A DNA stretch of 56,163 nt. Origin: an uncultured Methanosarcinales archaeon (lineage in GTDB: Archaea > Nanobdellota > Nanobdellia > Woesearchaeales > UBA10216). This document shows, piece after piece, positions 1 to 56,163 of the stretch. The translations under genes were made by a program, and so were the position numbers. Numbering within the stretch: the first letter of the stretch is position 1; each line of letters begins with the position of its first letter. The notes below the pieces were generated by a model. The model did not search any database, had not been told where the DNA came from, and worked only from the letters and a program-made list of their open reading frames with translations. Location of the stretch: positions 90,667 through 146,829 of the forward strand of contig CAZDCW010000001.1 in the NCBI GenBank assembly GCA_964504135.1, in the 5' to 3' direction.

Positions 1-1
1 G

Positions 2-787
2 ACAACCATAGTGCGGACAATTGCAAGGCTGATGGACCTTAAGTTCAGCAGGATTCAGAACACCCCTGACCTTATGCCTTCTGACGTGATTGGCACTTAC
101 GTTATTGAGGAGAACAATGGCAAGAGGGAGTTCCGCTTCCACCCCGGCCCGATTTTCGCCAATGTTGTGCTCGCTGATGAGATTAACAGGGCAACGCCAA
201 AGACCCAGTCAGCGATGCTGGAGGCTATGCAGGAAAAGCAGGTAACTGTTGGAAACTCCACGTTTAAGCTTGATGAGCCTTTCTTTGTATTGGCCACACA
301 AAACCCAATCGAACAGGAAGGCGTCTACCCTCTTCCAGAAGCCCAGGCGGACAGGTTCCTGTTGAAAATAAGGGTTTCCTATCCGACTTATCAGGAGGAG
401 ATGGAGATAGTTAACAGATACGGCGCTGAGCTTAAGGACCGCCGTGTTAAGGTCGTTCTTGACAAGTCCCAGCTTGTAGCCCTTCAGGAGCTGACAAGGC
501 AGGTTCCCATAGCTTCAGATTTGAAGGAGCGTGTTGTCAAGCTCATTTCCAAGACAAGGGGCTCGGAGCTTCTCGCCTACGGCGCATCCCCCAGAGCTAC
601 AATTGGCTTGATTCTGGCCGCTAAGGCCCGCGCACTGATTGACGGCCGCAACCATGTCTCATCTGAGGATATCCAGAAGATGGCCTTTCCGATTCTCCGC
701 CACAGGATTATCCTCAACTTCGAGGCAGAGCGCAAGGGCATGACAGCTGATGACGCAATCACCCAACTGCTCGAGAAGGTGAAGTAA
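2..787 (+). CDS. MoxR-like AAA+ ATPase (5' end cut by window edge)
   Basis: Frame is open from the window edge. Translation shows MoxR/AAA_3 hallmarks: VVLADEINRATPKTQSAMLEAMQEKQVTV, FFVLATQNPIEQEGVYPLPEAQADRFLLK, and YGASPRATIGL in the lid region. Confidence 0.9.
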   Translation, partial: TTIVRTIARLMDLKFSRIQNTPDLMPSDVIGTYVIEENNGKREFRFHPGPIFANVVLADEINRATPKTQSAMLEAMQEKQVTVGNSTFKLDEPFFVLATQNPIEQEGVYPLPEAQADRFLLKIRVSYPTYQEEMEIVNRYGAELKDRRVKVVLDKSQLVALQELTRQVPIASDLKERVVKLISKTRGSELLAYGASPRATIGLILAAKARALIDGRNHVSSEDIQKMAFPILRHRIILNFEAERKGMTADDAITQLLEKVK

Positions 788-867
788 AAGTGAACCTTGG
801 TGAATCCGACAACAAGCCAAAGTCTGGCAAAAAGAAGCTTGATGGGTAAAAAAGAAGGGGTGGGCGA

Positions 868-1473
868 GTGGTAACTAAATCATCGGTATTGTTACTCCTG
901 ATTATCGGACTGATTTTATTTATTGGATGTAACATCCAAACAAAAGGAGATGCCAATTCTATTTCAGGAAAGGTCATCCCAGAACAAGCGGGGATAAGAG
1001 TTCAGGCAATACAGAATTTATCACTAATTAATGAAACTTTGACGGATGAAAAAGGAAATTTTAAAATTGCTGGATTGAAAAAAGGGAATTACAGTCTATT
1101 GTTTAAATCAGATCATGAAGTTTACGTTTACAATAATAGGCAAAGAGAAACCGATATAAAAGATACGTTGAGCTCTAGTTCTTCAAATATTTTAATAGAC
1201 TTAAACAGAAGTTTGCCACTCATGTTTAAAGGGCTAATACTCGTCACATTTAAACCAAACATTTCTGATGAAGAAGTAAATGAAACTATAGATTCTTGCC
1301 AATGCAGATTAGCTGCAAAAGATTTGATTTTTGGGAAAAAAATCTATACGTTAGCTACCCCTCCAGATAAGACGGAATTTGAAATAGTAAGAGAACTTAG
1401 AAAAAATGAAAAAATAGAATCAGCGGACATAGACTTTATGACTTTTGCTGGAGACTATGGTACTAAGTACTAA
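868..1473 (+). CDS. putative lipoprotein with a carboxypeptidase-regulatory-like domain and a C-terminal subtilisin-prodomain (I9)-like domain
   Basis: GTG start preceded by GGGGTG. N-terminus MVTKSSVLLLLIIGLILFIGC has a lipobox-like Cys. GKVIP..TDEKGNFKIAGLKKGNYSLLF looks like a beta-sandwich motif. C-terminal LILVTFKPNISDEEV...EFEIVRELRKNEKIESADIDF resembles an S8 prodomain. Low-GC codon usage. Confidence 0.6.
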   Translation: MVTKSSVLLLLIIGLILFIGCNIQTKGDANSISGKVIPEQAGIRVQAIQNLSLINETLTDEKGNFKIAGLKKGNYSLLFKSDHEVYVYNNRQRETDIKDTLSSSSSNILIDLNRSLPLMFKGLILVTFKPNISDEEVNETIDSCQCRLAAKDLIFGKKIYTLATPPDKTEFEIVRELRKNEKIESADIDFMTFAGDYGTKY

Positions 1474-4400
1474 AACTAACAGAAAAGGGCAAATTTATCT
1501 TATTATAGCAATAGGCTTGTTTTCCATCATTTTTCAAGCAAATATTTCCTATTCAGTGACTGTAGGAGAAAACGAGCACTCTCATGAAAATAAAATTGAC
1601 TACCTGATAAGTGAAAAATTAAAAAGTCAAGAAAATGTTTATGCAACTGTTATATTAAAAGATGATAGCAATATAGCTTACGATAACGAACAATATGATC
1701 GAGAGTTAACCTATAAGAAAAGGTCTGCGCATTTTAATAAAAGTGAAGAAAAAGTGATTTCTATTCTTTCTAAATCCGAATTTAAATTGGATTATAAGTT
1801 TAAGTCCATGAATGCTTTTAGTGGTTACTTTTCTGAAGGAGCCATCTTGAAATTACAAAATAATCCTAACGTGTTATTTGTAGAAGCAAACAGAATTAAT
1901 AAACTAGGGCTTTCTGAAAGTGTAAAAAAAATTAATGTAGATCCTTATGTTTGGAACTTAGGTTTTACCGGTAATGGTTCCACCGTTTGTGTTTTAGATA
2001 CGGGTTTAGATTACACCCACCCTGATTTAGGAAACTGCACACGACCCCAATTTTTGGCGGGGAATTGTGTTAAAATTCCTGCCGGATATGATTTTTGTTC
2101 AAACAGTAATTGTACTTCAGAAGATAATGACCCAATGGACATCAACGGCCATGGCACCCTTGTTGGGGGAATAATTGGCTCAACAAATTCAACTTATAAA
2201 GGAGTCGCCCCTGATTCAAAACTTATAGCAATAAAAGTTTGTAGTGATGATGGTGGGTGCAGTACTATTGCAGAAGCAAAAGGAATTGACTGGTGCATAG
2301 ATAATTCAAGCTTATATGCCATTAAAGTTATATCAGAAAGTAATTATGATGGTTTAAATTACAATAGTTCAGAATGTCATTCTTTAGCGATTAATGCAAC
2401 CCAGGTTGAAACTGCTATTATTAATGCAAATAACAAAGGAATATTTTTTGATTCTATATCAGGAAATAACGGTTACACCAACGGTACATCTTGGCCGGGT
2501 TGTGCGAAAGGTGCTATTTCAGTTGGTGCAACAACAGATTCTGATAAGATTTGGGTAGAATCAAGTATCCGAGGTACAAGTAGATATTCTAATCTTGATT
2601 TATTGGCATATGGAGAAAACATTACTTCAACATCGGTTCATTGGTCAGAGGGGGAACCTTTCAGAACTTTTTCAGGGACCTCTTTCGCTGCTCCTCATGT
2701 TGCTGGAGCAGCTGCTTTGATGTTCCAGAAGGCTCAATTATTGAAGTATAACTTAACTCCTCAGGAAATTGAAGACACTTTGGCTAATACTGGAGTGCCC
2801 ATAGATGATAGACAATATAGCGGTTTTTATTATCCGAGGATAGATGTCTTGGCTGCGATTGGTAATTTAAGTGTTGTTGAGCTTGATTCTGACAGCAAAT
2901 TTGTTGACGGAAAGGTGTGGTGGGGTAGGACTTGGTCGCAGAGGTTTAATTTAAGAAATAGTACTGCTATCCTTGTTCAGTTAGAAGGTAAGAACCAGAA
3001 CGATATTCTTAATTTAAGTATTGTTGCGCCTAATGGCACTGAGTTGCCAGTAGGTACAAGCACGTTAGTTAATAAAATTGAAGTAAGAAGTACGCAAATA
3101 GGAGTCTGGAAGGTGAAGGTAAGTGGTCTTAAAACTACTCTTAATAATGAAGGAAATGTTTCAAAATTCGGTGTGGGTATTTATATTGCCGTTACACCTC
3201 CTGAAGATTCAGGAGATAAAACAGGAGGTATTAATTTTTCTAGGGCTGAATTGAGTTATATCTCAACCTGTAATCCTTCTAATGGTTTGGTGGCCGTTAT
3301 GAAAGGTGTCGAGGCTAATAGTTCTGCTGGTGATACAATCGTAAACATCACAAACGCTACTATTCAGGCTACTAATGCGTTTTTGACTGGTTTGGTTATT
3401 CCTAATGATAGAATATGGGTTACGATGGATACTGAGCCTATTCATAATGAGCCTTGGTTTAGAGGGGATGTGTCAAGGGTTGACCCAACTTTTGCGAGGA
3501 CTGAAGCTGCGAGGGTGATGTTTGATGCTGATGTGCAGTTGAAAATGGATACGCTTGGAGACAGTCAAAATATGATGCAGACTTTGATTTATGATTGGAT
3601 TGAGAATGTTTCGCATGATCCTGCGGTTGTTCCTTGGACTCATGTAAGAGCATGGATAAGTCCAGAATCAATTATGGCTAATGGTACTGATTGTAAGTTA
3701 TTTCTTACAAATGCTTCATTGAAGGTGCAGTCAGAAGTGATAAATGTTTGGTTAAAGGTTCCCGGTTATGATCAACAGCTTGAGGTGTTTAGGCAAAATC
3801 TGTCAAGCAGATGGTCTGACTTGGCTGAAGAAGCAGAAAGAAAAATTAACAATAATAGCGACCCATCATATGCTGAATTAAGACGAGTTTATTCATCAAT
3901 TGCCTTGGCGCAATGGTATAAAAAACAGAATAGGGATAAGTCCGTATTTAGCGACTTAATTGATACAAATAATATTACTGGTTTGGATATTGGTTTTAAT
4001 AGGTCCCATTATGAAAAACTAGCTGCTCAGCATATGTACACATTTTATTATGGCAATTATTATTATAGTGTTTATGGGGGAGTGGATATTACTAATGCCA
4101 CTACAAATTTAAATGGCAATATAAGTAATGCAACAAACAGCCAATTGAATGGTGCATTGATTAATTCTTACGTTAAGGAGGGGAGCAAATATTATTACAG
4201 TACCTTGGTTCAAGCTAGTAGGTCTAATTTAATGCCTTTAGCATTGGGTTTCAGTTCGCTTAATCCGACTCCTAATGAGACTGTTAATTTTAGTGTTGCT
4301 GTTGAGAATTCTGGAAAGCTTAATTCTTCTAATTTTACGGTTTATTTCTATCAGACGTTTACTTATCCTGATGGGTCTATGGTTAGGGAGCGAATTGGCG

Positions 4401-6082
4401 AAACCAATGTTTCTCCTTTAAGGACTGGTTCTATAATTTTAGTGAATAATTCTTGGAGGACTCCTGTTATTTTAGGTGATTATAATGTGACTGCTGTGAT
4501 TGATTATAAAAATGTAGTTGAAGAGTCTAATGAGCTTGATAATGAAATATCCGAGTCCGTCAGGGTTTATACGGATTATCCAGCAGCAACTATTCTTTCG
4601 CCTTCGGCTAATTCTAAGTCTTGTGGAACTACTACTTTTGTTGGTTCAGGGATAGATCCTCAGGATGGTGGCTTGAATGAAAGCAGGTTTAACTGGTCTT
4701 CAAGCAAGGATGGTTACCTTGGGAATGGCAGTTCTATTAGCATTAATTTATCCCTTGGAGTTCACTTGGTGAGTTTATCGGTTGTTGACAGTGAGGGTTT
4801 CACAGATAAGAGTAGCATTTCAGTCAATGTTGTTCTATGTAATAAGCCAATACCTTTGATTATTTCTCCATTGGGAAATAAAAGTTATGCTGAAGGGGAG
4901 AATATATACTTTGTTGGGATGGCTTCTGATGAGGAAGATGGTCAAGTTCCAAACTCTTCGCTTTCTTGGAATTCTAGTATTGACGGTGTTGTTGGAACTG
5001 GCTCATTTTTGTCCAACAGGACGCTATCTGTGGGTAATCAGACAATAACTTTGAAGGCTATTGATGAAACCGATCTGGTTGGCACTGCTGTTGTAAATAT
5101 CTCCATTAAAGAAGGAAAGCCTAACATTACGATAGCAAGCCCCATAAATAATCAGGTATTTATTCATAAGGCCTCGGTTAGTTTTAACAGCACGGCTTGG
5201 GATCCTCAGGATGGCGATATTTCATCTTCTTTAGTTTGGACTTCTAGCATCAAGGGCAATATCGGAGTTGGAAGGGCATTTAGCACTAACCTTTCAGTTG
5301 GCACGCATACAATCACGGCTACTATTGTGGATTCTCATGGTTTAAGTAATAGCAGTTCAGTGGTCATAAAGATTGAGCAGCCCCATTACCCGGACGTTTC
5401 GATTATATCTCCGAAGCACACTCAGGCATTTATTCATGGTAACAATATAACTTTCAAGGGTGCTTATAGTGATTTCGAAGACGCAGAAATTCCAAATAGT
5501 TCCCTTGTTTGGAATGCGAGCATAGATGGCGTTATTGGGAATGGTACTGAATTTGTTAAGTACAATTTTTCGATTGGAAATCACACCCTTTATTTTACTG
5601 TCAGTGACAGCGATGGAATGGTTACTTCTGCTAAAGTTAACATAACAATCAATCCTGCAATTCCCGCTCCATCAATCATTGTACCCGCTTATGGAGCAAT
5701 ATTTGCTCAATCAGCCCATATAGCATTTAATGGTTCAGTAACAGACTATGAGGATGGAATGTTGACTGGTAATTCCGTGAACTGGAGCTCTAATAAGAAC
5801 GGCTTTTTGGGTAATGGAACTTATCTTAACATTACTAATTTGTCGATTGGGACTCATTTGATAACGCTCAGCGCAAAGGACAATAACGGGTTAACTGGCT
5901 CAGCATCAATAAACATATTTGTGGTTGGCTTAAGTAAGAAACTGGTTAATCAATTTTCAGATGGTTCTAGTATAAAGAATATTACCTACTCTTATTCGGC
6001 AAATAAGTCCGAATATGTGTCTCTTCCAAAATCCGCTAATGTAACTTATGCTGCAATAAACATCAAGGGCCATTCACCATGA
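1457..6082 (+). CDS. secreted subtilisin-like (S8) serine protease with a long CARDB/Ig-like C-terminal extension
   Basis: Catalytic motifs occur in D-H-S order: VCVLDTGLD (Asp codon 1997-1999), NGHGTLVGG (His 2150-2152), SGTSFAAPHVAGAAAL (Ser 2681-2683). There is an N-terminal hydrophobic anchor KGQIYLIIAIGLFSIIF, the protein's own I9-like propeptide (...LQNNPNVLFVEANRINKL), a PPC/P-domain-like region, a CARDB-like domain (about 4225-4570) and five Ig-like repeats. ATG 1457 is preferred over TTG 1445. The stop overlaps the next start (ATGA at 6079). Confidence 0.9.
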   Translation: MVLSTKTNRKGQIYLIIAIGLFSIIFQANISYSVTVGENEHSHENKIDYLISEKLKSQENVYATVILKDDSNIAYDNEQYDRELTYKKRSAHFNKSEEKVISILSKSEFKLDYKFKSMNAFSGYFSEGAILKLQNNPNVLFVEANRINKLGLSESVKKINVDPYVWNLGFTGNGSTVCVLDTGLDYTHPDLGNCTRPQFLAGNCVKIPAGYDFCSNSNCTSEDNDPMDINGHGTLVGGIIGSTNSTYKGVAPDSKLIAIKVCSDDGGCSTIAEAKGIDWCIDNSSLYAIKVISESNYDGLNYNSSECHSLAINATQVETAIINANNKGIFFDSISGNNGYTNGTSWPGCAKGAISVGATTDSDKIWVESSIRGTSRYSNLDLLAYGENITSTSVHWSEGEPFRTFSGTSFAAPHVAGAAALMFQKAQLLKYNLTPQEIEDTLANTGVPIDDRQYSGFYYPRIDVLAAIGNLSVVELDSDSKFVDGKVWWGRTWSQRFNLRNSTAILVQLEGKNQNDILNLSIVAPNGTELPVGTSTLVNKIEVRSTQIGVWKVKVSGLKTTLNNEGNVSKFGVGIYIAVTPPEDSGDKTGGINFSRAELSYISTCNPSNGLVAVMKGVEANSSAGDTIVNITNATIQATNAFLTGLVIPNDRIWVTMDTEPIHNEPWFRGDVSRVDPTFARTEAARVMFDADVQLKMDTLGDSQNMMQTLIYDWIENVSHDPAVVPWTHVRAWISPESIMANGTDCKLFLTNASLKVQSEVINVWLKVPGYDQQLEVFRQNLSSRWSDLAEEAERKINNNSDPSYAELRRVYSSIALAQWYKKQNRDKSVFSDLIDTNNITGLDIGFNRSHYEKLAAQHMYTFYYGNYYYSVYGGVDITNATTNLNGNISNATNSQLNGALINSYVKEGSKYYYSTLVQASRSNLMPLALGFSSLNPTPNETVNFSVAVENSGKLNSSNFTVYFYQTFTYPDGSMVRERIGETNVSPLRTGSIILVNNSWRTPVILGDYNVTAVIDYKNVVEESNELDNEISESVRVYTDYPAATILSPSANSKSCGTTTFVGSGIDPQDGGLNESRFNWSSSKDGYLGNGSSISINLSLGVHLVSLSVVDSEGFTDKSSISVNVVLCNKPIPLIISPLGNKSYAEGENIYFVGMASDEEDGQVPNSSLSWNSSIDGVVGTGSFLSNRTLSVGNQTITLKAIDETDLVGTAVVNISIKEGKPNITIASPINNQVFIHKASVSFNSTAWDPQDGDISSSLVWTSSIKGNIGVGRAFSTNLSVGTHTITATIVDSHGLSNSSSVVIKIEQPHYPDVSIISPKHTQAFIHGNNITFKGAYSDFEDAEIPNSSLVWNASIDGVIGNGTEFVKYNFSIGNHTLYFTVSDSDGMVTSAKVNITINPAIPAPSIIVPAYGAIFAQSAHIAFNGSVTDYEDGMLTGNSVNWSSNKNGFLGNGTYLNITNLSIGTHLITLSAKDNNGLTGSASINIFVVGLSKKLVNQFSDGSSIKNITYSYSANKSEYVSLPKSANVTYAAINIKGHSP
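4576..5935 (+). repeat. five tandem ~90-aa Ig-like (PKD/HYR-like) coding repeats inside the S8 protease gene
   Basis: Repeat consensus is P..I.SP.....F.....I.F.G...D.EDG.....SL.W.SSIDG..G.G......LS.G.H.I.L...D..G......V.I.I. The five units start at ATILSPSA, PIPLIISP, PNITIASP, PDVSIISP and PAPSIIVP. Confidence 0.8.
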
Positions 6083-9000
6083 AAAAACAAATAATATTTG
6101 CATTAATAGTATTAGTATTTGCAGTAGCCGTTTTGGCTTTTAATGAGACAAATTCAGAAACTATTGATATTAACCCTTCTTCTAATGAAACTGTCTATTC
6201 GCCTCCAGTAGTATTCGATATTAATTTCACTGTGAATTCGACAATAAGCAATGAAACCCAAGCTACATCAAGTAATTTAATCATACTGACGAAGATTATA
6301 GAACTATTTGCTGATAAGGTCTCGGCAGTTAAGGGAGCTGTAATCAGAATAAGTGCCAAGCTTGTTGATGAGAATGAGAGCGCCTTGGCTTTAAAGCCTG
6401 TTTGGATCTATGCGAATGATACTTTGATAGGTGGAGAACAAACTGATGCAGAAGGATACATGTTTTTTGAGTGGAATACGTCTGAAACCATTCCTGGGCA
6501 ATACTTGATCAATGTAAGTTTCCCAGGACAAGTGAGGACATTACAGGAGACAATTATTTTACAGCCGAGCTACAATTTTAATGCAATTTCGATTGAACCA
6601 GAATCAGTAGTAAACAACATAGCTAATGAATCCGTTTCATCTATTGTTCAGGCAGAAAATGATTGGGCGGTCAATATTAATGGACCAAATAGCAAAGTTG
6701 GGAATTATCATTTGACTACGAAAGATACCGCTTGGACTATTTTGAATAATGACTACATTACGAAATACGTGGATTATGGGTTTGTTTATATTAACGATAC
6801 ATACTATCGTGTGGATTGGAAATGGAACGACCCATATGTAAAATTAATGTTAAATGATTGCATTCTTCTTGACGGCCAACAGCAGAAAAACTGTGTCAAA
6901 GATGTTTCAATTAGTAGTTTAACTGAAGGATTTGTTCCGCCTGGTATTGAAAAGCAGGATTTGAATGCCTATGCTAAAGAAATTGATTCGGAGTGTGGAT
7001 TATTGGGTCCGAGAGAAAAAAATTTCTGTAAAAATAACGCTGCGAAAAGGCATATTGTCAGTGTAAACTATGATTTGGACAGGTTTGTTTCTGATTATTT
7101 CCAAGGTAAAGGGGTCAACGACCTTAGGAGTTCTATTTCTTATTTGGCGGCAGAGGATGCGCCTAAGGAAGTAATTAGAGGTAATGCTGCCTTTATCGGA
7201 ACTGTAAACCCATTAAAAAAGGATAGCGGGAGATTTTATTTGGAGCTTAAGGATGGCTTTTATAATAGCAACGGATTAAGAGTAAAGTGGGGGCTAAACA
7301 GCGTTTTAGCCGAATTCAATAATAGCAAGATTGCTGAAAATCTTACATTTGCTGGCGACGGTAATATTTCCAGATATGGAAACATAACAAGGTTTATTGA
7401 AATGCCTAAAAATTCAAATGTTACTTCAGCTTTCTTGAACATCACAGGATATAAGGTTCCTGAGGGAACTTACACCGGAATATGGTTCAATATAACCAAC
7501 TACACATATTCTATTGGCAGCATAGTGTCTAATGGCACGCATTTATTCATAAGTGATAGAGCATATATGGGCATGGTGTACATGTATACGGCCAATTTGT
7601 CGAACCTAGGTCAAACAGGATTTGACGGAATATACTTTACTAAAAATGGCACTTTCTTTTGGAGAGTTGATGCTGGTGGGAACACTGCATACAGGCATTA
7701 TCTTAATGGTACTAGTACAGGAGTGTCTCATTCATTATCGGCAAATGGGATGGGCTATCCTACTCATATCACAACAAACACTACTAATTTTTGGGTAAAT
7801 GATTATTATGCTCCAGTATTTGATGCGATAATCCATAAATATGATATTTCCCTTTCTGATTTAAGTCAAAACATTACAATTGATGGTTCGATAGACGGGT
7901 GGCCAAATTCTGATTTCGCTCTAGGAGTCAATGGTATGGCTACCGATGGAACTTTTTTATGGATAATGGATGGGAACAATAGACGCATTTTCAAATATTA
8001 TGCTTCAAATGGCTCCTATCATAGCAATTGGAGCACTGCCTTAGATTTTTTAGATAATAACGGAATAGGAATCGACAGCAATTACATTTGGGTTGGCCAC
8101 TATAATGCCAACATTACTAAACATACCAGAAATAAGTTCCCCGACATTGTTTGGCTAGAGATAGGAACTCCAAATGGCGCTCATGAGTGGGATTATTCCG
8201 GTAATTTTAATGGGACTAATAAAACTTCAAACTTGGCATCGGCCCTTAATACAGCTTTGAATAATGGAAATTGTGATTGCACCGGGTGTTCATTGAATGG
8301 GAATAATTGTTCAATTCCTGTTCTATTCCATGCGGATACTCCTGGAATCTTAGAATATTCAAGTATAGTTGTGAATCATAATACTGCACCTTCATTTTTA
8401 GTTAATTCTACTGACGACTCAGACGCAATAAGTGCAACCGATAAGGGATTAAATGTTACTTTCTCTGCAAATATTAGTGATTTGGATAATGATGCGGTTA
8501 AGATTGTTTTTTGTGATTCTGCTGGTAGGTCGGGGCTTGGTTGTCTGTATCTTGAATACTGCAATATCGGTTTTGGTTTGCCTGGTTTCAAGTCTTGCCA
8601 ATACAATACTAGCGGCTTAGCGGGTATGGAATATAATTGGACTTCTTTTGCCTGTGATAACAATAGTGTCTGTACATCTGGCGTGAATGGCACATTTTAT
8701 ATTGCAAGGCCTAAGGATCCTGCTATGTTTGTGAATGGAAGCCAAGTTTGGAATTATTCTGGTCTGTTTGATGGTCCTCAAACGGTTGAGAATTTTGATG
8801 ATGAGTTGAGGACCGAGTTGTCTGGGTGCCAGGCGATCAACGGCTCCTGTAATGTTTCGTTTGTTTTCTATTCTAGTGAAAAAGGCAAGCTTGAGCTGTC
8901 GCTCATCAATATACAGTATGACCTATATGATACTGAGCCGCCAGTTATACACAACATTTCTGTTCAGCCTAAGCCTGTTTTTATAAATTCAACCATGAAT

Positions 9001-12000
9001 GTCACTGTGAATGTCACTGATAATGTAAATGTGACACTTGTTTCTGCTACTCATAGGGAGGCGTCGATTAATCTGTCGTATAATGAGACAACAAGATTGT
9101 GGAAAGGAACAATGCCTTCTCCCACCACAACCGGTATTGTTCAGCTTAACATTACCGCTGTGGATTCATCTAATTTAACAGCCACCAATTCGACTTCTGG
9201 AAGTGGGTCTGGTAGTTCAGGCTCTTCTTGTCCGCCTGGTTACTCTTGCATCTCCTCAGAAGGAGGAAATAGTAGCAGTGCTGATTTGATGGTTTATCCG
9301 GGGGACATAATAAATTCACCTTCAATTATGCGAAGCAATAACTCTGTTACTTTTAACGTTACAATTTACAATTTTGGAGGTACCACTGCGTCAAATTTCA
9401 AGGTTGCCCTTAAGATGGATGGTGTGCATGTTAACAATAACACTATTAGCTTAGGTGCCTCTAGCAGTACTGTCACACAGTTCTTTTGGAATTCGACTGC
9501 TGGAAATCATACTGTCCAGGTTTCTGCTGATTTCACGAATCTTATAGAAGAGTCCAATGAGACTAATAATAATGCTTCAATCAATATAACTGTTGAGGAT
9601 ACTATTCCGCCCTCAATTTCAAACATTGAGACACAGAGGGGTAGTTTGGTTATTAGGGTGAATATCAGTGACGAGCAGAATATTAGCTCTGCTTCTGCTT
9701 TGGTGAATGGTACTGAGATTCAGCTTTTGTATAACCAATCCTCGAAGTTGTATGAGGGTTCGTCGACTTCCGTGCAACCCGGAACTTATCCGATGTTAAT
9801 TAAGGCAGGTGATTTGAGCGGTTTGGTCACTACTGTGCAAAGCTCTATTACTGTTTATGCAGATTCGATTGATTTGAGGCTCGGCCAAGATGATTTCTGG
9901 TTTTCGGAACCATCTCCTTCTGATCAGGACGTAATTCAGACTGTTGCCAGGGTTCATAACAAGGGTGTTAATGTTTCTTCTAGTTTTATTGTTGAATTCT
10001 TAGTGGATAATGAGTCTAAGTTGAATAGTACCATTTCGGTTGATGGTGAGAGTAATGTTTCGGTTGTTTATAATTGGACAGCTTCTTTTGGGAACAGGAC
10101 ATTTAAGGTAAAAGTGGATTCAAGGAATAATGTTTCTGAGGTGAACGAGTCGAATAATGAGGTTTCAAGGAGCATTAATGTCTCTGACGATTCTCCTCCA
10201 GTTATTCGTAAGTTGATGTTGCCTGAGGTTCCTTATGTTGGGTCAGGATTTGTTGTTTTGGCCAATATCTCGGATAACATTAATGTTAGTAGGGTTAACT
10301 TATCGCTTAATTCTTCGGAAGTCAGTTTTTCATTTAATGCGACATCTGGGCTTTATGAGAATCTTACAATTTCCTCTCCTCCGGCTGCTGGAACTTATAA
10401 TATCACACTTACTGCTACGGATGTAAACTCTTTGGCCACTTCCTTGCGGGAAGAGATCGTTGTTTATGGAGTTCAGCCGGACCTTGTTGTTGGCGTTGGG
10501 GATGTTGAGCTAGAACCGAATAATGTTTCTGAAAATAACTTGTTAGGTATTAATGTGACTTCCTTTAATAATGGAGGCTCTGATGCTGGTAGCTTCAAAG
10601 TTGAGTTGCTTGTTGATGGAATTTCCAGAACTAATAATAGCTTGTCTATCGCTAAGGCTTCTAGGAATTTGACCCGTTTCACTTGGAATGCTTCTTATGG
10701 CTCGCACAACATTTCGATTAAACTTGATTCTGACAATTCTGTCGCAGAGTCTAACGAATCAAACAATGTCAGAAACCTTTCTTTCTTCGTGCTGGATATT
10801 GCTCCGCCGCCTGCATTAACCTTGGTAGCAACTCCGTCTAACTGGACTAATCAAACTTCCCACAATATCTCTTGGACAGCAGTGACTGATCCAAATGGGC
10901 TTAGCAGGTATGAATACAGAATTAACTATGGCAATTGGTCGAGTGTCGGCTTAAATGTTTCATTTTTAACCCCCTCTTTATCAGAAGGGATTCACACGAT
11001 TTATGTCAGAGCTACAGACACGCCCGGAAACATAGCCGAGCCAAGTAACATATCTGTATATATCGACATTACTCCGCCCAATACACCAGTTATAAGGGAG
11101 TGGCATTCAGGAAGCAACTGGTCAGGCCATAACACCCCTTTTTTAAGCTGGACTGATCCGGGTGATAAAGGGAGTGGGGTTAAGAACTTCACAGTGAGCG
11201 TTAATGACGGTCAAGAAACAGGTCTGGGTAGCAACTTAAGCTATCATAGCGCTAGCTTGACCACAGGCACACATACATTCAAAGTAAGGGCGTATGACGC
11301 CTTAGGCCAAGCGAGCAACTGGTCAAACACAATCACAATATACATAGACACAACTATTCCCAATGCTCCTCAAGTTACTTCGCCCACGCATCCAGATAAC
11401 AACACTTGGTACGACATCAATACCCCCGTTTTTAACATCACACCTCCATCAGATAGTTCTGGAATCCAAGGCTATTACTACATCCTCGATAAAAAGACGA
11501 ACACTTCTCCAGACACAATGTCTTTCTGGACAACCAATATGACGATAAACCTCACGAATTTAGGCAGTAATCAGTATGGAATCAACGGGACCAACAGTAC
11601 AGACTTGGGTGTGGCTAACGGTGAGTGGTATATGCATGTGATTGCCAAAGATAATGTAGGAAATCTGGGTACGGGCATAGCTCACTACAAGGTTAACATC
11701 AATGTTTCTAAACTACTTGTTACTAACTTTACTGTTCTTCACAAATCAGGATTTTATAGGATCTTTGGATTCTCTGTTTTGAATAGCGGATCTAACAACG
11801 TCACCGATGTTAATTGGTCAATGAATACTGGGGAATCAATAGTTTCTTCACAATACCTTATGAATCTGAGCGGAGGAGAATCTGTAAAGGTCTACTTTGC
11901 AAATACATACTCCAATTATGGTGCTTACAGCGTGATTCCTTCAGCATCTTCCGGCTCTATGATTGGCGCAACCACCTCAACAGTTACAATCAGTCCAATA

Positions 12001-12285
12001 GAAGTTGCAAACTTATCTGTTTTGAACTCTACAAGTAGAAAAAGGATTTTTGGGTTTGACATTATGAACTTATTATCAAATAACCTATCGAATGCGTCCT
12101 GGGCATTTGATACTAAGAATAATGATGTAATTAATTCATCGAGTAACTTTAGTTTGCTGCCTTATGAAAGGGTACTTATTTTTGTTGAACATAATTTCAC
12201 CAGTTCAGGAGTGTTTAACGTTAACAGTACTGTTAGGAATAGCAGCTTTGTTGATTGGCAAAACTTAAGCGTCAATGTAGGCTAA
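6079..12285 (+). CDS. giant (2068 aa) secreted surface/adhesin-like protein with CARDB and Ig-like modules
   Basis: Signal peptide MKKQIIFALIVLVFAVAVLAF. Three CARDB-type domains end in ESNE.NN-like motifs (about 9280-9595, 9866-10183, 10476-10790), each preceded by an Ig-like module beginning D.xPP[VS]I. More Ig/FN3-like modules lie at about 10800-11700, followed by two C-terminal ~90-aa repeats. N-x-S/T sequons are dense. Confidence 0.85.
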   Translation: MKKQIIFALIVLVFAVAVLAFNETNSETIDINPSSNETVYSPPVVFDINFTVNSTISNETQATSSNLIILTKIIELFADKVSAVKGAVIRISAKLVDENESALALKPVWIYANDTLIGGEQTDAEGYMFFEWNTSETIPGQYLINVSFPGQVRTLQETIILQPSYNFNAISIEPESVVNNIANESVSSIVQAENDWAVNINGPNSKVGNYHLTTKDTAWTILNNDYITKYVDYGFVYINDTYYRVDWKWNDPYVKLMLNDCILLDGQQQKNCVKDVSISSLTEGFVPPGIEKQDLNAYAKEIDSECGLLGPREKNFCKNNAAKRHIVSVNYDLDRFVSDYFQGKGVNDLRSSISYLAAEDAPKEVIRGNAAFIGTVNPLKKDSGRFYLELKDGFYNSNGLRVKWGLNSVLAEFNNSKIAENLTFAGDGNISRYGNITRFIEMPKNSNVTSAFLNITGYKVPEGTYTGIWFNITNYTYSIGSIVSNGTHLFISDRAYMGMVYMYTANLSNLGQTGFDGIYFTKNGTFFWRVDAGGNTAYRHYLNGTSTGVSHSLSANGMGYPTHITTNTTNFWVNDYYAPVFDAIIHKYDISLSDLSQNITIDGSIDGWPNSDFALGVNGMATDGTFLWIMDGNNRRIFKYYASNGSYHSNWSTALDFLDNNGIGIDSNYIWVGHYNANITKHTRNKFPDIVWLEIGTPNGAHEWDYSGNFNGTNKTSNLASALNTALNNGNCDCTGCSLNGNNCSIPVLFHADTPGILEYSSIVVNHNTAPSFLVNSTDDSDAISATDKGLNVTFSANISDLDNDAVKIVFCDSAGRSGLGCLYLEYCNIGFGLPGFKSCQYNTSGLAGMEYNWTSFACDNNSVCTSGVNGTFYIARPKDPAMFVNGSQVWNYSGLFDGPQTVENFDDELRTELSGCQAINGSCNVSFVFYSSEKGKLELSLINIQYDLYDTEPPVIHNISVQPKPVFINSTMNVTVNVTDNVNVTLVSATHREASINLSYNETTRLWKGTMPSPTTTGIVQLNITAVDSSNLTATNSTSGSGSGSSGSSCPPGYSCISSEGGNSSSADLMVYPGDIINSPSIMRSNNSVTFNVTIYNFGGTTASNFKVALKMDGVHVNNNTISLGASSSTVTQFFWNSTAGNHTVQVSADFTNLIEESNETNNNASINITVEDTIPPSISNIETQRGSLVIRVNISDEQNISSASALVNGTEIQLLYNQSSKLYEGSSTSVQPGTYPMLIKAGDLSGLVTTVQSSITVYADSIDLRLGQDDFWFSEPSPSDQDVIQTVARVHNKGVNVSSSFIVEFLVDNESKLNSTISVDGESNVSVVYNWTASFGNRTFKVKVDSRNNVSEVNESNNEVSRSINVSDDSPPVIRKLMLPEVPYVGSGFVVLANISDNINVSRVNLSLNSSEVSFSFNATSGLYENLTISSPPAAGTYNITLTATDVNSLATSLREEIVVYGVQPDLVVGVGDVELEPNNVSENNLLGINVTSFNNGGSDAGSFKVELLVDGISRTNNSLSIAKASRNLTRFTWNASYGSHNISIKLDSDNSVAESNESNNVRNLSFFVLDIAPPPALTLVATPSNWTNQTSHNISWTAVTDPNGLSRYEYRINYGNWSSVGLNVSFLTPSLSEGIHTIYVRATDTPGNIAEPSNISVYIDITPPNTPVIREWHSGSNWSGHNTPFLSWTDPGDKGSGVKNFTVSVNDGQETGLGSNLSYHSASLTTGTHTFKVRAYDALGQASNWSNTITIYIDTTIPNAPQVTSPTHPDNNTWYDINTPVFNITPPSDSSGIQGYYYILDKKTNTSPDTMSFWTTNMTINLTNLGSNQYGINGTNSTDLGVANGEWYMHVIAKDNVGNLGTGIAHYKVNINVSKLLVTNFTVLHKSGFYRIFGFSVLNSGSNNVTDVNWSMNTGESIVSSQYLMNLSGGESVKVYFANTYSNYGAYSVIPSASSGSMIGATTSTVTISPIEVANLSVLNSTSRKRIFGFDIMNLLSNNLSNASWAFDTKNNDVINSSSNFSLLPYERVLIFVEHNFTSSGVFNVNSTVRNSSFVDWQNLSVNVG
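8929..10790 (+). repeat. three tandem [Ig-like + CARDB] coding modules inside the 2068-aa gene
   Basis: Modules start at DTEPPVIHNIS, DTIPPSISNIE and DDSPPVIRKLM. Each CARDB part ends with IEESNETNNNASINITV, VSEVNESNNEVSRSINV or VAESNESNNVRNLSF. Confidence 0.75.
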
Positions 12286-12318
12286 AATGATTAATGCTTT
12301 TCAGGAGGCGATGTAAAA

Positions 12319-14190
12319 ATGAAGAAAAAAACCTGGTTGTCAATGATTTTATTCATTTTTGTTGTTGCTATGTTAAGTGGAGCAGTTGTGGGTCAGCGAC
12401 ACGTTAAAACAGCCTATCTTCAACATGTGAAATCAGAAGCAGGTCTCACCCAAGCTTATACATGGTATAAAATCTGCAATCCTGCAAATTTTGGCTACTC
12501 AATAAGCGACTCATCCAGGCTCAGTGTGAAATTTAATGAAACTGAAAATTCGCTCAGAGGCTACGGATTCGCTATACTGTCAAATGTGAGTAAACAGGTA
12601 ACGGATTACTCTACTGTCTGTAATTCTTACAATATTTCTGCAGAAGCTAACGCATCTAATCCTTCAGGAAGCCTTGCTTTTAATAATTGCAGTGTTATAG
12701 CTGTTGGTAATAGGTCAGTTGTTGAACAAAAGTGGGTTCCATTTTCTCCTGTTGGGCAGACCTTAAAGGCGAACACATGTTACGATATCAAGGTGGAAGG
12801 GAATTATCCGGCGAAAACGGGGCAGACAGCGATTGACAACGTCGTTAGTTATGCAGGCTTTACTTTCAGTGAATTCGCATGGTGGAACGTTAGCTACAAC
12901 ACAAGCTTTAGGTTCTGGCTGAAGGAGCCAAATGGCACCACCAGAACTTATGCGCCTTTAAGGGTGAATATTACCGGTATTTCCGGTAAGATAGATAACT
13001 GTAGCAATGGAGTTTTGACGCAGAATATCAGCGGTTCCTTGGTAGAAATACCTTCCGAAGTTGTCCTTAGCAGAGTGGGCCAAGGCGGAAGTTGCTATAT
13101 AAGATTTTTAGCTAACCTTTCCGCTAATGAGAATGCCTCGTTTGTGTTCTTCACAAATGCAAGTGTTACAAGGCCTAAGTACCTGAGTGGTTGGAGTCCC
13201 CAGTTGTGGTATAATCAGCCCTGGGGACCCAGTGCTTTTGCTGTTTGGGATGATGCTGTAGTAGCCGCTAATGGGACGGTTGTATACCAGGGCTTGGATA
13301 TGAGGGCGGGCGGCTGGTCTCTTGATTACGGGTCTGGAGATATTGTTTATGATGCGGGCAGAAGTCTTAGAGACCGGGGTGGTTCTACTTTTATCTTTTC
13401 TTCAGCAGGAGGGGGTTGCGGAGTGGATGCGCAGTGTAAGATGTGTATGTATCTTAATTCTACAGACTCTGGTGATGGCTCACAAGGCCACCATACGCTT
13501 GACGCTTTGGACACTGCAGGAGGCGCCGAAATTAGTATTTATGATTATCCTGGTGTAAGCAGCACTTACTATGGGTATGGCTGGGGCGGGCCTAATTTCG
13601 TGTCGAATTATCCAAAATCAAAGCAATGGGTGTGGCTGTGTGGAATAGTCAATAGCACAAAAAAGCAGGTTTGGATTGGACCTAAAAGCGAAGCTAACAC
13701 TTCAGGCACAGCAGACCTGATAGGCAAGATGCGGATAACTTCAAATGGCGATGCAGGAACATATCATTGGAGTAAAGACCGTATGGCTTCAAACAACTCG
13801 TATAATGTTTATAATGAGTCGGATTATCCTGTTTTCGCTATGGGACTGGAGGAAACTCAGGCAGGCTCATCAGGCAGTATAACAGAAAGCGAAGCCAGGA
13901 CTGCTATGGAGCAGGGCATAAATAGCAGCGTGTTAGGGCCCAGCGCTTCTAAGCTTACGGATCAGAAGATTTTTTCCAGAAACTTAGTTAACGCCCAGGT
14001 TCTGGGAAGATTCGATAAGGTGGCTATTGGTGGTAATCAGAGGTGGGCGTTTAATTACGTTACTGTGGGGGATACTAATGTGAACATGTTCAATTTGACG
14101 CCCGTGTTATATACACTGGAAATGTCAAATCTCAATAGTGCCCAAATCACAGATATGGTAAGCAAACTAATAAATAACACGAAACAGTAG
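12319..14190 (+). CDS. secreted protein, DUF2341/LamG-like (tentative)
   Basis: GGAGG lies about 10 nt upstream of the ATG. Signal peptide MKKKTWLSMILFIFVVAMLSGAVVG. WWNVSYNTSFRFWLKEPNGTTRTYAPLRVNITG resembles the start of DUF2341 domains. Low-GC codon usage. No C-terminal anchor was seen. Confidence 0.65.
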   Translation: MKKKTWLSMILFIFVVAMLSGAVVGQRHVKTAYLQHVKSEAGLTQAYTWYKICNPANFGYSISDSSRLSVKFNETENSLRGYGFAILSNVSKQVTDYSTVCNSYNISAEANASNPSGSLAFNNCSVIAVGNRSVVEQKWVPFSPVGQTLKANTCYDIKVEGNYPAKTGQTAIDNVVSYAGFTFSEFAWWNVSYNTSFRFWLKEPNGTTRTYAPLRVNITGISGKIDNCSNGVLTQNISGSLVEIPSEVVLSRVGQGGSCYIRFLANLSANENASFVFFTNASVTRPKYLSGWSPQLWYNQPWGPSAFAVWDDAVVAANGTVVYQGLDMRAGGWSLDYGSGDIVYDAGRSLRDRGGSTFIFSSAGGGCGVDAQCKMCMYLNSTDSGDGSQGHHTLDALDTAGGAEISIYDYPGVSSTYYGYGWGGPNFVSNYPKSKQWVWLCGIVNSTKKQVWIGPKSEANTSGTADLIGKMRITSNGDAGTYHWSKDRMASNNSYNVYNESDYPVFAMGLEETQAGSSGSITESEARTAMEQGINSSVLGPSASKLTDQKIFSRNLVNAQVLGRFDKVAIGGNQRWAFNYVTVGDTNVNMFNLTPVLYTLEMSNLNSAQITDMVSKLINNTKQ

Positions 14191-14199
14191 AGTTCCAAA

Positions 14200-15045
14200 A
14201 TGATAACCACAGAGTTCCTTTCAGGCCTTGACCGCTTCAACCTGGTGATGAGGAAGCGGGTTACTTCAAAGTATGCAGGCTCCAGGCCTAGCCTTATGAC
14301 CGGCAGGGGCGCGCAGATTAAGGATTACAGGCTTTACGCCGCTGGTGATGACTTCAGGCAGATTGACTGGAAGGTCTATGCAAGGACTGATAACCTTTAT
14401 GTGAAGCGCTTTGAGGAGGAAAGGAATCTTACAGTCCACGTAATCCTGGACATCAGCTCCAGCATGGCTTATGGCAGGCCGGGCAAGTATGACTTCGCCG
14501 CCATGCTTGGGATTGGCTTTGCCTACATTGCCATGAGGGGCAATGAGAAGTTCCAGTATGCTGTCTTTTCCGATAATCTTAGGGTTTTCCAGCCGAAGCG
14601 GGGCATGGGCCATCTTGCCGGCATGGTTGAGCTTCTGAATTCCACCAAGCCCTTTGGCAAGTCTGACTTTGCGAAGGCGATGGTGTCTTACAGGAAGATT
14701 CTGGGCAGCCGTTCAATGCTTATAGTTGTTTCAGACTTCCTTTATGACCTTGAGAACATAAAGGATGGGCTGAAGGTGCTTGGCAATGCAGACACAAAGC
14801 TTGTCCAGGTCCTTGACAGGACAGAACGTAATTTAGGTATTGAGGGCGACTTGAAGCTTAAGGATTCTGAGAGCGGCGAAGTCATGAGGACTTATGTCAG
14901 CGCAAAGCTTAAGTCCGACTATCAGCGCCAGCTTGAGCATCACATTTCAGAAATAAGGAAGGCTGCTATCCCGGTTAAGGCATCCTTCAATGTAGTAACG
15001 ACAGATACCCCCATTTTTGACGCTTTTTACCAGATTTTGAGGTGA
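14200..15045 (+). CDS. DUF58 (vWA-like) protein, the usual MoxR partner
   Basis: Family motifs YRLYAAGDDFRQIDWKVYARTDNLYVKRFEEE and the MIDAS-like VILDISSSMAYG. GC returns to about 50% at this gene. Confidence 0.9.
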   Translation: MITTEFLSGLDRFNLVMRKRVTSKYAGSRPSLMTGRGAQIKDYRLYAAGDDFRQIDWKVYARTDNLYVKRFEEERNLTVHVILDISSSMAYGRPGKYDFAAMLGIGFAYIAMRGNEKFQYAVFSDNLRVFQPKRGMGHLAGMVELLNSTKPFGKSDFAKAMVSYRKILGSRSMLIVVSDFLYDLENIKDGLKVLGNADTKLVQVLDRTERNLGIEGDLKLKDSESGEVMRTYVSAKLKSDYQRQLEHHISEIRKAAIPVKASFNVVTTDTPIFDAFYQILR

Positions 15046-15054
15046 GGGGCGGCA
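14998..15054 (+). repeat. direct repeat copy A (authentic 3' end of the DUF58 gene)
   Basis: acgacagat(accccc)atttttgacgctttttaccagattttgaggtgaggggcggca. The 38-nt core 15013-15050 matches 15605-15642 with 2 mismatches. Confidence 0.85.
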
Positions 15055-15374
15055 TGTTTCGCGTCTTTACAACTGATGAATTTGACAAGGATTTGGCCAA
15101 GCTGGACACTTCTGAGCAGGTCAGGGTAAAAAAGATACTGGGGCAGCTTCAGCAGCAGGGAGCTAACGTAGGCAAGCCTCTTTCAGGTTTATCATTTTTT
15201 AGAGAAAAAAAGTTTGATGGCAAACGACTGTATTTTTTGGCTTATAAAGAGTTTTTGATTATTCTGGTAATCGCAATTTCTGGAAAAAAGGCGCAGCAGG
15301 CAACGATAAACAGCATTTTGACCGACTTGATTCAATATCAAAGCCGCATTTTTGACTTGGCAGGAAAAAAGTAA
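15054..15374 (+). CDS. RelE/ParE-superfamily-like toxin (tentative)
   Basis: About 106 aa. FRVFTTDEFDKDLAKLDTSEQVRVKKILGQL...GKPLSGLSFFREKKFDGKRLYFLAY..LIILVIAISGKK follows the RelE/ParE pattern (F.kdlkkL ... gk.L ... R.g.yR..Y). ATG 15054 is preferred over GTG 15042. The gene body is very AT-rich. Confidence 0.5.
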   Translation: MFRVFTTDEFDKDLAKLDTSEQVRVKKILGQLQQQGANVGKPLSGLSFFREKKFDGKRLYFLAYKEFLIILVIAISGKKAQQATINSILTDLIQYQSRIFDLAGKK

Positions 15375-15375
15375 A

Positions 15376-15579
15376 CTACCCTTTCCACTCCCTAACTCTT
15401 CCGCTCTTAAGGTCTTCTAGGCTTTTTTTTATTTTAGCCACCAGCTCTTCATCGACTTCAGCACCCCTTTTCAGGCGTTCATATTCTTCCTTGGGTATAG
15501 TTACTGTTTCCATAACGCGGACAGGTGGGTGGTGCACTTTAAATACCTTTTTATTGTGCGTTGTGTACAGGCTGGGCAT
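15376..15579 (-). CDS. small hypothetical protein, antitoxin-like (start may be 15513)
   Basis: The ORF is 67 aa. The internal Met version reads METVTIPKEEYERLKRGAEVDEELVAKIKKSLEDLKSGRVREWKG (strand plus helix, a typical small antitoxin layout). It is convergent with the RelE-like gene, with a 1-nt gap between the two stops. No clear SD. Confidence 0.35.
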   Translation of the reverse strand: MPSLYTTHNKKVFKVHHPPVRVMETVTIPKEEYERLKRGAEVDEELVAKIKKSLEDLKSGRVREWKG

Positions 15580-15593
15580 CTTTCCACGTGGTC

Positions 15594-15646
15594 ACGACAG
15601 ATCGATTTTTGACGCTTTTTACCGGATTTTGAAGTGAGGGGCGCCA
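15594..15646 (+). repeat. direct repeat copy B (non-coding, decayed duplicate of the DUF58 3' end)
   Basis: acgacagat(cg)atttttgacgctttttaccggattttgaagtgaggggcgcca, 592 nt downstream of copy A. A 4-nt indel breaks the DUF58 frame. Confidence 0.85.
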
Positions 15647-15655
15647 CGCGCAGCA

Positions 15656-15916
15656 TTATTTCTTCCTTCGGATGCGGTGGACAAGCTCTGGAATCTCGGA
15701 TTCCTTCATCCCTGCCAGCCTTGCTGCCTGGTGCAGTGGCCTTGTGATTTCCTCCCAGGACATGGCGCTTGCCTTTTTCATTAGCAGCGTATCCCCTTCC
15801 AAGAGGAACAGCACCTTTTCCCCTTCCTTGAGTTGCATCTTCTCGCGCATCTCTGCAGGTATTGCAATCTGCCCGCGCGCGCTAACAGTTCCAATATCCA
15901 CCGTTTCTGCCACCAT
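15656..15916 (-). CDS. AbrB/MazE/SpoVT-family DNA-binding protein (antitoxin-like)
   Basis: VSARGQIAIPAEMREKMQLKEGEKVLFLLEGDTLLMKK is a typical SpoVT-AbrB swapped-hairpin motif. No adjacent PIN or MazF partner. Confidence 0.75.
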   Translation of the reverse strand: MVAETVDIGTVSARGQIAIPAEMREKMQLKEGEKVLFLLEGDTLLMKKASAMSWEEITRPLHQAARLAGMKESEIPELVHRIRRKK

Positions 15917-15938
15917 CTTTAAAATAAGACAAATCTTG

Positions 15939-15947
15939 TATTTAAAG
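15939..15947 (+). promoter_or_regulatory. TATA-like box upstream of the pilus assembly operon
   Basis: tatttaaag lies in the divergent AbrB / coiled-coil intergenic region. A second AT box, tttaaaataag (15918-15928), faces the AbrB gene. Confidence 0.3.
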
Positions 15948-15998
15948 TTTTCGCCTTGGCTTCATCTGTGCCGTTCACGAAGAGTCAGCCTGCTGCCA
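15948..15998 (+). repeat. intergenic repeat element, copy 1
   Basis: Contains cacgaagagtcagcctgctgcca (15976-15998), which is identical to 29128-29150. The upstream block ttttcgccttggc...ccgttcac is also shared. Confidence 0.8.
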
Positions 15999-16021
15999 AA
16001 AAAGTTAAGTGGCGGTGTCAA

Positions 16022-17239
16022 ATGTCACTAGCCTGCACAGAGGCTGAAGAAACCTTTTTATACACGCCAGGGGCATTGATTGCCATGGAATCAGGGGAGG
16101 TTACCACCGGGGCTGACAAGCTCGTTGCATTGGTTTCTGGGAGGAAGCGCATTTCAACGGTTGACGCGGCTAAGGAGCTTTCTGTTCCAAGGGTGGTCAT
16201 TGAGGAGTGGGCTGACTTTCTGCATGAGAAGGGCATTATTGATGTTGAGTACAAGTTCACAACTCCTTTTTTGGTGAAGAGGGAGTTCACCAAGGAGGAG
16301 ATTTCCAGGAAGTCAAAGGATTTTGAGAGCAAGAAGGACGTTTTCATCAGGCAGGTTGAGTCTGCCATTGGGACCCTTAACAAGGAGTCCTTTGGCCTGC
16401 GCCGCGTGAAGGAGGAGTTTTCCAGGCTCAGCGCAGAGCTGGAGGAGGATGTCAAGAAGGTCAGGGGCGAGCTTGCCACGCTTCAGAACTATGAGGATTT
16501 GAAGCGTAACATTGACAGGCAGATTCTTGACCAGCAGCAGTCTTTCAAGAGGCAGATGGAGCAGGTTGAGTCCCAGATTCTTGGCAGCCAGAAAAGCTAT
16601 GATGAGCTGGTTAATCACATCAGGGAGCAGGAGCTTAAGCTTGATGAGGAGGTGCAGAAGGCTGACTTGATAAAGAAAAATGAGCTTATTTTGAAGGAGC
16701 GGGTGGCCAAGATTGAGGAGGCTGTGAGGGATATGAAGAAGCAGCTTCAGGATGAGGACTCTGATTTGGAGGCTTTAAGGCAGAATATCATGAGGATGAA
16801 GAGGTTCGGTGAGCAGATAAGGAAGGGCATTGAGTTGAGGAAGAGGGAATTTGCGCCTTTGCTTGAGAAGAAGCGCCAGCATCAGAAGCGGATTGAGGAC
16901 GTGCAGGCTAAGATTCTGGGCAAGGTTGCCCAGGCAAAGTCCAGGGTGGTTGACACTGTTTCCGCCAGCCGGTCTGCCAGGGAGGCGTTTGAGCGTTTTT
17001 TCAAGGAGAAGGTCAATATTGACATTCTGATGGACAGGATTAACACTGACTTCGCAAAGCTTAGGGCCGAGCTTGCCGGGATTGTGCAGGAGGCAAGGCT
17101 TATGGAGCTTACCGGCGCTCCAAAGGGGCATATTGAGGAGCTTGAGCAGAGGTTTGACGCTGCCCATAGGAAGCGGGAGAAGTTTGAGGCCGAGATTTTT
17201 GAGCTTGGCAGGCTTATCAAGGGCAAGGTTAATAAGTAG
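16022..17239 (+). CDS. winged-helix plus long coiled-coil protein, first gene of the pilus assembly operon
   Basis: GADKLVALVSGRKRISTVDAAKELSVPRVVIEEWADFLHEKGIIDVEY looks wHTH-like. The remaining ~330 aa are heptad-rich in E/K/R/Q/L. The start is uncertain (TTG 15956, ATG 16022, ATG 16085). Confidence 0.6.
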   Translation: MSLACTEAEETFLYTPGALIAMESGEVTTGADKLVALVSGRKRISTVDAAKELSVPRVVIEEWADFLHEKGIIDVEYKFTTPFLVKREFTKEEISRKSKDFESKKDVFIRQVESAIGTLNKESFGLRRVKEEFSRLSAELEEDVKKVRGELATLQNYEDLKRNIDRQILDQQQSFKRQMEQVESQILGSQKSYDELVNHIREQELKLDEEVQKADLIKKNELILKERVAKIEEAVRDMKKQLQDEDSDLEALRQNIMRMKRFGEQIRKGIELRKREFAPLLEKKRQHQKRIEDVQAKILGKVAQAKSRVVDTVSASRSAREAFERFFKEKVNIDILMDRINTDFAKLRAELAGIVQEARLMELTGAPKGHIEELEQRFDAAHRKREKFEAEIFELGRLIKGKVNK

Positions 17240-17252
17240 TTTACAAAAGCTT

Positions 17253-18827
17253 ATGATTACCAAAAAAGAGGGCGGCGTGGCTAGGAATAATGGAGCTTCA
17301 AAGGAGGTTGTAAAGCCAGCCAGGGCTGAGGCAAGGCAGGATTCAAAGAAGCTTCTGGAGTCTTACGGCTTTATTGCCAACAAGATTCCTATTACTGTGA
17401 ATATCTTCAGCGTCAAGGGCAGCTTTGTTCCTGTTTATGAGGCTTCTGTGTCTAAAATCAGCCCTACAACTGAGATTATCCTTGAGAAGATAAGGCACAT
17501 GCTTGTTCAGGAGGTCAGCCTGGGCATGGTGGATATTCTTGAGATCAGGAAGACAGGGATTATTGAGCAGAGCTTCCGCGATACTATTGAGGTCCTGGTT
17601 AAGAAGCATTTTCCTGATGCCACGAAGGAGACTCTTGAGCTTCTTACCGCTTATCTCATTCAGAAATCTCTTGGGATGGGCAATATTGAGATTCTGATGG
17701 GCGATGGCAATCTTGAGGAGGTGGCGATTAACAGCGCTGAGGAGCCTGTCTGGGTGTATCACAGGAGGCGTGGCTGGCTTAAGACCAACATCGGCATTGA
17801 GTCCGAAGACCAGATTAGGCATTTTGCCGCGATGATTGGCAGGAAGGTTGGCAGGCAGATTACAATCCTTGAGCCTTTGATGGACGCAAACCTCAGCTCT
17901 GGCGACAGGGTCAACGCCACCATTAATCCGGTTTCGCTTCGGGGCAATACCCTCACCCTTAGGAAGTTTGCCTCCAAGCCATGGACCATCACTGACTTTA
18001 TTGAGGCAAAATCAATTTCAGTTGAGGCTGCCGCACTGCTGTGGCTGGCTGTGCAGTTTGAGCTTTCAGCCATAATCTCAGGGGGCACTGCATCAGGAAA
18101 GACTTCTGCGCTTAATGTCCTTTCAAACTTCTTCCCGCCAAACCAGAGGATTATCAGCATTGAGGACACTCATGAGCTTCAGCTTCCGAAGTTCCTCCAT
18201 TGGGTTCCTATGCTTACCCGCCTGCCTAATGTGGAGGGGAAGGGCGGCGTCAGCATGCTTGACCTGCTGGTTAACTCCCTTAGGATGAGGCCTGACCGGA
18301 TTATTGTGGGTGAGATTAGGCGTAAGAAGGAGGCTGAGGTGCTTTTTGAGGCAATCCACACAGGCCACAGCGTCTATGCGACTTTGCACGCCAACAGTGC
18401 CAAGGAGACTGTCAACCGCCTGACTAATCCGCCGATTGAGGTTCCTAAGTCAATGATTCCTGCTGTCAGCCTTCTGCTTGTGCAGTACAGGAACAGGAGG
18501 ACGGGCATAAGGAGGACCTTCCAGATTGCCGAGATTCTTCCTGACGCAACTCCTAATGTGCTTTTGCAGCTTGACATCAAGAAGGATGAGCTTGTAAAGG
18601 CGAATGAGTCAACAGCCCTCATGGACACGCTTGAGCTTTACACCGGCATGGGCAGGAAGGAGATGGCCGCAAACCTTGCTGAGAAGCAGGAGGTTCTGAA
18701 CTGGCTTGTCAGGCATAAGATTAACACTGTTGACAGCGTGGGCAGGGTCATGGCTGAGTATTACACTGACAAGGATTCCCTTATGTCCTTTGTAAAGGCT
18801 GACAAGCCCCTTCAGCTTGAAAAATGA
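17253..18827 (+). CDS. type II/IV secretion-family ATPase (GspE/FlaI/PilB/EpdL-like)
   Basis: Walker A GGTASGKTS (18081-18107), RIISIEDTHEL, RPDRIIVGEIRRKKEAEVLFEAIHTGHSVYATLHANS. ATG 17253 was chosen because the track start 17073 lies inside the upstream gene. Confidence 0.9.
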   Translation: MITKKEGGVARNNGASKEVVKPARAEARQDSKKLLESYGFIANKIPITVNIFSVKGSFVPVYEASVSKISPTTEIILEKIRHMLVQEVSLGMVDILEIRKTGIIEQSFRDTIEVLVKKHFPDATKETLELLTAYLIQKSLGMGNIEILMGDGNLEEVAINSAEEPVWVYHRRRGWLKTNIGIESEDQIRHFAAMIGRKVGRQITILEPLMDANLSSGDRVNATINPVSLRGNTLTLRKFASKPWTITDFIEAKSISVEAAALLWLAVQFELSAIISGGTASGKTSALNVLSNFFPPNQRIISIEDTHELQLPKFLHWVPMLTRLPNVEGKGGVSMLDLLVNSLRMRPDRIIVGEIRRKKEAEVLFEAIHTGHSVYATLHANSAKETVNRLTNPPIEVPKSMIPAVSLLLVQYRNRRTGIRRTFQIAEILPDATPNVLLQLDIKKDELVKANESTALMDTLELYTGMGRKEMAANLAEKQEVLNWLVRHKINTVDSVGRVMAEYYTDKDSLMSFVKADKPLQLEK

Positions 18828-19639
18828 CTGCAACCGTCTTCAGGATTATCGCCAGCAAGCTGCCTGGCATCGGGCTTAAGCTGAGGCAGGCAGGCTTTAT
18901 GGATGAGCCTGCTGTGTTTGTGCAGAAGACCGCGATGTCCGCCTTTTACCTTACAACCGGCCTGATGCTGGTCACAGGCGTGCTTTTGACACAGCTTAAT
19001 GTCCTGGAGAAGGCCATTTTCTTCCTTGCCCCTTTGATGTTCATTCTCACCTTCGCCTATTTCCTTAAGGCGCCTGATGTTATCATTATGAGGAAGGAGA
19101 AGGAGATTAACAGGGAGATTGTGTTTGCAGGCCGCTTTCTTGTTATTGAGATGAAGTCCGGCGTTCCTGTCTATAATGCCATGCGGGCTGTGGCCCTGAA
19201 CTATGAGACCACTGGAAAGTATTTCCAGGAGATTATTGACAAGGTTGACCTGGGCATCCCTATGGAGGAGGCGTTGAATGAGCAGATTGAGTTCACACCT
19301 TCTGCCAATTTCAGGAAGCTTCTCTGGCAGATTCTCAACTCCATGAGGACTGGCTCGGATATTTCGCTGAGCATTAACGCAACCGTAGACCAGATTGCAA
19401 AGGAGCAGGTGATTGAGATTAGGGAGTATGGGAGGAAGCTTAACCCCCTGGCCATGTTTTACCTCATTATTGCGGTTATCATGCCGTCGATTGGGCTTAT
19501 CATGCTTGTCATCACCGCATCTTTCCTCTCCCTTAGCCTTGACATTGGCGCATTGCTGGCAATTGCCGGCCTTGTGGGCGCTATTCAGCTGATGTTCCTG
19601 ATGATTATCAAGTCTTCAAGGCCCTCGGTGGAGGTTTGA
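18824..19639 (+). CDS. T2SSF-domain platform membrane protein (TadB/EpdJ-like, single domain)
   Basis: ATGA overlap with the ATPase stop. FAGRFLVIEMKSGVPVYNAMRAV...GIPMEEALNEQ...FRKLLWQILNSMRTGSDIS is flanked by TM segments. Confidence 0.8.
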   Translation: MTATVFRIIASKLPGIGLKLRQAGFMDEPAVFVQKTAMSAFYLTTGLMLVTGVLLTQLNVLEKAIFFLAPLMFILTFAYFLKAPDVIIMRKEKEINREIVFAGRFLVIEMKSGVPVYNAMRAVALNYETTGKYFQEIIDKVDLGIPMEEALNEQIEFTPSANFRKLLWQILNSMRTGSDISLSINATVDQIAKEQVIEIREYGRKLNPLAMFYLIIAVIMPSIGLIMLVITASFLSLSLDIGALLAIAGLVGAIQLMFLMIIKSSRPSVEV

Positions 19640-20763
19640 TTATGGCTGAAGCTCCAAAAAAGGCCTTCCTGCAAAGGTTTTTTGGCAGTGAGGGGATTCT
19701 GAAGGGCTTCAGGAAGGTTTCAAGGGAAACAGACTTCAAGAGGCTTGACCGCAGGGAGATTCTGCGCAGGAAGCAGCCCAGGCGGATTTTTCTTGTCAAG
19801 TATTATCTTGAGCGTGCAGGGTTTAAGGCCAGTGCAAGGATTCCTGTTTACGTTTTCAGGCTGGCAGTTTTTGTGAATTTCATAATTTCCGCCTATTTTG
19901 TTTATAGGTTTTCAACTGACCTGAAGATAGGCCTTTTATACGTGACTGTGGTGATGGCTGTAATCTGGGTTTTTGTCTTCGCCGCTATTCTTTTCCTGGT
20001 TTGGCTGCTGCTTTATGTCATGCTTGACTTGAGGATTTTCAAGAGGCGTGTTGGCATTGAGGAGGTTCTGCCTGACTTTCTTCAGCTTACCTCGGCTAAC
20101 ATCCGCGCTGGCATGACTATTGACAAGGCGCTCTGGTACGCGGTCAGGCCAAGGTTCGGCGTGCTCGCGAATGAGATTGAGATGGTGGCCAAGGAGACCA
20201 TGGCTGGCGAGGACCTTGAGGCAGCCCTTAAGCGGTTTACTGACAAGTATGATTCGCTGGTGCTTAAGCGGGCGATGAATCTGCTGATTGAGAGCTATAA
20301 TGCTGGCGGCGAGATTGGTGATGTGCTTAACAAGATTGCTGACAACATCAAGGAGAATCAGATTATGAAGAAGGAGATGTCAGCCAACGTCACCACTTAC
20401 GCCATCTTCATAGGTTTTGCGACTGTTGTCGCTTCCCCTATCCTTTTCGCGCTGTCAGGCCAGTTCCTGAATGTCATTAAGGACATCATGGGCAAGGTTG
20501 ACTTCGCTGAGCTCCAGAAGACTCCTGGCCTTGGCTTTTCATTTAACTTCTCCCCTAGTTCCATATCGCAGGCCGACTTCACCATTTTTGCCGTTGTCAG
20601 CCTGATAATCACTTCCTTCTTTTCAGCGGCGATAGTGGCCACAATCAGGAAGGGTGATGTCCGCTCCGGTCTGGGTTACTTTCCGGTGTTTGTAGGAATC
20701 ACCCTGTCGCTTTACTTTGCCTCAACCTTTGCCTTCAATTTCCTGTTCAAGGGGCTGTTTTAG
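19636..20763 (+). CDS. T2SSF-domain platform membrane protein (TadC/EpdK-like, single domain)
   Basis: ATGA overlap with the upstream gene. LPDFLQLTSANIRAGMTIDKALWYAV...MAGEDLEAALKRF...LKRAMNLLIESYNAGGEIGDVL plus several TM segments. Confidence 0.8.
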   Translation: MIMAEAPKKAFLQRFFGSEGILKGFRKVSRETDFKRLDRREILRRKQPRRIFLVKYYLERAGFKASARIPVYVFRLAVFVNFIISAYFVYRFSTDLKIGLLYVTVVMAVIWVFVFAAILFLVWLLLYVMLDLRIFKRRVGIEEVLPDFLQLTSANIRAGMTIDKALWYAVRPRFGVLANEIEMVAKETMAGEDLEAALKRFTDKYDSLVLKRAMNLLIESYNAGGEIGDVLNKIADNIKENQIMKKEMSANVTTYAIFIGFATVVASPILFALSGQFLNVIKDIMGKVDFAELQKTPGLGFSFNFSPSSISQADFTIFAVVSLIITSFFSAAIVATIRKGDVRSGLGYFPVFVGITLSLYFASTFAFNFLFKGLF

Positions 20764-21096
20764 GCACTGTTCGGCAGCCCTGTATCTGATTCCCCGGATC
20801 TGGTTCCAGGAGTATGCAAACGGCTCAAGAATCCTTCTTATTCCGGTATACCTTGACCTGTGCTCTTTCACTATCTGCTGCGCCTCCTCAGGGTGGATTG
20901 CGAAGTATGCGTCAAACAGCTTTCTGAAGCTGTCAGGAAGCAGGGCTGCTGTCATGATATCTGCCTCATTCTTTGGCGTGTCGTACCGTTCGAAAATCCT
21001 TCTGTATGCTTCCTCTATTGCCGCTTCGCCTGTCAGCCCCCTGTATTCTATGCCATTAGTAGGCCGAGCCTGTTCTTCCACTTTGTTCACCTCCAT
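20722..21096 (-). CDS. hypothetical protein (124 aa)
   Basis: ORF with backbone-like composition and no recognisable motif. Its 3' end overlaps the convergent T2SSF gene by 42 nt. Confidence 0.45.
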   Translation of the reverse strand: MEVNKVEEQARPTNGIEYRGLTGEAAIEEAYRRIFERYDTPKNEADIMTAALLPDSFRKLFDAYFAIHPEEAQQIVKEHRSRYTGIRRILEPFAYSWNQIRGIRYRAAEQCLKQPLEQEIEGKG

Positions 21097-21512
21097 AGTG
21101 AAAATTTTTTTGTCAGCTCAGTCGCCTTTTTCCAGTCTCCGAAAAGGCAGATTCCATAATATTCAAGGTCCTCTTCCTTCGTCGCCCTCGTTTTTTTGTG
21201 CTGGTCAATGTAGGTTTCCCCAATCATGGTATTTGTGAAATCAGTGATTTGCAGGCTGTTTTCAATGGCGGCATTGCGCAGGCTCCTGATTTGCGCCGGG
21301 CTGGCCCTTAGGATTATGAATGGGATATCTGATATTGCGGGGTGTTTGCCCCCGTCTGCGTCTGTATAGTCCTGCAGCCTGAGCTCCTCCTTTTCTTGTG
21401 CAGCCCCCGCAATGCCAAGGGCCATGTGCGCCAGAGCATTCATTGCCCGGCCTGTCTCAAGCTTCCAGTTCAGCACTGCCACAAGCTTCTTTTCAAATGG
21501 CCTGAATTCCAT
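21087..21512 (-). CDS. DUF2000-family protein
   Basis: KKLVAVLNWKLETGRAMNALAHMALGIAG...YTDADGGKHPAISDIPFIILRA...LEYYGICLFGDWKKATELTKKFSLW matches the DUF2000 pattern as I recall it. Confidence 0.7.
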   Translation of the reverse strand: MEFRPFEKKLVAVLNWKLETGRAMNALAHMALGIAGAAQEKEELRLQDYTDADGGKHPAISDIPFIILRASPAQIRSLRNAAIENSLQITDFTNTMIGETYIDQHKKTRATKEEDLEYYGICLFGDWKKATELTKKFSLWR

Positions 21513-21563
21513 AACAAGTGGTGGAAGCCGCTTGGATTTTATTTTATTGTAGACTATGGTCTA

Positions 21564-22199
21564 TTATCGGGCCAGAAACTCTGCAATTATTTTGTTTTCA
21601 GCTTTGCGCAGGTGGGAGAGGAAGACAGTCTTTGGTATTTTTACGAGATTGCATATCTCAGTGGCAGTCTTTTTTCTTGGCCACTGGTAATACCCGAAAT
21701 GCTGGGCGTAGTTAATGGTTTCCCTTTGCCTCGGGGTAAGCGGGTTGCTGATTTTTTCCTCTTTAAGGTAGTTTATGTGCACTGGATGCCTCTTCCTCAG
21801 ATAGTTGTACACTGCGGCAATGTTTTTCCTGTCAGCAGTCCCTAAAGTCCATATCTCATATTTCCCTTCAAAGCGGGTGGGGGCTGCAGGAAAGCATTCA
21901 TGGCTGAAGAACAAATCCGAGAATTGGGATGTCCGCCTGTCCTTTTTTGTAATTATCCTTATGTAAATGCCCTGGTCATCTTCGCTCAGGGTTTCTGCCT
22001 TCAGCACGTCTTTCCTTTTTTCCAGGTATTCGGTTATCTTCCTGAATTTTTTCAGGCCTCCTCTGGCTAGCAGGATGTGTGCCACCTTACTCCCTACCCA
22101 TCTGCAGTCCACCGAGCAAAACTTGTACTCAGGGAATTTTACGCTTATTTCCGACCCCCAGCATGTTCTGTGGTGGATTTTTAGTTCAACTTTATGCAT
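21564..22199 (-). CDS. HTH_10 (Bat-type) family transcriptional regulator
   Basis: The C-terminal LTPRQRETINYAQHFGYYQWPRKKTATEICNLVKIPKTVFLSHLRKAENKII is the archaeal HTH_10 motif. Confidence 0.75.
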   Translation of the reverse strand: MHKVELKIHHRTCWGSEISVKFPEYKFCSVDCRWVGSKVAHILLARGGLKKFRKITEYLEKRKDVLKAETLSEDDQGIYIRIITKKDRRTSQFSDLFFSHECFPAAPTRFEGKYEIWTLGTADRKNIAAVYNYLRKRHPVHINYLKEEKISNPLTPRQRETINYAQHFGYYQWPRKKTATEICNLVKIPKTVFLSHLRKAENKIIAEFLAR

Positions 22200-22225
22200 T
22201 TTTTCTAAGGGGTTAATTTGCCTGA

Positions 22226-22633
22226 TTACAGCACAGCCATAGGCTTTGTATTCTCAATCACTGTCTTGTATGCAGCCGCGACTATGGCTTCAATTTCACT
22301 TTTTTGAGCGGTCAGGTAAGGCCCGGTTAGTTCATCCTCTTGTTCCAGTAATGGTTTTGCGTAGTTGGCCAGGAAAGCCCGCATCAGGTCGTCTTCTGTC
22401 CAGCTTATTCTGATTTCATCCTGCAGTTCCACTATGTTCATTCCAGAGAGGTTTCCTCCCCTGCTGCCTTGTATGAACAGCTTTGAGCCGCCCAGATGCG
22501 GCTGCATGAACAGTATGGGGTGAGCATAAACCCTGTTTGCAATGTAAAGCCCTCCAATGCCTGTCCTCTCGTAAAGCTCAAACGATATCCTGGTTTGCGG
22601 GATATACTCCCTGGCAAGATCCGCTAGTCCCAT
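22226..22633 (-). CDS. hypothetical soluble protein, last gene of the pilin operon
   Basis: 135-aa ORF starting 4 nt after the upstream stop. No TM segment and no recognised motif. Confidence 0.55.
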   Translation of the reverse strand: MGLADLAREYIPQTRISFELYERTGIGGLYIANRVYAHPILFMQPHLGGSKLFIQGSRGGNLSGMNIVELQDEIRISWTEDDLMRAFLANYAKPLLEQEDELTGPYLTAQKSEIEAIVAAAYKTVIENTKPMAVL

Positions 22634-22637
22634 TTCT

Positions 22638-23594
22638 TCACCCCATCTGGCTGGCTATGCTCCTGACCTGGTATTTGTCCAGGTGTGCTTCGTCTATTAT
22701 GAGCCATGGCTCATAGGTGTTGTTTATCTTGTAGAGTCCGCTTGTTGACAGGTTTCCGAAGTACACGTAGTCTATCATGCTCCTTTTGTACTGTTGCACT
22801 CCCTTTTGCTGGAGGTCTGGCACGCTTACAAAGCTTTCTATTCCGTATGCTGAGCTGTTGTAGTTGCCTTCCAGCCTCATCAGGAAGCTGGGCGCTGATG
22901 TGCTGTTCGCGTAGTAATTCCCGTCTATGTGGCTTCTCAGGTTTGTGGTGTCTGTTCCGCTTGCGTAGTTCCCCTCATAGGTCGTCCCGTTTACTGTCCT
23001 TATTATCTTTCCCTGGGTGTGGCTGCTAAATGTGGGGTCTTCCAGCCCGGTTACTGGTATCTCTGCCTTTATTGTCTCGTTGAAGATGAAGGAGGCAGTG
23101 CCTATGTTGTCTGTTATGTTTGCGCTTATGTTTGACTCAACAAGCAGCGTCCAGGGGTCCTTGTGGCTTATTTCCAGGCTGTTCACTGAGAAGTTGGCGA
23201 TGAGCCCTGTTTCAGTTGCCTTGGAGTTTATCCTTGCCACCCAGTCAGGGAATGTTGACTGCTGCATCAGGCTCATTGACTGGTTGCTTATGGTTCCGAT
23301 TGTTACCGCTTCCCTGAAGCTCAGTTTGCTGTCGTTCAGCAGGGTTCCTTTTGTGGTTATGAACTCCTCCATGCTCATTATGGCGCGGAATGAGCTGATG
23401 TAGAGGCCTCTTTCCATGTCGTCCTTGACTGTCTTGGTGAATTCGTTGAGCGTGCTTATCCTTGCGTCTGATACTGCCCTGTCTGTTGGCCTGTACTTGG
23501 TCTGGTATGATATTGTGACAGCCAGCGCAAGGAGGAGGATAGCCGCTGTTATCGTGAAGAAGGCTGCTTTCTTGTATAAGGCGGGCTTTTTCAT
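22638..23594 (-). CDS. N-terminally anchored pilus-associated protein (318 aa)
   Basis: The start was taken at MKKPALYKKAAFFTITAAILLLALAVTISY (short basic n-region plus a hydrophobic helix). The rest is extracytoplasmic-looking and N/S/T-rich. The track's 5' extension overlaps the upstream gene. Confidence 0.6.
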   Translation of the reverse strand: MKKPALYKKAAFFTITAAILLLALAVTISYQTKYRPTDRAVSDARISTLNEFTKTVKDDMERGLYISSFRAIMSMEEFITTKGTLLNDSKLSFREAVTIGTISNQSMSLMQQSTFPDWVARINSKATETGLIANFSVNSLEISHKDPWTLLVESNISANITDNIGTASFIFNETIKAEIPVTGLEDPTFSSHTQGKIIRTVNGTTYEGNYASGTDTTNLRSHIDGNYYANSTSAPSFLMRLEGNYNSSAYGIESFVSVPDLQQKGVQQYKRSMIDYVYFGNLSTSGLYKINNTYEPWLIIDEAHLDKYQVRSIASQMG

Positions 23595-23740
23595 TGAGGC
23601 GCAGTTTGGCTTGTTAATCCTATAGGCAGGCAACAATGTTGGCGAGCCGGGGGATGCCCCATCCGGGGTGGCGAGAGCGCCGCAGCGCGTCCAACCATTG
23701 CTGTTGCCTGCCCTTTGTTTCTTAAACTTGATTTGCCACT

Positions 23741-26446
23741 TCATTGCCATACCCTTGCCTCTATCACCGCAGGCCCCCATAGCGAGGGTACTCCCTGCAC
23801 TGTTGCAGTCTCTATGTTAATGTCTTCCTGGCTTAGTATTATGTTTAGCTTTCCGTTTTTCTCAAGGTCGAGCTTCTGGAAGAGCGAGTACGCTGACACG
23901 TCTATTGAGTCTGTGGCTGAATAGCTTGCTGTCTGGTAGTTGCATGTCTTGGTTCCGGAGTAGTCTGCGGGAATTTTGATGGTGGTGCTGCTTCCGTCTT
24001 CAAACTGGAGTTGCCAGTTGCATCCTTCTGATGTGCTTTGGCTTTGCGTGTAGCTTGTGGTTGTGTCTATGTTGAGCGTGTATATTGCCCTGTTGTCAGG
24101 CGAGCCTCCTGATGCGTTGCCGGGTCCTGTCGCTGTCTTTATCAGTATGCCGTTGTCTCCTGTGTGCAGCAGGCTTGCCGGCGAGTCTGCTATGAACGGG
24201 TCGCCGAGGGTTACATAGTCGTTTCCCCAGTCAGAAAGGGAGAAGGCTTTTTGCCCGTTTACTGTGAGGTTGTCTGTCCACTTGTTTCCTGAGTATGATG
24301 TGACTCTCGCCGCTGTTATGGTGGCGTTTTCAGGGATTGTCACTGTTCCTGTTGTGATGTTGTTCCCGAACCTGTCTGTCTCAAGCGTTACAGGTATCTT
24401 GTTGAATTCTGATGACAGGGCGGGCGTGTAGTTTATCTCTATGTATGAGTCGTCGTACAGCGTTGTGTTCGTGTTTCCTGTTCCGCTTATGTTTATCTGC
24501 TGCGCTGAGTAGCTTATTGCTACGAGCTCTCCTGCTATCTGCCTGTACACTTCGGCAAGCTGTGTTACATTTGTGGCGTTGTAGTAGCTTCCGTTGCAGG
24601 CTGCCATGTCCTGTAGGGTTTCAGCGTCCACGTCAGTCCCGAATCCCACTGTGTATACTGTTATGTTGTAATTGGTGCATGCGTCCTGGGCGGCTTCTAT
24701 TGCGTCTGTCTTTGCGTTTCCTGTTCCGACTCCTGTGCATTTGTCTGTTGCCTCTCCGTCGCTCATTACAACCATGCTTCTTTTCCTGCTGGTGTTGCTT
24801 AGCTTTGTGAGTATGTCCACCGACGCCTCGACTCCGCAGCATATGCACGTTCCCCAGTATGCGTCCATGTATGTTTCAAGGTGCGAGTTTATGATGCTCA
24901 GGTTGCCAGTCAGGTTCTCCCTTCCTGCTATGCTGTCCGGGAATGGCGCATACCTGTCTGTCCATGTCCCGTTTGCAGGTATTACCGCGTTCCATTGGTT
25001 TGTGTATTCAACCACTCCCAGCCTGTTTCCGGCTGTGCCGAGGATTGTGCTGCCGAATATCTTGCTGGCGTTGAGTGCTATGTCTATTTTCCTGCTGTCG
25101 TTTGAGGTGCAGTGCGCATGCCATCTTCCGCTGCATACAGGCCCTTGTCCGGTTATTGTGTAGTTTTCTGTCCACCAGTCGCAGTATGTTCCGTTTTCAG
25201 GCCTGTAGTTGGCTATTGTGTTGCAGTATTTTTGCGGCCCAAGGACAGACGTTGAGCATATTGTGCCCGAGCACCACTCCATTGAGCCGCTTAGGTCGTT
25301 GGCAAGGACAACATCTGCTGTGCCTGCTCCTGTTATGGTCTGGTTTCCGCTTCCTGAGCCTATTCTCAGCGGGATTGTCCTCTGGCCGAGGGCTGTGTAG
25401 TTGAGCTTTGCCGCCATTTCAGTGTTGGTGATGTCTGCAGTCACAGCTCCTGCTGCCTGGCTGCTGTACACTGTGGAGTTTCCTATTGTCATGAAAGTCA
25501 GGTATGGGCTGTTGTAGTGCAGGTGTGCTGTCATCGTGGATATGTTGCCTGGTATGTAGATTGAGCTGTAGATGTTTATAATGCCTTCAATGCCAGGCAG
25601 CCATTCCCTTTTGGCGGCTGTTGTCTGGAAGTAGCCTGCTTCTGTGTCATTAAGCTCCCCTGTTGTAAGTTTCACTTTTAGGAAGCCGCCTGATATGTAT
25701 CCAGTCCCGTTGAAGGCTATTTTTATTGTGTTTGTCCCGTTCCTGAAGTTCTGGACGCTGCTGATGTTCCACTTTCCAACCCCGCCGGAGGTCGTGTATT
25801 TTCCTGATTCGGCTGAATTTACGAGTAAGGTAAAGTTGTTGCTTGACTCAGCCTCAATGTACGCCTCTGTTATGCTTGTGATTTTTTGTGGGAGTTCCAT
25901 TCTTTGCGTTATGTTCCCCTCTCCTGTGAAACCGCCGAAGTACAGGTAGGAGTTGGTTGTCCTTGCCTGGACGCTTGTGAGGGCCATTCTGGAGGAATAG
26001 CCCTTGTACGGCTTGTCTTTTGATATGCCTGACACAAGGGCTTTTGTCACGTACAGGCTTGACTTCTGTGAAAGGTTGTTGCTGTAAATCAGCTCGTTGT
26101 CAGCGTATACTGCGAACCCGACATTTTCAGGTATGAATTCTCCTGTCAGGTTCATTATTAGCTGCCTTGCGTATTCTGTCTTGTTCTCAGCCCAGAGCGC
26201 CCCTATCTGCTCCAGGACTGTTATGTTTGAGTTTGTGACTGTCCCGTTGGCTATCAGCGCTGTCAGGTAGCTGTTGTTTATTTCGCTGACTTTTATTCCT
26301 GACAGTAGCGTGAGCGTGTCCTGGGCAAGGTATGTTGTTGTTGCAGTCTCCTCCTTGATGTATGTTGATGAGAGCAGGAGGAGGCCAAGCATTAGCAGCG
26401 TGGCTCCCAGCAGGGCGTCCAGGCTGAAGTAGTAGCCTGACTTCAT
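23741..26446 (-). CDS. large pilin-like protein carrying a vWA domain (putative pilus adhesin)
   Basis: ATGA overlap start gives MKSGYYFSLDALLGATLLMLGLLLL (prepilin-like). MIDAS motif VVLANDLSGSM (DLSGS at 25283-25297), then MVVMSDGEATD and VYTVGFG. Confidence 0.8.
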   Translation of the reverse strand: MKSGYYFSLDALLGATLLMLGLLLLSSTYIKEETATTTYLAQDTLTLLSGIKVSEINNSYLTALIANGTVTNSNITVLEQIGALWAENKTEYARQLIMNLTGEFIPENVGFAVYADNELIYSNNLSQKSSLYVTKALVSGISKDKPYKGYSSRMALTSVQARTTNSYLYFGGFTGEGNITQRMELPQKITSITEAYIEAESSNNFTLLVNSAESGKYTTSGGVGKWNISSVQNFRNGTNTIKIAFNGTGYISGGFLKVKLTTGELNDTEAGYFQTTAAKREWLPGIEGIINIYSSIYIPGNISTMTAHLHYNSPYLTFMTIGNSTVYSSQAAGAVTADITNTEMAAKLNYTALGQRTIPLRIGSGSGNQTITGAGTADVVLANDLSGSMEWCSGTICSTSVLGPQKYCNTIANYRPENGTYCDWWTENYTITGQGPVCSGRWHAHCTSNDSRKIDIALNASKIFGSTILGTAGNRLGVVEYTNQWNAVIPANGTWTDRYAPFPDSIAGRENLTGNLSIINSHLETYMDAYWGTCICCGVEASVDILTKLSNTSRKRSMVVMSDGEATDKCTGVGTGNAKTDAIEAAQDACTNYNITVYTVGFGTDVDAETLQDMAACNGSYYNATNVTQLAEVYRQIAGELVAISYSAQQINISGTGNTNTTLYDDSYIEINYTPALSSEFNKIPVTLETDRFGNNITTGTVTIPENATITAARVTSYSGNKWTDNLTVNGQKAFSLSDWGNDYVTLGDPFIADSPASLLHTGDNGILIKTATGPGNASGGSPDNRAIYTLNIDTTTSYTQSQSTSEGCNWQLQFEDGSSTTIKIPADYSGTKTCNYQTASYSATDSIDVSAYSLFQKLDLEKNGKLNIILSQEDINIETATVQGVPSLWGPAVIEARVWQ

Positions 26447-26967
26447 TTCTCCCTCCACACATAGACTATCATCTTTGTCAGGCCGTTCCTGTAGAGGAGC
26501 CTTTCAGACTGGACAAGGTATTTCGCGTTTACTGTTGCGTTGTTGCAGGTTTCTGCGGTTATGTTTGTTATGTTCAGCTTTCCTATCCCGCAGGTCCCGT
26601 TTATGCTTATCACGTTTCCGTTTGGGTCCTGGAAGTGGGCGTAGAAGTCGTTCCTTGTCCCAAGCAGCACTTTCAGCGTGGAATACTCTATTTTTGACGT
26701 TTCCTGGACTTTGGAGTCCATTATTACCCGCTCCCCGTTTGTTATTCCCAGTTTCTGGACGCTGCCCGAGTCCCACGGTGAGGGATACCCTTTTCCTGAG
26801 AGGGAGCTTCCTATGAATTCTGATTCCAGCCTGAGCTCCTCAAGCTGCCTTTCATCTGTGTCAGAGATGTTGGAGCTTACTCTTATGTAGGCGACAAGGG
26901 CTATTGCGAATATTATTGTGCCTATCAGGAGGTCGGTAAACCATGCCTGGCCCTTATTGGCTGACAT
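26443..26967 (-). CDS. pilin-like protein (class III signal peptide)
   Basis: MSANKGQAWFTDLLIGTIIFAIALVAYI has a KGQ cleavage-type motif plus a hydrophobic helix. It overlaps both neighbouring genes. Confidence 0.7.
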   Translation of the reverse strand: MSANKGQAWFTDLLIGTIIFAIALVAYIRVSSNISDTDERQLEELRLESEFIGSSLSGKGYPSPWDSGSVQKLGITNGERVIMDSKVQETSKIEYSTLKVLLGTRNDFYAHFQDPNGNVISINGTCGIGKLNITNITAETCNNATVNAKYLVQSERLLYRNGLTKMIVYVWREK

Positions 26968-27361
26968 AAATCAGCCCTCCTGACTTCCTTAATGTATTCC
27001 TGCCCTTGGCAAGGCTTCCCTGCGTTAGGGGCGCCTTGACAGGGTATTCAACGTCATCACTCGTAAATATTATCGTGCTGCCTATGGTGGTTATGGAGTA
27101 GTCCTCTCCGCTTAGATTGTGGGGCAGTTTTAGCTCCCTTGTGTAGCCTTCTTCAGCCTCTGAGGCTATGAAAAGCTCGCTTCTGGTGTTCGCCGCGAGG
27201 TCCTTTACAAGGAAGGTTTTGCTGTCCTGCTTCAGGTCGCTGAATTGCCTGCCTGCCCCTATTATCAGTACAGCCGCTATGAGCATGGCTGCTCCTGCGG
27301 CATACAGGAACTCGAGGGATAGCTGCGCCTTCATGGTCAGCTTGAGGTTATGTTTACCCTG
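26954..27361 (-). CDS. pilin-like protein (class III signal peptide)
   Basis: The internal start gives MKAQLSLEFLYAAGAAMLIAAVLIIGAG with a Q-x-S-x-E motif. The upstream 133 codons of the track ORF lie in an alternate frame of the preceding pilin gene. Confidence 0.7.
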   Translation of the reverse strand, partial: QGKHNLKLTMKAQLSLEFLYAAGAAMLIAAVLIIGAGRQFSDLKQDSKTFLVKDLAANTRSELFIASEAEEGYTRELKLPHNLSGEDYSITTIGSTIIFTSDDVEYPVKAPLTQGSLAKGRNTLRKSGGLIYVSQ

Positions 27362-27744
27362 TCTCCGATGTTTTCTATCCTTATGTAGGCCAGCCCGCCA
27401 GGGCTGGATGTTATGCTTCCGCTCATGTTGACATCTGCCACTTCTACAACGTCGCTTACTCCTGCGCTTCCCCTTATGGATATGACAAGCTCCCTGCCGG
27501 AGATGCTTACAGACTCCATTCTCTGGGGCATTAGCACTTTTATTGTTGTGACTGAGGGCTTTCCGAGGTAGTACACCTTTTCTGCGTTGTCCACTATCTT
27601 CCTTGCCACGCTTTTTGCCTGCATGCTGTTTATCTGCTCCAGGTTGCTGCTTGACTGGCTGTAGAATATGATTACTGTTGGTATTGTAAGCAGAAGGGCA
27701 AAGCCCACTATCATTATGTATTCTGTGCTTATCTGCGCCTTCAT
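27337..27744 (-). CDS. pilin-like protein (class III signal peptide), first gene of the operon
   Basis: MKAQISTEYIMIVGFALLLTIPTVIIFY with a Q-x-S-x-E motif. A TATA-like box sits about 28 nt upstream. Confidence 0.75.
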   Translation of the reverse strand: MKAQISTEYIMIVGFALLLTIPTVIIFYSQSSSNLEQINSMQAKSVARKIVDNAEKVYYLGKPSVTTIKVLMPQRMESVSISGRELVISIRGSAGVSDVVEVADVNMSGSITSSPGGLAYIRIENIGDRVNITSS

Positions 27745-27766
27745 GGCTTAACCCTCGCATGGCGGC

Positions 27767-27777
27767 TATTTAAATTA
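27767..27777 (-). promoter_or_regulatory. TATA-like box for the pilin operon
   Basis: tatttaaatta is centred about 28 nt upstream of ATG 27744, a spacing that fits a leaderless archaeal transcript. Confidence 0.4.
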
Positions 27778-27884
27778 TGCTGTATGATGGTATTGTTCAG
27801 GGAACGGGTGTTAGGTGATGGCTGTTAAAAAAACGGCTGGCGCGCGGGTAGTAATAGAATCGCCAATTGAATTATTCTTAATTC

Positions 27885-28685
27885 CTAAGGAAAATAGATA
27901 GTGACTGTAATCACATTACCCTGTTGAGCAATACCTGTCTTGTAACTGTCCCTGTCTTCCATCTCGCTAACTATCTTAAGAATCTTCTTGACGTTTTGGT
28001 AACCTATGCCATGTATAGCTAAGAATTTAATGCCATAGTTCTGGTGCGTCTGTATTTTACGCTGGATTAAACCTTCAAGCTCATCTTCTTCCATCTCAGT
28101 ATGGACAAAGATAGCGAAGGGTTGGGTTGTGATGATGGTTTGGAAATATTGTTGATATTCCTCAGGTGTAAAAGTCGGTGATTGGCTCATTTCCTCATAC
28201 GCTTGCTTAAGATAGCCTTCAAAATAATTGGCGCTACACAAGTTGGAAATAATCTTTCCATCTTCGCCATATTTACGCATTATGTCTCTTTTTAAGTCCT
28301 TAATGTCTGAACCTTGTCTGTATACTTCTCTCAGATAAAGTGATGCTTCCAGAATTTTATAATGCCTATCGCTTATCTTGTCTTTGTAGTATGAGAGTGT
28401 TAGTTCAGTGGCACTTGCTTTTCTCTTGATATCTATTACTCGATCTTCGGCTTTCTTTTCTATTATGTTTAAAATATCTTTTCGTTCAAAGCCAGTAAGG
28501 AGAGCCCTCATAACCTTTTCTTTTTCTTCTGAGTCAAGCGCAAGAAGATTAACTTTTGGGACACCATTATCAACGATTGTCTTCCGAGAATCACCTTCCT
28601 TCTTTACAATGATAGTGGGGCTTAGAATCTTTGCGCTACTTAAATCAATTTTTATTATCTGCTTTAAAGCTTCAAGAAAACCCAT
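27885..28685 (-). CDS. hypothetical protein with a C-terminal Smr-like domain (tentative)
   Basis: Low-GC ORF of 266 aa. The C-terminus IFVHTEMEEDELEGLIQRKIQTHQNYGIKFLAIHGIGYQNVKKILKIVSEME...QQGNVITVTIYF follows the Smr layout (LDLHG-like strand, helix, hhhHGxG, helix, terminal G-x-hydrophobic strand). The N-terminal ~190 aa are unrecognised. Confidence 0.5.
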   Translation of the reverse strand: MGFLEALKQIIKIDLSSAKILSPTIIVKKEGDSRKTIVDNGVPKVNLLALDSEEKEKVMRALLTGFERKDILNIIEKKAEDRVIDIKRKASATELTLSYYKDKISDRHYKILEASLYLREVYRQGSDIKDLKRDIMRKYGEDGKIISNLCSANYFEGYLKQAYEEMSQSPTFTPEEYQQYFQTIITTQPFAIFVHTEMEEDELEGLIQRKIQTHQNYGIKFLAIHGIGYQNVKKILKIVSEMEDRDSYKTGIAQQGNVITVTIYFP

Positions 28686-28688
28686 ACG

Positions 28689-28922
28689 CTAAGTTTTTTT
28701 TGAGAAACCTATTAGAGATATCAGATCGTTCTTGATGAATACTAAAGACCCGTTGCTGATACCTGCAAATTCACCAAGTTTTACCTCTTCACCCTCTGGA
28801 GTCAATACTCTTTGGGACGGGTTTGAGACCTCAACTACAAAGCCTTCATCGTCGACAGTCTTAGAGAAAGTCTCTAGAATGTCCTTCGCTACGCTTTCCT
28901 CAAACAAGATAGTTTCAGTCAT
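28689..28922 (-). CDS. small hypothetical protein (77 aa), upstream partner of the Smr-like gene
   Basis: ATG 28922 is preceded by TGGAGTGAAACC (SD-like). The alternative ATG 28982 abuts a TATA-like box. The stop lies 3 nt before the next start. Low GC. Confidence 0.45.
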   Translation of the reverse strand: MTETILFEESVAKDILETFSKTVDDEGFVVEVSNPSQRVLTPEGEEVKLGEFAGISNGSLVFIKNDLISLIGFSKKT

Positions 28923-29075
28923 GGTTTCACTCCAAACCGCATCCGAGCTATTAGGAGGCCTGCCCCTTATTAAGGTTTCCATTATAGATTATAAGGGGCG
29001 TATAAGTCCTCTTCAAGGGTCAATCAGCCGAAGCTTAACATCCAAAGGCTGAACAATACCTTGTATAATAGTAAG

Positions 29076-29150
29076 TTTTCTTTGCAGGCTGGCCCTGCGT
29101 TTTCCGTTCACTTTGTTCGCGTCAGTACACGAAGAGTCAGCCTGCTGCCA
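29076..29150 (+). repeat. intergenic repeat element, copy 2 (with a small internal duplication)
   Basis: ttttctttgcaggc...tccgttcac[tttgttcgcgtcagtacac]gaagagtcagcctgctgcca, in the same orientation as copy 1. Confidence 0.8.
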
Positions 29151-29164
29151 GCAATAATAAGGAG

Positions 29165-29186
29165 CCAAAAAACTGCTTTAAAAAGG
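29165..29186 (-). terminator. oligo-T terminator after the major pilin gene
   Basis: The minus strand reads CCTTTTTAAAGCAGTTTTTTGG (T5 and T6 runs), starting about 12 nt after the stop codon. Confidence 0.45.
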
Positions 29187-29197
29187 CAATAACTCGA

Positions 29198-29692
29198 CTA
29201 AGTAGCCTGCCCTGTGATTGTTCCTGTTGTGCCGTGGGTTACTCCTGTTTCAAGGCTCTTGTAGTTTAACGTTACTTCAGCCTTGAACCTTCCTGAGGAT
29301 ATGGAAGTGCAGGTTATCCTTATTATTCCCTGCTGGTCGTTCTCAAACGTTAGCCCTGCGCCCAGGGCTGCCGGTGTACATCCTACGCCTGTACATGCGG
29401 TTATTGCCGGTGCTGCGCAGTCGTCATCAGCTCCTGTGTCGTCAGTTACTCCTGTAAGGTTTGTCCTATAGCCGTTGTTGTTCCTCACTGCAAAGTCAAA
29501 CCTGTTGTTTGCGTCGCTTATCTCTGCCTTTTCAAGGCAGGAGAAGCCTGCTGGGAACTGGCATGTTTCTGGCAGGTATTTCTGCGGGCTTAGGACTCCG
29601 AAATATGCCAGGGCGGCAATGGCAGCCAGCACTACGAGCAGTGCCCAGCCATAGGTCATCAAGAATTCCATTGCAGCCTGGCCTTTTTTCAT
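29198..29692 (-). CDS. major pilin candidate (archaeal type IV pilin, class III signal peptide)
   Basis: MKKGQAAMEFLMTYGWALLVVLAAIAALAYFGV closely resembles Epd-type pilin N-termini (KGQ then hydrophobic). A strong TATA box (TTTATATATAA) and a GGGTG SD lie upstream, and T-runs follow the stop. Confidence 0.8.
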   Translation of the reverse strand: MKKGQAAMEFLMTYGWALLVVLAAIAALAYFGVLSPQKYLPETCQFPAGFSCLEKAEISDANNRFDFAVRNNNGYRTNLTGVTDDTGADDDCAAPAITACTGVGCTPAALGAGLTFENDQQGIIRITCTSISSGRFKAEVTLNYKSLETGVTHGTTGTITGQAT

Positions 29693-29731
29693 ATGTGCAC
29701 CCTTTTTTTTTACTTCTAGCCCTGGGTTCGG

Positions 29732-29742
29732 TTATATATAAA
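29732..29742 (-). promoter_or_regulatory. TATA box for the major pilin gene
   Basis: The minus strand reads TTTATATATAA about 45 nt upstream of the ATG, followed by an A-run and a GGGTG SD 5 nt before the ATG. Confidence 0.45.
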
Positions 29743-29760
29743 TCTTTTGGATTGTTTTTC

Positions 29761-31020
29761 TCAGGTCCCTTCCTGCCAGCTTGACAGGTATTTTCGCTGC
29801 TCTTCGGTCAGCTGGTCAATCTGGATTCCAAGGGCTTCCAGCTGTAATGCAGCCACTCCATCGTCAATCTCATCAGGCAGGACATGAACTCCTGGTTTTA
29901 GCTTGCCTCTGTTCTTTGCCAGGTACTCGCAGGCCAATGCCTGGTTGCAGAAGGACATGGACATTATTTCAGATGGGTGGCCTTCAGCCGCCACCAGGTT
30001 CACCAGCCTTCCTTCTCCGAGTATATAGATTCGCTTGCTGCCAAGGCTGAATTCTTCCATGTAGGGCCTGATTTTTCTGGATTTTGCCAATTTCCTGAGC
30101 TCGGTGATGTTTATTTCAGCGTCAAAGTGCCCTGAATTGCAGAGTATGGCTCCATTCTTCATTGTTTTCATATGCTCAATATTTATCACGTTCTTGTTCC
30201 CGGTTACAGTTACGAATATGTCCCCTGTTTTCGCAGCTCCCATGATGGGCATTACCCTGTATCCGTCATAGGCCGCCTGGAGCGCGCTGAAGGGGTCAAC
30301 TTCCACAACTATAACGTTGGCGTCCATTCCCTGTGCCCGCTTGGCCACTCCTTTCCCGCAGTCTCCGTAGCCGCAGACAACAAAATTTTTCCCGGCAACC
30401 AGGACATTCGAGGCCCTTAGTATTCCGTCAATCGTGCTCTGTCCAGTTCCTTTGACATTGTCCATCAGGTGCTTTGTCTTGGCCTCATTTACAGCAATTA
30501 TAGGGTACTTTAGTGCGTTGTCCTTCTCCATGGCTTTCAGCCTGATGACTCCTGTGCTGGTCTCTTCAGCGCCCCCTATTATGCCCTTTATGAGTTCAGG
30601 ATGGCTCTTGTGAATCTCGCTTACAAGGTCGCAGCCGTCATCTATGGTTATGCTTGGCCTGTGCTCAACAACCTTCCTGAGGAACCTGTAATAATCCTCT
30701 TTTGTCTCGCCTTTGTATGCATAAACTGCAATTCCTTCTTTTGCAAGTGCCGCCACAACATGGTCCTGCGTGCTTAATGGGTTGCAGGAGCACAGGCTTA
30801 CTTCTGCCCCTCCTGCCGCAAGAGTGCGTACAAGGGCTGCAGTTTCCTTGGATGGGTGCAGCGCCATCCCAACCATCAGCCCCTTTAGCGGCTTCTCCCT
30901 GGCGAACCTCTCCCTGACCTTCATCAGGGCTGCCATCTGGCTTTCAGCATATTCTATGTCAAGTTTTCCTGCTTCAGCCAGCCTTATGTCTTTCACTGTG
31001 TAGTTCGGGCCTTCGTCCAT
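29761..31020 (-). CDS. ahcY: adenosylhomocysteinase
   Basis: Full-length similarity pattern: MDEGPNYTVKDIRLAEAGKLDIEYAESQMAALM, CNPLSTQDHVVAAL, GYGDCGKGVA (NAD site), NSGHFDAEI. Start taken at Met27 of the track ORF. Confidence 0.95.
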   Translation of the reverse strand: MDEGPNYTVKDIRLAEAGKLDIEYAESQMAALMKVRERFAREKPLKGLMVGMALHPSKETAALVRTLAAGGAEVSLCSCNPLSTQDHVVAALAKEGIAVYAYKGETKEDYYRFLRKVVEHRPSITIDDGCDLVSEIHKSHPELIKGIIGGAEETSTGVIRLKAMEKDNALKYPIIAVNEAKTKHLMDNVKGTGQSTIDGILRASNVLVAGKNFVVCGYGDCGKGVAKRAQGMDANVIVVEVDPFSALQAAYDGYRVMPIMGAAKTGDIFVTVTGNKNVINIEHMKTMKNGAILCNSGHFDAEINITELRKLAKSRKIRPYMEEFSLGSKRIYILGEGRLVNLVAAEGHPSEIMSMSFCNQALACEYLAKNRGKLKPGVHVLPDEIDDGVAALQLEALGIQIDQLTEEQRKYLSSWQEGT

Positions 31021-31096
31021 GGCGAGGGCAAATCCGCCGCAGCTTTTAATGTTTTTGCCCGCAATTATTTTAAACAAGCCCGCAATCCGGCACGTC

Positions 31097-31813
31097 ATGG
31101 AAGTCGGGGTTAAGTTCTACAGCCACAACAAGGTTTCTGAGGAGGATTTTGACTTTGCTGACTTCGTGGAAATACTTGCAGTCCCGGGAAATCCGATTGG
31201 GGTTTTCGGAAGTTTCAGGGCTAAGTTCAGGGTTCATTGCCCGCATGACGCTTTCAATTTCAACCCTTCCAATGCTAAGCGTGAGGAAAGGAATACGGCC
31301 ATGCTCAGGGAAACAATCATGGCTGCTGACCAGCTTAATGCCGACAGGATTGTTGTTCATGCAGGCTACAATTCGCCAAAGCTTAAGATTAGGGATTGCA
31401 AGAAGAACGCAATCGCATTTCTGAAGGCAAATTTTGATTCCCGCATATGCATTGAAAACCTGCTTCCAAAGGACGGGGATTTGACTTGGGTTGCTTACTC
31501 GCCTGAGGAGATTGCGGAATTCAGGGATTTGGGTTTCAGGTTCTGCCTTGATTTCGGCCATGCTGTTGGAACAGCCTCGCATTTTGGTCTGGACTACAAG
31601 GACTACATCAGCAGGTTCGTTAATCTTAAGCCGGATTACTTTCACCTTTCAGGCACAATCAATGGCGTGGACAGGCACCAGAGCATTCTTGTGGCTGACA
31701 CTGATTTGGAGTTCATGAAGCAGATAATCAGGAGGGCAGGCAAGCCAGTCTGCCTGGAGACGCCTGTAATCACCGGGCAAAGAAGGAAGGAAGTCGAGTT
31801 TCTGAAAAAGTAG
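31097..31813 (+). CDS. xylose isomerase-like TIM-barrel protein (sugar phosphate isomerase / AP-endonuclease-2 family)
   Basis: RIVVHAGY, ICIENL, CLDFGHA and HLSG follow the metal-ligand pattern of this fold. ATG 31097 was chosen because the track extension overlaps ahcY. Confidence 0.6.
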   Translation: MEVGVKFYSHNKVSEEDFDFADFVEILAVPGNPIGVFGSFRAKFRVHCPHDAFNFNPSNAKREERNTAMLRETIMAADQLNADRIVVHAGYNSPKLKIRDCKKNAIAFLKANFDSRICIENLLPKDGDLTWVAYSPEEIAEFRDLGFRFCLDFGHAVGTASHFGLDYKDYISRFVNLKPDYFHLSGTINGVDRHQSILVADTDLEFMKQIIRRAGKPVCLETPVITGQRRKEVEFLKK

Positions 31814-31815
31814 TC

Positions 31816-32718
31816 CTAGAATTTCCTTATCTCTTCAAACTCCCTGTATCTCTCCTCAATTTCCATCATGTTCAGCCTTTTCATCCTTTCAAGGCTGAAG
31901 TCCTCTGCGTTGAAGCTGGCGACTGCGCTTCCATATATTATGGCCTTCCTCAGGTTCGCCTCGCTCGCATCCTTGCTTTTTGCTATGTGCCCGATGAATG
32001 CCCCTGCGAAGCTGTCCCCGCAGCCAGTCGGGTCTCTTATGTTCTCAAGCGGGTATCCTGGCGCGCTGAAGTGGCTTTTGGAGGAGAACATCAGCGCCCC
32101 GTGCTCTCCTTTTTTGATTACAACGTGCCTTGGCCCAAGTGCAAGCGCCTTGCTGGCTGCATTTACAAGGCTCGGCGTCTCAAATAATTGCCTTGCTTCG
32201 CTGTCGTTGAGCAGCAGGACATCCACTTTGCCCATCACATCCAGCAGCTTTTCCCTTTTGTTCTGTATCCAGTAGTTCATCGTGTCCATTACTGTAAGCT
32301 TTGGCTTCTTAACCTGCCTGAGTACCTTCAGCTGCAGCTCAGGGTCTATGTTGGCGAGGAGCACGTAGCCTGCTTCCTTGTATGCATCAGGCAGGTTTGG
32401 CTCAAAGCCTGCGAATGAGCCAAGCTCGGTTCTTACAGTCTTGGCCTCGTTCATGTCGTATTCATAGTATCCTTGCCATCTGAATGTGCTGCCCTGCTTT
32501 TGCACGCCTTCCAGGCTGATGCCTCTGCCTTTAAGCAGTTGAAGATGTTCTTCTGGAAAGTCCTCCCCTACCACTGCAACAATGCCTGGCTTGCAGAAGA
32601 AGCTGGCTGCAAAGCCTGAGTATGTGGCTGCTCCACCAAGCGCATTCTCTGCCTTTCCAAACGGCGTCTTTACAGAATCAAGCGCGACTGAGCCTACAAT
32701 CACAAGGTCTGTGCTCAT
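31816..32718 (-). CDS. PfkB-family carbohydrate/nucleoside kinase
   Basis: N-terminal GSVALD...GGAATY and the C-terminal anion-hole/catalytic motif DPTGCGDSFAGAFIG. Confidence 0.85.
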   Translation of the reverse strand: MSTDLVIVGSVALDSVKTPFGKAENALGGAATYSGFAASFFCKPGIVAVVGEDFPEEHLQLLKGRGISLEGVQKQGSTFRWQGYYEYDMNEAKTVRTELGSFAGFEPNLPDAYKEAGYVLLANIDPELQLKVLRQVKKPKLTVMDTMNYWIQNKREKLLDVMGKVDVLLLNDSEARQLFETPSLVNAASKALALGPRHVVIKKGEHGALMFSSKSHFSAPGYPLENIRDPTGCGDSFAGAFIGHIAKSKDASEANLRKAIIYGSAVASFNAEDFSLERMKRLNMMEIEERYREFEEIRKF

Positions 32719-33323
32719 TGTGGGCTGCTTTTGCTCCGGCCTTTAAAATTCTTCCCAAGCAAATTTCTCCTGACATATCTGGCAGTCCAGTATGCAGCGC
32801 CCTGCACCTTTTTTACCAGCGGGTGCTTTTGCCTTTTTCCGGCTTTTGGGTCGTACCTTTCAACTTTATAGCCCGTATCCAGGTTTGCCTTGACGTTCTT
32901 TGCTGAGGCCAGGCTCAGCCAGTTAGTGGTAACTTTCACGATTAAGGTGCCTGGCTCCGCCCTGCAATATTTCAATTCCCCACTGCCAAAGGGGCCGTCT
33001 GCGCGGCCGTCTGCTGTGTACGCGCCATAAAATACCCCTAAGGTCATCTGGTTTGCGTTGGTTTCAACAATTTTCTCAAACTCGCTGGAATACGGCTGCC
33101 CCTGTTTGTTGGCTTCCATGAGGCCGCTGGACATTTCCAGCCTCACATACGTCGGGTCATGGCTCTGGACAAGGTGTTCTATGCATGCTGCCGCATTCTT
33201 GATGTCTGTCCCTGATATCAGATATCCGGAGGGGTTTTTCTTTTCATCGTACAATGCAGGCGTTTTTGTCAGCCTGTAGTATAGGGTTTTTGGCTCCTGC
33301 TGCTGCTGGAAAGGTAATTTCAT
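32715..33323 (-). CDS. hypothetical protein (202 aa), translationally coupled to the PfkB kinase gene
   Basis: ATGA overlap with the kinase start. No motif recognised. Basic C-terminal tail. Confidence 0.55.
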   Translation of the reverse strand: MKLPFQQQQEPKTLYYRLTKTPALYDEKKNPSGYLISGTDIKNAAACIEHLVQSHDPTYVRLEMSSGLMEANKQGQPYSSEFEKIVETNANQMTLGVFYGAYTADGRADGPFGSGELKYCRAEPGTLIVKVTTNWLSLASAKNVKANLDTGYKVERYDPKAGKRQKHPLVKKVQGAAYWTARYVRRNLLGKNFKGRSKSSPQ

Positions 33324-33442
33324 ATAATGTGGGGCGCAGATTCCGATTTATAAACTTTTTCATTTTCACAACTATTTAGTGGTTATTAAACTCTGGCTCT
33401 GTGCCCAAAACTATTTATTGTTGCAAAGGCAGGCAGTGCCTG

Positions 33443-34492
33443 ATGCTAAGGTCAGCCGCCATCTGGACAGGACTGCTATTGCTTTTGTCTTTGTCAGCGT
33501 ATGCTGTCCCTGAGGTCAAGGCCGGCCTTGAGGAAGGAAATACAGGCACGTACAGCCTGAGGGGTTCTGATTATCAGGTTACATCTGATTTTGTTGGCAG
33601 CGCCCAGGCTGTTTTTGTCCATAATGGCAGTTCAAGCCCTGCGTTGTCTGTTGGGCAGAACAAGTCCTTCTCCAATGGGTTGAATCTCAGGCTGGACAGG
33701 ATTCTCAGCCAGGAATTTGCAGGCGGAAAGCGCATGGTGGAATTCACCCTTTCCATCCCTGACAGGTGTGGTGATGGCGTCTGCGGAGAGGCTGAAGCAT
33801 GCCTGGCAGACAGCTGCTGCAATGGCGCTCTGAAGGATTTTGGCTCTGATTCCGGCAACTGCGGTTCCTGTGCCATTCAGTGCGTGATGGGCCAAAAATG
33901 CGTTTCAGGCTCATGCGTAACTTACTGTGGGAACAGCATCTGCGAGGCTTCGGAAAGCTGTAGCTCCTGCACGTATGACTGCGGTTGCCCTTCAAGGACA
34001 AAATGCAGAAACGAAAAATGCGTTACATATTGCGGGAATGGCGTCTGCGATTCAGATGAGGATTTTTCAGCCTGCCCTTCTGACTGTGTGAGGCCAGTGG
34101 TGTGCGGTGATTTCGTGTGCATGCAGGTTGAGGAGTCGTCTTGCTGCACTGACTGTGGCTGCGGCTCAGGCTATGAGTGCGTGCAGAATTCATGTGTGCA
34201 GCCTGACAAGTGCAGCTCTGATGCCGATTGTGATGATGCAGACCCGTGTACAGTCAATAGGTGCATGGGCATGCCAAAATCATGCGTGGACTCGGCAAAC
34301 AGGTCTTGCGAGTCGAAAGCACAGCAGGATTCACCGATTCAGCCAGCGGCAAACGATTCAAACATGACAAAATCACGCCAGGTTAACATTCCTTCCCCTG
34401 GGAGAGCAGGCTCTGTTCAGACGGCAAAAAAGGCCGCTTTTTTTGAAAGCCTTTTCGCTTGGCTTAACTCCCTTGTTAGGTCCAGGGATTAG
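33443..34492 (+). CDS. secreted Cys-rich repeat protein
   Basis: Signal peptide MLRSAAIWTGLLLLLSLSAYA. Four CG[DN]x[IV]C...E...C..DC modules (RCGDGVCGEAEAC, YCGNSICEASESCSSCTYDCGC, YCGNGVCDSDEDFSACPSDC, VCGDFVCMQVEESSCCTDCGC). Confidence 0.7.
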   Translation: MLRSAAIWTGLLLLLSLSAYAVPEVKAGLEEGNTGTYSLRGSDYQVTSDFVGSAQAVFVHNGSSSPALSVGQNKSFSNGLNLRLDRILSQEFAGGKRMVEFTLSIPDRCGDGVCGEAEACLADSCCNGALKDFGSDSGNCGSCAIQCVMGQKCVSGSCVTYCGNSICEASESCSSCTYDCGCPSRTKCRNEKCVTYCGNGVCDSDEDFSACPSDCVRPVVCGDFVCMQVEESSCCTDCGCGSGYECVQNSCVQPDKCSSDADCDDADPCTVNRCMGMPKSCVDSANRSCESKAQQDSPIQPAANDSNMTKSRQVNIPSPGRAGSVQTAKKAAFFESLFAWLNSLVRSRD

Positions 34493-35442
34493 CTGGAGGC
34501 TGCAAACACCCTGTCAAACTCCTTAAGGTATTCCTCCGCAATCTCCGCACTTCTTATGACCAGCATATTCTCGTCATTCCTTATATCCGCGCTTTTGGTT
34601 GGGTTAAAGCTCCCGGTTATCACTGTTTCGTTGTCTATGATGAATACCTTGTGGTGCATTATTCCCTTGGCGGCATCAATCCTTATGTCTATGCTCTGGT
34701 TTCTGAGCAGGTAATACGCATCCTTGTCGCTGCTGCTGTCTATATCCCCGCGGACATCAACACCCCTCATACCTGCTATTATCAACTCGTTTGCTATTCC
34801 CCTGTGCGTGAAGCTGTATGCCATGAAAAGCACGCTGCGCGAAGCATTTGCTATGGCCTGCTCAACCCTTGCTGCGCAGCTATCCTCTGGGCAGAAATAA
34901 TACTCAACTTCAGCATCTCCCAGCATGGCTGAGTTTCCAGTGCTTTTCCTGTCAGGCTGCTCGTTCCACAGCTCTTCAAACTCCTGCGAGTATCCTCTGG
35001 CAAGCCATGGAGAGCTTATCACCAGCATATTGTTCCTGTCTTTCATGCTGCTGCTCGGGTTGAATGAGCCGGTAATCACCGTAATGTTGTCAAGTATGCA
35101 GAACTTGTTGTGCATCAGTCCGCTGCTGTTTCTTTTCCTGATAAAGCTGAAATTTCCCTTGTAGTGGGCGTCCGCGACAACCCGAAGGTTGCCTGAAGCA
35201 AGGCTTTCGTGGAAGTTGTACATCGCGCAGTCAGCTGTCCTGCTGCTGTTTATGAGCTTCCTCATCTCCTCCCTGCAGTCTGTTTCTGAGCAGAAAAGCA
35301 GCCTGTAGTCAAGCCCCGGCTCTGTTATGGCTGCCCCGGTTATCTGCGGCTCCTCGCCGTATTGCCTGAGCAGCAAAACTATCGCTGCCAGGGAAATTGC
35401 TGCAGCGGCCAGGATTATTGCCATTCGCACTTTTTTGTCCAT
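34489..35442 (-). CDS. membrane-anchored phospholipase D / Nuc-like protein (two HKD motifs)
   Basis: N-terminal TM segment MAIILAAAAISLAAIVLLL. HKD motifs HNKFCILDNITVITGSFNPS and HHKVFIIDNETVITGSFNPT. Confidence 0.85.
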   Translation of the reverse strand: MDKKVRMAIILAAAAISLAAIVLLLRQYGEEPQITGAAITEPGLDYRLLFCSETDCREEMRKLINSSRTADCAMYNFHESLASGNLRVVADAHYKGNFSFIRKRNSSGLMHNKFCILDNITVITGSFNPSSSMKDRNNMLVISSPWLARGYSQEFEELWNEQPDRKSTGNSAMLGDAEVEYYFCPEDSCAARVEQAIANASRSVLFMAYSFTHRGIANELIIAGMRGVDVRGDIDSSSDKDAYYLLRNQSIDIRIDAAKGIMHHKVFIIDNETVITGSFNPTKSADIRNDENMLVIRSAEIAEEYLKEFDRVFAASS

Positions 35443-35465
35443 ATGTGGCCTGCATTACCAAAACC

Positions 35466-35474
35466 TTTTTATAG
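35466..35474 (-). promoter_or_regulatory. TATA-like box for the PLD gene
   Basis: The minus strand reads CTATAAAAA, centred about 28 nt upstream of ATG 35442. Confidence 0.35.
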
Positions 35475-35557
35475 TTGGTATACCACTCAATAGTACAAAC
35501 ATAGCCATTCTATTTTAGAGTGGTTAAGTTCAAGCTATCTATCACCTCTTTTCCCCA

Positions 35558-35581
35558 GGGAGGCCCCGCAAGGGGCCTTCC
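35558..35581. other. stable GC-rich hairpin (10-bp stem, GCAA loop)
   Basis: gggaggcccc-gcaa-ggggccttcc has one G-T wobble and otherwise Watson-Crick pairs. It lies 27 nt downstream of the S16 protease stop, and no T-run follows on the minus strand. Confidence 0.5.
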
Positions 35582-35607
35582 TGAGGTTTGGCTGTAAGCA
35601 GGGGAAC

Positions 35608-37353
35608 CTATCTCCTTCGTAACGCTGCTTTTTTGACAAGCTTTCCGTTCCTTTTCGGAGTGTATTTGCCAAGGATGAAGACTATTGCCGCTCCTGTCAT
35701 TAGCCCTGCTGCAAATATCAGTATGGAGGGGCTTGCAATGGCCATTTTTTGCTCTGCAGGCGTGGCCTCTTCAGCCTTGTCTTTTCTGAAGTACACGTCC
35801 ATGTTGCTGAGTTCCAGCGCATATTCAGAGTATAGCAGCGCCGAGTACTTGTCTGTGTCCTTCAGCGAGTTGGCGTATTCGTAATAGCTATACCCGAGTA
35901 TTGGGAATATGCCTTTTTTTGAGTTTCTTACTATCGTCCTTTTTGCTATTTCAAGCTTCTTTTCAACCAGTTCGCTGACTTGCGAGTCTTCAACTCCCAG
36001 CGTGTTTAGTATTACGTCGCTTTCAGCTTTTGCCTTTGCGGCTTTTGAGAGGCACAGCTCGAATCTTTTTGCGTTGAGGTCGTCGTATGCCCTGTCTATG
36101 TCCCTTCTTGTGCCTGCCAGGGTTTCCGGGAAGAACAGCTTTACGTATTCATACCTTTCCTCAGCCTCTGAAAGCTTGCTTCTGCACGATTTTTCTATTA
36201 GCTCTGGCTCAAATCTCTGGCCATCCTTTCCGATGAACTGTGCCCATGCCTCTGCGCTGTACACCCTTTCCTCTGCGTAGGCCAGCAGGGCTATGGCATC
36301 CCGGGTCTTGTTCTCCTGCAGCCTCTGTAAGGTCAGGTTTGCAGTGTCGGTTGCGTCGAGCAGCCTTTCCTTTACTGTTGCATAGCTCTGCACGTCTGCA
36401 ACTGTCTTTGGCCTTGTAATGCTGCTTTCCAGATGCATGGAATCCTCCACGACCTTCTCAGCTCTCTTTGTTATCTGTTCTCGGGTAAGGTTTGCGTGCT
36501 CAAGCGTCTTATACCTTATGTTTGCGCCAAAGCAGTAGCTTGCTGCTGAATAGTATTGGCCGCCTTCAAGCGCTGCCTTCCCCCTTTCGGTAAGGTTTTG
36601 TGCTGAGCTGTCATTGCCTGCGGCCTGAAGCTGCGTGCTCTTGTTGCATAATGACTCTGCAACTTTCTGCATTGTTTCTGCGTATGACTCGTCTATTGAC
36701 AGCTGGGCGTCCTCTTCTATGTATTGCCTGCCGGTAAAATGATACAGTGCTTCCCTCATGTCAACGACTTCTATTACCTGAACCCCGTTTTCCTTTCCGA
36801 CTGCAACCAGGTCTATGGTTGCGTTGCTGGCGTTGCCTGATTTTACGTACCTTTGCCCTTTGGCTATCAGGACTTTCTTGACACCTCTTTCAGGGCTTGC
36901 AGTGATTTTTTCCTGAAGCCCTCCCACCGGCCCTACAAGCCCCCCTGAGTTTATTGTTCCGGTTATTGCTGTTGACTCGTCTGTTGCGCTCCCTTCCACC
37001 ACTGCTGCGGTAAGCACAGCAGCCGCAGCCCCTGCGCTTGGCCCGCCTACCAGCGCTGTGTCTGCTTTTATCGTGTAGAAGAAGTCGTATTGGTCGCATT
37101 CAAGGTCCAGTTCGCTGCATGCTATTTCCTTGGCAAATCGCGTGCTTATTTGAGTGTCCATCTTGGTCAGCGGGAAGGACTCAATGAACACTTTGCCCTG
37201 GCCTGGCTTGACTTCAAGGTACAGGTCTGCTATCATCCCTTTGCCGCCTTCTACCTTGTCTGTAACGGCAAGTATCTTCATGTGGCCTGTCTGCGCCTGC
37301 GCAGCCATAGTCAGCAGAATAAGGGCCAAAATCAAAAAAGCAGCAATTCTCAT
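35608..37353 (-). CDS. secreted S16 (Lon C-terminal-like) serine protease with a helical domain and a C-terminal TM anchor
   Basis: Signal peptide MRIAAFLILALILLTMAAQA. Lon-type LVGGPSAGAAAAVL (Ser) and TGTINSGGLVGPVGGLQEKI (Lys). No AAA+ module. C-terminal hydrophobic ILIFAAGLMTGAAIVFILG. Confidence 0.75.
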   Translation of the reverse strand: MRIAAFLILALILLTMAAQAQTGHMKILAVTDKVEGGKGMIADLYLEVKPGQGKVFIESFPLTKMDTQISTRFAKEIACSELDLECDQYDFFYTIKADTALVGGPSAGAAAAVLTAAVVEGSATDESTAITGTINSGGLVGPVGGLQEKITASPERGVKKVLIAKGQRYVKSGNASNATIDLVAVGKENGVQVIEVVDMREALYHFTGRQYIEEDAQLSIDESYAETMQKVAESLCNKSTQLQAAGNDSSAQNLTERGKAALEGGQYYSAASYCFGANIRYKTLEHANLTREQITKRAEKVVEDSMHLESSITRPKTVADVQSYATVKERLLDATDTANLTLQRLQENKTRDAIALLAYAEERVYSAEAWAQFIGKDGQRFEPELIEKSCRSKLSEAEERYEYVKLFFPETLAGTRRDIDRAYDDLNAKRFELCLSKAAKAKAESDVILNTLGVEDSQVSELVEKKLEIAKRTIVRNSKKGIFPILGYSYYEYANSLKDTDKYSALLYSEYALELSNMDVYFRKDKAEEATPAEQKMAIASPSILIFAAGLMTGAAIVFILGKYTPKRNGKLVKKAALRRR

Positions 37354-37434
37354 GTGCAGCCAGGGAATGCGTTTGCCTTTAAAAAGCTTATACTGGTGTC
37401 CGCTGGGTGTAAATCAGCTTTTCAGAATAGAATC

Positions 37435-37749
37435 CTATCTGCGCCTGCCTTTCTTTGCTTTCCCTGCGGTTGGCTTGGCCTTTTTGGATGTCGCTTTCCG
37501 CCTGCTGGCCTTTGCAGCTCTTCCTGCCTGCCTTGCCTTCGCCTCTGGAAAGTCATTTTTCCCATGCTCCTTTCCAACCGGTGGCGGTGTTATTGAAAGG
37601 ACTGATGCTATGAACATCAGGATGAATACAAGGTCAAAGGCAACCCCCCATTTTAGCGGCAGCTTGCCTGAGGCAGTGTAGACTGTTGTTATCATGAACC
37701 CGAGTATGCCTGTCAGCATGAAGGTTCTTGGAAGGGGCACTTTTTGCAT
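37435..37749 (-). CDS. small membrane protein with a basic tail
   Basis: Two hydrophobic segments followed by a K/R/A-rich tail (AKARQAGRAAKASRRKATSKKAKPTAGKAKKGRRR). It starts directly after the upstream stop. Confidence 0.5.
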   Translation of the reverse strand: MQKVPLPRTFMLTGILGFMITTVYTASGKLPLKWGVAFDLVFILMFIASVLSITPPPVGKEHGKNDFPEAKARQAGRAAKASRRKATSKKAKPTAGKAKKGRRR

Positions 37750-38118
37750 CTAGCTTATCGACCTCAGCTTTTCCTCTATCCTTCCCAGCTCAGCCTCAAG
37801 CTTTTCCACTCCTGTCAGCCGCTTTGGTGCCTTGTGTGTTTCTTCGTGCTTTTCCACTTTCTTTGGCGTTTCTGCCTTCGGCTTTGGAAGGCTGCCAGGC
37901 TCCACTTTTGGCATCTCTGCCCTGAGCTCTGCCATAAGGTGGGCAAGGTCCTGGTATATCAGCTTGAGTTCTGTCAGATGCGCGTGCTTTTGCGCCTTTA
38001 TTGATTTCAGCTTCTCGTATTTCTGCAGGAAGTGGATGACGTCCTTTGAGCATTCAAGCAGGCTTCTTCTGAATGCGCCAGGGTTCTCTATTCCCACATA
38101 GAAAATGTCGCTGTTCAT
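37750..38118 (-). CDS. coiled-coil protein, paralog family member
   Basis: N-terminal IFYVGIENPGAFRRSLLE, central P/K/E linker, C-terminal LEAELGRIEEKLRSI. 4-nt overlap with the upstream gene. Confidence 0.55.
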   Translation of the reverse strand: MNSDIFYVGIENPGAFRRSLLECSKDVIHFLQKYEKLKSIKAQKHAHLTELKLIYQDLAHLMAELRAEMPKVEPGSLPKPKAETPKKVEKHEETHKAPKRLTGVEKLEAELGRIEEKLRSIS

Positions 38119-38339
38119 TGCTCTTTTGTCCTTGCAAGTGCATCCTCTATGAATGCCACTTTGCTTTCTATCTTGGATATTTCATTCTGCCAGCTTATTA
38201 TTTCTTCGTCCTCTGCCCTTTTGAGCTCGCTTATCCTTCGCAGCACGACCTTTGCGTCCCCTAGTCTCTTGTGCAGCCTGTCCATGATGAGGCTTACTTT
38301 TTTGTACCGGTCTATCTTTACAAACATGGGAGCGTTCAT
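38115..38339 (-). CDS. small coiled-coil protein, paralog family member
   Basis: MFVKIDRYKKVSLIMDRLHKRL...EISKIESKVAFIEDAL shares its layout with the C-terminus of the upstream product. Confidence 0.5.
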   Translation of the reverse strand: MNAPMFVKIDRYKKVSLIMDRLHKRLGDAKVVLRRISELKRAEDEEIISWQNEISKIESKVAFIEDALARTKEQ

Positions 38340-38342
38340 TTT

Positions 38343-39020
38343 TTACACCTCGAACAGCTTTTCGTCTATGTCCATGAGCTTCCTTTGGATGTCTTCAAGG
38401 CAGTCTGCCATTTTTGCGTATTCACTGTCCCGGGCGTCGTTTGCCTTGTTTTCAGATTCCTTGTGTGAATGCACAGAGTCAAGGTATTCAAGCACTTCCC
38501 TGTACGTGGACGCCTCTATGAAAACAGCCCTTTCTCCTGCGTGTTTGGCAGGTTTGTATTCAATTTCTGGCTTTTGCAGCTCAGGCATTATTGGCGCAGG
38601 CATCTGTGGAGGAGACCCCATTACCGCCTGCGGTGGCTGCGGAACTATTATTGGCTGCCGGGCCATCTGCGGCTCTGCAGAAGTCTGGTTCAGGCTCTTT
38701 TCGTATTCATCATAGCTGAATGGCTTTATCTCGGGCAGTTCTGATATTGCAGGCGCCGCATCAAAAGAGGGTATTTCAAGTCCTTTTTCAGCCATTGGCG
38801 GGCCTGGGAAGGTTGGCAACTCTGTTCCAAAGCTGCCCATCTGCGGAGGCGGAGGTATGTCAAGGTGGTCAGCAGCCGCCTCCTGTTTAGCCTCCCCCTT
38901 TTTTAGAAACTTCAAAAAGCCCAAGCCAGTATCACCCTCCTTTATTTCCTGCAACAGCCAAGTTATAAAGCTTTCGGTAGGCTGCTGGTCCAGGTTGGTT
39001 GGCAAAAAGCTTATATACAA
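38343..39020 (-). CDS. Pro-rich linker protein with a C-terminal coiled-coil module, paralog family member
   Basis: C-terminal VFIEASTYREVLEYLDSVHSHK...DIQRKLMDIDEKLFEV. The central region is P/Q/M-rich and low in complexity. The start is uncertain (TTG 39020, internal TTG after AAGGAGGGTG). Confidence 0.5.
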   Translation of the reverse strand: MYISFLPTNLDQQPTESFITWLLQEIKEGDTGLGFLKFLKKGEAKQEAAADHLDIPPPPQMGSFGTELPTFPGPPMAEKGLEIPSFDAAPAISELPEIKPFSYDEYEKSLNQTSAEPQMARQPIIVPQPPQAVMGSPPQMPAPIMPELQKPEIEYKPAKHAGERAVFIEASTYREVLEYLDSVHSHKESENKANDARDSEYAKMADCLEDIQRKLMDIDEKLFEV

Positions 39021-39039
39021 TCAGCCTTAAAATGACCTG

Positions 39040-39294
39040 ATGAAGAATAAGTTCGCCAAATTTGCGATGGGGAATGCGGCTGGCTCTGTGGTGCTCACTT
39101 TTCTGTTTGGGATTTTGGGCGCTGTTCTTGCGGTAATAGCAATTGGCTTTGGGATTAAGGGCCTTGTGGATTATAACAGGAAAAACTCTATTGGAGGTAA
39201 ATGGGGGTCAATTAGTGCAATTGCTATAGGTGTTTTGATGATTATCATTGTCGTAATTAGGCTGGTTTCAGTTCTAAACTCCCCCTACTATTGA
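39040..39294 (+). CDS. small two-TM membrane protein (DUF4190-like)
   Basis: GSVVLTFLFGILGAVLAVIAIGFGIKG and ISAIAIGVLMIIIVVI. A TATA-like TTATATAC sits about 25 nt upstream of the ATG. Confidence 0.5.
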   Translation: MKNKFAKFAMGNAAGSVVLTFLFGILGAVLAVIAIGFGIKGLVDYNRKNSIGGKWGSISAIAIGVLMIIIVVIRLVSVLNSPYY

Positions 39295-39295
39295 A

Positions 39296-39336
39296 TTCTT
39301 TGCGTTAGTTCACGAAGATTTAGCCTTCTACTGTCA
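39296..39336 (+). repeat. intergenic repeat element, copy 3 (degenerate)
   Basis: ttctttgcgttagttcacgaagatttagccttctactgtca shares the ttctttgcg, gttcacgaaga and tagcct.ct blocks with copies 1 and 2. Confidence 0.55.
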
Positions 39337-39359
39337 AGTATAACCGCCAACCACCAATC

Positions 39360-40877
39360 TTACTCGTACTCTATCGTGGCAGGCGGCTTCTGGGTGATGT
39401 CATAAAGAACCCTGTTTATTCCTTTGACGTTCCTGACTATCCTGCTTGCCGTTTTTTCAAGCAGCCAGTCTGGCAGCCTTGCCCAGTCTGCTGTCATGGC
39501 GTCCATGCTGGTTACTGCCCTTAGCACTATAATGTGGCCGTAAGTCCTTTCATCGCCCATTACTCCAACCGCCTTGGCTGGCAGCAGGGCTGCGAATGCC
39601 TGCCATGTCTTCTCATAGTATTTTGATTTCTTCAGCTCGTCTATGAATATGTGGTCTGCATCTTTTAGCAGCTCCAGCTTCTCCTTGGTCACTTCCCCTA
39701 TTATACGAACTGCAAGCCCTGGTCCTGGGAATGGGTGCCTGTACAGCAGTTCATTTTCAAGGCCAAGCTCAAGCCCCAGTTCCCTTACCTCGTCCTTGTA
39801 CAGGTCTTTGAGGGGCTCAACAAGCTTGAGTTTCATCCTCTTTGGAAGCCCTCCGACATTGTGGTGTGTTTTTATCACTGCCGCGGCCTTTGATGGCTGG
39901 GCGCTTTCTATCCTGTCTGGGTAGATTGTGCCCTGGCCGAGAAATTCTATTCCGCTGCCAATCTCTTTTACCTTGCCTTCAAATACATTGATGAATGCCT
40001 TTCCTATTATCCTGCGCTTTTCCTCTGGCTCAGTGATTCCCTTAAGTCGCTTGAGGAACAGCTCGCTTGCATCCACTGCATGGAAGTTCCTGAAGCCAAG
40101 CTTCACAAAGGTTGTTTTTACCTGTTCTGGCTCGTCTTTTCTCATCAGCCCGTTGTCCACGAATACCAGATGCAGGTTGTCTGTTGCCTGTTGGAGTATC
40201 CTTGCCGCAACCAGGCTGTCTACCCCTCCGCTTACTGCCATTATCACCCCTTTCTTGTGGACAGCCGCTCTTGCATCCTCAACTAGCCTTGCGCTCATTC
40301 CCTTCACTGTATAGGTTCTCCTGCATTTGCATATGTCCAGGAAGTTGCTGAGTATTTTTGCTCCATTCAAAGTGTGCTGGACTTCTGGATGGAACTGCAG
40401 CCCGTATATTCTTCTCTTTGGCTCTGCGTACGCCGCTATCCTGCAGTCAGGAGTGCTTCCAGTCACCTCAAACTCTTTGGGAAGCTCTACCACAGATGTG
40501 CCGTGGCTCATCCATACCTGCTCCTTCTTTCCAAGCCCCTTGAGCAGGTGGAGGGGCTTGGCAGCAAGGGTTTCCTTGCCGTATTCTTTTGAGCTGCTGA
40601 TTACCCTGCCTCCGTAAAGGTGGGCTATCAGCTGGTGGCCGTAGCATACTCCCAGGACAGGCACTCCCATTTCAAATATCTCCCTGCTTGCTGTTGGGGC
40701 GTTTTTTTCAAACACGCTTCTTGGCCCGCCGGAAAGTATTATCCCTTCAGGGTTCTTTGCATGTATCTCTGCCAGCGGGGCTGTCCATGGCAGTATTTCA
40801 GAATACACCTTGAGCTGCCTTATCCTCCTTGTTATCAGGTGGGTGTACTGGCTTCCCATGTCGATTATCAGTATCAT
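39360..40877 (-). CDS. guaA: GMP synthase (glutamine-hydrolysing), fused GATase plus ATP-pyrophosphatase
   Basis: GVCYGHQL (GATase Cys), HPEV, PP-loop AVSGGVDS, C-terminal PPATIEYE. The start at MILIIDMGSQ gives an ATGA overlap with the GNAT stop. Confidence 0.95.
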   Translation of the reverse strand: MILIIDMGSQYTHLITRRIRQLKVYSEILPWTAPLAEIHAKNPEGIILSGGPRSVFEKNAPTASREIFEMGVPVLGVCYGHQLIAHLYGGRVISSSKEYGKETLAAKPLHLLKGLGKKEQVWMSHGTSVVELPKEFEVTGSTPDCRIAAYAEPKRRIYGLQFHPEVQHTLNGAKILSNFLDICKCRRTYTVKGMSARLVEDARAAVHKKGVIMAVSGGVDSLVAARILQQATDNLHLVFVDNGLMRKDEPEQVKTTFVKLGFRNFHAVDASELFLKRLKGITEPEEKRRIIGKAFINVFEGKVKEIGSGIEFLGQGTIYPDRIESAQPSKAAAVIKTHHNVGGLPKRMKLKLVEPLKDLYKDEVRELGLELGLENELLYRHPFPGPGLAVRIIGEVTKEKLELLKDADHIFIDELKKSKYYEKTWQAFAALLPAKAVGVMGDERTYGHIIVLRAVTSMDAMTADWARLPDWLLEKTASRIVRNVKGINRVLYDITQKPPATIEYE

Positions 40878-41368
40878 CTTTCCAGCCTTTTCCTGAAGAG
40901 ATGGCATTCAAATTTGCCATTCCAGATGATTTCACCTTCTTTCCTGTAACCATGTTTTTGCCAAAATGTGAATACGCCGTTTTTTTCAAAAGGGTGTTCT
41001 TTGGTTAATGGAACAAGGCATTCTTCACAGCCTAGTTTCCTGATTTTTTCCTCTACTCTGTCCAGTAGTTTTGAATCGCTTAAAACATCCTTGTAGTTTG
41101 TTTTAGTTGTGAAAGCGCAAATCCAGCCGCTTGGTTTCCTGTTGGTAAGCTGAGGTTCTGAAAAATTTTTTGGAGCCCCTGTTTTATCCAGTTTTTCAAA
41201 AATGGCAAATCCGGTTATTGCTCCGGCTTCTTCAACTACAACCAGTCCCTGTGGAAATGCTGAAAGTTTCTCATCAAAGAACCTTTGTGTTTCCCCAAAT
41301 TCCCCGTAACTTTGCCTGTCAAGCGCAATCATTGCAGCTATGTCGCTGTTCTTTGCTTCCCTGATCAT
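40874..41368 (-). CDS. GNAT-family N-acetyltransferase
   Basis: MIREAKNSDIAAMIALDRQSY...VVVEEAGAITGFAIF plus a C-terminal acetyl-CoA-binding-like region. ATGA overlaps on both sides. Confidence 0.7.
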   Translation of the reverse strand: MIREAKNSDIAAMIALDRQSYGEFGETQRFFDEKLSAFPQGLVVVEEAGAITGFAIFEKLDKTGAPKNFSEPQLTNRKPSGWICAFTTKTNYKDVLSDSKLLDRVEEKIRKLGCEECLVPLTKEHPFEKNGVFTFWQKHGYRKEGEIIWNGKFECHLFRKRLER

Positions 41369-42474
41369 GTTGTTATTTTCCCCAATGCACCGCTTTCAGC
41401 AGCAGCCTTTATCTCCATGGCTATCCTTCTTCCAACGCTTATGTCCTGTCCGTACAGGTAATGGCCATAAGGCGTGTATCTTATGCCTGGGCTTCCCGGT
41501 ATCCTCAGGCTGCAGTCAAATATTACGAATTCTTCCTTGCCTTCCTCAGCCACCACTGCTCCTTGCAGTGCAAACGGCCCGATTATTCCCGGCGCATAGT
41601 GCTTCTTGGTTGCGTCAACAAATCTTTCCCCAAGTTCAAATGCCTTCTCAAGCAGCGATTCTTTAAGCGTAACAGCCATGTGCCCGCTTTCTATGTATTT
41701 TGGCGTGAAATTCTTTATTGCAAGCTGCTGTTCAGAGGTGAGCCTTAGTATTCCGTCTATGTTTGTCTGTCTTCTTGCGTCTGTTCCAAGCAGCTCAACT
41801 TCTCCAGTGAGCGCAGAGTAAAAGAAGTTCAGGTTGACCTGCGGCCCGACTGCAAACTCTTCAATTACTGCTTTTTGGAGCGCTTCCTTTGTTATTGTCC
41901 CTTTCTCAACAAGCTCTTTTGCCTTGGCCGCATACTCTTTGAAGCTGCTTACAAAGAAGAACGCCCGTTCATAGCCTCTTGCTGCTTCAGAGGCCTTTAC
42001 AATGGCCAGCCTGTCTATGTCTTCAGGCCTGTTAAACCTTTTTGGAGTCCTTATTCCAGCTTCAGCCAGCAAAAAATACTGGTTGTTTGGCTGGTCTCTT
42101 TCCTCAGCCCGGACAATGTTTCTGGTCCCGAATATTGGCACGTTGAAATTATTTTCAATTTGGCCATAGTCGCAGTAAACCCAGAAGTATCTGCTGTGGA
42201 CAAATAGGGTGTTCATCTCCCGCAGCTTCTGCTGCACTTTTTCCATTGTAATGTCCGCAAACCTGTCAAGGATTATGGTTTCATCCACTATTCCCTTGTA
42301 GTGCTTCGTATAAGTCTTCTCCCTGCCCTTCTGGCAAACAACCAGTGTCCTGAACCCTTCGTCCTTTGCCCCGCGGCATATGTCAAGCGCAGAGTGGCCG
42401 CCCAGTGTTCCGATTGTCAGCTTGCTGCTATCGTAGGCTTCCAGCACCTTCCTTATCTGCTCCAGGCTTGTCAT
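41365..42474 (-). CDS. purP: 5-formaminoimidazole-4-carboxamide ribonucleotide (FAICAR) synthetase, PurP
   Basis: IGTLGGHSALDICRGAKDEGFRTLVVCQKGREKTY and an ATP-grasp body typical of archaeal PurP. Start at MTSLEQIRK (ATGA overlap with the upstream stop). Confidence 0.9.
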   Translation of the reverse strand: MTSLEQIRKVLEAYDSSKLTIGTLGGHSALDICRGAKDEGFRTLVVCQKGREKTYTKHYKGIVDETIILDRFADITMEKVQQKLREMNTLFVHSRYFWVYCDYGQIENNFNVPIFGTRNIVRAEERDQPNNQYFLLAEAGIRTPKRFNRPEDIDRLAIVKASEAARGYERAFFFVSSFKEYAAKAKELVEKGTITKEALQKAVIEEFAVGPQVNLNFFYSALTGEVELLGTDARRQTNIDGILRLTSEQQLAIKNFTPKYIESGHMAVTLKESLLEKAFELGERFVDATKKHYAPGIIGPFALQGAVVAEEGKEEFVIFDCSLRIPGSPGIRYTPYGHYLYGQDISVGRRIAMEIKAAAESGALGKITT

Positions 42475-42896
42475 TTGACGCTTACCACGATTATTCCTGC
42501 CGCCACCAGCCCCATTCCAAGCATGGTCTTCCACAGCGCTCCGCTGTTCTCCTTCAGCAACAATATTCCGAGTATTACTGTTATTATGATGTTCCCGCCG
42601 TATATTATCGCCATCTTGGAGACATCAGCGTTCTTGGATACGCCAAGCCCTATCATGATGAGGCCTATTGAGAATACCGCCCCTGCTGCTATCAGGATTG
42701 CGATGTTTAGCGGCTGTACATTGATGTCCGCCCTGGTAACAGCCGCAGTTATGCCAGCTGCAATGACTATTCCCAGTCCGTAGAGTGCCGCAGCCACAAA
42801 TGGATTGACACCTCCGTTGAATCCCAGCTTGTATACTATTACGTTTGCCCCGAATGCGACCAGCGCTATCAGGCTGTAGGTTATCCACGCTTCCAT
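42471..42896 (-). CDS. EamA-like (DMT superfamily) single-domain membrane protein
   Basis: About 141 aa with about 5 TM segments. GAGGTG SD lies 6 nt upstream of ATG 42896. Confidence 0.6.
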   Translation of the reverse strand: MEAWITYSLIALVAFGANVIVYKLGFNGGVNPFVAAALYGLGIVIAAGITAAVTRADINVQPLNIAILIAAGAVFSIGLIMIGLGVSKNADVSKMAIIYGGNIIITVILGILLLKENSGALWKTMLGMGLVAAGIIVVSVK

Positions 42897-42907
42897 CTTT
42901 GCACCTC

Positions 42908-43570
42908 TTAGCATTTTTCCACCAGTGAAGGCAGCTGGGTTATCCTGCTTATCATGAAGTCCGCGTCTTTAAGCTCTTCCTTGCTTCCGTACCCATAGGT
43001 GGCTCCTGTTGCCTTGCATCCTGCTTTCCGCGCTGCTTCCATGTCTGATTTCCTGTCGCCCACCATTAAGGCATTTTCAGGCCGCACTTTCAGCCGCCGC
43101 AATTCCTCTGATACAACATCTCCCTTGTCACCTTTAACCTCCTGGTATGACATGTAAATGTCAAGCAGCCTGTCAAGCTTATATGTTTCCACAACCGCTT
43201 TTATGTATGGCTTGTTGCCATTTGTGGCCATGCCCATTCTTATGCCTGCCTTCCTGAGCGCAGCCATTGTTTCAATAGCTCCCGGGTACAGTTTCCCTTT
43301 TCCTGCCCTGACTAGTTTGACCGCTTCTTCCACAGCGTACTTCATTGCCAGCGGGTTTGCATCCTCAAAGCTTTCATCAGGGATTATGCCTTTGAAAAAG
43401 ACAGGGTACGGGCTGCCCATTTTCTTCATGAGCGTTTCCTTGGAAGGAAGTTCTGCATTTATTCCCAGCTCGTCATAGGCCCTTTTCAGTCCCAATACAT
43501 CACCCAGGTCGCCTGCCCCGCAGTTGTCGTATACTGTCCCGTCGCAGTCGAATATTACGGCTTTTATCAT
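42908..43570 (-). CDS. HAD-superfamily hydrolase (phosphatase)
   Basis: Motif I MIKAVIFDCDGTVYD, motif II MGMATNG, motif IV MVGDRKSDMEAA. Confidence 0.8.
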   Translation of the reverse strand: MIKAVIFDCDGTVYDNCGAGDLGDVLGLKRAYDELGINAELPSKETLMKKMGSPYPVFFKGIIPDESFEDANPLAMKYAVEEAVKLVRAGKGKLYPGAIETMAALRKAGIRMGMATNGNKPYIKAVVETYKLDRLLDIYMSYQEVKGDKGDVVSEELRRLKVRPENALMVGDRKSDMEAARKAGCKATGATYGYGSKEELKDADFMISRITQLPSLVEKC

Positions 43571-44592
43571 CCCAATACCTTATGCAGTTCCCTCTCTTTT
43601 ATCGCCTGCCTTATCTCCCTGGCTATCCTTCTGCCTGTGCTCATTGGCTCCTTGTATCTTAGTGCGGTGTATGGGCTGCCGTTTATGTATGGGTTTGTCC
43701 CTGCAACTATCCTTGCTGATATTTCAAATACGTAGAATTGCAGTTCAGGCGTTATTACGGTCTCCAGGCTGAATGGCCCTATCAGCCCCCTGCCTTCTAT
43801 TTTTCTGGAGGCCTCAACCACTGCTTCTCCCATTTCAAATACCTGGGGGAGCAGGCTTTCCCTGATTACCATTGGCACGTTGCCTGTTATGTTATAGGAT
43901 GTTTCAAGCCCCATGTCAAGCTGGTCTTTTGCGGCTATCCTTCCGATTGAGTCAACGTTGCTTTCGTATCTCTTGTCAAAGCTCATGACCTCAAGCTCGT
44001 CATCCAGCGGCGAGTAGAAGTAGTGTATGTATATCGGCGCTCCAACGATGTATTCCTGGATGATGTAGGTTTTTCCGTGGTGCTCCTCTATCTTGCGGTG
44101 GAATTCCTCTCCGCTCTTTGCAAGGAAGAATCCCTTGCCGCCTTTTGCGCCGTGGAACTTGACGATGGCTGGCACGTCTATGTCTTCAGGCTTTTTGAAT
44201 ATCCCTGGCAGGGTCAGCCCTGCTTTCCTGAGCCATTCCCTCTGCATTGTCCTGTCTGATTCCCATTTCAGTATGCTCTTGTTCCCGAAGTATGGCACTT
44301 TGAGGTTTTCTATCTGCCCTATGCTCATTATGTTCATGAAGCTTGCGTGCGGGATTAGTATCGCATTCTCCTTTATCAGCTCGTTTTCGGTTTCAGGGAA
44401 GCTGCTCATCCTGTCCAGCTCTATTATGCTGTCCGCAACCTTGAATCTCCTGTATGGCCAGCTTTTCTCCCGCTCGCAGACTGCTATTGTCCTAAATCCT
44501 TCGTCCTTTGCGCCTTTTAGTATCTGGAGCGCCGAGTGGCTTCCTATTGTTGCTATCCTGTGCTCCACAGTTCCTCCTCCCAGTGTTTGCAT
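43567..44592 (-). CDS. purP: PurP paralog (ATP-grasp, FAICAR synthetase family)
   Basis: IATIGSHSALQILKGAKDEGFRTIAVCEREKSWPYRRF is parallel to the first purP. The start could instead be GTG 44568, preceded by GGAGGAGGA. Confidence 0.85.
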   Translation of the reverse strand: MQTLGGGTVEHRIATIGSHSALQILKGAKDEGFRTIAVCEREKSWPYRRFKVADSIIELDRMSSFPETENELIKENAILIPHASFMNIMSIGQIENLKVPYFGNKSILKWESDRTMQREWLRKAGLTLPGIFKKPEDIDVPAIVKFHGAKGGKGFFLAKSGEEFHRKIEEHHGKTYIIQEYIVGAPIYIHYFYSPLDDELEVMSFDKRYESNVDSIGRIAAKDQLDMGLETSYNITGNVPMVIRESLLPQVFEMGEAVVEASRKIEGRGLIGPFSLETVITPELQFYVFEISARIVAGTNPYINGSPYTALRYKEPMSTGRRIAREIRQAIKERELHKVLG

Positions 44593-45944
44593 ACTGCTTC
44601 GGTTTTGCGCGCTGCGATGCCTGTGTAGTTCTCCGGGTTTCTTATTATGCTCAGTTGCTCCTCAGTCATTTTGTCCAGGTATGGCCTGGCTTCATTGTCT
44701 TGCATCAGCAGGTCAGAAAAGGATTTGGCTTCTTTCTGCGCTTTTAGCGTGAGTTTCCTGGCATATTCGTGTGCGTCCGGGTGCCCAAGCGCTGCTAGCA
44801 GGATGTATGCCGGCTCTGCGGCTATGCTCTGCCTGCTCTCCTGAAGGTGGGCTTTCATCTTTTGCCTGTTCACCGCCAGCTTTTTCATTATCCTGTCCAT
44901 CCTGTTGGCAGACAGCGCCAGTGCGGCTATTATCTCGGTTGAGAACCTCGTGCTTGCTGAGTTGGTCAGGTCGCGCTGGTGCTCTGATATCTGGTCCATG
45001 TAGAGGGTGGTCATCCTCGGCATGAAGGCCTTCCACATGGACTTCACATTCTCAAAATTTACCGGGTTGCGCTTGTGCGGCATTGTGCTGCTTCCAACCT
45101 GCTCGCTTCCGAACTCCTCGGCTATCTCAGCTATCTCAGTCCTCTGGAGGTGCCTCATGTCGTCAGCGAGGTTTGCCAGGACTCCAAAGGCGCTTACAGC
45201 TGCGTGCATGTAGTCTGCCGCGTATTCAGGCTCACCAATCTGCGTGGAGTGCGTAGCAGCCGTTAACCCGAGTTTCTCCAGCACTTCCTTCTCAAATTCT
45301 TCAGGCTCCTGGAAGAACAGCATGGAGGCATTATAGTTTCCTACAGCTCCTGACATTTTTCCCCTGAGGTTGGCTGCCGCTTTTTTTAAGGCAAGTATCC
45401 TGTTTCCTAGCCTGCTGACGTATTCGCACATTGCGTATCCGAATGTTATTGGCTCTGCGTGCTGGCCGTGCGTCCTTCCTATTTGCAGGCTTTCCTTTTC
45501 CCTGCGGGCGGTTTCAATCAGCGTCTTCTCAAGCTGCAGCAGCTGGGGAATGAGCAGCTTTTCTGCTGCGTCCTTCATTCTTGCAGCGTCTGCCGTGCAT
45601 GTTATGTCTGATGATGTTGCAGTCAAATGAACGTATGGCTTTGCCTTCTCGGAAACTTTTCTTCTTATGCAGTTCACAAGCGCCCTTATGTCGTGCCTTA
45701 TCCTTGCCTCCTCCTCATAGACTTCCTGGGCGGTTACTTGTTTGCATGCCCCTGAAATTTCAGCATATGTTTCCCTGCTGCAGACCCCTCTTTCGCATAG
45801 CGCCTCGGCGAGCTTTTCCTCCGCAAGCAAAAGGTATCTTATTGCTGCTTTCTCAGACAGGAACTCGTTTATCTGGTCATGCAGTTCCTTGTTCCCTGTG
45901 TAGTACCTGTAGTCCAGCGGGCTTATGCTGTCAAACCTGTCCAT
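44553..45944 (-). CDS. purB: adenylosuccinate lyase
   Basis: Fumarate-lyase signature GSSTMPHKRNPVNFEN. N-terminal SPLDYRY. Confidence 0.95.
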   Translation of the reverse strand: MDRFDSISPLDYRYYTGNKELHDQINEFLSEKAAIRYLLLAEEKLAEALCERGVCSRETYAEISGACKQVTAQEVYEEEARIRHDIRALVNCIRRKVSEKAKPYVHLTATSSDITCTADAARMKDAAEKLLIPQLLQLEKTLIETARREKESLQIGRTHGQHAEPITFGYAMCEYVSRLGNRILALKKAAANLRGKMSGAVGNYNASMLFFQEPEEFEKEVLEKLGLTAATHSTQIGEPEYAADYMHAAVSAFGVLANLADDMRHLQRTEIAEIAEEFGSEQVGSSTMPHKRNPVNFENVKSMWKAFMPRMTTLYMDQISEHQRDLTNSASTRFSTEIIAALALSANRMDRIMKKLAVNRQKMKAHLQESRQSIAAEPAYILLAALGHPDAHEYARKLTLKAQKEAKSFSDLLMQDNEARPYLDKMTEEQLSIIRNPENYTGIAARKTEAVCKHWEEELWSTG

Positions 45945-46912
45945 TATTCCAGCCTCCAGCCGGGTGCTGCCACAGCTATCCTTTTGGCTGCGTCCCCTTC
46001 CACTGGCCTGAACATCTGCCCGGTTATCTTCTCAAACGCCTCTATGTATCTTGTGGCTGCCTCTACCCTTATGTCGTCGGGTATTGCAGGCGGCCTCCCT
46101 TCGCCTGTGTATCCTCTGTCTGCCAGCCATTTCCTTACGTATTCCTTGTCTATTCTGCGCTGTTCTTCCCCCTTGTCAAACAGCGAGTCATAGCTGTCCT
46201 TGTGCCAGAATCTTGAGGAGTCTGGAGTGTGGAGTTCGTCTATCAATGTTATCTCTCCGTCTTCATCCTTTCCAAACTCGTATTTTGTGTCAACGAGTAT
46301 TATGCCGTTTCCTGCGCAGTGCCTGGTTCCGTATTCAAACAGCTTTAGGCTCGTTTCAGCAACTGCATCGAACTCCTCAGCGTCCATAATTCCCCTGCTT
46401 ATTATCTCCTCTCTTGAGATTGATTCATCGTGCATTCCCTTTTCCGCCTTCGTTGTTGGGGTTACGATTGGGTGGTCCAGCTTCTGGTCCTTTTTCAGGC
46501 CTTCGGCCAGCTTGTGGCCGCAGAACTCCCTTGCTCCCTGGCTGTAGTTGTACCACAGCGAGGTTTTTGTTACCCCTGTTATGTACCCTCTTACTACGAA
46601 TTCCACAGCTATCGGAGTGCAGTTGCGCGCAGTCATTACATTTGGGTCAGGTACGGATATCATATGATTTGCGGCGATGCCCTTCGTCTTCTCAAGCCAG
46701 AACGCTGACAGCTGGTTCAGCACCTGCCCTTTGAATGGCAGCGTTGTAAGCACCACGTCAAACGCAGAAAGCCTGTCTGTGCTCACGATTACCCTTTTGC
46801 CGCCTGTCACATAGTTGTCCCTTACCTTGCCTTCATATTTTTTTCCGATTTGAAGCTCTGTTTTTTGCAGGGTGTGCTTCAGCTGCCTTCTCAGGGTTTC
46901 TGCTTCAGTCAT
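45944..46912 (-). CDS. purC: SAICAR synthetase (long form)
   Basis: GKVRDNY, STDRLSAFD, LVDTKYEFG, LIDELHTPDSSRFW. Confidence 0.95.
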   Translation of the reverse strand: MTEAETLRRQLKHTLQKTELQIGKKYEGKVRDNYVTGGKRVIVSTDRLSAFDVVLTTLPFKGQVLNQLSAFWLEKTKGIAANHMISVPDPNVMTARNCTPIAVEFVVRGYITGVTKTSLWYNYSQGAREFCGHKLAEGLKKDQKLDHPIVTPTTKAEKGMHDESISREEIISRGIMDAEEFDAVAETSLKLFEYGTRHCAGNGIILVDTKYEFGKDEDGEITLIDELHTPDSSRFWHKDSYDSLFDKGEEQRRIDKEYVRKWLADRGYTGEGRPPAIPDDIRVEAATRYIEAFEKITGQMFRPVEGDAAKRIAVAAPGWRLE

Positions 46913-47561
46913 TTAGGCCCCTTATTTTTTCCACTGTTAGTGTGGTCATGTCTTTTTCTATGATGTCAGCCTGCTTCAGGTCTTCTGCGGGGTGCGTTGT
47001 TGCAACTGCTATGCATTTCATCCCTGCTTTCTTTGCTGCCTCTATCCCGTGCCTTGCGTCCTCTATTACTACGCATTCTGCAGGCTTTGCCCCTATTTTC
47101 TTAGCAGCCTTGAGGAAGACTTCAGGCTCTGGCTTGCCTTTGCTCACGTCGTCTGCGCATGCGTATCCGTCAAGGTATTTTCCAAGCCCGGTTTTCTTCA
47201 TGAAGAACTCGACGTTTTCCCTTGGCGCTGATGTGCCCAGCGCGGTTTTGTAGTTTTGCCTCTTGAGGCTTTGGAGCAGCTCCCTTGCCCCTGGCAGCGG
47301 CTCGAGGCTGTTTTCTGCAATTTGCCTGAAATAGGCGTTTTTTTGGAATATCATTGTTGGGATGTCTTCAGGCGCTTGCTTGCCGCTTATGGTGAATTTT
47401 TTTCTCACTATTTCCTGTCCCCTCATTCCGAAATAGTGCTGGAACTCCTCCTTGGTGAATGACAGCCCGAATCTTTCCAGCTCCTTGTTCCACGCCAGCC
47501 TGTGCAGTTCCTGCGACTGGATAAGCACCCCGTCCAGGTCAAATATAACCGCTTTTATCAT
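46905..47561 (-). CDS. HAD-superfamily hydrolase (beta-phosphoglucomutase-like subfamily)
   Basis: MIKAVIFDLDGVLIQS, ALGTSAPR, KGKPEPEVFLKAA, VIEDARHGIEAAKKAGM. Confidence 0.85.
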   Translation of the reverse strand: MIKAVIFDLDGVLIQSQELHRLAWNKELERFGLSFTKEEFQHYFGMRGQEIVRKKFTISGKQAPEDIPTMIFQKNAYFRQIAENSLEPLPGARELLQSLKRQNYKTALGTSAPRENVEFFMKKTGLGKYLDGYACADDVSKGKPEPEVFLKAAKKIGAKPAECVVIEDARHGIEAAKKAGMKCIAVATTHPAEDLKQADIIEKDMTTLTVEKIRGLND

Positions 47562-48328
47562 CCCTTTGCCTCCTCATCTGCCTTCAGCACAGCCTGCGCC
47601 GCCTCCCATCTCTGCTCCTTGACCTCAAGGCTCTTTCCGAGTATCTGCGCCGCAGCTATCGCTGCATTTTCAGCCCTGTTCAGGCCCACCCATACGCCTT
47701 TTTTTATGTAGAGCAGCTTCAGCGCGTCACTTGCCCCTGCTTCCGCAGCAATTGGGCAGTTTATCGTTATGCCCTTTCCGTTCTCAGCGTTTCTGATTTC
47801 TCCCAGGTCAACAAATCTTATGTTTACAGCCTCGTCATGAAGCGCGTATGATAGTTCATACCTGACCTTCATTTTGGCCAGCGTGTCTGCTGCCTTTTCA
47901 GCATGGCCGTTCCTTACCCTTATGTATATCTCCCTTTTCTCATTCTTTGCTATCTCCATGGCCGCCTCAGCGGCTTCCTCAGCCATGCTGACCCCGACAG
48001 TCAGTACAGGCACGCCCGGCGGCATTTGGAGTGTTGAGAGCAGCGCATCCAGGCCGTCAAAATTGTCCGGGCATGGCACTCCGATTACAGGAACACTCAT
48101 CTTTGAGGCTACAGCGCCTGCAAGGTGCGCAGCCAGCCCGGCTCCTGCTATAATCACCGAATACTTATGCGCCTCTTCAGCCAGGAGCTTTCCAAGTTCT
48201 TCAGAAGTCTTGTGCGCTGACAGGATTCTTAGGTCAAATTCAGCCCCCCCTGCCTTCAGCACAGAAACAGCCCGCTCATACACCTGCCTGTTGCTTTTGC
48301 TTGCGAACAGCACAAGTATGCGCCCCAT
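47558..48328 (-). CDS. purE: PurE (AIR carboxylase / N5-CAIR mutase family) with a degenerate second repeat
   Basis: ILVLFASKSNRQ, SAHKT, IIAGAGLAAHLAGAVASKMSVPVIGVPC, LQMPPGVPVLTVG. About 95 extra C-terminal residues resemble a decayed second PurE repeat. Confidence 0.85.
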   Translation of the reverse strand: MGRILVLFASKSNRQVYERAVSVLKAGGAEFDLRILSAHKTSEELGKLLAEEAHKYSVIIAGAGLAAHLAGAVASKMSVPVIGVPCPDNFDGLDALLSTLQMPPGVPVLTVGVSMAEEAAEAAMEIAKNEKREIYIRVRNGHAEKAADTLAKMKVRYELSYALHDEAVNIRFVDLGEIRNAENGKGITINCPIAAEAGASDALKLLYIKKGVWVGLNRAENAAIAAAQILGKSLEVKEQRWEAAQAVLKADEEAKG

Positions 48329-48374
48329 TTTAAAGGGGTTAAGCGGCGTGTTTTTATATTAAGCGGTTTTTGCC

Positions 48375-48755
48375 TTAGTAAGGTTGTTTAACCTTCAGTT
48401 CCTTTACTTTCTGGAAATCCTTCAGATTTCGCGTGTAAAGCGTGCATCCGATTTTCATGGCAGTAGCCGCTATTATTGAATCTGTGACGTTCAATCCGTA
48501 ATTTCTTGAATTTTCCCCTGCCTTCCTTGCTATCCAATTACCAACTTCTATTTTGGCGCCATGTTGCAGCATGTCCATTATTCCTGATTCTATTGCCGGG
48601 TTTATGCAGCTTCTTCCGGCAAGAAGTTCGGTTTCTGTTATTGCCGAAAAATGGACGTTGTAGTATTTGAACAACTCTGAGAGAAACTCAGTTCCAGGCT
48701 TATGGGCCCTTATGGCATCTATGAATATGTCAGTGTCTACAACAACGTTATCCAT
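48375..48755 (-). CDS. vapC: PIN-domain toxin VapC
   Basis: VVVDTDIFIDAI (acidic 1), ITETELLAG (Glu), DSIIAATA (Asp), TRNLKDF. It lies 2 nt downstream of the AbrB-type gene. Confidence 0.85.
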   Translation of the reverse strand: MDNVVVDTDIFIDAIRAHKPGTEFLSELFKYYNVHFSAITETELLAGRSCINPAIESGIMDMLQHGAKIEVGNWIARKAGENSRNYGLNVTDSIIAATAMKIGCTLYTRNLKDFQKVKELKVKQPY

Positions 48756-48757
48756 GC

Positions 48758-49003
48758 TTAAAGCCTTGGCCTTTCCTTTTCAGATCTTTCCCTCATTGCC
48801 CTCACATAGGCAACAGGGTCCTTGATTTCTTTGAACGCTCCTGCGATGTTCATTATAGCTTCCCTTGCGCTGGTCTTCATTATTCTTGCCCCTCTCTCAT
48901 CTGCCACAATGTTAAGTGTATCCCCCATTCTTATGTTGGCGGCCTTCCTTACATCCTTCGGAAGGGTTATCTGGTAGTTTCTTGTTACTTTAGTCGTTGA
49001 CAT
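48758..49003 (-). CDS. vapB: AbrB/SpoVT-type antitoxin VapB
   Basis: KVTRNYQITLPKDVRKAANIRMGDTLNIV is a swapped-hairpin motif. The gene sits upstream of the PIN gene. Confidence 0.8.
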   Translation of the reverse strand: MSTTKVTRNYQITLPKDVRKAANIRMGDTLNIVADERGARIMKTSAREAIMNIAGAFKEIKDPVAYVRAMRERSEKERPRL

Positions 49004-49145
49004 TTTCCACCTATTAATTCATGGTAATTATTACTAGAAATTTATAGTAGTATTTAAGCTTTTGTATATGCGTGTGCCCAATGCCCAAAACAACAAAATT
49101 TATATATGACACTATAATCTTAACTTCTAAGATTTTGATGTTAAA

Positions 49146-49646
49146 ATGAAAGGGCTTTCAAAAACTGAAATTGCTGCCATAGCGGACCTGGAATTCAGGC
49201 AGAAGTATTATTTCACAAAAGAGGACATAAAAGGCCATTTTCAAAACAAGCGGCAGATTACCAACACAACATACACCCTGAGGAAAAAAGGAAGAATAGC
49301 GTCCCTTAACAAAAACAAGTACTTCCTTGTGCCAATAAAGGCAAGAGCAGGAAAGTGGACGGACACCCCCCTTATAATCGCGGATGAGATGTTCAATGGA
49401 AAAGATTACTTCATAGCCGGCTGGTATGCCGCATTCTACTGGAGGCTTACAGACCAGGTTCCAATGCAGGTGGACATTTACACCACCAAAAGGCAGGGAA
49501 AGAAAACCCTGCTTAACAAGCGATTCGTTTTTCATAGAACCACTAAAAAGAGGATAGGTGAAGCGGTAACACGGAAAATTCAGGGGCATGCCTTTAAAAT
49601 ACTGTCCAGGGGTGCTTCAAAAAGATGGATGAAATCAAGAGAATAA
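49146..49646 (+). CDS. abiEi: AbiEi-like antitoxin / transcriptional regulator (short form)
   Basis: N-terminal wHTH-like FTKEDIKGHF...TYTLRKKGRIASLNKNKYFLVP, then GWYAAFYWRLTDQVPMQVDIYT. It overlaps the downstream NTase gene by 22 nt. Confidence 0.7.
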   Translation: MKGLSKTEIAAIADLEFRQKYYFTKEDIKGHFQNKRQITNTTYTLRKKGRIASLNKNKYFLVPIKARAGKWTDTPLIIADEMFNGKDYFIAGWYAAFYWRLTDQVPMQVDIYTTKRQGKKTLLNKRFVFHRTTKKRIGEAVTRKIQGHAFKILSRGASKRWMKSRE

Positions 49647-50416
49647 GCCATGACGAGCTTACGGAGATAGTTGCAATTCACGGATTTGATCCGGATCTGG
49701 TGGCCAAGGACTATTACATTACCTCTATATTATACCTGATAAAGGAGGTGGAAGGCATATATTTCAAGGGAGGGACAGCCCTTCAAAAAATATTCCTGAA
49801 CTACTCCAGGCTCAGTGAGGACATAGATTTTACAGTAACAGGGGACGTGCAAGCAATAACAAGGGAAATCATCAGCATATTGGAGGCAAGCACATTATTT
49901 GGAGAAATAACCAAGGATAAGGATGTTGAGGGCTTTACAAGACTGGAAGTCCATTACAGGGGGGTTGGTAATGAAAAAGGAGCGGTGTTTGTGGACCTTA
50001 ACAGGAGGGCAAAACTTCTGATGAACCCTGAAAAGCATGAAATAAGGCATTTTTACAATGGGTTCATTCCCGAATTTTCATTCAGCACGCTGGCAAAAGA
50101 GGAGATTGTTGCTGAAAAGGTTGCAGCTGCAATTGGAAGAAACATGCCCAGAGACCATTTTGACATTTACAGGATTATCAAGGCAAAGCTGCCTGTAAAC
50201 TTGGAGCTGGTCAGGAAGAAGTGCTCTGATGCGAATGTAGAGTTTAACATCATACGAATGTTTGACAAGGCGCAGAAGCTGAAGACAAGGTGGGATAGTG
50301 ATTTAGTCCCGCTTTTGGCCGAGGAAGTGAGTTTTAAGGAAGTTATTGCTGCGCTAGCCAGGCACTTCAACCTAAAAGAGGAAAAGAATAGGCAAAAATT
50401 GTACACTATTTTATAG
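49625..50416 (+). CDS. abiEii: AbiEii/AbiGii-family nucleotidyltransferase toxin (DUF1814)
   Basis: FKGGTALQKIFLNYSRLSEDIDFTV carries the NTase GG...S.D.D motif of this family. The length is typical. Confidence 0.85.
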   Translation: MDEIKRISHDELTEIVAIHGFDPDLVAKDYYITSILYLIKEVEGIYFKGGTALQKIFLNYSRLSEDIDFTVTGDVQAITREIISILEASTLFGEITKDKDVEGFTRLEVHYRGVGNEKGAVFVDLNRRAKLLMNPEKHEIRHFYNGFIPEFSFSTLAKEEIVAEKVAAAIGRNMPRDHFDIYRIIKAKLPVNLELVRKKCSDANVEFNIIRMFDKAQKLKTRWDSDLVPLLAEEVSFKEVIAALARHFNLKEEKNRQKLYTIL

Positions 50417-50750
50417 GTTTAAGTTCAAAACTTTTAGAAACAAAATCAAGGTAAACTTGCAGGTACGCATAAGTTAGAATTATTATTAGCAATAATAAGC
50501 ATGCGCCACCTAGATAAATTAATTTTTGATTATTTTTCTGAACACCGAAAAATGATGATGTTAAGGAAGCTAATGCCAATCCGGTAATTAGAAAAATAAA
50601 GAAAATGAAACCTAAAATGCTCGGGATTGATACTTTGCCTGTACTAACATAGAATGTAAATAGCCCGGAAGATATACTTAAGAAGGTGATTGTCCCACTA
50701 AAAATCATCGCTCCAAGTTTTTGATTTATAGACTCTGCCATTTTATTCAA
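50406..50750 (-). CDS. small polytopic membrane protein (114 aa)
   Basis: Three to four hydrophobic segments and very low GC. Overlaps the upstream gene by 8 nt and the abiEii 3' end by 11 nt. Confidence 0.5.
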   Translation of the reverse strand: MNKMAESINQKLGAMIFSGTITFLSISSGLFTFYVSTGKVSIPSILGFIFFIFLITGLALASLTSSFFGVQKNNQKLIYLGGACLLLLIIILTYAYLQVYLDFVSKSFELKPIK

Positions 50751-51147
50751 TTTTTATTTTCTCTTTGTACGACCCTAATGTAACTCCGTTGTTTTGTGTT
50801 AAAATAGCTTCAATTGTGATATTGCCTTTTAGTTCTCCTTTCAAAGGGTAAACTGACCGTCCTATCCCAACTTCGTTTATTTCAGCAGAAAGTAGTTGTT
50901 GATTTTGTTCATTGAGCAAAACAAGATTTAATTCAAAATCGCCAAAAGGATTACTTTTCGAAAATAGATAAATTACAGGCTTTTTAGTTGTTTCTATATT
51001 CACAAAATCAAGTTTTGGTTCTCTCTCTGTGCCTGAAACCTTAACTATGATTTCTTTCGATTCAACCACAGGATAAAGAAAAAGCACTCCTATTAAAACA
51101 ATAATTGCTAAAAATGCCCAAACACTTAGTTGTCCCTTACTTGTCAT
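50743..51147 (-). CDS. small protein with a class III signal-like N-terminus (134 aa)
   Basis: MTSKGQLSVWAFLAIIVLIGVLFLY has a KGQ motif plus a hydrophobic helix, like the pilins of this window. The remainder is beta-rich. About 28-33% GC. Confidence 0.5.
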   Translation of the reverse strand: MTSKGQLSVWAFLAIIVLIGVLFLYPVVESKEIIVKVSGTEREPKLDFVNIETTKKPVIYLFSKSNPFGDFELNLVLLNEQNQQLLSAEINEVGIGRSVYPLKGELKGNITIEAILTQNNGVTLGSYKEKIKIE

Positions 51148-51432
51148 AAACCTTGCTCAAACTGTGCCATTTTTAAACTTTCCTCATTCCTCCGAAAGCC
51201 CTTGCGGTAATTCAATAGGGCTCATATAGACAAGCATTTCGTTTTGCTATTCAAGATTGACCACTCAAGAAAAATTGTTGATGTATAATACTACGGCAAT
51301 CATGATAAAGTTTACCAATGGAAACCAAAAGAATGATACTCTGTGTGGTACCATTTTCCCATCCCCGGTAGGGGAATAAGAAAGAAGAAGCCACAGCCTA
51401 CCACTAACCATTAACTACCCGCAACCAACCAC

Positions 51433-52218
51433 TTAAACCAGTCTCCTCTCGGCATACTCCACCATGTTCCTGTATATCTTCAGCCCTTGCCCTTCCTCTG
51501 GCAACTCTTCCCTTGTCCATCTTGGGTGCTGGTATTTGCTGACTATCTTCTCAGGGTGTGGCATCATTCCGAATACGTTTCCCTTTTCATTTGTCACCGC
51601 GGCTATGTTCTGCATTGACCCATTCGGGTTGTGCGGGTATTCAGGGCTTTCGTTTCCTTCCCTGTCGCAGTATCTGAATGCTATCTGGCTGTTCTTGTTT
51701 AGCTTCCTCAGCGTTTCTTCTTCTGCAACAAACCTTCCCTCGCCATGGTTTATCGGCAGGTATATTTTTTCTATTCCTTTGGTGAATATTCCCCTGCCCG
51801 CAGCTTTTATGTATATCCACCGGTCTTCAAAGTGCCCTGATGTGTTGTCAGTCAGTGTTGCCGTGCAGTTTCCGGGGAGGAATCCTGTCTTTGCCAGTAC
51901 CTGGAATCCGTTGCAGATTCCTGCCAGTATCCTTCCTTCATCCACAAATTCCTGGAACTCCCTCTTTAGGGCCTGTTTTATCTGCAGGGCCATTATCCTT
52001 CCTGCGCCGAGGTCGTCTCCGTAGCTGAATCCGCCGGGTATTACGGCTATTTGGCAGTCTGCCAGTTTTATCCTGCCTCTTATAAGCTCGTTTATGTGGG
52101 CCTGCTGGGTGTTCGCTCCTGCCAGTTGCAGGGCGTGCTCGGTTTCGTCATTGCAGTTGAGCCCGGCTCCTCTCAGTACCAACGCTTTTGCTTTCAAGGC
52201 TTCAGCCCCTCCTTCCAT
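51433..52218 (-). CDS. purQ: FGAM synthase, glutamine amidotransferase subunit
   Basis: IPGGFSYGDDLGAG, GICNGFQVLAKTG (Cys nucleophile), MMPHPEK. Confidence 0.95.
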   Translation of the reverse strand: MEGGAEALKAKALVLRGAGLNCNDETEHALQLAGANTQQAHINELIRGRIKLADCQIAVIPGGFSYGDDLGAGRIMALQIKQALKREFQEFVDEGRILAGICNGFQVLAKTGFLPGNCTATLTDNTSGHFEDRWIYIKAAGRGIFTKGIEKIYLPINHGEGRFVAEEETLRKLNKNSQIAFRYCDREGNESPEYPHNPNGSMQNIAAVTNEKGNVFGMMPHPEKIVSKYQHPRWTREELPEEGQGLKIYRNMVEYAERRLV

Positions 52219-55028
52219 GCTTTTTTCAGGTCGTAAATGCTTTCGTTTACAGTTTCTTTCCCGTTAAGCCCTGTAACGACAAGCCTTTTTTCAGCAGTGG
52301 TTTCCCCGATGGCGGCCAATGGAATTCCGTCCATTGCCATGAGGAACCCTTCCTCAGCCTCCCTTTCTATTTCAGCCATGAACCTTGTGTTGCTTTGCGA
52401 GAAGAGTATCTTGTCATTTCTTAAGGTGCCCTCATACTGCACTTTTCCAAGGTCTGCCTTTATCCCCAGGTCTCCTGAGAAGGCCATTTCAGCGAGTGCG
52501 ACCGCAATTCCGCCTTCTGAGCAGTCGTGGCAGCTTTTTACCAGGCCATGGCTGATTGCGTCGTGCAGCTTTTTGAATGTGTCAGGCGCGGTTGTCCTGA
52601 CTGTGGGCACGTTTTTCCCTGTTTCGCCATGCAGCTCGTAGTAGTGGCTTCCTCCAAGCTCGTCGTATGTCATTCCCACAGCGTATATTCTGTTTCCCAT
52701 TTTTTTCAGGTCCATCGTTATGCACTTTCTTATGTCTTCAGTTACGCTTATTGCCGAGATTAGCAGCGTGTCCGGGACGCTTATTGTTTTTCCCTTGGAG
52801 GAGAATTCGTTGTGGAGGCTGTCTTTTCCTGATATGAATGGCATCTGGAAAAGCACTGAAATGTCATGGCATGCCTGCGCCGCCCTCACAAGCGGCCCCA
52901 GCTTTGCCTCGTCGGATACGCTTCCCCAGCAGAAGTTGTCCAGCAATGCCGTGTGCTCTGGGTTTCCTCCTGTTGCCACAAGGTTTCTTGTTGCCTCGTC
53001 TATTGCAGAGGCTGCCATCCAGTAGGGGTCTATCTGGCTGTACAGCGGGTTTATTCCGTTTGCCACCACCACTCCCCTGTGGGAGTTAAACAGCGGCTTG
53101 ATTACTGCTGCGTCCCCAGGCCCGTCATTTGCTGCCCCTACCAGCGGCTTGATTACCGTTCCAGCCTGCACTTCATGGTCGTATTGCCTTATTACCCATT
53201 CCTTGCTTGCTATTGTTGGGTGTGACAGCAGTCTTTTTAGTGTCTCCCCGTAGTTTTCCTCCTCTTTGATGAGTGGCTCGCTTAGTTTTGGCTTCTTCCA
53301 TACTGCTTTTCTTTTGCTCATTGGAATGCCTTTGTGGAGGAATTCCATGTCCAGGTCGCCCACTTTTTGTCCGCTGTGGAATAATTCCAGTTGCCCGGTT
53401 GTTGTAAACTCCCCTATTACTGCGGCTTCAGTGTCCTCGGTCGCGCACACATTTAGGAATTCCCTGAGTTTTTCTCTTGGGACCGCTATTATCATCCTTT
53501 CCTGTGATTCAGATACCCATATTTCCCAGGGTCTCATTCCTTCATATTTCAGGGGAGCTTTTTCAAGTTCTACAATCGCTCCTGTTTCGGCTGCCATTTC
53601 GCCTATGGCTGAGCTGAAGCCTCCTGCCCCGCAGTCTGTTATGCTGTTGTACAGCCCTTTGTCTCTGGCTATGAGCAGCGCATCAAGCATTTTTTTTTCC
53701 TCAATCGCGTTTCCTATCTGGACTGCGCTGCTTGATGAGCTTTCGTCCAGTATTGCTGAGCTGAATGTTGCCCCGTGTATTCCATCACGGCCTGTCCTTC
53801 CGCCGACAGCCACTATCAGGTCTCCTGGCATAGCCTTTTTTCCAGGCAGTCCGCTTGGCATTATTCCTGCTGTTCCGCAGAACACAAGCGGAGCTCCAAG
53901 GTAGTCTTTGTGGAACACTATTGCGCCGTTTACTGTTGGTATTCCCATCCTGTTTCCATAGTCTCTTACCCCTGCAACGACTCCCCTCATTATCCTTTTC
54001 GGGTGCAGTATCCTTTCAGGCAGCTCATCCTTGAAGTCAGGGCTTGCAAAGCAGAATATGTCTGTGTTGAGTATCGGCTTTGCCCCCATTCCAGCCCCAA
54101 GCACGTCCCTTATCACCCCTCCAAGTCCTGTGTTAGCCCCTCCATACGGGTCCAGTGCGCTTGGATGGTTATGGGTTTCAACCTTGAAGGCTATGTTATG
54201 CGCTTCGTCAAATTTTATTATTCCAGCGTTATCCTTGAATACGGATATAAGCCATGGCTTGGCTGTCTTCCCGGTTGCCGCAACTATCGTCTCCTTGAAC
54301 AGGTTCTCTATTGTCTCCTGCCTTCCGTCATTGTCGAACTCTATTTCAGAGTTGAAGGTTTTGTGCTTGCAGTGCTCGCTCCATGTCTGGGCTATTGTCT
54401 CTATTTCCACGTCAGTCGGCTCCCTTCCGAGCTGCGCGAAATGTTTCTGTATGGCCTTCATTTCTTCAAGGTTTAGTGATAGCAGTCCTTCGTTGCTTAG
54501 CTTCAGGAGGTCTTCGTCCTTTAATGTGGTTATCTGTACTGTCTCTGCCATGTGTGCAGCGTTCTCATGGCCTGTTTCTTCCTCTTCGTCCAGCTTTTCA
54601 TATCCAATCCTGCAGTCCTGTATTATGCTGTTGGACAGGTATGCTGCTATCCTTTTGGCCTGCTCTGCGTTTATTCCTTCTATTGCTGTGACTGCAGATA
54701 TCTTTACCCCTGCTTCGCCTGCGATTCCAAGCTGCCTTAACGCCTTGGCTGCGCTGAGCTCTGCAGGGTCCTGCACGCCCTTTTTGTAGGATATTTCAAG
54801 CACCCAGCTTGCCGGGTGCCTTGCCCTTCCATGCCTGTATTCCTGTACAAGTTGATCGGCCAGCACGTTGGCCGCTATTTCCCCGGCCAGTTCCACGCTT
54901 ATTCCCTTTATCGTGTAGGCTGTTCCTGTTTTTATTTTTCCGGCCTTTATTCCGAGGTCTTCAAGCAGTGCCTGGCCAAGCCTTTCGGCAGAGTGCATTT
55001 CCCTTGGATACACCTCAATCCTCGGCAT
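52194..55028 (-). CDS. purL: FGAM synthase II (PurL) with an N-terminal tandem PurS-PurS fusion
   Basis: The PurL body starts at about residue 160 (LGREPTDVEIETIAQTWSEHCKHKTF). Residues 1-155 contain two PurS-like units (second: VLEISYKKGVQDPAELSAAKALRQLG...LSNSIIQDCRIGYE). Confidence 0.95.
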   Translation of the reverse strand: MPRIEVYPREMHSAERLGQALLEDLGIKAGKIKTGTAYTIKGISVELAGEIAANVLADQLVQEYRHGRARHPASWVLEISYKKGVQDPAELSAAKALRQLGIAGEAGVKISAVTAIEGINAEQAKRIAAYLSNSIIQDCRIGYEKLDEEEETGHENAAHMAETVQITTLKDEDLLKLSNEGLLSLNLEEMKAIQKHFAQLGREPTDVEIETIAQTWSEHCKHKTFNSEIEFDNDGRQETIENLFKETIVAATGKTAKPWLISVFKDNAGIIKFDEAHNIAFKVETHNHPSALDPYGGANTGLGGVIRDVLGAGMGAKPILNTDIFCFASPDFKDELPERILHPKRIMRGVVAGVRDYGNRMGIPTVNGAIVFHKDYLGAPLVFCGTAGIMPSGLPGKKAMPGDLIVAVGGRTGRDGIHGATFSSAILDESSSSSAVQIGNAIEEKKMLDALLIARDKGLYNSITDCGAGGFSSAIGEMAAETGAIVELEKAPLKYEGMRPWEIWVSESQERMIIAVPREKLREFLNVCATEDTEAAVIGEFTTTGQLELFHSGQKVGDLDMEFLHKGIPMSKRKAVWKKPKLSEPLIKEEENYGETLKRLLSHPTIASKEWVIRQYDHEVQAGTVIKPLVGAANDGPGDAAVIKPLFNSHRGVVVANGINPLYSQIDPYWMAASAIDEATRNLVATGGNPEHTALLDNFCWGSVSDEAKLGPLVRAAQACHDISVLFQMPFISGKDSLHNEFSSKGKTISVPDTLLISAISVTEDIRKCITMDLKKMGNRIYAVGMTYDELGGSHYYELHGETGKNVPTVRTTAPDTFKKLHDAISHGLVKSCHDCSEGGIAVALAEMAFSGDLGIKADLGKVQYEGTLRNDKILFSQSNTRFMAEIEREAEEGFLMAMDGIPLAAIGETTAEKRLVVTGLNGKETVNESIYDLKKAWKEGLKP

Positions 55029-56043
55029 ACATTACCCCTTTTCCAGGCTTGGCCTGCCCTATTATCCATGCCTTTTCGCCCATTTGCTTCAGCCTGCCCC
55101 ATGCGCTTGCGGCTTCCTTTTTGTCAACCGCTATTATGAGCCCGATTCCCATGTTGAATGTCCTGTGCATGTCCTCTTCAGGCACATTTCCATTTTCCTG
55201 GAGCCATTTGAATATTGGCAGGATTTCCCAGGCGCCTTTTCTTATCTCAGCGCCTATGCCATTTGGAAGTATTCTTGGCAGGTTGTCTGTTATCCCTCCC
55301 CCTGTGATATGGGCGATGCCTTTTATTCCGCATGTTTTCTTTAGCTCAAAAATCGCAGTTACATACTCCCTGTGCGGCTCAAGCAGCACATTTCCAATGG
55401 CCCTCCCAAGTTCTGGAACGTGGCTGTCGGTCTTGAGCCCTGCTGTTTCAAATGCTATTTTTCTCGCCAGAGAATAGCCGTTTGTGTGCAGTCCTGTGCT
55501 GGCTATTCCTATCAGGGCATCACCTTCTTTTATTGAGCTGCCGTCTATTATCTCAGCCCTTTCTACAACGCCTCCCATGGTGCCTGCAAGTTCATGTTCT
55601 CCTTTCATGTATGTGCCTGGCATCTGTGCTGTTTCTCCGCCTACAAGAACAACATTAAGCTTCCTGCAGGCTTCAGCCACCCCCTTTACAAGCTGTGCAG
55701 CAATTTCAGGGTTTATCCTGTCAGAGGCTATGTAATCCAGGAAGAAGATTGGCTTTGCCCCGCTTGTTAGGATGTCATTGGCGCAGTGGTTTACCACGTC
55801 ATATCCGACGGTGTCATACTTGTTCATCACCCTGGCTATTGCCATCTTTGTGCCCACTCCGTCTGTGCTTAGCATCAGCGCAGGTTCTTTGTAGCCTGCA
55901 AAATCCGCTTTTATCCCTCCGCAGAAGAATCCGGCGTCCATTACAGAAAGCTCGTTTCGGGTTTCCTTTACATGCTCTTTTATTCTCTGCTTCGCCTTTT
56001 CAGCGGCGTCTATGTCCACTCCCGCTTCCCTGTAGGTGGTCAT
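55015..56043 (-). CDS. purM: AIR synthetase
   Basis: MTTYREAGVDIDAAEKA, LSTDGVGTK, DYIA, GGETAQMPG, HITGGG. Confidence 0.95.
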   Translation of the reverse strand: MTTYREAGVDIDAAEKAKQRIKEHVKETRNELSVMDAGFFCGGIKADFAGYKEPALMLSTDGVGTKMAIARVMNKYDTVGYDVVNHCANDILTSGAKPIFFLDYIASDRINPEIAAQLVKGVAEACRKLNVVLVGGETAQMPGTYMKGEHELAGTMGGVVERAEIIDGSSIKEGDALIGIASTGLHTNGYSLARKIAFETAGLKTDSHVPELGRAIGNVLLEPHREYVTAIFELKKTCGIKGIAHITGGGITDNLPRILPNGIGAEIRKGAWEILPIFKWLQENGNVPEEDMHRTFNMGIGLIIAVDKKEAASAWGRLKQMGEKAWIIGQAKPGKGVMYAED

Positions 56044-56065
56044 TAACCTGGCGGATTTCGGCCGT

Positions 56066-56076
56066 CTTTTTATTGG
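56066..56076 (-). promoter_or_regulatory. TATA-like box for purM-purL-purQ
   Basis: The minus strand reads CCAATAAAAAG, centred about 28 nt upstream of ATG 56043. Confidence 0.35.
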
Positions 56077-56163
56077 TTTCTGAATGCCGGCTCTGCGGCC
56101 ACAAAATTTTTATTCTATTGCATTGTACAGCTTTTTCATATCATTTAAGTCCAGGTATAAAGC

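Follow-up and report, generated by a model that had tools for sequence, protein, structure and literature searches.

A probable strain-specific, horizontally acquired surface-protein island between moxR and DUF58 in a Woesearchaeota archaeon

The window analysed here, a stretch of 56,163 nucleotides, belongs to a Woesearchaeota (DPANN) archaeon, a presumed symbiont with a small genome. Four co-directional open reading frames coding for secreted proteins form a 13.4-kb block (788-14199) placed between moxR and a DUF58 gene (Table 1). The moxR gene is truncated by the start of the window, its AAA_3 match beginning at position 17 of the Pfam profile. The block opens with an 80-nt spacer, which carries a GGGGTG Shine-Dalgarno-like motif ahead of the ORF1 start and no T-run, and which had no significant match in any fetched locus. 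The start of ORF2 was placed at the ATG at 1457, an alternative TTG at 1445 being possible. The block coordinates and the spacings given in the original prediction (a 17-nt overlap between ORF1 and ORF2, the ATGA overlap, and gaps of 33 nt and 9 nt) were all reproduced from the gene layout. Its claim that all four products start with signal or anchor sequences also held, each of the four showing a single strongly hydrophobic N-terminal segment, with no other TM-like segment found in any of them. The sequon density of these products is 3-6 per 100 aa, and no T-run terminator was found at the block junctions.

Table 1. Coordinates of the genes and breakpoints at the moxR-DUF58 locus (positions in the window).
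Feature	Position	Strand	Basis or remark
moxR, 3' part	11-787	+	Pfam AAA_3 (E 2.4e-55), AAA_lid_2; 5' end precedes the window
Left breakpoint	782-785	+	blastn and alignment against L002
Spacer inside the insert, 80 nt	788-867	+	GC 0.46
ORF1, 201 aa	868-1473	+	Probable lipoprotein
ORF2, ~1541 aa	1457-6082	+	S8 subtilase, Pfam and PDB profile matches
ORF3, 2068 aa	6079-12285	+	Pfam CARDB x3; ATGA overlap with ORF2
ORF4, 623 aa	12319-14190	+	33-nt gap after ORF3
Right breakpoint	14198-14201	+	Alignment against L002
DUF58 (vWA-like), intact	14200-15045	+	Pfam DUF58 (E 1e-44); 9-nt gap after ORF4

Profile searches of the four products returned S8, CARDB and I9 domains. In ORF1, a signal segment is followed by a lipobox-like 'FIGC', and the Pfam matches were sub-threshold, to CarbopepD_reg_2 (E 2.9e-5) and to a Fervidolysin_NPro-like domain (E 0.2); it is a probable lipoprotein with a CarboxypepD_reg/transthyretin-like beta-sandwich. 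An AF2 model with a pLDDT of 44, of which the secondary-structure pattern alone is usable, predicted a beta-alpha-beta-beta-alpha-beta succession for residues 123-194, and the C-terminal half may be a subtilase-prodomain-like domain of this arrangement. ORF2 matched Peptidase_S8 (E 5e-40) and CARDB (E 6.6e-14), and its N-terminal fragment, searched separately, matched Inhibitor_I9 above the gathering score (E 5.4e-6). The order of its domains is an I9 propeptide, the catalytic domain, a beta-jelly-roll-like domain, CARDB, and a series of Ig-like repeats. The best PDB match was 3afg (E 1.4e-27), titled 'Subtilisin-like serine protease' and which we take to be Tk-SP of Thermococcus kodakarensis; it covers the catalytic and the following beta-domain (residues 123-566), and the Asp, His and Ser motifs LDTG, NGHGT and GTSFAAPH align to it. 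With the catalytic triad motifs and an N-terminal I9 propeptide, the two features that define S8 subtilases of the I9-propeptide type, ORF2 is predicted to be a secreted or anchored, active-looking protease of this family.

ORF3 bears a signal peptide, three CARDB domains (E 3.9e-40), Ig/Y_Y_Y-like repeats and 5.9 N-x-S/T sequons per 100 aa, and would thus be a giant adhesin-like surface glycoprotein, putatively coupled to ORF2 in translation through the ATGA overlap. Only two real homologues were found among 5.8 billion proteins. ORF3 is ~60% identical over roughly 1200 aa to the L104 gene and ~45% identical to that of L092. Neither ORF2 nor ORF3 yielded an ATPase or VirB4-like domain in Pfam or NCBIfam. 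ORF4 starts with a signal peptide and has two domains, one N-terminal (~10-290) and one of ~100 aa at the C-terminus (~520-622); it gave no match in Pfam or PDB. Its homologues include P0130 (73%) and P0131 (66%), and a paralogue lies inside a type IV pilus-like locus of the closest relative. Both domains are common to many DPANN-type surface proteins; the C-terminal one matched more than 400 cluster representatives, was C-terminal in every one, and has Laminin_G_3, S8, NHL and Ig among its partner domains.

The block differs from its surroundings in base composition, with a GC content of 39.0% against 48.6% in the rest of the window. The four hand-counted values on which a compositional contrast had first been proposed were exact on recount (58.3% at 121-180 and 50.0% at 14401-14460, against 31.7% at 901-960 and 33.3% at 7021-7080). 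GC3 was 0.27, 0.30, 0.36 and 0.42 for ORF1 to ORF4, compared with 0.55-0.66 for the flanking genes, in which moxR (0.63) and DUF58 (0.61) show backbone composition. The view that this shift is not merely an amino-acid effect was borne out, since the block's GC3 of 0.345 should have been 0.589 with its own amino acids and the codon preferences of the backbone, defined as 42 kb of the window rather than the whole genome. Synonymous usage differed strongly between the two (chi-square 1531, 41 df), as seen, with the block value given first and the backbone value second, for Leu TTA+TTG (0.60, 0.11), Asn AAT (0.71, 0.31), Asp GAT (0.74, 0.21) and Gly GGT (0.31, 0.03). The codon shift of the original prediction was therefore real and large for Leu, whereas that for Lys was smaller than implied (AAA 0.55 versus 0.37). 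The codon usage of the block is thus foreign to the backbone, and its preferences resemble those of the L092 homologues.

Such a pattern might also be expected if these were native genes with family-specific AT-rich codons, maintained for instance by mutation bias, by low expression or by a need to translate slowly for secretion or glycosylation. The related modules described below are indeed AT-richer than their neighbours in all contexts examined (L104, L092, L101). However, the native sequon-rich surface genes of the window (22638-26967) have a GC3 of 0.615 and lean even more heavily on the codons favoured by the backbone (Asn AAC 0.93, Asp GAC 0.94); therefore, the low GC3 of the block is not a general secretome effect, the window's other secreted glycoprotein genes not sharing it. 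Moreover, low GC3 was equally found in unrelated accessory genes, namely the PIN toxin and the extra pilus-locus genes of the closest relative and the AbiEii pocket of the window. The accessory DNA of this lineage is generally low in GC3, and the pattern therefore tracks accessory status, not protein family. Since the block is also missing from a 97%-identical strain, a native origin is rather improbable. As a separate observation, the AT-richness of the module in every host context seen could mean that low GC3 is partly an intrinsic property of the gene family.

The organisation of the locus was compared with that of GCA_016192905.1 (L002), the closest and the sole close relative available for comparison. 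The flanks are 96.9-97.4% identical to L002 at the nucleotide level on both sides (96.9% for moxR), and the DUF58 proteins share 98% of their amino acids. The block is absent from L002, where moxR runs into DUF58 with a 4-nt overlap (GTGA). Homology to L002 stops at window position 785 ('AAGT') and restarts at 14198, which gives clean breakpoints. The moxR stop codon is TAA (785-787) in the window and the TGA within the GTGA overlap in L002, and DUF58 starts with ATG in the former and GTG in the latter. Four nucleotides (AAAT) of the left breakpoint recur at the right one; this is microhomology only, and not a significant target duplication. Both flanking genes are still under constraint (dN/dS against L002 of 0.01 for moxR and 0.10 for DUF58), and the two strains, judged by a dS of 0.07-0.19, are not near-clonal.

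This presence/absence polymorphism could have arisen by loss, the island being ancestral and removed from L002, for instance by recombination with an empty allele that restored the overlap. There is a single close comparator, the observed dS leaves time for gain or loss, and the occupancy of the junction turns over, other small cargo being held there in L007, L009 and about 25/80 species (~30%). Divergence between the window and L002 climbs from 0.4% through 3.5% to 9.4% as the left junction is approached, which indicates a recombination tract and is neutral as to direction. However, a single insertion is more parsimonious than a deletion that recreated the exact GTGA overlap of distant relatives, and three of the five next-closest relatives are essentially empty at this site, with gaps of 8 nt (L096), 31 nt (L100) and 82 nt (L098). 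In addition, the codon usage of the block has not ameliorated toward that of the backbone. Loss in L002 is thus unlikely, and the block would still be an acquired island even if it had occurred.

The adjacency of moxR and DUF58, assumed from the outset to be the normal state, was confirmed by L002 and by a broader survey, in which moxR was immediately upstream of DUF58 in 78 of 80 species-level loci, with a largest gap of 1063 nt. The two genes are thus neighbours in this lineage, whereas in the window both are present but 13.4 kb apart. None of ~85 Woesearchaeota loci carried S8, CARDB or ORF4 cargo between or beside the pair, and the six-gene arrangement is not found in close relatives. In the relatives, moxR and DUF58 come last in a conserved Bat-like operon coding for BatA-like and VWA membrane proteins, which comprises TRASH/zf-FCS, BatA-like (DUF7407/7408), VWA, a 164-aa gene, DUF7502, MoxR and DUF58. 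These BatA-like and VWA proteins are the expected partners of MoxR.

Modules related to the block were found in at least four other contexts. In L104, an S8 gene (59.5% identical to ORF2 over its full length), an ORF3-like gene (60%) and an ORF4-like gene are linked by identical 4-nt overlaps and adjoin 6PGD/cyclase/NUDIX genes. A pair of S8 and CARDB-giant genes adjoins HIT genes in L092-94, ORF3-like and ORF4-like genes are followed by an unrelated gene in L102/103, and an ORF4-like gene adjoins purine-biosynthesis genes in L101. Neither moxR nor DUF58 was detected in L104-L116. The module is therefore portable, recurring at several genomic sites.

These comparisons bear on the second option of the original prediction, according to which MoxR and DUF58 would be a dedicated chaperone pair that matures, activates or assembles the giant protease and the adhesins. 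Co-transcription of the six genes is plausible, given their common direction, minimal spacing and junctions devoid of T-runs, and dedicated clients are known for other MoxR/vWA pairs. However, the association occurs in this one genome only among the ~85 loci, the 97%-identical sister strain keeps the pair without the block, the homologous modules lie elsewhere, the conserved operon of the relatives supplies the expected partners, and codon usage points to separate histories of block and flanks. A chaperone pair dedicated to this cargo is accordingly very improbable, and appears already largely refuted by the comparative data.

No integrase or transposase was found among the 29 ORFs scanned, nor any tRNA gene in the window, nor direct or inverted repeats flanking the block beyond the 4-nt microhomology, in agreement with the first reading of the sequence. 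Provirus-like relatives of the block were likewise not found in IMG/VR. There is thus no positive evidence of a mobile element or of how the block was inserted. The source being a metagenome-assembled contig, a low-GC block of another organism could have been mis-joined by the assembler; composition changes abruptly at both ends, and no independent assembly support was found for the left junction. The right junction, however, recurs at 100% identity in L001, an independent Logan assembly in which the 5.5 kb of matching sequence take in the 3' end of ORF3, ORF4, DUF58 and the next gene. Such a chimera would also need two mis-joins, one falling exactly on a stop codon and the other exactly 9 nt ahead of a start codon, with all six ORFs intact, and the DUF58 start codon, ATG against GTG in L002, is consistent with a real junction. 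An assembly artefact is therefore extremely improbable.

Taken as an island, the block displays a site that is empty in close relatives, an atypical composition and homologous cargo at unrelated sites, but none of the signs of mobility, whether an integrase or transposase, a tRNA target or direct repeats at its flanks. The empty site in L002, the outgroup gaps of 8-82 nt and the modules located elsewhere without moxR or DUF58, together with the foreign codon usage, therefore support the proposal that foreign cargo was inserted into a moxR-DUF58 operon, and not the chaperone option. It is likely that the block is a strain-specific, horizontally acquired surface-protein island inserted at the moxR/DUF58 overlap and unrelated in function to MoxR and DUF58. 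The island was probably acquired horizontally, and would have been drawn from an AT-richer gene pool, most likely that of other Woesearchaeota. The insertion would have occurred exactly at the 4-nt overlap, leaving both flanking reading frames intact, the junction acting as a tolerated insertion point without a dedicated functional tie to the cargo. We infer that the event was a gain, and that DUF58 would now have to be expressed either from a promoter within the AT-rich island or as part of a very long read-through transcript. The products, being heavily N-glycosylatable, may remodel the cell surface in a host-interaction role. As far as we infer from their domains, ORF2 would act on surface or host-envelope proteins by processing or degrading them, ORF1 might conceivably be its prodomain-like partner or inhibitor, and ORF3 and ORF4 would be adhesins for cell-cell (host) contact and variable surface antigens.

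A more specific reading of the island is possible, if rather doubtful, in which the triad of S8, CARDB-giant and ORF4 genes is a self-contained cassette, the moxR/DUF58 junction a preferred slot, and the C-terminal domain of ORF4 an anchoring or sorting signal. Such a 'surface-variation cassette', devoid of its own mobility genes, would pass between Woesearchaeota through recombination, keeping its AT-rich composition and 4-nt translational coupling at every landing site. The moxR/DUF58 junction would then be one of several preferred in-operon landing slots, with cargo expressed by read-through, and the ~100-aa domain would act as a signal for surface anchoring or sorting that is specific to DPANN.

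Attachment to host cells is the presumed way of life of Woesearchaeota and other DPANN archaea, in which surface proteins are the likely determinants of host range. The locus offers a clean case in which two ~97%-identical strains differ by a complete protease-plus-adhesin set, providing candidate host-interaction genes and a guide to reading strain-level variation in groundwater metagenomes. It is also of use in defining a widespread, unannotated C-terminal domain of DPANN surface proteins, and largely removes the idea of a maturation pathway dedicated to MoxR and DUF58.

Bat-type clusters are organised as moxR-DUF58-batA and following genes. MoxR is thought to act on vWA/MIDAS proteins. The Bat (Bacteroides aerotolerance)-type clusters contain MoxR and vWA proteins (PMC3557215), and the flanking genes of the relatives studied here likewise code for MoxR, DUF58, BatA-like and VWA proteins. 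In this archaeal version, however, the gene order differs, moxR and DUF58 being last, and in the window the pair is split by 13.4 kb. ORF2 shares the catalytic and beta-domains of 3afg and also an I9-type propeptide, but it has about three times the length, roughly 1000 of its residues forming CARDB/Ig-like repeats, and is heavily sequon-rich. Flexible or 'metagenomic islands', such as those of Haloquadratum, are strain-variable, often AT-richer, and code for giant surface glycoproteins thought to diversify phage or partner recognition. The block resembles them as a strain-variable, AT-rich surface-glycoprotein region; however, such islands are usually recognised from gaps in metagenome recruitment and occur in free-living hosts, whereas this one was defined by genome comparison in a presumed small-genome symbiont.

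Islands of low GC that were acquired horizontally are common among DPANN archaea (PMC10266531), and in one of these, Mia14, strain-specific CARDB/PKD/beta-propeller surface proteins and LamG proteins are encoded on islands or close to type IV pilus loci (PMC5498576). The block is thus not a new kind of system. SPEARE-type giant proteins of nanohaloarchaea, on re-analysis, are single membrane-anchored giants with a VirB4/TraG-like ATPase domain (PMC10266531); ORF2 and ORF3, which lack such a domain, share with them only the status of large DPANN surface proteins, and this identity was rejected. The islands of Ca. Nanohalococcus occultus SVXNc (PMC10266531) and Ca. Mancarchaeum acidiphilum Mia14 (PMC5498576) are likewise strain- or organism-specific, lower in GC than the genome, and carry accessory cargo including surface or host-interaction proteins, and one Mia14 island is similarly integrated within a gene. 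Unlike them, the block consists solely of four secreted-protein genes, with no recognisable mobility or defence genes, and sits at the 4-nt overlap of two operon genes, neither of which is truncated. As for the surface proteins of Mia14 (PMC5498576), ORF2 and ORF3 are likewise giant, signal-bearing and built of CARDB/Ig repeats, and the LamG proteins linked to pilus loci there find a parallel in the C-terminal domain of ORF4, which occurs with Laminin_G_3 and has its paralogue in the pilus-like locus of L002. No description of an S8-protease/CARDB-giant/ORF4 triad was found in the literature. In contrast to the Mia14 proteins, the genes form here a conserved, translationally coupled triad recurring in several genomes, in which ORF2 would join an active-looking subtilase to adhesin-type repeats.

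The 13.4-kb block separating moxR from DUF58 (788-14199) was absent from the closest relative, L002 (GCA_016192905.1, a 624-kb contig), whose DUF58 is 98% identical to that of the window and in which the end of moxR runs 4 nt into DUF58 (GTGA), leaving an empty junction. Homology between the two strains stops at window position 785 and restarts at 14198, with 96.9-97.4% DNA identity on either side. A loss of the island in L002, rather than its gain in the window strain, would be less parsimonious and would not change the status of the block as an acquired island. Nor is it likely that the block is an assembly chimera: the right junction, the only one covered by independent confirmation, was reproduced at 100% identity over 5.5 kb in another assembly, and both joins respect gene boundaries. 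An exact-protein look-up of ORF1, which would have supported the left junction, returned no record, probably due to a different start chosen by the gene caller.

The expectation that moxR and DUF58 are normally adjacent holds in this lineage, since moxR was found immediately upstream of DUF58 in 78 of the 80 species-level genomes surveyed; the names attached to DUF58 homologues were overwhelmingly Woesearchaeota or Nanoarchaeota. In relatives, the pair closes a conserved cluster composed of TRASH/zf-FCS, BatA-like DUF7407/7408, VWA, a 164-aa gene, DUF7502, MoxR and DUF58, which is an archaeal Bat-like operon (compare PMC3557215). The gap between the two genes was at most 100 nt in about two-thirds of the 80 genomes, with frequent overlaps, and ranged from 130 to 1063 nt (the maximum) in about 25 of them; in the next-closest relatives (DUF58 67-70% identical), it measured 8, 31, 82, 580 and 764 nt. 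Some of the larger gaps harbored small ORFs, such as a TA-like pair (locus L007), a 192-aa secreted protein (L009) and a membrane protein (L033). Loci L036 and L014 presented no moxR upstream of DUF58 by tblastn, but a 286-aa ORF directly upstream and a divergent gene, respectively, and neither carried a large insert. Therefore, the junction tolerates cargo, the block with its 13.4 kb stands alone as an outlier among the surveyed loci, and an empty junction is the parsimonious ancestral state. The junction may represent a recurrent soft spot for small intra-operon cargo.

The ORFs found in this slot in L007 (92 and 117 aa) and L009 (192 aa) were discarded as relatives of the block, being unrelated to ORF1 or to any other block gene. 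A four-helix-bundle protein was also observed among the unrelated small ORFs of Woesearchaeota moxR|DUF58 gaps (L012-L091, L007/L009). Separately, the moxR of L098 (7423-9918; also L099) has a product of 831 aa whose AAA+ domain contains matches to Intein_splicing and LAGLIDADG; this protein appears to be an intein-containing MoxR.

Computed ORFs agreed exactly with the map of the original prediction, including the spacings within the block (an overlap of 17 nt when ORF2 is started at the 1457 ATG, the ATGA overlap, and gaps of 33 and 9 nt), and the MoxR and DUF58 identities were confirmed by Pfam.

Features of the moxR-DUF58 region and further low-GC pockets of the window
Feature	Position	Annotation
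moxR fragment	11-787	Pfam AAA_3, AAA_lid_2
ORF1	868-1473	
ORF2	1445/1457-6082	
ORF3	6079-12285	
ORF4	12319-14190	
DUF58	14200-15045	Pfam DUF58
Low-GC pocket	49146-50416	AbiEii-type toxin (E 4.7e-26), upstream 166-aa partner
Low-GC gene	27885-28685 (-)	GC3 ~0.37, no significant family match
Low-GC gene	40874-41368 (-)	GC3 ~0.37, no significant family match

The composition of the block is foreign to the remainder of the window. The GC content in a 1-kb profile fell from ~0.49 to 0.30-0.43 across it, and four values previously counted by hand were reproduced to the percent. The GC at third codon positions (GC3) of ORF1 to ORF4 was 0.27, 0.30, 0.36 and 0.42; it was 0.63 for moxR, 0.61 for DUF58 and 0.51-0.66 for most other window genes. 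That this shift is not only an amino-acid effect was borne out, because the GC3 expected from the block's own amino-acid content under the codon preferences of the backbone (the window genes outside the block) was 0.589, whereas 0.345 was observed, and synonymous usage differed between block and backbone with a chi-square of 1531 (41 df). The claimed leucine preference was strong (TTA+TTG 0.60 in the block versus 0.11 in the backbone), and the claimed lysine preference was present in only a moderate form (AAA 0.55 versus 0.37).

AT-rich codon usage could be intrinsic to this gene family, and the original prediction would be refuted if other secreted-protein genes shared the low GC3. This was not the case for the remaining sequon-rich secreted genes of the window (22638-26967 on the minus strand; GC3 0.615, Asn AAC 0.93), which favour backbone-preferred codons even more strongly. 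These native surface genes and the presence/absence polymorphism contradict a family-intrinsic explanation.

All four block products presented the anticipated hydrophobic N-terminal segment, one in each, with no further TM-like segment, and contained 3.0-5.9 N-x-S/T sequons per 100 aa versus 0-1 in cytoplasmic proteins. ORF2 is predicted to be a subtilase with an I9 propeptide and an S8 catalytic domain in which the Asp/His/Ser motifs are intact. The beta-domain after it aligns to the archaeal protease structure 3afg, and the protein also has CARDB and ~500 residues of Ig-like repeats. ORF3 carries three CARDB domains and Ig/Y_Y_Y-like repeats, and its large N-terminal region had no family match. 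The ORF1 product is probably a lipoprotein and contains a transthyretin/CarboxypepD_reg-like sandwich. The C-terminal half of ORF1 gave a sub-threshold prodomain match (E 0.2) and a beta-alpha-beta-beta-alpha-beta pattern in a low-confidence single-sequence model (pLDDT 44, too poor for fold searches), which hints weakly at a prodomain-like partner of ORF2.

ORF4 as a whole matched nothing in Pfam, NCBIfam or PDB, and its model from a 4-sequence alignment (pLDDT 33) was too poor for fold searches. Its last ~100 residues (~520-622; window 13878-14190), unannotated and likewise without a Pfam or PDB match, found counterparts in over 400 cluster representatives (E<1e-10), in every case at the very C-terminus of proteins of 109 to >2000 aa. 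Among 25 sampled members, the partner domains included Laminin_G_3 (7), S8, NHL/beta-propellers, Ig, RHS and DUF2341, a repertoire that corresponds to that described for DPANN surface proteins (PMC5498576). This domain is a candidate DPANN surface-anchoring or sorting domain. L002 encodes a 659-aa ORF4 paralogue (C-terminus 60% identical, N-terminal domain 29%) in a type IV pilus-like locus, where three extra low-GC3 genes (185, 254 and 659 aa; L002:14420-17829) lie between the T2SSE-type ATPase and T2SSF-type platform genes; the corresponding window site (18811-18821) lacks them. Between ORF4 and the 659-aa gene, the 3′ end and the spacer that follows it aligned at 66% identity as far as the ATG of the next gene.

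Only two real homologues of ORF3 were found among 5.8 billion proteins, and ORF4 has three; the S8-protease/CARDB-giant/ORF4 set occurs in other genomic contexts. In L104, 4-nt overlaps join an S8 protease gene, 59.5% identical to ORF2 from end to end, to an ORF3-like gene (60% over ~1200 aa) and the latter to an ORF4-like gene; downstream lie genes for 6PGD, a cyclase, NUDIX and aspartokinase/homoserine dehydrogenase. In L092-94, an S8 protease gene and, after it, that of a CARDB giant overlap by 4 nt between an upstream DUF2341 giant and downstream HIT genes. ORF3-like and ORF4-like (73%) genes precede an unrelated gene in L102/103, and an ORF4-like gene (66%) adjoins purine-biosynthesis genes in L101, from the same genome as L009. 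L002-type and P0130-type alleles (P0130 is the 73% ORF4 homologue) are both present in a groundwater series (SRR121133xx-SRR121134xx). No moxR or DUF58 was detected by tblastn in L104-L116, and none was annotated in the remaining module contexts. The module is portable. Its genes also appear to exchange domains, because in the L104 module (4776-5630 and 9995-10879) the ORF3-like giant opens with the N-terminal domain of the ORF4 family (~280 aa, '...YLQLVENKADITSGYTWYKACNP...'), which is absent from the window's ORF3; this indicates shuffling between the ORF3-like and ORF4-like genes.

The original prediction had offered two readings, foreign cargo in a moxR-DUF58 operon or a MoxR/DUF58 chaperone pair dedicated to the block products. 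The latter is contradicted by the survey of normal loci, in which relatives lack the block, and by the comparative data on the portable module, which sits elsewhere without moxR or DUF58. Foreign cargo is supported by the absence of the block from L002, the portability of the module and a codon usage foreign to the backbone.

Wherever flanks were visible, the module was AT-richer than its neighbours (GC3 0.34/0.38/0.49 versus ~0.55 in L104, 0.25-0.27 versus 0.47-0.56 in L092, and 0.26 versus 0.36-0.41 in L101), and low GC3 was also found in the L002 PIN toxin, the L002 pilus-locus extras and the window AbiEii pocket (49.1-50.4 kb). Therefore, low GC3 tracks accessory, exchangeable DNA in this lineage. 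This agrees with the low-GC, horizontally acquired islands reported in DPANN genomes (PMC10266531). The three low-GC pockets listed in the table probably represent additional accessory insertions. The neighbourhood of the block is a plasticity zone, and the window and L002 differ there by four or more other indels within 23 kb. One of them is a cassette (15042-15650) whose RelE/ParE-like toxin gene (110 aa; 15042-15374) overlaps the stop codon of DUF58 and converges with an ORF of 67 aa; a PIN/RHH pair takes its place in L002. A ~76-nt direct repeat (42 nt at 93%; 14975-15054 and 15576-15650) duplicates the DUF58 3′ end and brackets the cassette, which looks like a small insertion that duplicated the end of its target gene. 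L002 also lacks a 1.45-kb segment of backbone-like GC (20772-22225), on whose minus strand an HTH_10 regulator is encoded (21564-22199).

As in the earlier reading, no tRNA gene was found in the window, no integrase among the 29 ORFs scanned, and no repeat flanking the block; the scanned ORFs also included no transposase. A provirus origin was rejected, as the ORF4-family scan of IMG/VR returned only partial matches of 26% identity. The breakpoints share only 4 nt of microhomology ('AA(G/A)T'), and a motif 'AAGTGA..ACC' loosely resembles the start of DUF58; neither is significant, and a target-site duplication was rejected. The spacer after moxR (788-812) looked similar to that of L007 in a MAFFT alignment. 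However, when the 80-nt spacer was compared with all retrieved loci by blastn-short, the only matches were 12-14-mers at chance level, a fuzzy regex scan for the boundary motif, allowing substitutions only, found no match, and an att-like or cassette-boundary site there was not supported. Divergence from L002 climbs toward the left junction, from 0.4% (35-300) to 3.5% (301-700) and 9.4% (701-785), with almost all changes synonymous, and is flat at ~2% right of the block. This gradient, of small counts and direction-neutral, would fit an import through homologous recombination in which one crossover fell in the moxR 3′ end. The uneven divergence of moxR, with 16 mismatches in the 34 positions of window 1-34 and one in 266 over 35-300, suggests mosaic recombination tracts.

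Both flanking reading frames remained intact beside the block, with a TAA moxR stop (TGA in L002) and an ATG DUF58 start (GTG in L002). Both genes are still under purifying selection, because dN/dS against L002 was 0.01 for moxR and 0.10 for DUF58. The DUF58 value comes from just 5 non-synonymous changes, and its excess over neighbours (0.01-0.05) is therefore no sign of relaxed constraint. No T-run of six or more was found in the short intergenic spacers; read-through across the block and promoters within the AT-rich island are equally possible.

What is more notable about the island is its position precisely where two genes overlap by 4 nt, its lack of mobility genes and its membership of a recurrent, translationally coupled S8/CARDB/ORF4 module; as a whole, the block belongs with the strain-specific surface-protein islands already known from DPANN archaea.

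Follow-up and report, generated by a model that had tools for sequence, protein, structure and literature searches.

Smr domains (PF01713) occur in SmrB, in Cue2/NONU-1 and at the C-terminus of MutS2. Their HGxG and DxH/DLR motifs face mRNA; the DxH motif is catalytic in SmrB and Cue2, and the DLR-type Smr domain of MutS2 binds the ribosome without cutting (PMC10897456). The known examples carry a MutS ATPase, a KOW or CUE domain, or the SmrB hook. Similar in fold are the members of the Alba superfamily (Alba/Sso10b, Pop7/Rpp20, Pop6/Rpp25 and SpoVS), in which the Alba-family proteins are stand-alone dimeric binders of chromatin or RNA. Type II toxin–antitoxin systems such as RelBE and HigBA, which are ribosome-dependent mRNA interferases, are bicistronic with the small gene first and the two genes coupled or overlapping. 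They spread patchily by transfer, occupy variable neighbourhoods and are AT-rich compared with their hosts. A literature search on Smr-type toxin or defence modules returned nothing relevant.

We analysed a stretch of 56,163 nucleotides of archaeal DNA (the window; contig CAZDCW010000001.1, assembly GCA_964504135.1), in which a sequence-only reading had picked out a low-GC pair of genes, the larger with an Smr-like C-terminus, as a possible toxin–antitoxin or defence module. The pair shares with type II toxin–antitoxin systems the bicistronic layout, the order of the genes and their coupling, the patchy and transfer-driven spread, the variable neighbourhoods, the AT-richness and, in some loci, an inverted repeat at the promoter. 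The likeness is one of gene arrangement and spread, and there are differences: no RHH, HTH, AbrB or Phd fold is recognised in the small protein, which is also the better conserved of the two, and the large protein is two to three times the size of a classical toxin and unrelated to any of them.

Organization of the gene pair

Both genes lie on the minus strand. The large gene (27885–28685) encodes 266 amino acids and belongs to a family of about 260–290 residues that carries no annotation. The gene for the small, acidic partner (28689–28922; 77 amino acids, pI 4.4, no known family) stands in front of it. In its longest reading the small ORF would encode 97 amino acids (28689–28982). Homologues of the small protein are 76–88 residues long and their first residue corresponds to an internal methionine of this ORF, and a GGAG (28933–28930) lies 7 nt 5′ of the corresponding ATG (28922–28920); we therefore assigned the 77-residue start. 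The 97-residue version was rejected, as the homologues do not have the extension and its ATG falls within a TATA-like sequence and has no ribosome-binding site. The 20-codon in-frame extension (28923–28982, minus strand) is probably an untranslated leader. Only the three nucleotides CGT separate the stop codon of the small gene (TAG, 28691–28689) from the ATG of the large gene (28685). The arrangement is thus the one given by the sequence-only reading, namely two minus-strand ORFs with the small one first and 3 nt between them, and all the C-terminal peptide strings quoted there occur in the translation.

The promoter region spans 28962–28999 on the minus strand. Its TATA-like element, CTTATAATCTATAAT, is located at about 28981–28995, a little away from the earlier estimate (around 28985–29000), and is flanked on both sides by a perfect 9-bp inverted repeat (GCCCCTTAT / ATAAGGGGC; 28962–28999). 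The repeat may represent an operator or a hairpin in the leader. Promoter inverted repeats are similarly placed in approximately 7 of 32 loci, with weak overall enrichment (p = 0.036). Downstream, 52 nt past the stop codon of the large gene, a run of seven T residues (27827–27833, minus strand; one base off the position first reported, 27828–27834) is likely to be an archaeal oligo-T terminator, a function that we infer. A 268-aa ORF at 26954–27760 was discarded as spurious, since it overlaps a pilin-like 135-aa gene out of frame. A copy of a repeat element does lie upstream of the cassette, as had been noted for 29076–29150, with its core at 29125–29161; further copies are at 15973–16009 and 39308–39344. 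The window contains no Rfam families or tRNAs.

Insertion in a pilus locus

The cassette (27885–28982) has a GC content of 38.7%, compared with 50% in 10 kb of flanks and 46.3% in the whole window; the stretch 28201–28260, for which 37% had been counted, measures 36.7%. It lies between the major pilin gene (29198–29692) and the minor-pilin operon (from 27744), both on the same strand as the pair. Two related pilus loci, L049 and L051 (pilin 45–48% identical), have both pilus genes on the contig, and in both the pilin is followed after 147–186 nt by a homologue of the 135-aa minor pilin. The corresponding gap in the window is 1453 nt and has the cassette inside. Moreover, when pilin loci of more than 4 kb were searched by tblastn (27 of them match pilus proteins of the window), neither cassette gene gave a match. 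Since related pilus loci run directly from major to minor pilin, the cassette is an insertion, as the sequence-only reading had proposed. No target-site duplication or terminal repeats were found flanking it.

These comparisons also bear on the idea that the pair serves an accessory function of the surrounding pilin locus. Position alone speaks for this, the pair being on the same strand and between the major pilin gene and the minor-pilin operon. The idea fails because the related pilus loci are without the cassette; in addition, pilus genes are not recurrent neighbours in any of the other 34 loci of the family, and the pair has promoter-like and terminator-like signals of its own and a distinct GC content. 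We regard a pilus function as effectively refuted.

A conserved pair with a patchy distribution

In 34 of 35 non-redundant loci the small gene immediately precedes the large gene and is co-oriented with it; the sole unpaired locus is cut by a contig end. When five homologues of the small protein were looked up from the small-gene side, all five were paired. In nearly all loci the two genes overlap slightly or lie no more than about 35 nt apart (the ORF call in L035 gives ∼ 215 nt). The claim of a conserved pair is thus borne out from both sides. A profile of the large protein matched 784 cluster representatives (50% identity) at E ≤ 1e-3 and 430 at E ≤ 1e-30. The best 150 listed matches are mostly full-length proteins of 250–300 residues with a few shorter fragments, and none of these 150 is fused to an extra domain. 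Neither protein has a significant match in Pfam, NCBIfam, PADLOC, PHROGs or the PDB sequences; matches to PdxJ and ACP_PD were sub-threshold and local and were set aside. No third conserved gene was found beside the pair, and the neighbours vary.

The archaeal hosts are DPANN archaea, methanogens and Thermoplasmata; the bacterial ones are Patescibacteria, Gammaproteobacteria, Planctomycetota, Clostridia and Bacteroidetes MAGs. DPANN archaea account for about half of the genome loci. The closest relative overall (50% identity) is a metagenome protein, the closest in a named genome is from a Woesearchaeota (46–47%), and a Methanosarcinales copy is just 34% identical to the window protein. In one lineage the large gene is split. 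Pairwise identities of the small and large proteins correlate with r = 0.64, a value comparable to that obtained when domains of the large protein are set against each other; judged by their sequences, the two proteins share a history.

The cassette has a higher AT content than its surroundings in each of the 32 loci whose flanks were long enough for the comparison, by a mean of 9 points (p = 8e-7). The distribution is wide and patchy and not lineage-wide, the pairing is strict and the AT-richness is consistent. Together with the absence of the cassette from related pilus loci, the sporadic occurrence across phyla and the lower GC content upheld the proposal of horizontal acquisition. Integrases, transposases and restriction–modification genes are occasional neighbours; in Methanoculleus the pair is flanked by an Mrr-type restriction gene on one side and by a large N6/N4 methylase on the other. 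The neighbours are mostly housekeeping genes, often with a role in translation (tRNA synthetases, ribosomal proteins, EF-Tu, EF1A and RNase P subunits), a kind of gene that is common in small genomes anyway. Defence-type neighbours occur at approximately 3 of 34 loci (one type II restriction enzyme, one or two methylases and one Mrr). A PADLOC scan of 213 neighbours gave no recurring family beyond the mad2 model (two members), the other matches being mostly generic AAA or UvrD proteins, so that the enrichment in defence islands for which a survey had been suggested was not found among the neighbours scanned. Searches of IMG/VR, the INPHARED phages and the PLSDB plasmids gave no relative.

The small partner

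The small protein is acidic across the family (median pI 4.9). Its mean pairwise identity is 46.6%, compared with 34.6% for the large protein, and it is unusual for an antitoxin to be the more conserved of the two. Searches of Pfam and the PDB and with Foldseek revealed no relatives, and neither these nor the AF2 model, which is poor for the protein alone (pLDDT 61), gave a recognisable DNA-binding fold or family. The Foldseek matches themselves are meaningless because the model is too poor, and a resemblance to the T4 foldon (E about 1) is a curiosity. The poor models of the small protein and of the N-terminus of the large protein are consistent with folding on binding.

N-terminal and central regions of the large protein

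The AF2 model of the large protein has a pLDDT of 83. Residues 1–50 (28536–28685, minus strand) start with a conserved amphipathic segment, M-x-[FW]-[LF]-[DE]-x-L-K, followed by short strands. Over this region as a whole the protein is at its most variable (mean identity 27%), and the model is of low confidence (pLDDT 45–70); L7 is kept in about 89% of members. Residues 51–188 (28122–28535, minus strand) form an all-helical domain in the model (helices in 52–190), with pLDDT values above 90 from residue 90. Within the large protein, conservation is highest in the second part of this domain, residues 101–188 (mean identity 44.5%), where we find the signature N-L-C-x-A-[GN]-Y-F (residues 148–155; 28221–28244, minus strand), which is preceded by K132, G140, R/D142, G143 and I146. 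Among 155 members, N148 and L149 are each conserved in 97%, C150 in 83%, Y154 in 99% and F155 in 89%, and the motif shows no variation in A1. The N-terminal and central regions match no recurrent Pfam family and gave no PDB profile match; profiles of these regions, of the C-terminal domain and of the small protein against PDB sequences returned nothing below E = 0.06. The earlier impression that the N-terminal ∼ 190 residues and the small protein resemble nothing known agrees with these searches, in which no relative by family or structure was found.

A divergent Smr-like C-terminal domain

Residues 189–266 (27888–28121, minus strand) are predicted as a β-α-β-α-β-β domain (pLDDT about 88–96) with strands at 191–194, 221–227, 249–255 and 258–264 and helices at 200–216 and 229–245. 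The model thus indicates a compact IF3-C-like fold of the Smr type, about 75–80 residues long. Because this fold class is common to Alba and IF3-C, it is not specific to Smr. A motif H-G-I-G (residues 225–228; 28002–28013, minus strand) is located at the β2/α2 junction, as part of I-H-G-I-G at 224–228, and is followed by N231. H225 is conserved in 152 of 155 members (98%), G226 in 91%, G228 in 94% and N231 in 95%. Both hhalign and the Pfam alignments place HGIG on the HGxG of Smr. The domain therefore has in common with Smr its size, the β-α-β-α-β(-β) order and an H-G-x-G at the same junction, 30 residues from the end of β1 as in Escherichia coli SmrB.

The window protein itself does not match Pfam Smr, either in full length at E ≤ 1 or as the isolated domain. 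Matches at E ≤ 10 were obtained for 5 of 60 C-termini of the family, all below threshold, and the three that we inspected share one register. The best scored 20.1 bits (E = 7e-4; residues 13–81 on positions 4–77 of the 77 in the profile) against a gathering threshold of 25.7 bits. With hhalign, the 155 C-terminal domains aligned to an Smr profile with 54% probability (P = 1.3e-4, 46 columns), again with HGxG in register. This profile, built from a set of SmrB sequences plus 4och, 2zqe and 3qd7, is shallow because the search returned a narrow set of SmrB sequences. Control profiles gave P = 0.67 for Alba (Sso10b) and P = 0.29 for SpoVS, both being thin at 1–2 sequences. Against a single SmrB sequence, hhalign of the family did no more than pair IHGIG with DLHGL. 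The Smr HMM scored more than 8 bits in 26 of 155 domains and in 0 of 775 shuffles; at the level of sequence, the similarity exceeds the composition control.

In two other places the family departs from Smr. At the end of β1 the DxH/DLR motif is absent: the Asp position is an invariant Phe (F193 in 155 of 155), residue 194 is V or I, and residue 195, next but one to the Phe, is S in 51, H in 44 and N in 42 of the 155 members. The histidine of the ‘VHT’ segment, which the sequence-only reading had taken as an Smr feature, stands at this position and is not conserved. Before the last strand, every Smr sequence in our alignment has GG[DHNSTQKA][AGS]; in the family, paired glycines are not conserved at this point and GGxG is missing, with G-N in only some of the members. 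The surroundings also differ: in place of the domains that accompany known Smr modules there is a helical domain of a new type, with a small obligate partner.

Foldseek matches in the PDB were all proteins of the IF3-like fold, led by the Pop7 chain 3iab_B (E 9.5e-3, target-normalised TM 0.64) and followed by SpoVS (2eh1) and Alba (8xap, 1nfh, 1h0x). No Smr chain was among the best 50 structural matches. The Alba superfamily thus provides the best structural matches (E 0.01–0.2, target-normalised TM 0.45–0.64), and there too a glycine-rich loop opens helix 2; SpoVS has the G-x-G-x-x-N that is found in our domain. However, no profile similarity was seen with hhalign and its thin controls, the conserved His is missing in the Alba families, and neither Alba nor SpoVS is within the 25 Pfam families most often matched by the C-terminal domains. 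Unlike the stand-alone Alba proteins, the domain forms the C-terminal module of a longer protein (266 aa) whose gene has a partner. The proposal of an Smr-like C-terminus is therefore partly supported. The order of secondary structure elements, the conserved HGIG and the weak, in-register Smr matches across the family speak for a divergent Smr-like domain; the missing match in the window protein, the absence of DxH and GGxG, and Pop7, Alba and SpoVS as nearest structures speak against it.

Discussion

We favour a tentative reading of the locus as a self-contained, horizontally mobile two-gene operon of the toxin–antitoxin type, to which we assign a probability of roughly 40%. The 266-aa protein would be the effector and putatively toxic. 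Its C-terminal domain, a divergent Smr-like IF3-C fold that appears to have retained the phosphate-binding HGxG-N loop and lost the catalytic DxH of SmrB and Cue2, may dock the effector on RNA; by analogy with Smr domains, the most plausible target is mRNA or rRNA at the ribosome. The new helical domain with its near-invariant K...G-x-R-G-x-x-I-x-N-L-C-x-A-G-Y-F would supply the activity or a blocking function. We suggest that the acidic 77-aa protein, which is presumably coupled to the effector in translation, binds and controls it, either neutralising or targeting it, and that it probably folds on the effector. The module would transfer between genomes as a unit, and its position here, flanked by major-pilin gene and minor-pilin operon, would reflect where it inserted and have no relation to the pilus.

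Several observations count against a toxin–antitoxin pair. The small protein is the better conserved of the two and has no recognisable DNA-binding fold. DxH and GGxG are missing, Smr membership is sub-threshold, and the nearest structures are those of Alba, Pop7 and SpoVS and not of Smr. Neither protein matches a PADLOC model, the neighbours are mostly housekeeping genes, and no copy was found on known plasmids, on phages or in IMG/VR. Finally, many hosts are genome-reduced DPANN or CPR organisms, in which a pair that is kept could be a useful accessory and not a selfish element.

The last point leads to an alternative that we consider unlikely and nevertheless take seriously, namely that the pair is a non-toxic accessory factor associated with RNA or the ribosome (for example a sensor of collisions or stalling, or a chaperone of RNA, whose Smr-like domain is non-catalytic). 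The small protein would then be an obligate subunit, and the pair would be useful to the organism that carries it, with transfer spreading it through DPANN and CPR organisms and the hosts of these. An HGxG that is kept while DxH is absent matches the MutS2-type Smr domain, which binds ribosomes without cleaving (PMC10897456), and greater conservation of the small protein is expected for a subunit with conserved contacts of its own. The housekeeping and often translation-related neighbours, the lack of defence-gene enrichment and the large share of DPANN archaea point the same way, although translation genes are common in small genomes in any case. A host factor fits poorly with a patchy distribution, a cassette that is always AT-richer than its host, an insertion in the window into an unrelated operon that is intact in relatives, copies that adjoin transposase or restriction genes, and a lineage with a split large gene.

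Mobility and architecture would equally suit a dedicated anti-virus (abortive-infection) system in which infection frees the Smr-like effector from the small protein, and the restriction and methylase genes beside the Methanoculleus pair and a few others are neighbours that such a system might have. We think this improbable, given that defence-type neighbours are present at so few loci and no PADLOC family save mad2 recurs in the neighbour scan, that neither protein matches a PADLOC model, and that a literature report was not found. Very improbable, in our judgement, is that the pair is left over from a virus or plasmid and served replication of that element or anti-defence. An AT-rich insert with no evident host function, the integrase or transposase neighbours in a few loci, and the resemblance of the C-terminal domain to small phage proteins with a SpoVS/Alba-like fold would agree with such an origin; the lack of relatives in searches of IMG/VR, INPHARED and PLSDB, and the fact that the two genes stand alone, with no other element genes and no terminal repeats, do not.

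Taken a step further, the toxin–antitoxin-type reading would make the pair the founding member of an undescribed class of mobile two-component systems, widespread in methanogens, DPANN archaea, CPR bacteria and further uncultured lineages, in which a remodelled Smr-like domain (with HGxG but no DxH) delivers the NLCxAGYF helical domain to RNA or the ribosome and the acidic 77-aa partner, unusual in its conservation, gates it. This more specific proposal is speculative and, taken as a whole, we regard it as rather doubtful. If true, it would amount to a new toxin–antitoxin or abortive-infection mechanism and to the first Smr-type translation effector in archaea.

For annotation, the locus illustrates that a pilus gene cluster may harbour an unrelated mobile insert, and it would be wrong to label these two genes as part of the pilus. 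The family comprises about 800 clusters (50% identity) that are without annotation in Pfam, NCBIfam, PADLOC and PHROGs and are concentrated in lineages known almost solely from metagenomes. As a strictly two-gene unit with clear signatures of mobility, it is a compact target for experiments, with two genes and four or five invariant residues, and could show if, outside the context of MutS2, SmrB and Cue2, a fold of the Smr type has come to serve as a toxin or translation regulator.

Genetic organization of the cassette

The cassette lies on the minus strand between the major pilin gene (29198-29692, minus strand; 164 aa, with a class III signal-peptide-like start, MKKGQAAMEFLMTYGW) and the first minor-pilin-like gene (27337-27744, minus strand). 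A spacer of 215 nt leads from the pilin gene to the small ORF, which spans 28689-28982 and would encode 97 aa from its first ATG. It is followed after 3 nt (CGT) by the large ORF (27885-28685, 266 aa) and, after another 140 nt, by the minor-pilin-like gene. The order and spacing of the two ORFs are those described in the sequence-only reading. The homologues of the small protein are 76-88 aa long, and in all 19 the alignment begins at an internal Met, whose ATG (28922) lies just downstream of a GGAG (28933-28930); the first ATG falls within a TATA-like sequence. We therefore favour a product of 77 aa, as originally proposed, and discard the 97 aa reading.

The TATA-like box (CTTATAATCTATAAT, 28981-28995, minus strand) and the T7 run downstream of the large gene (27827-27833, minus strand) are both present, as claimed. 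A perfect 9 bp inverted repeat (28991-28999 / 28962-28970) lies on either side of the box. Upstream inverted repeats of 7-12 bp with loops of 16-30 nt were also seen at loci from other genomes (L025, L016, L019, L020, L027 and L030), at approximately -76 to -18 relative to the small-gene start, the same position as in the window. Their sequence varies by locus, and their enrichment relative to shuffles is weak overall (p = 0.036).

A repeat with the core GTTCACGAAGAGTCAGCCTGCTGCCA occurs in three intergenic copies (15973-16009, 29125-29161 and 39308-39344). The copy that follows the major pilin gene can pair with 29084-29100 (17 nt, 82% complementarity) and might thereby form a hairpin. The repeat may be a terminator, small RNA or regulatory element; it does not belong to the cassette. 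Copy 1 is adjoined by a 110 aa ORF (15042-15374, plus strand) and an 86 aa ORF with an AbrB/SpoVT-like motif, VSARGQIAIPAEMREKMQLKEGEKV (15656-15916, minus strand); judged by eye, these look like further toxin-antitoxin-type genes.

Insertion into the pilus locus

Relatives of the major pilin were found at 58 metagenome loci, and those longer than 4 kb were searched with the window's proteins. Two of them, L049 and L051, have both the pilin (45-48% identical) and a 135 aa minor-pilin homologue in the same order, only 147-186 nt apart, whereas this junction measures 1453 nt in the window, with the cassette inside it. In L051 the minor pilin is followed by a 174 aa protein, a 905 aa VWA protein and then the next gene. 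Neither cassette gene had a match in the related pilin loci longer than 4 kb. The cassette is thus an insertion between the pilin and the minor-pilin operon, as had been suggested, and not part of a conserved pilus neighbourhood. Neither a target-site duplication nor a terminal repeat was seen at its ends. A tandem pair of major-pilin paralogues is frequent in related pilus loci (L051, 3597-4835; L055, L061, L078 and L083), and the window has one. At a further locus, L107 (3367-6111), the pair adjoins a DDE transposase and sits between moaC and a conserved archaeal cluster (ribosomal L15e, RNase P subunits, proteasome alpha, SBDS), a further case of insertion into a housekeeping region.

A strictly paired module of wide distribution

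Relatives of the large protein numbered 16 in a word-index search. When 1.84 billion cluster representatives were searched with a profile, 784 matched at E ≤ 1e-3, of which 430 reached E ≤ 1e-30; the matches listed are nearly all full-length (250-300 aa). Scanning one genome per species located 33 loci. The archaeal hosts were Woesearchaeota, Pacearchaeota, Nanoarchaeota, Micrarchaeota, Aenigmatarchaeota, Methanoregula, a Methanosarcinales MAG and Thermoplasmata; MAGs with bacterial labels were assigned to Patescibacteria, Woesebacteria, Margulisiibacteriota, Gammaproteobacteria, Planctomycetota, Clostridia and Bacteroidetes. The closest relatives of the window's large protein are an unnamed metagenome protein (50% identity) and Woesearchaeota proteins (46-47%); the Methanosarcinales copy is only 34% identical.

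HMMs for both proteins were run over every ORF in every locus. In 34 of 35 non-redundant loci the large gene is immediately preceded, on its own strand, by the small one; the remaining locus is truncated by a contig end. At nearly all loci the spacing ranges from a short overlap to ∼ 35 nt. Conversely, all five small-protein homologues looked up have a downstream family member of 266-285 aa (in Pacearchaeota, a split version of 192 + 69 aa). Between the two proteins, pairwise identities show a correlation (r = 0.64) as strong as that between domains within the large protein, which argues that they are inherited together. Clustering of neighbours within 8 kb at all loci revealed no third recurrent gene. 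The cassette is therefore an autonomous, mobile two-gene module, strictly paired, in line with the pairing originally claimed.

In a Pacearchaeota lineage (L012, 6273-7065; also L013, L014 and L046) the large gene is broken, just past the first strand of the C-terminal domain, into ORFs of 192 aa and 69 aa that lie 4 nt apart in different frames, with the small gene left intact. Since contigs from several samples show the same split, this is either a genuine two-part form of the gene or a frameshift that has become fixed.

The GC content is 36.7% at 28201-28260 and 38.7% over the cassette (27885-28982) against 50% in the flanks, confirming the low GC first noted. Among L009-L047 and the window, 32 loci have more than 2 kb of flank. 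At each of these the cassette is poorer in GC than its flanks, by 9 points on average and by 20 in the extreme case, L030 (Wilcoxon p = 8e-7); low GC therefore characterizes the family as a whole and is not peculiar to the window. Cassette GC regresses on flank GC with a slope of 0.49. These values are compatible with repeated transfer, a composition rich in Lys, Ile, Asn and Glu, or both.

Structure of the two proteins

The AF2 model of the large protein, computed from an alignment of 17 sequences, has a mean pLDDT of 83, and from residue 90 on most 10-residue blocks exceed 90. Residues 1-50 are of low confidence and start with a conserved amphipathic helix (M-x-[FW]-[LF]-[DE]-x-L-K). Residues 52-190 are predicted to be all helical, and the C-terminal domain to comprise strands 191-194, 221-227, 249-255 and 258-264 and helices 200-216 and 229-245. 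Across 155 members the best conserved positions are K132, G140, R142, G143, I146, N148, L149, C150, A152, G153, Y154 and F155 in the helical domain, and F193 (100%), Y217, G218, I224, H225 (98%), G226, I227, G228, N231 and I235 in the C-terminal domain. Residues 1-188 have no relative in Pfam or among PDB sequences, even by profile search, bearing out the view that this part resembles nothing known. The top viral match of the model in BFVD was A0A8S5TTG3, an uncharacterised Siphoviridae protein of 346 aa (E = 2.5e-4), aligned over 315 columns but with an rmsd of 19.6 and a TM of 0.2-0.25. Many phage proteins of 85-100 aa in BFVD have a SpoVS/Alba-like fold in common with the C-terminal domain.

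The small protein is acidic (pI 4.4; family median 4.9) and better conserved than its partner (mean pairwise identity 46.6% versus 34.6%), with 14 invariant columns among 20 sequences and the motif PSQRVLTPEGEE-x-x-L-x-EFAGI-x-x-GS-x-x-FIK-x-DL-x-SL. It matched nothing in Pfam, in the PDB or by fold, again as anticipated, and gave a poor model when modelled alone. The poor models of this protein and of the large protein's N-terminus are consistent with the two folding on each other. The profile of residues 24-52 of the small protein (gene 28689-28922) weakly resembles the T4 fibritin foldon (27 residues), which is fused to Ebola GP2 constructs in the PDB. At E ∼ 1 the resemblance falls short of significance, but may point to a β-hairpin oligomerisation element.

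Is the C-terminal domain Smr?

In SCOP, the IF3-like fold class takes in Smr, Alba and IF3-C alike. The solved structures closest to the C-terminal domain are Pop7 (E = 9.5e-3, target-normalized TM 0.64), SpoVS, Alba, Rpp20/25 and IF3-like folds, and no Smr chain is among the best 50 structural matches. The model thus fits the fold class, not Smr specifically. The window's own protein gave no match to Smr. Among 60 isolated C-terminal domains, five matched Pfam Smr, the joint most frequent family; the three matches inspected share one register, and the best reaches 20.1 bits (threshold, 25.7) and covers profile positions 4-77 of 77. Using an Smr profile built from E. coli SmrB, its relatives and the MutS2 and YdaL domains from the PDB, hhalign gave 54% probability (P = 1.3e-4) across helix 1, strand 2, HGxG and helix 2, compared with P = 0.67 for Sso10b Alba and P = 0.29 for SpoVS, both with thinner profiles. 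Scored with the same Smr HMM, 26 of 155 domains exceeded 8 bits, as did none of 775 shuffled sequences. HGxG is nearly invariant and lies 30 residues from the end of strand 1, the same distance as in E. coli SmrB. However, the DxH/DLR motif is absent, an invariant Phe occupying the Asp position, and so is the GGxG that all aligned Smr sequences carry. The position of the 'VHT' His quoted in the sequence-only reading varies, with S, H and N in about equal shares. On collided ribosomes DxH/DLR and HGxG point toward the mRNA; the DLH of SmrB is catalytic, whereas MutS2 (DLR) binds without cutting (PMC10897456). The C-terminus is probably a divergent Smr-like, nucleic-acid-binding domain. The resemblance seen in the sequence-only reading is upheld to that extent, while membership of PF01713 is not established and a nuclease site of the SmrB or Cue2 type is not conserved in the family.

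Possible function of the module

Our preferred reading, tentative at a probability of about 0.4, is a putative toxin-antitoxin-type module, in which the small protein would gate an effector, the large protein, directed at RNA or the ribosome. It draws on how the operon is built and translationally coupled, on the module's patchy distribution and AT-richness, on its insertion into an unrelated operon and on occasional mobile-element neighbours. A Pfam scan of 213 neighbours returned phage integrase as the top family (three), along with two DDE transposases, two nucleotidyltransferase-type proteins and one methylase. The reading is weakened by the high conservation of the small protein, which has no recognizable DNA-binding fold, by the lack of a conserved nuclease motif and by neighbourhoods that are varied but mostly housekeeping (purine/folate enzymes, lipid synthesis, ribosomal proteins, tRNA synthetases, CDC48, RNase P subunits). 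The chief alternative, an accessory factor for RNA or the ribosome that benefits its host and has the small protein as its putative obligate subunit, is credible but on balance unlikely.

A dedicated defence system is improbable. One clear defence-like setting exists, in Methanoculleus, where an Mrr-type gene and a 915 aa N6/N4 methylase flank the pair, but neighbourhoods do not support it overall: PADLOC found no recurrent defence family among the neighbours except one model with two matches, the rest being mostly generic AAA/UvrD; the enrichment in defence islands proposed as a check was not found. Direct support is absent for a virus or plasmid remnant, which we consider very improbable; no relatives were found in IMG/VR, PLSDB plasmids or INPHARED phages. 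A pilus function, which location might suggest, is effectively excluded. Neither protein was found described in curated families, defence catalogues or the literature. The architecture follows a known type, in which a small partner accompanies an effector, with an Smr-like fold; its parts are new or heavily remodelled.
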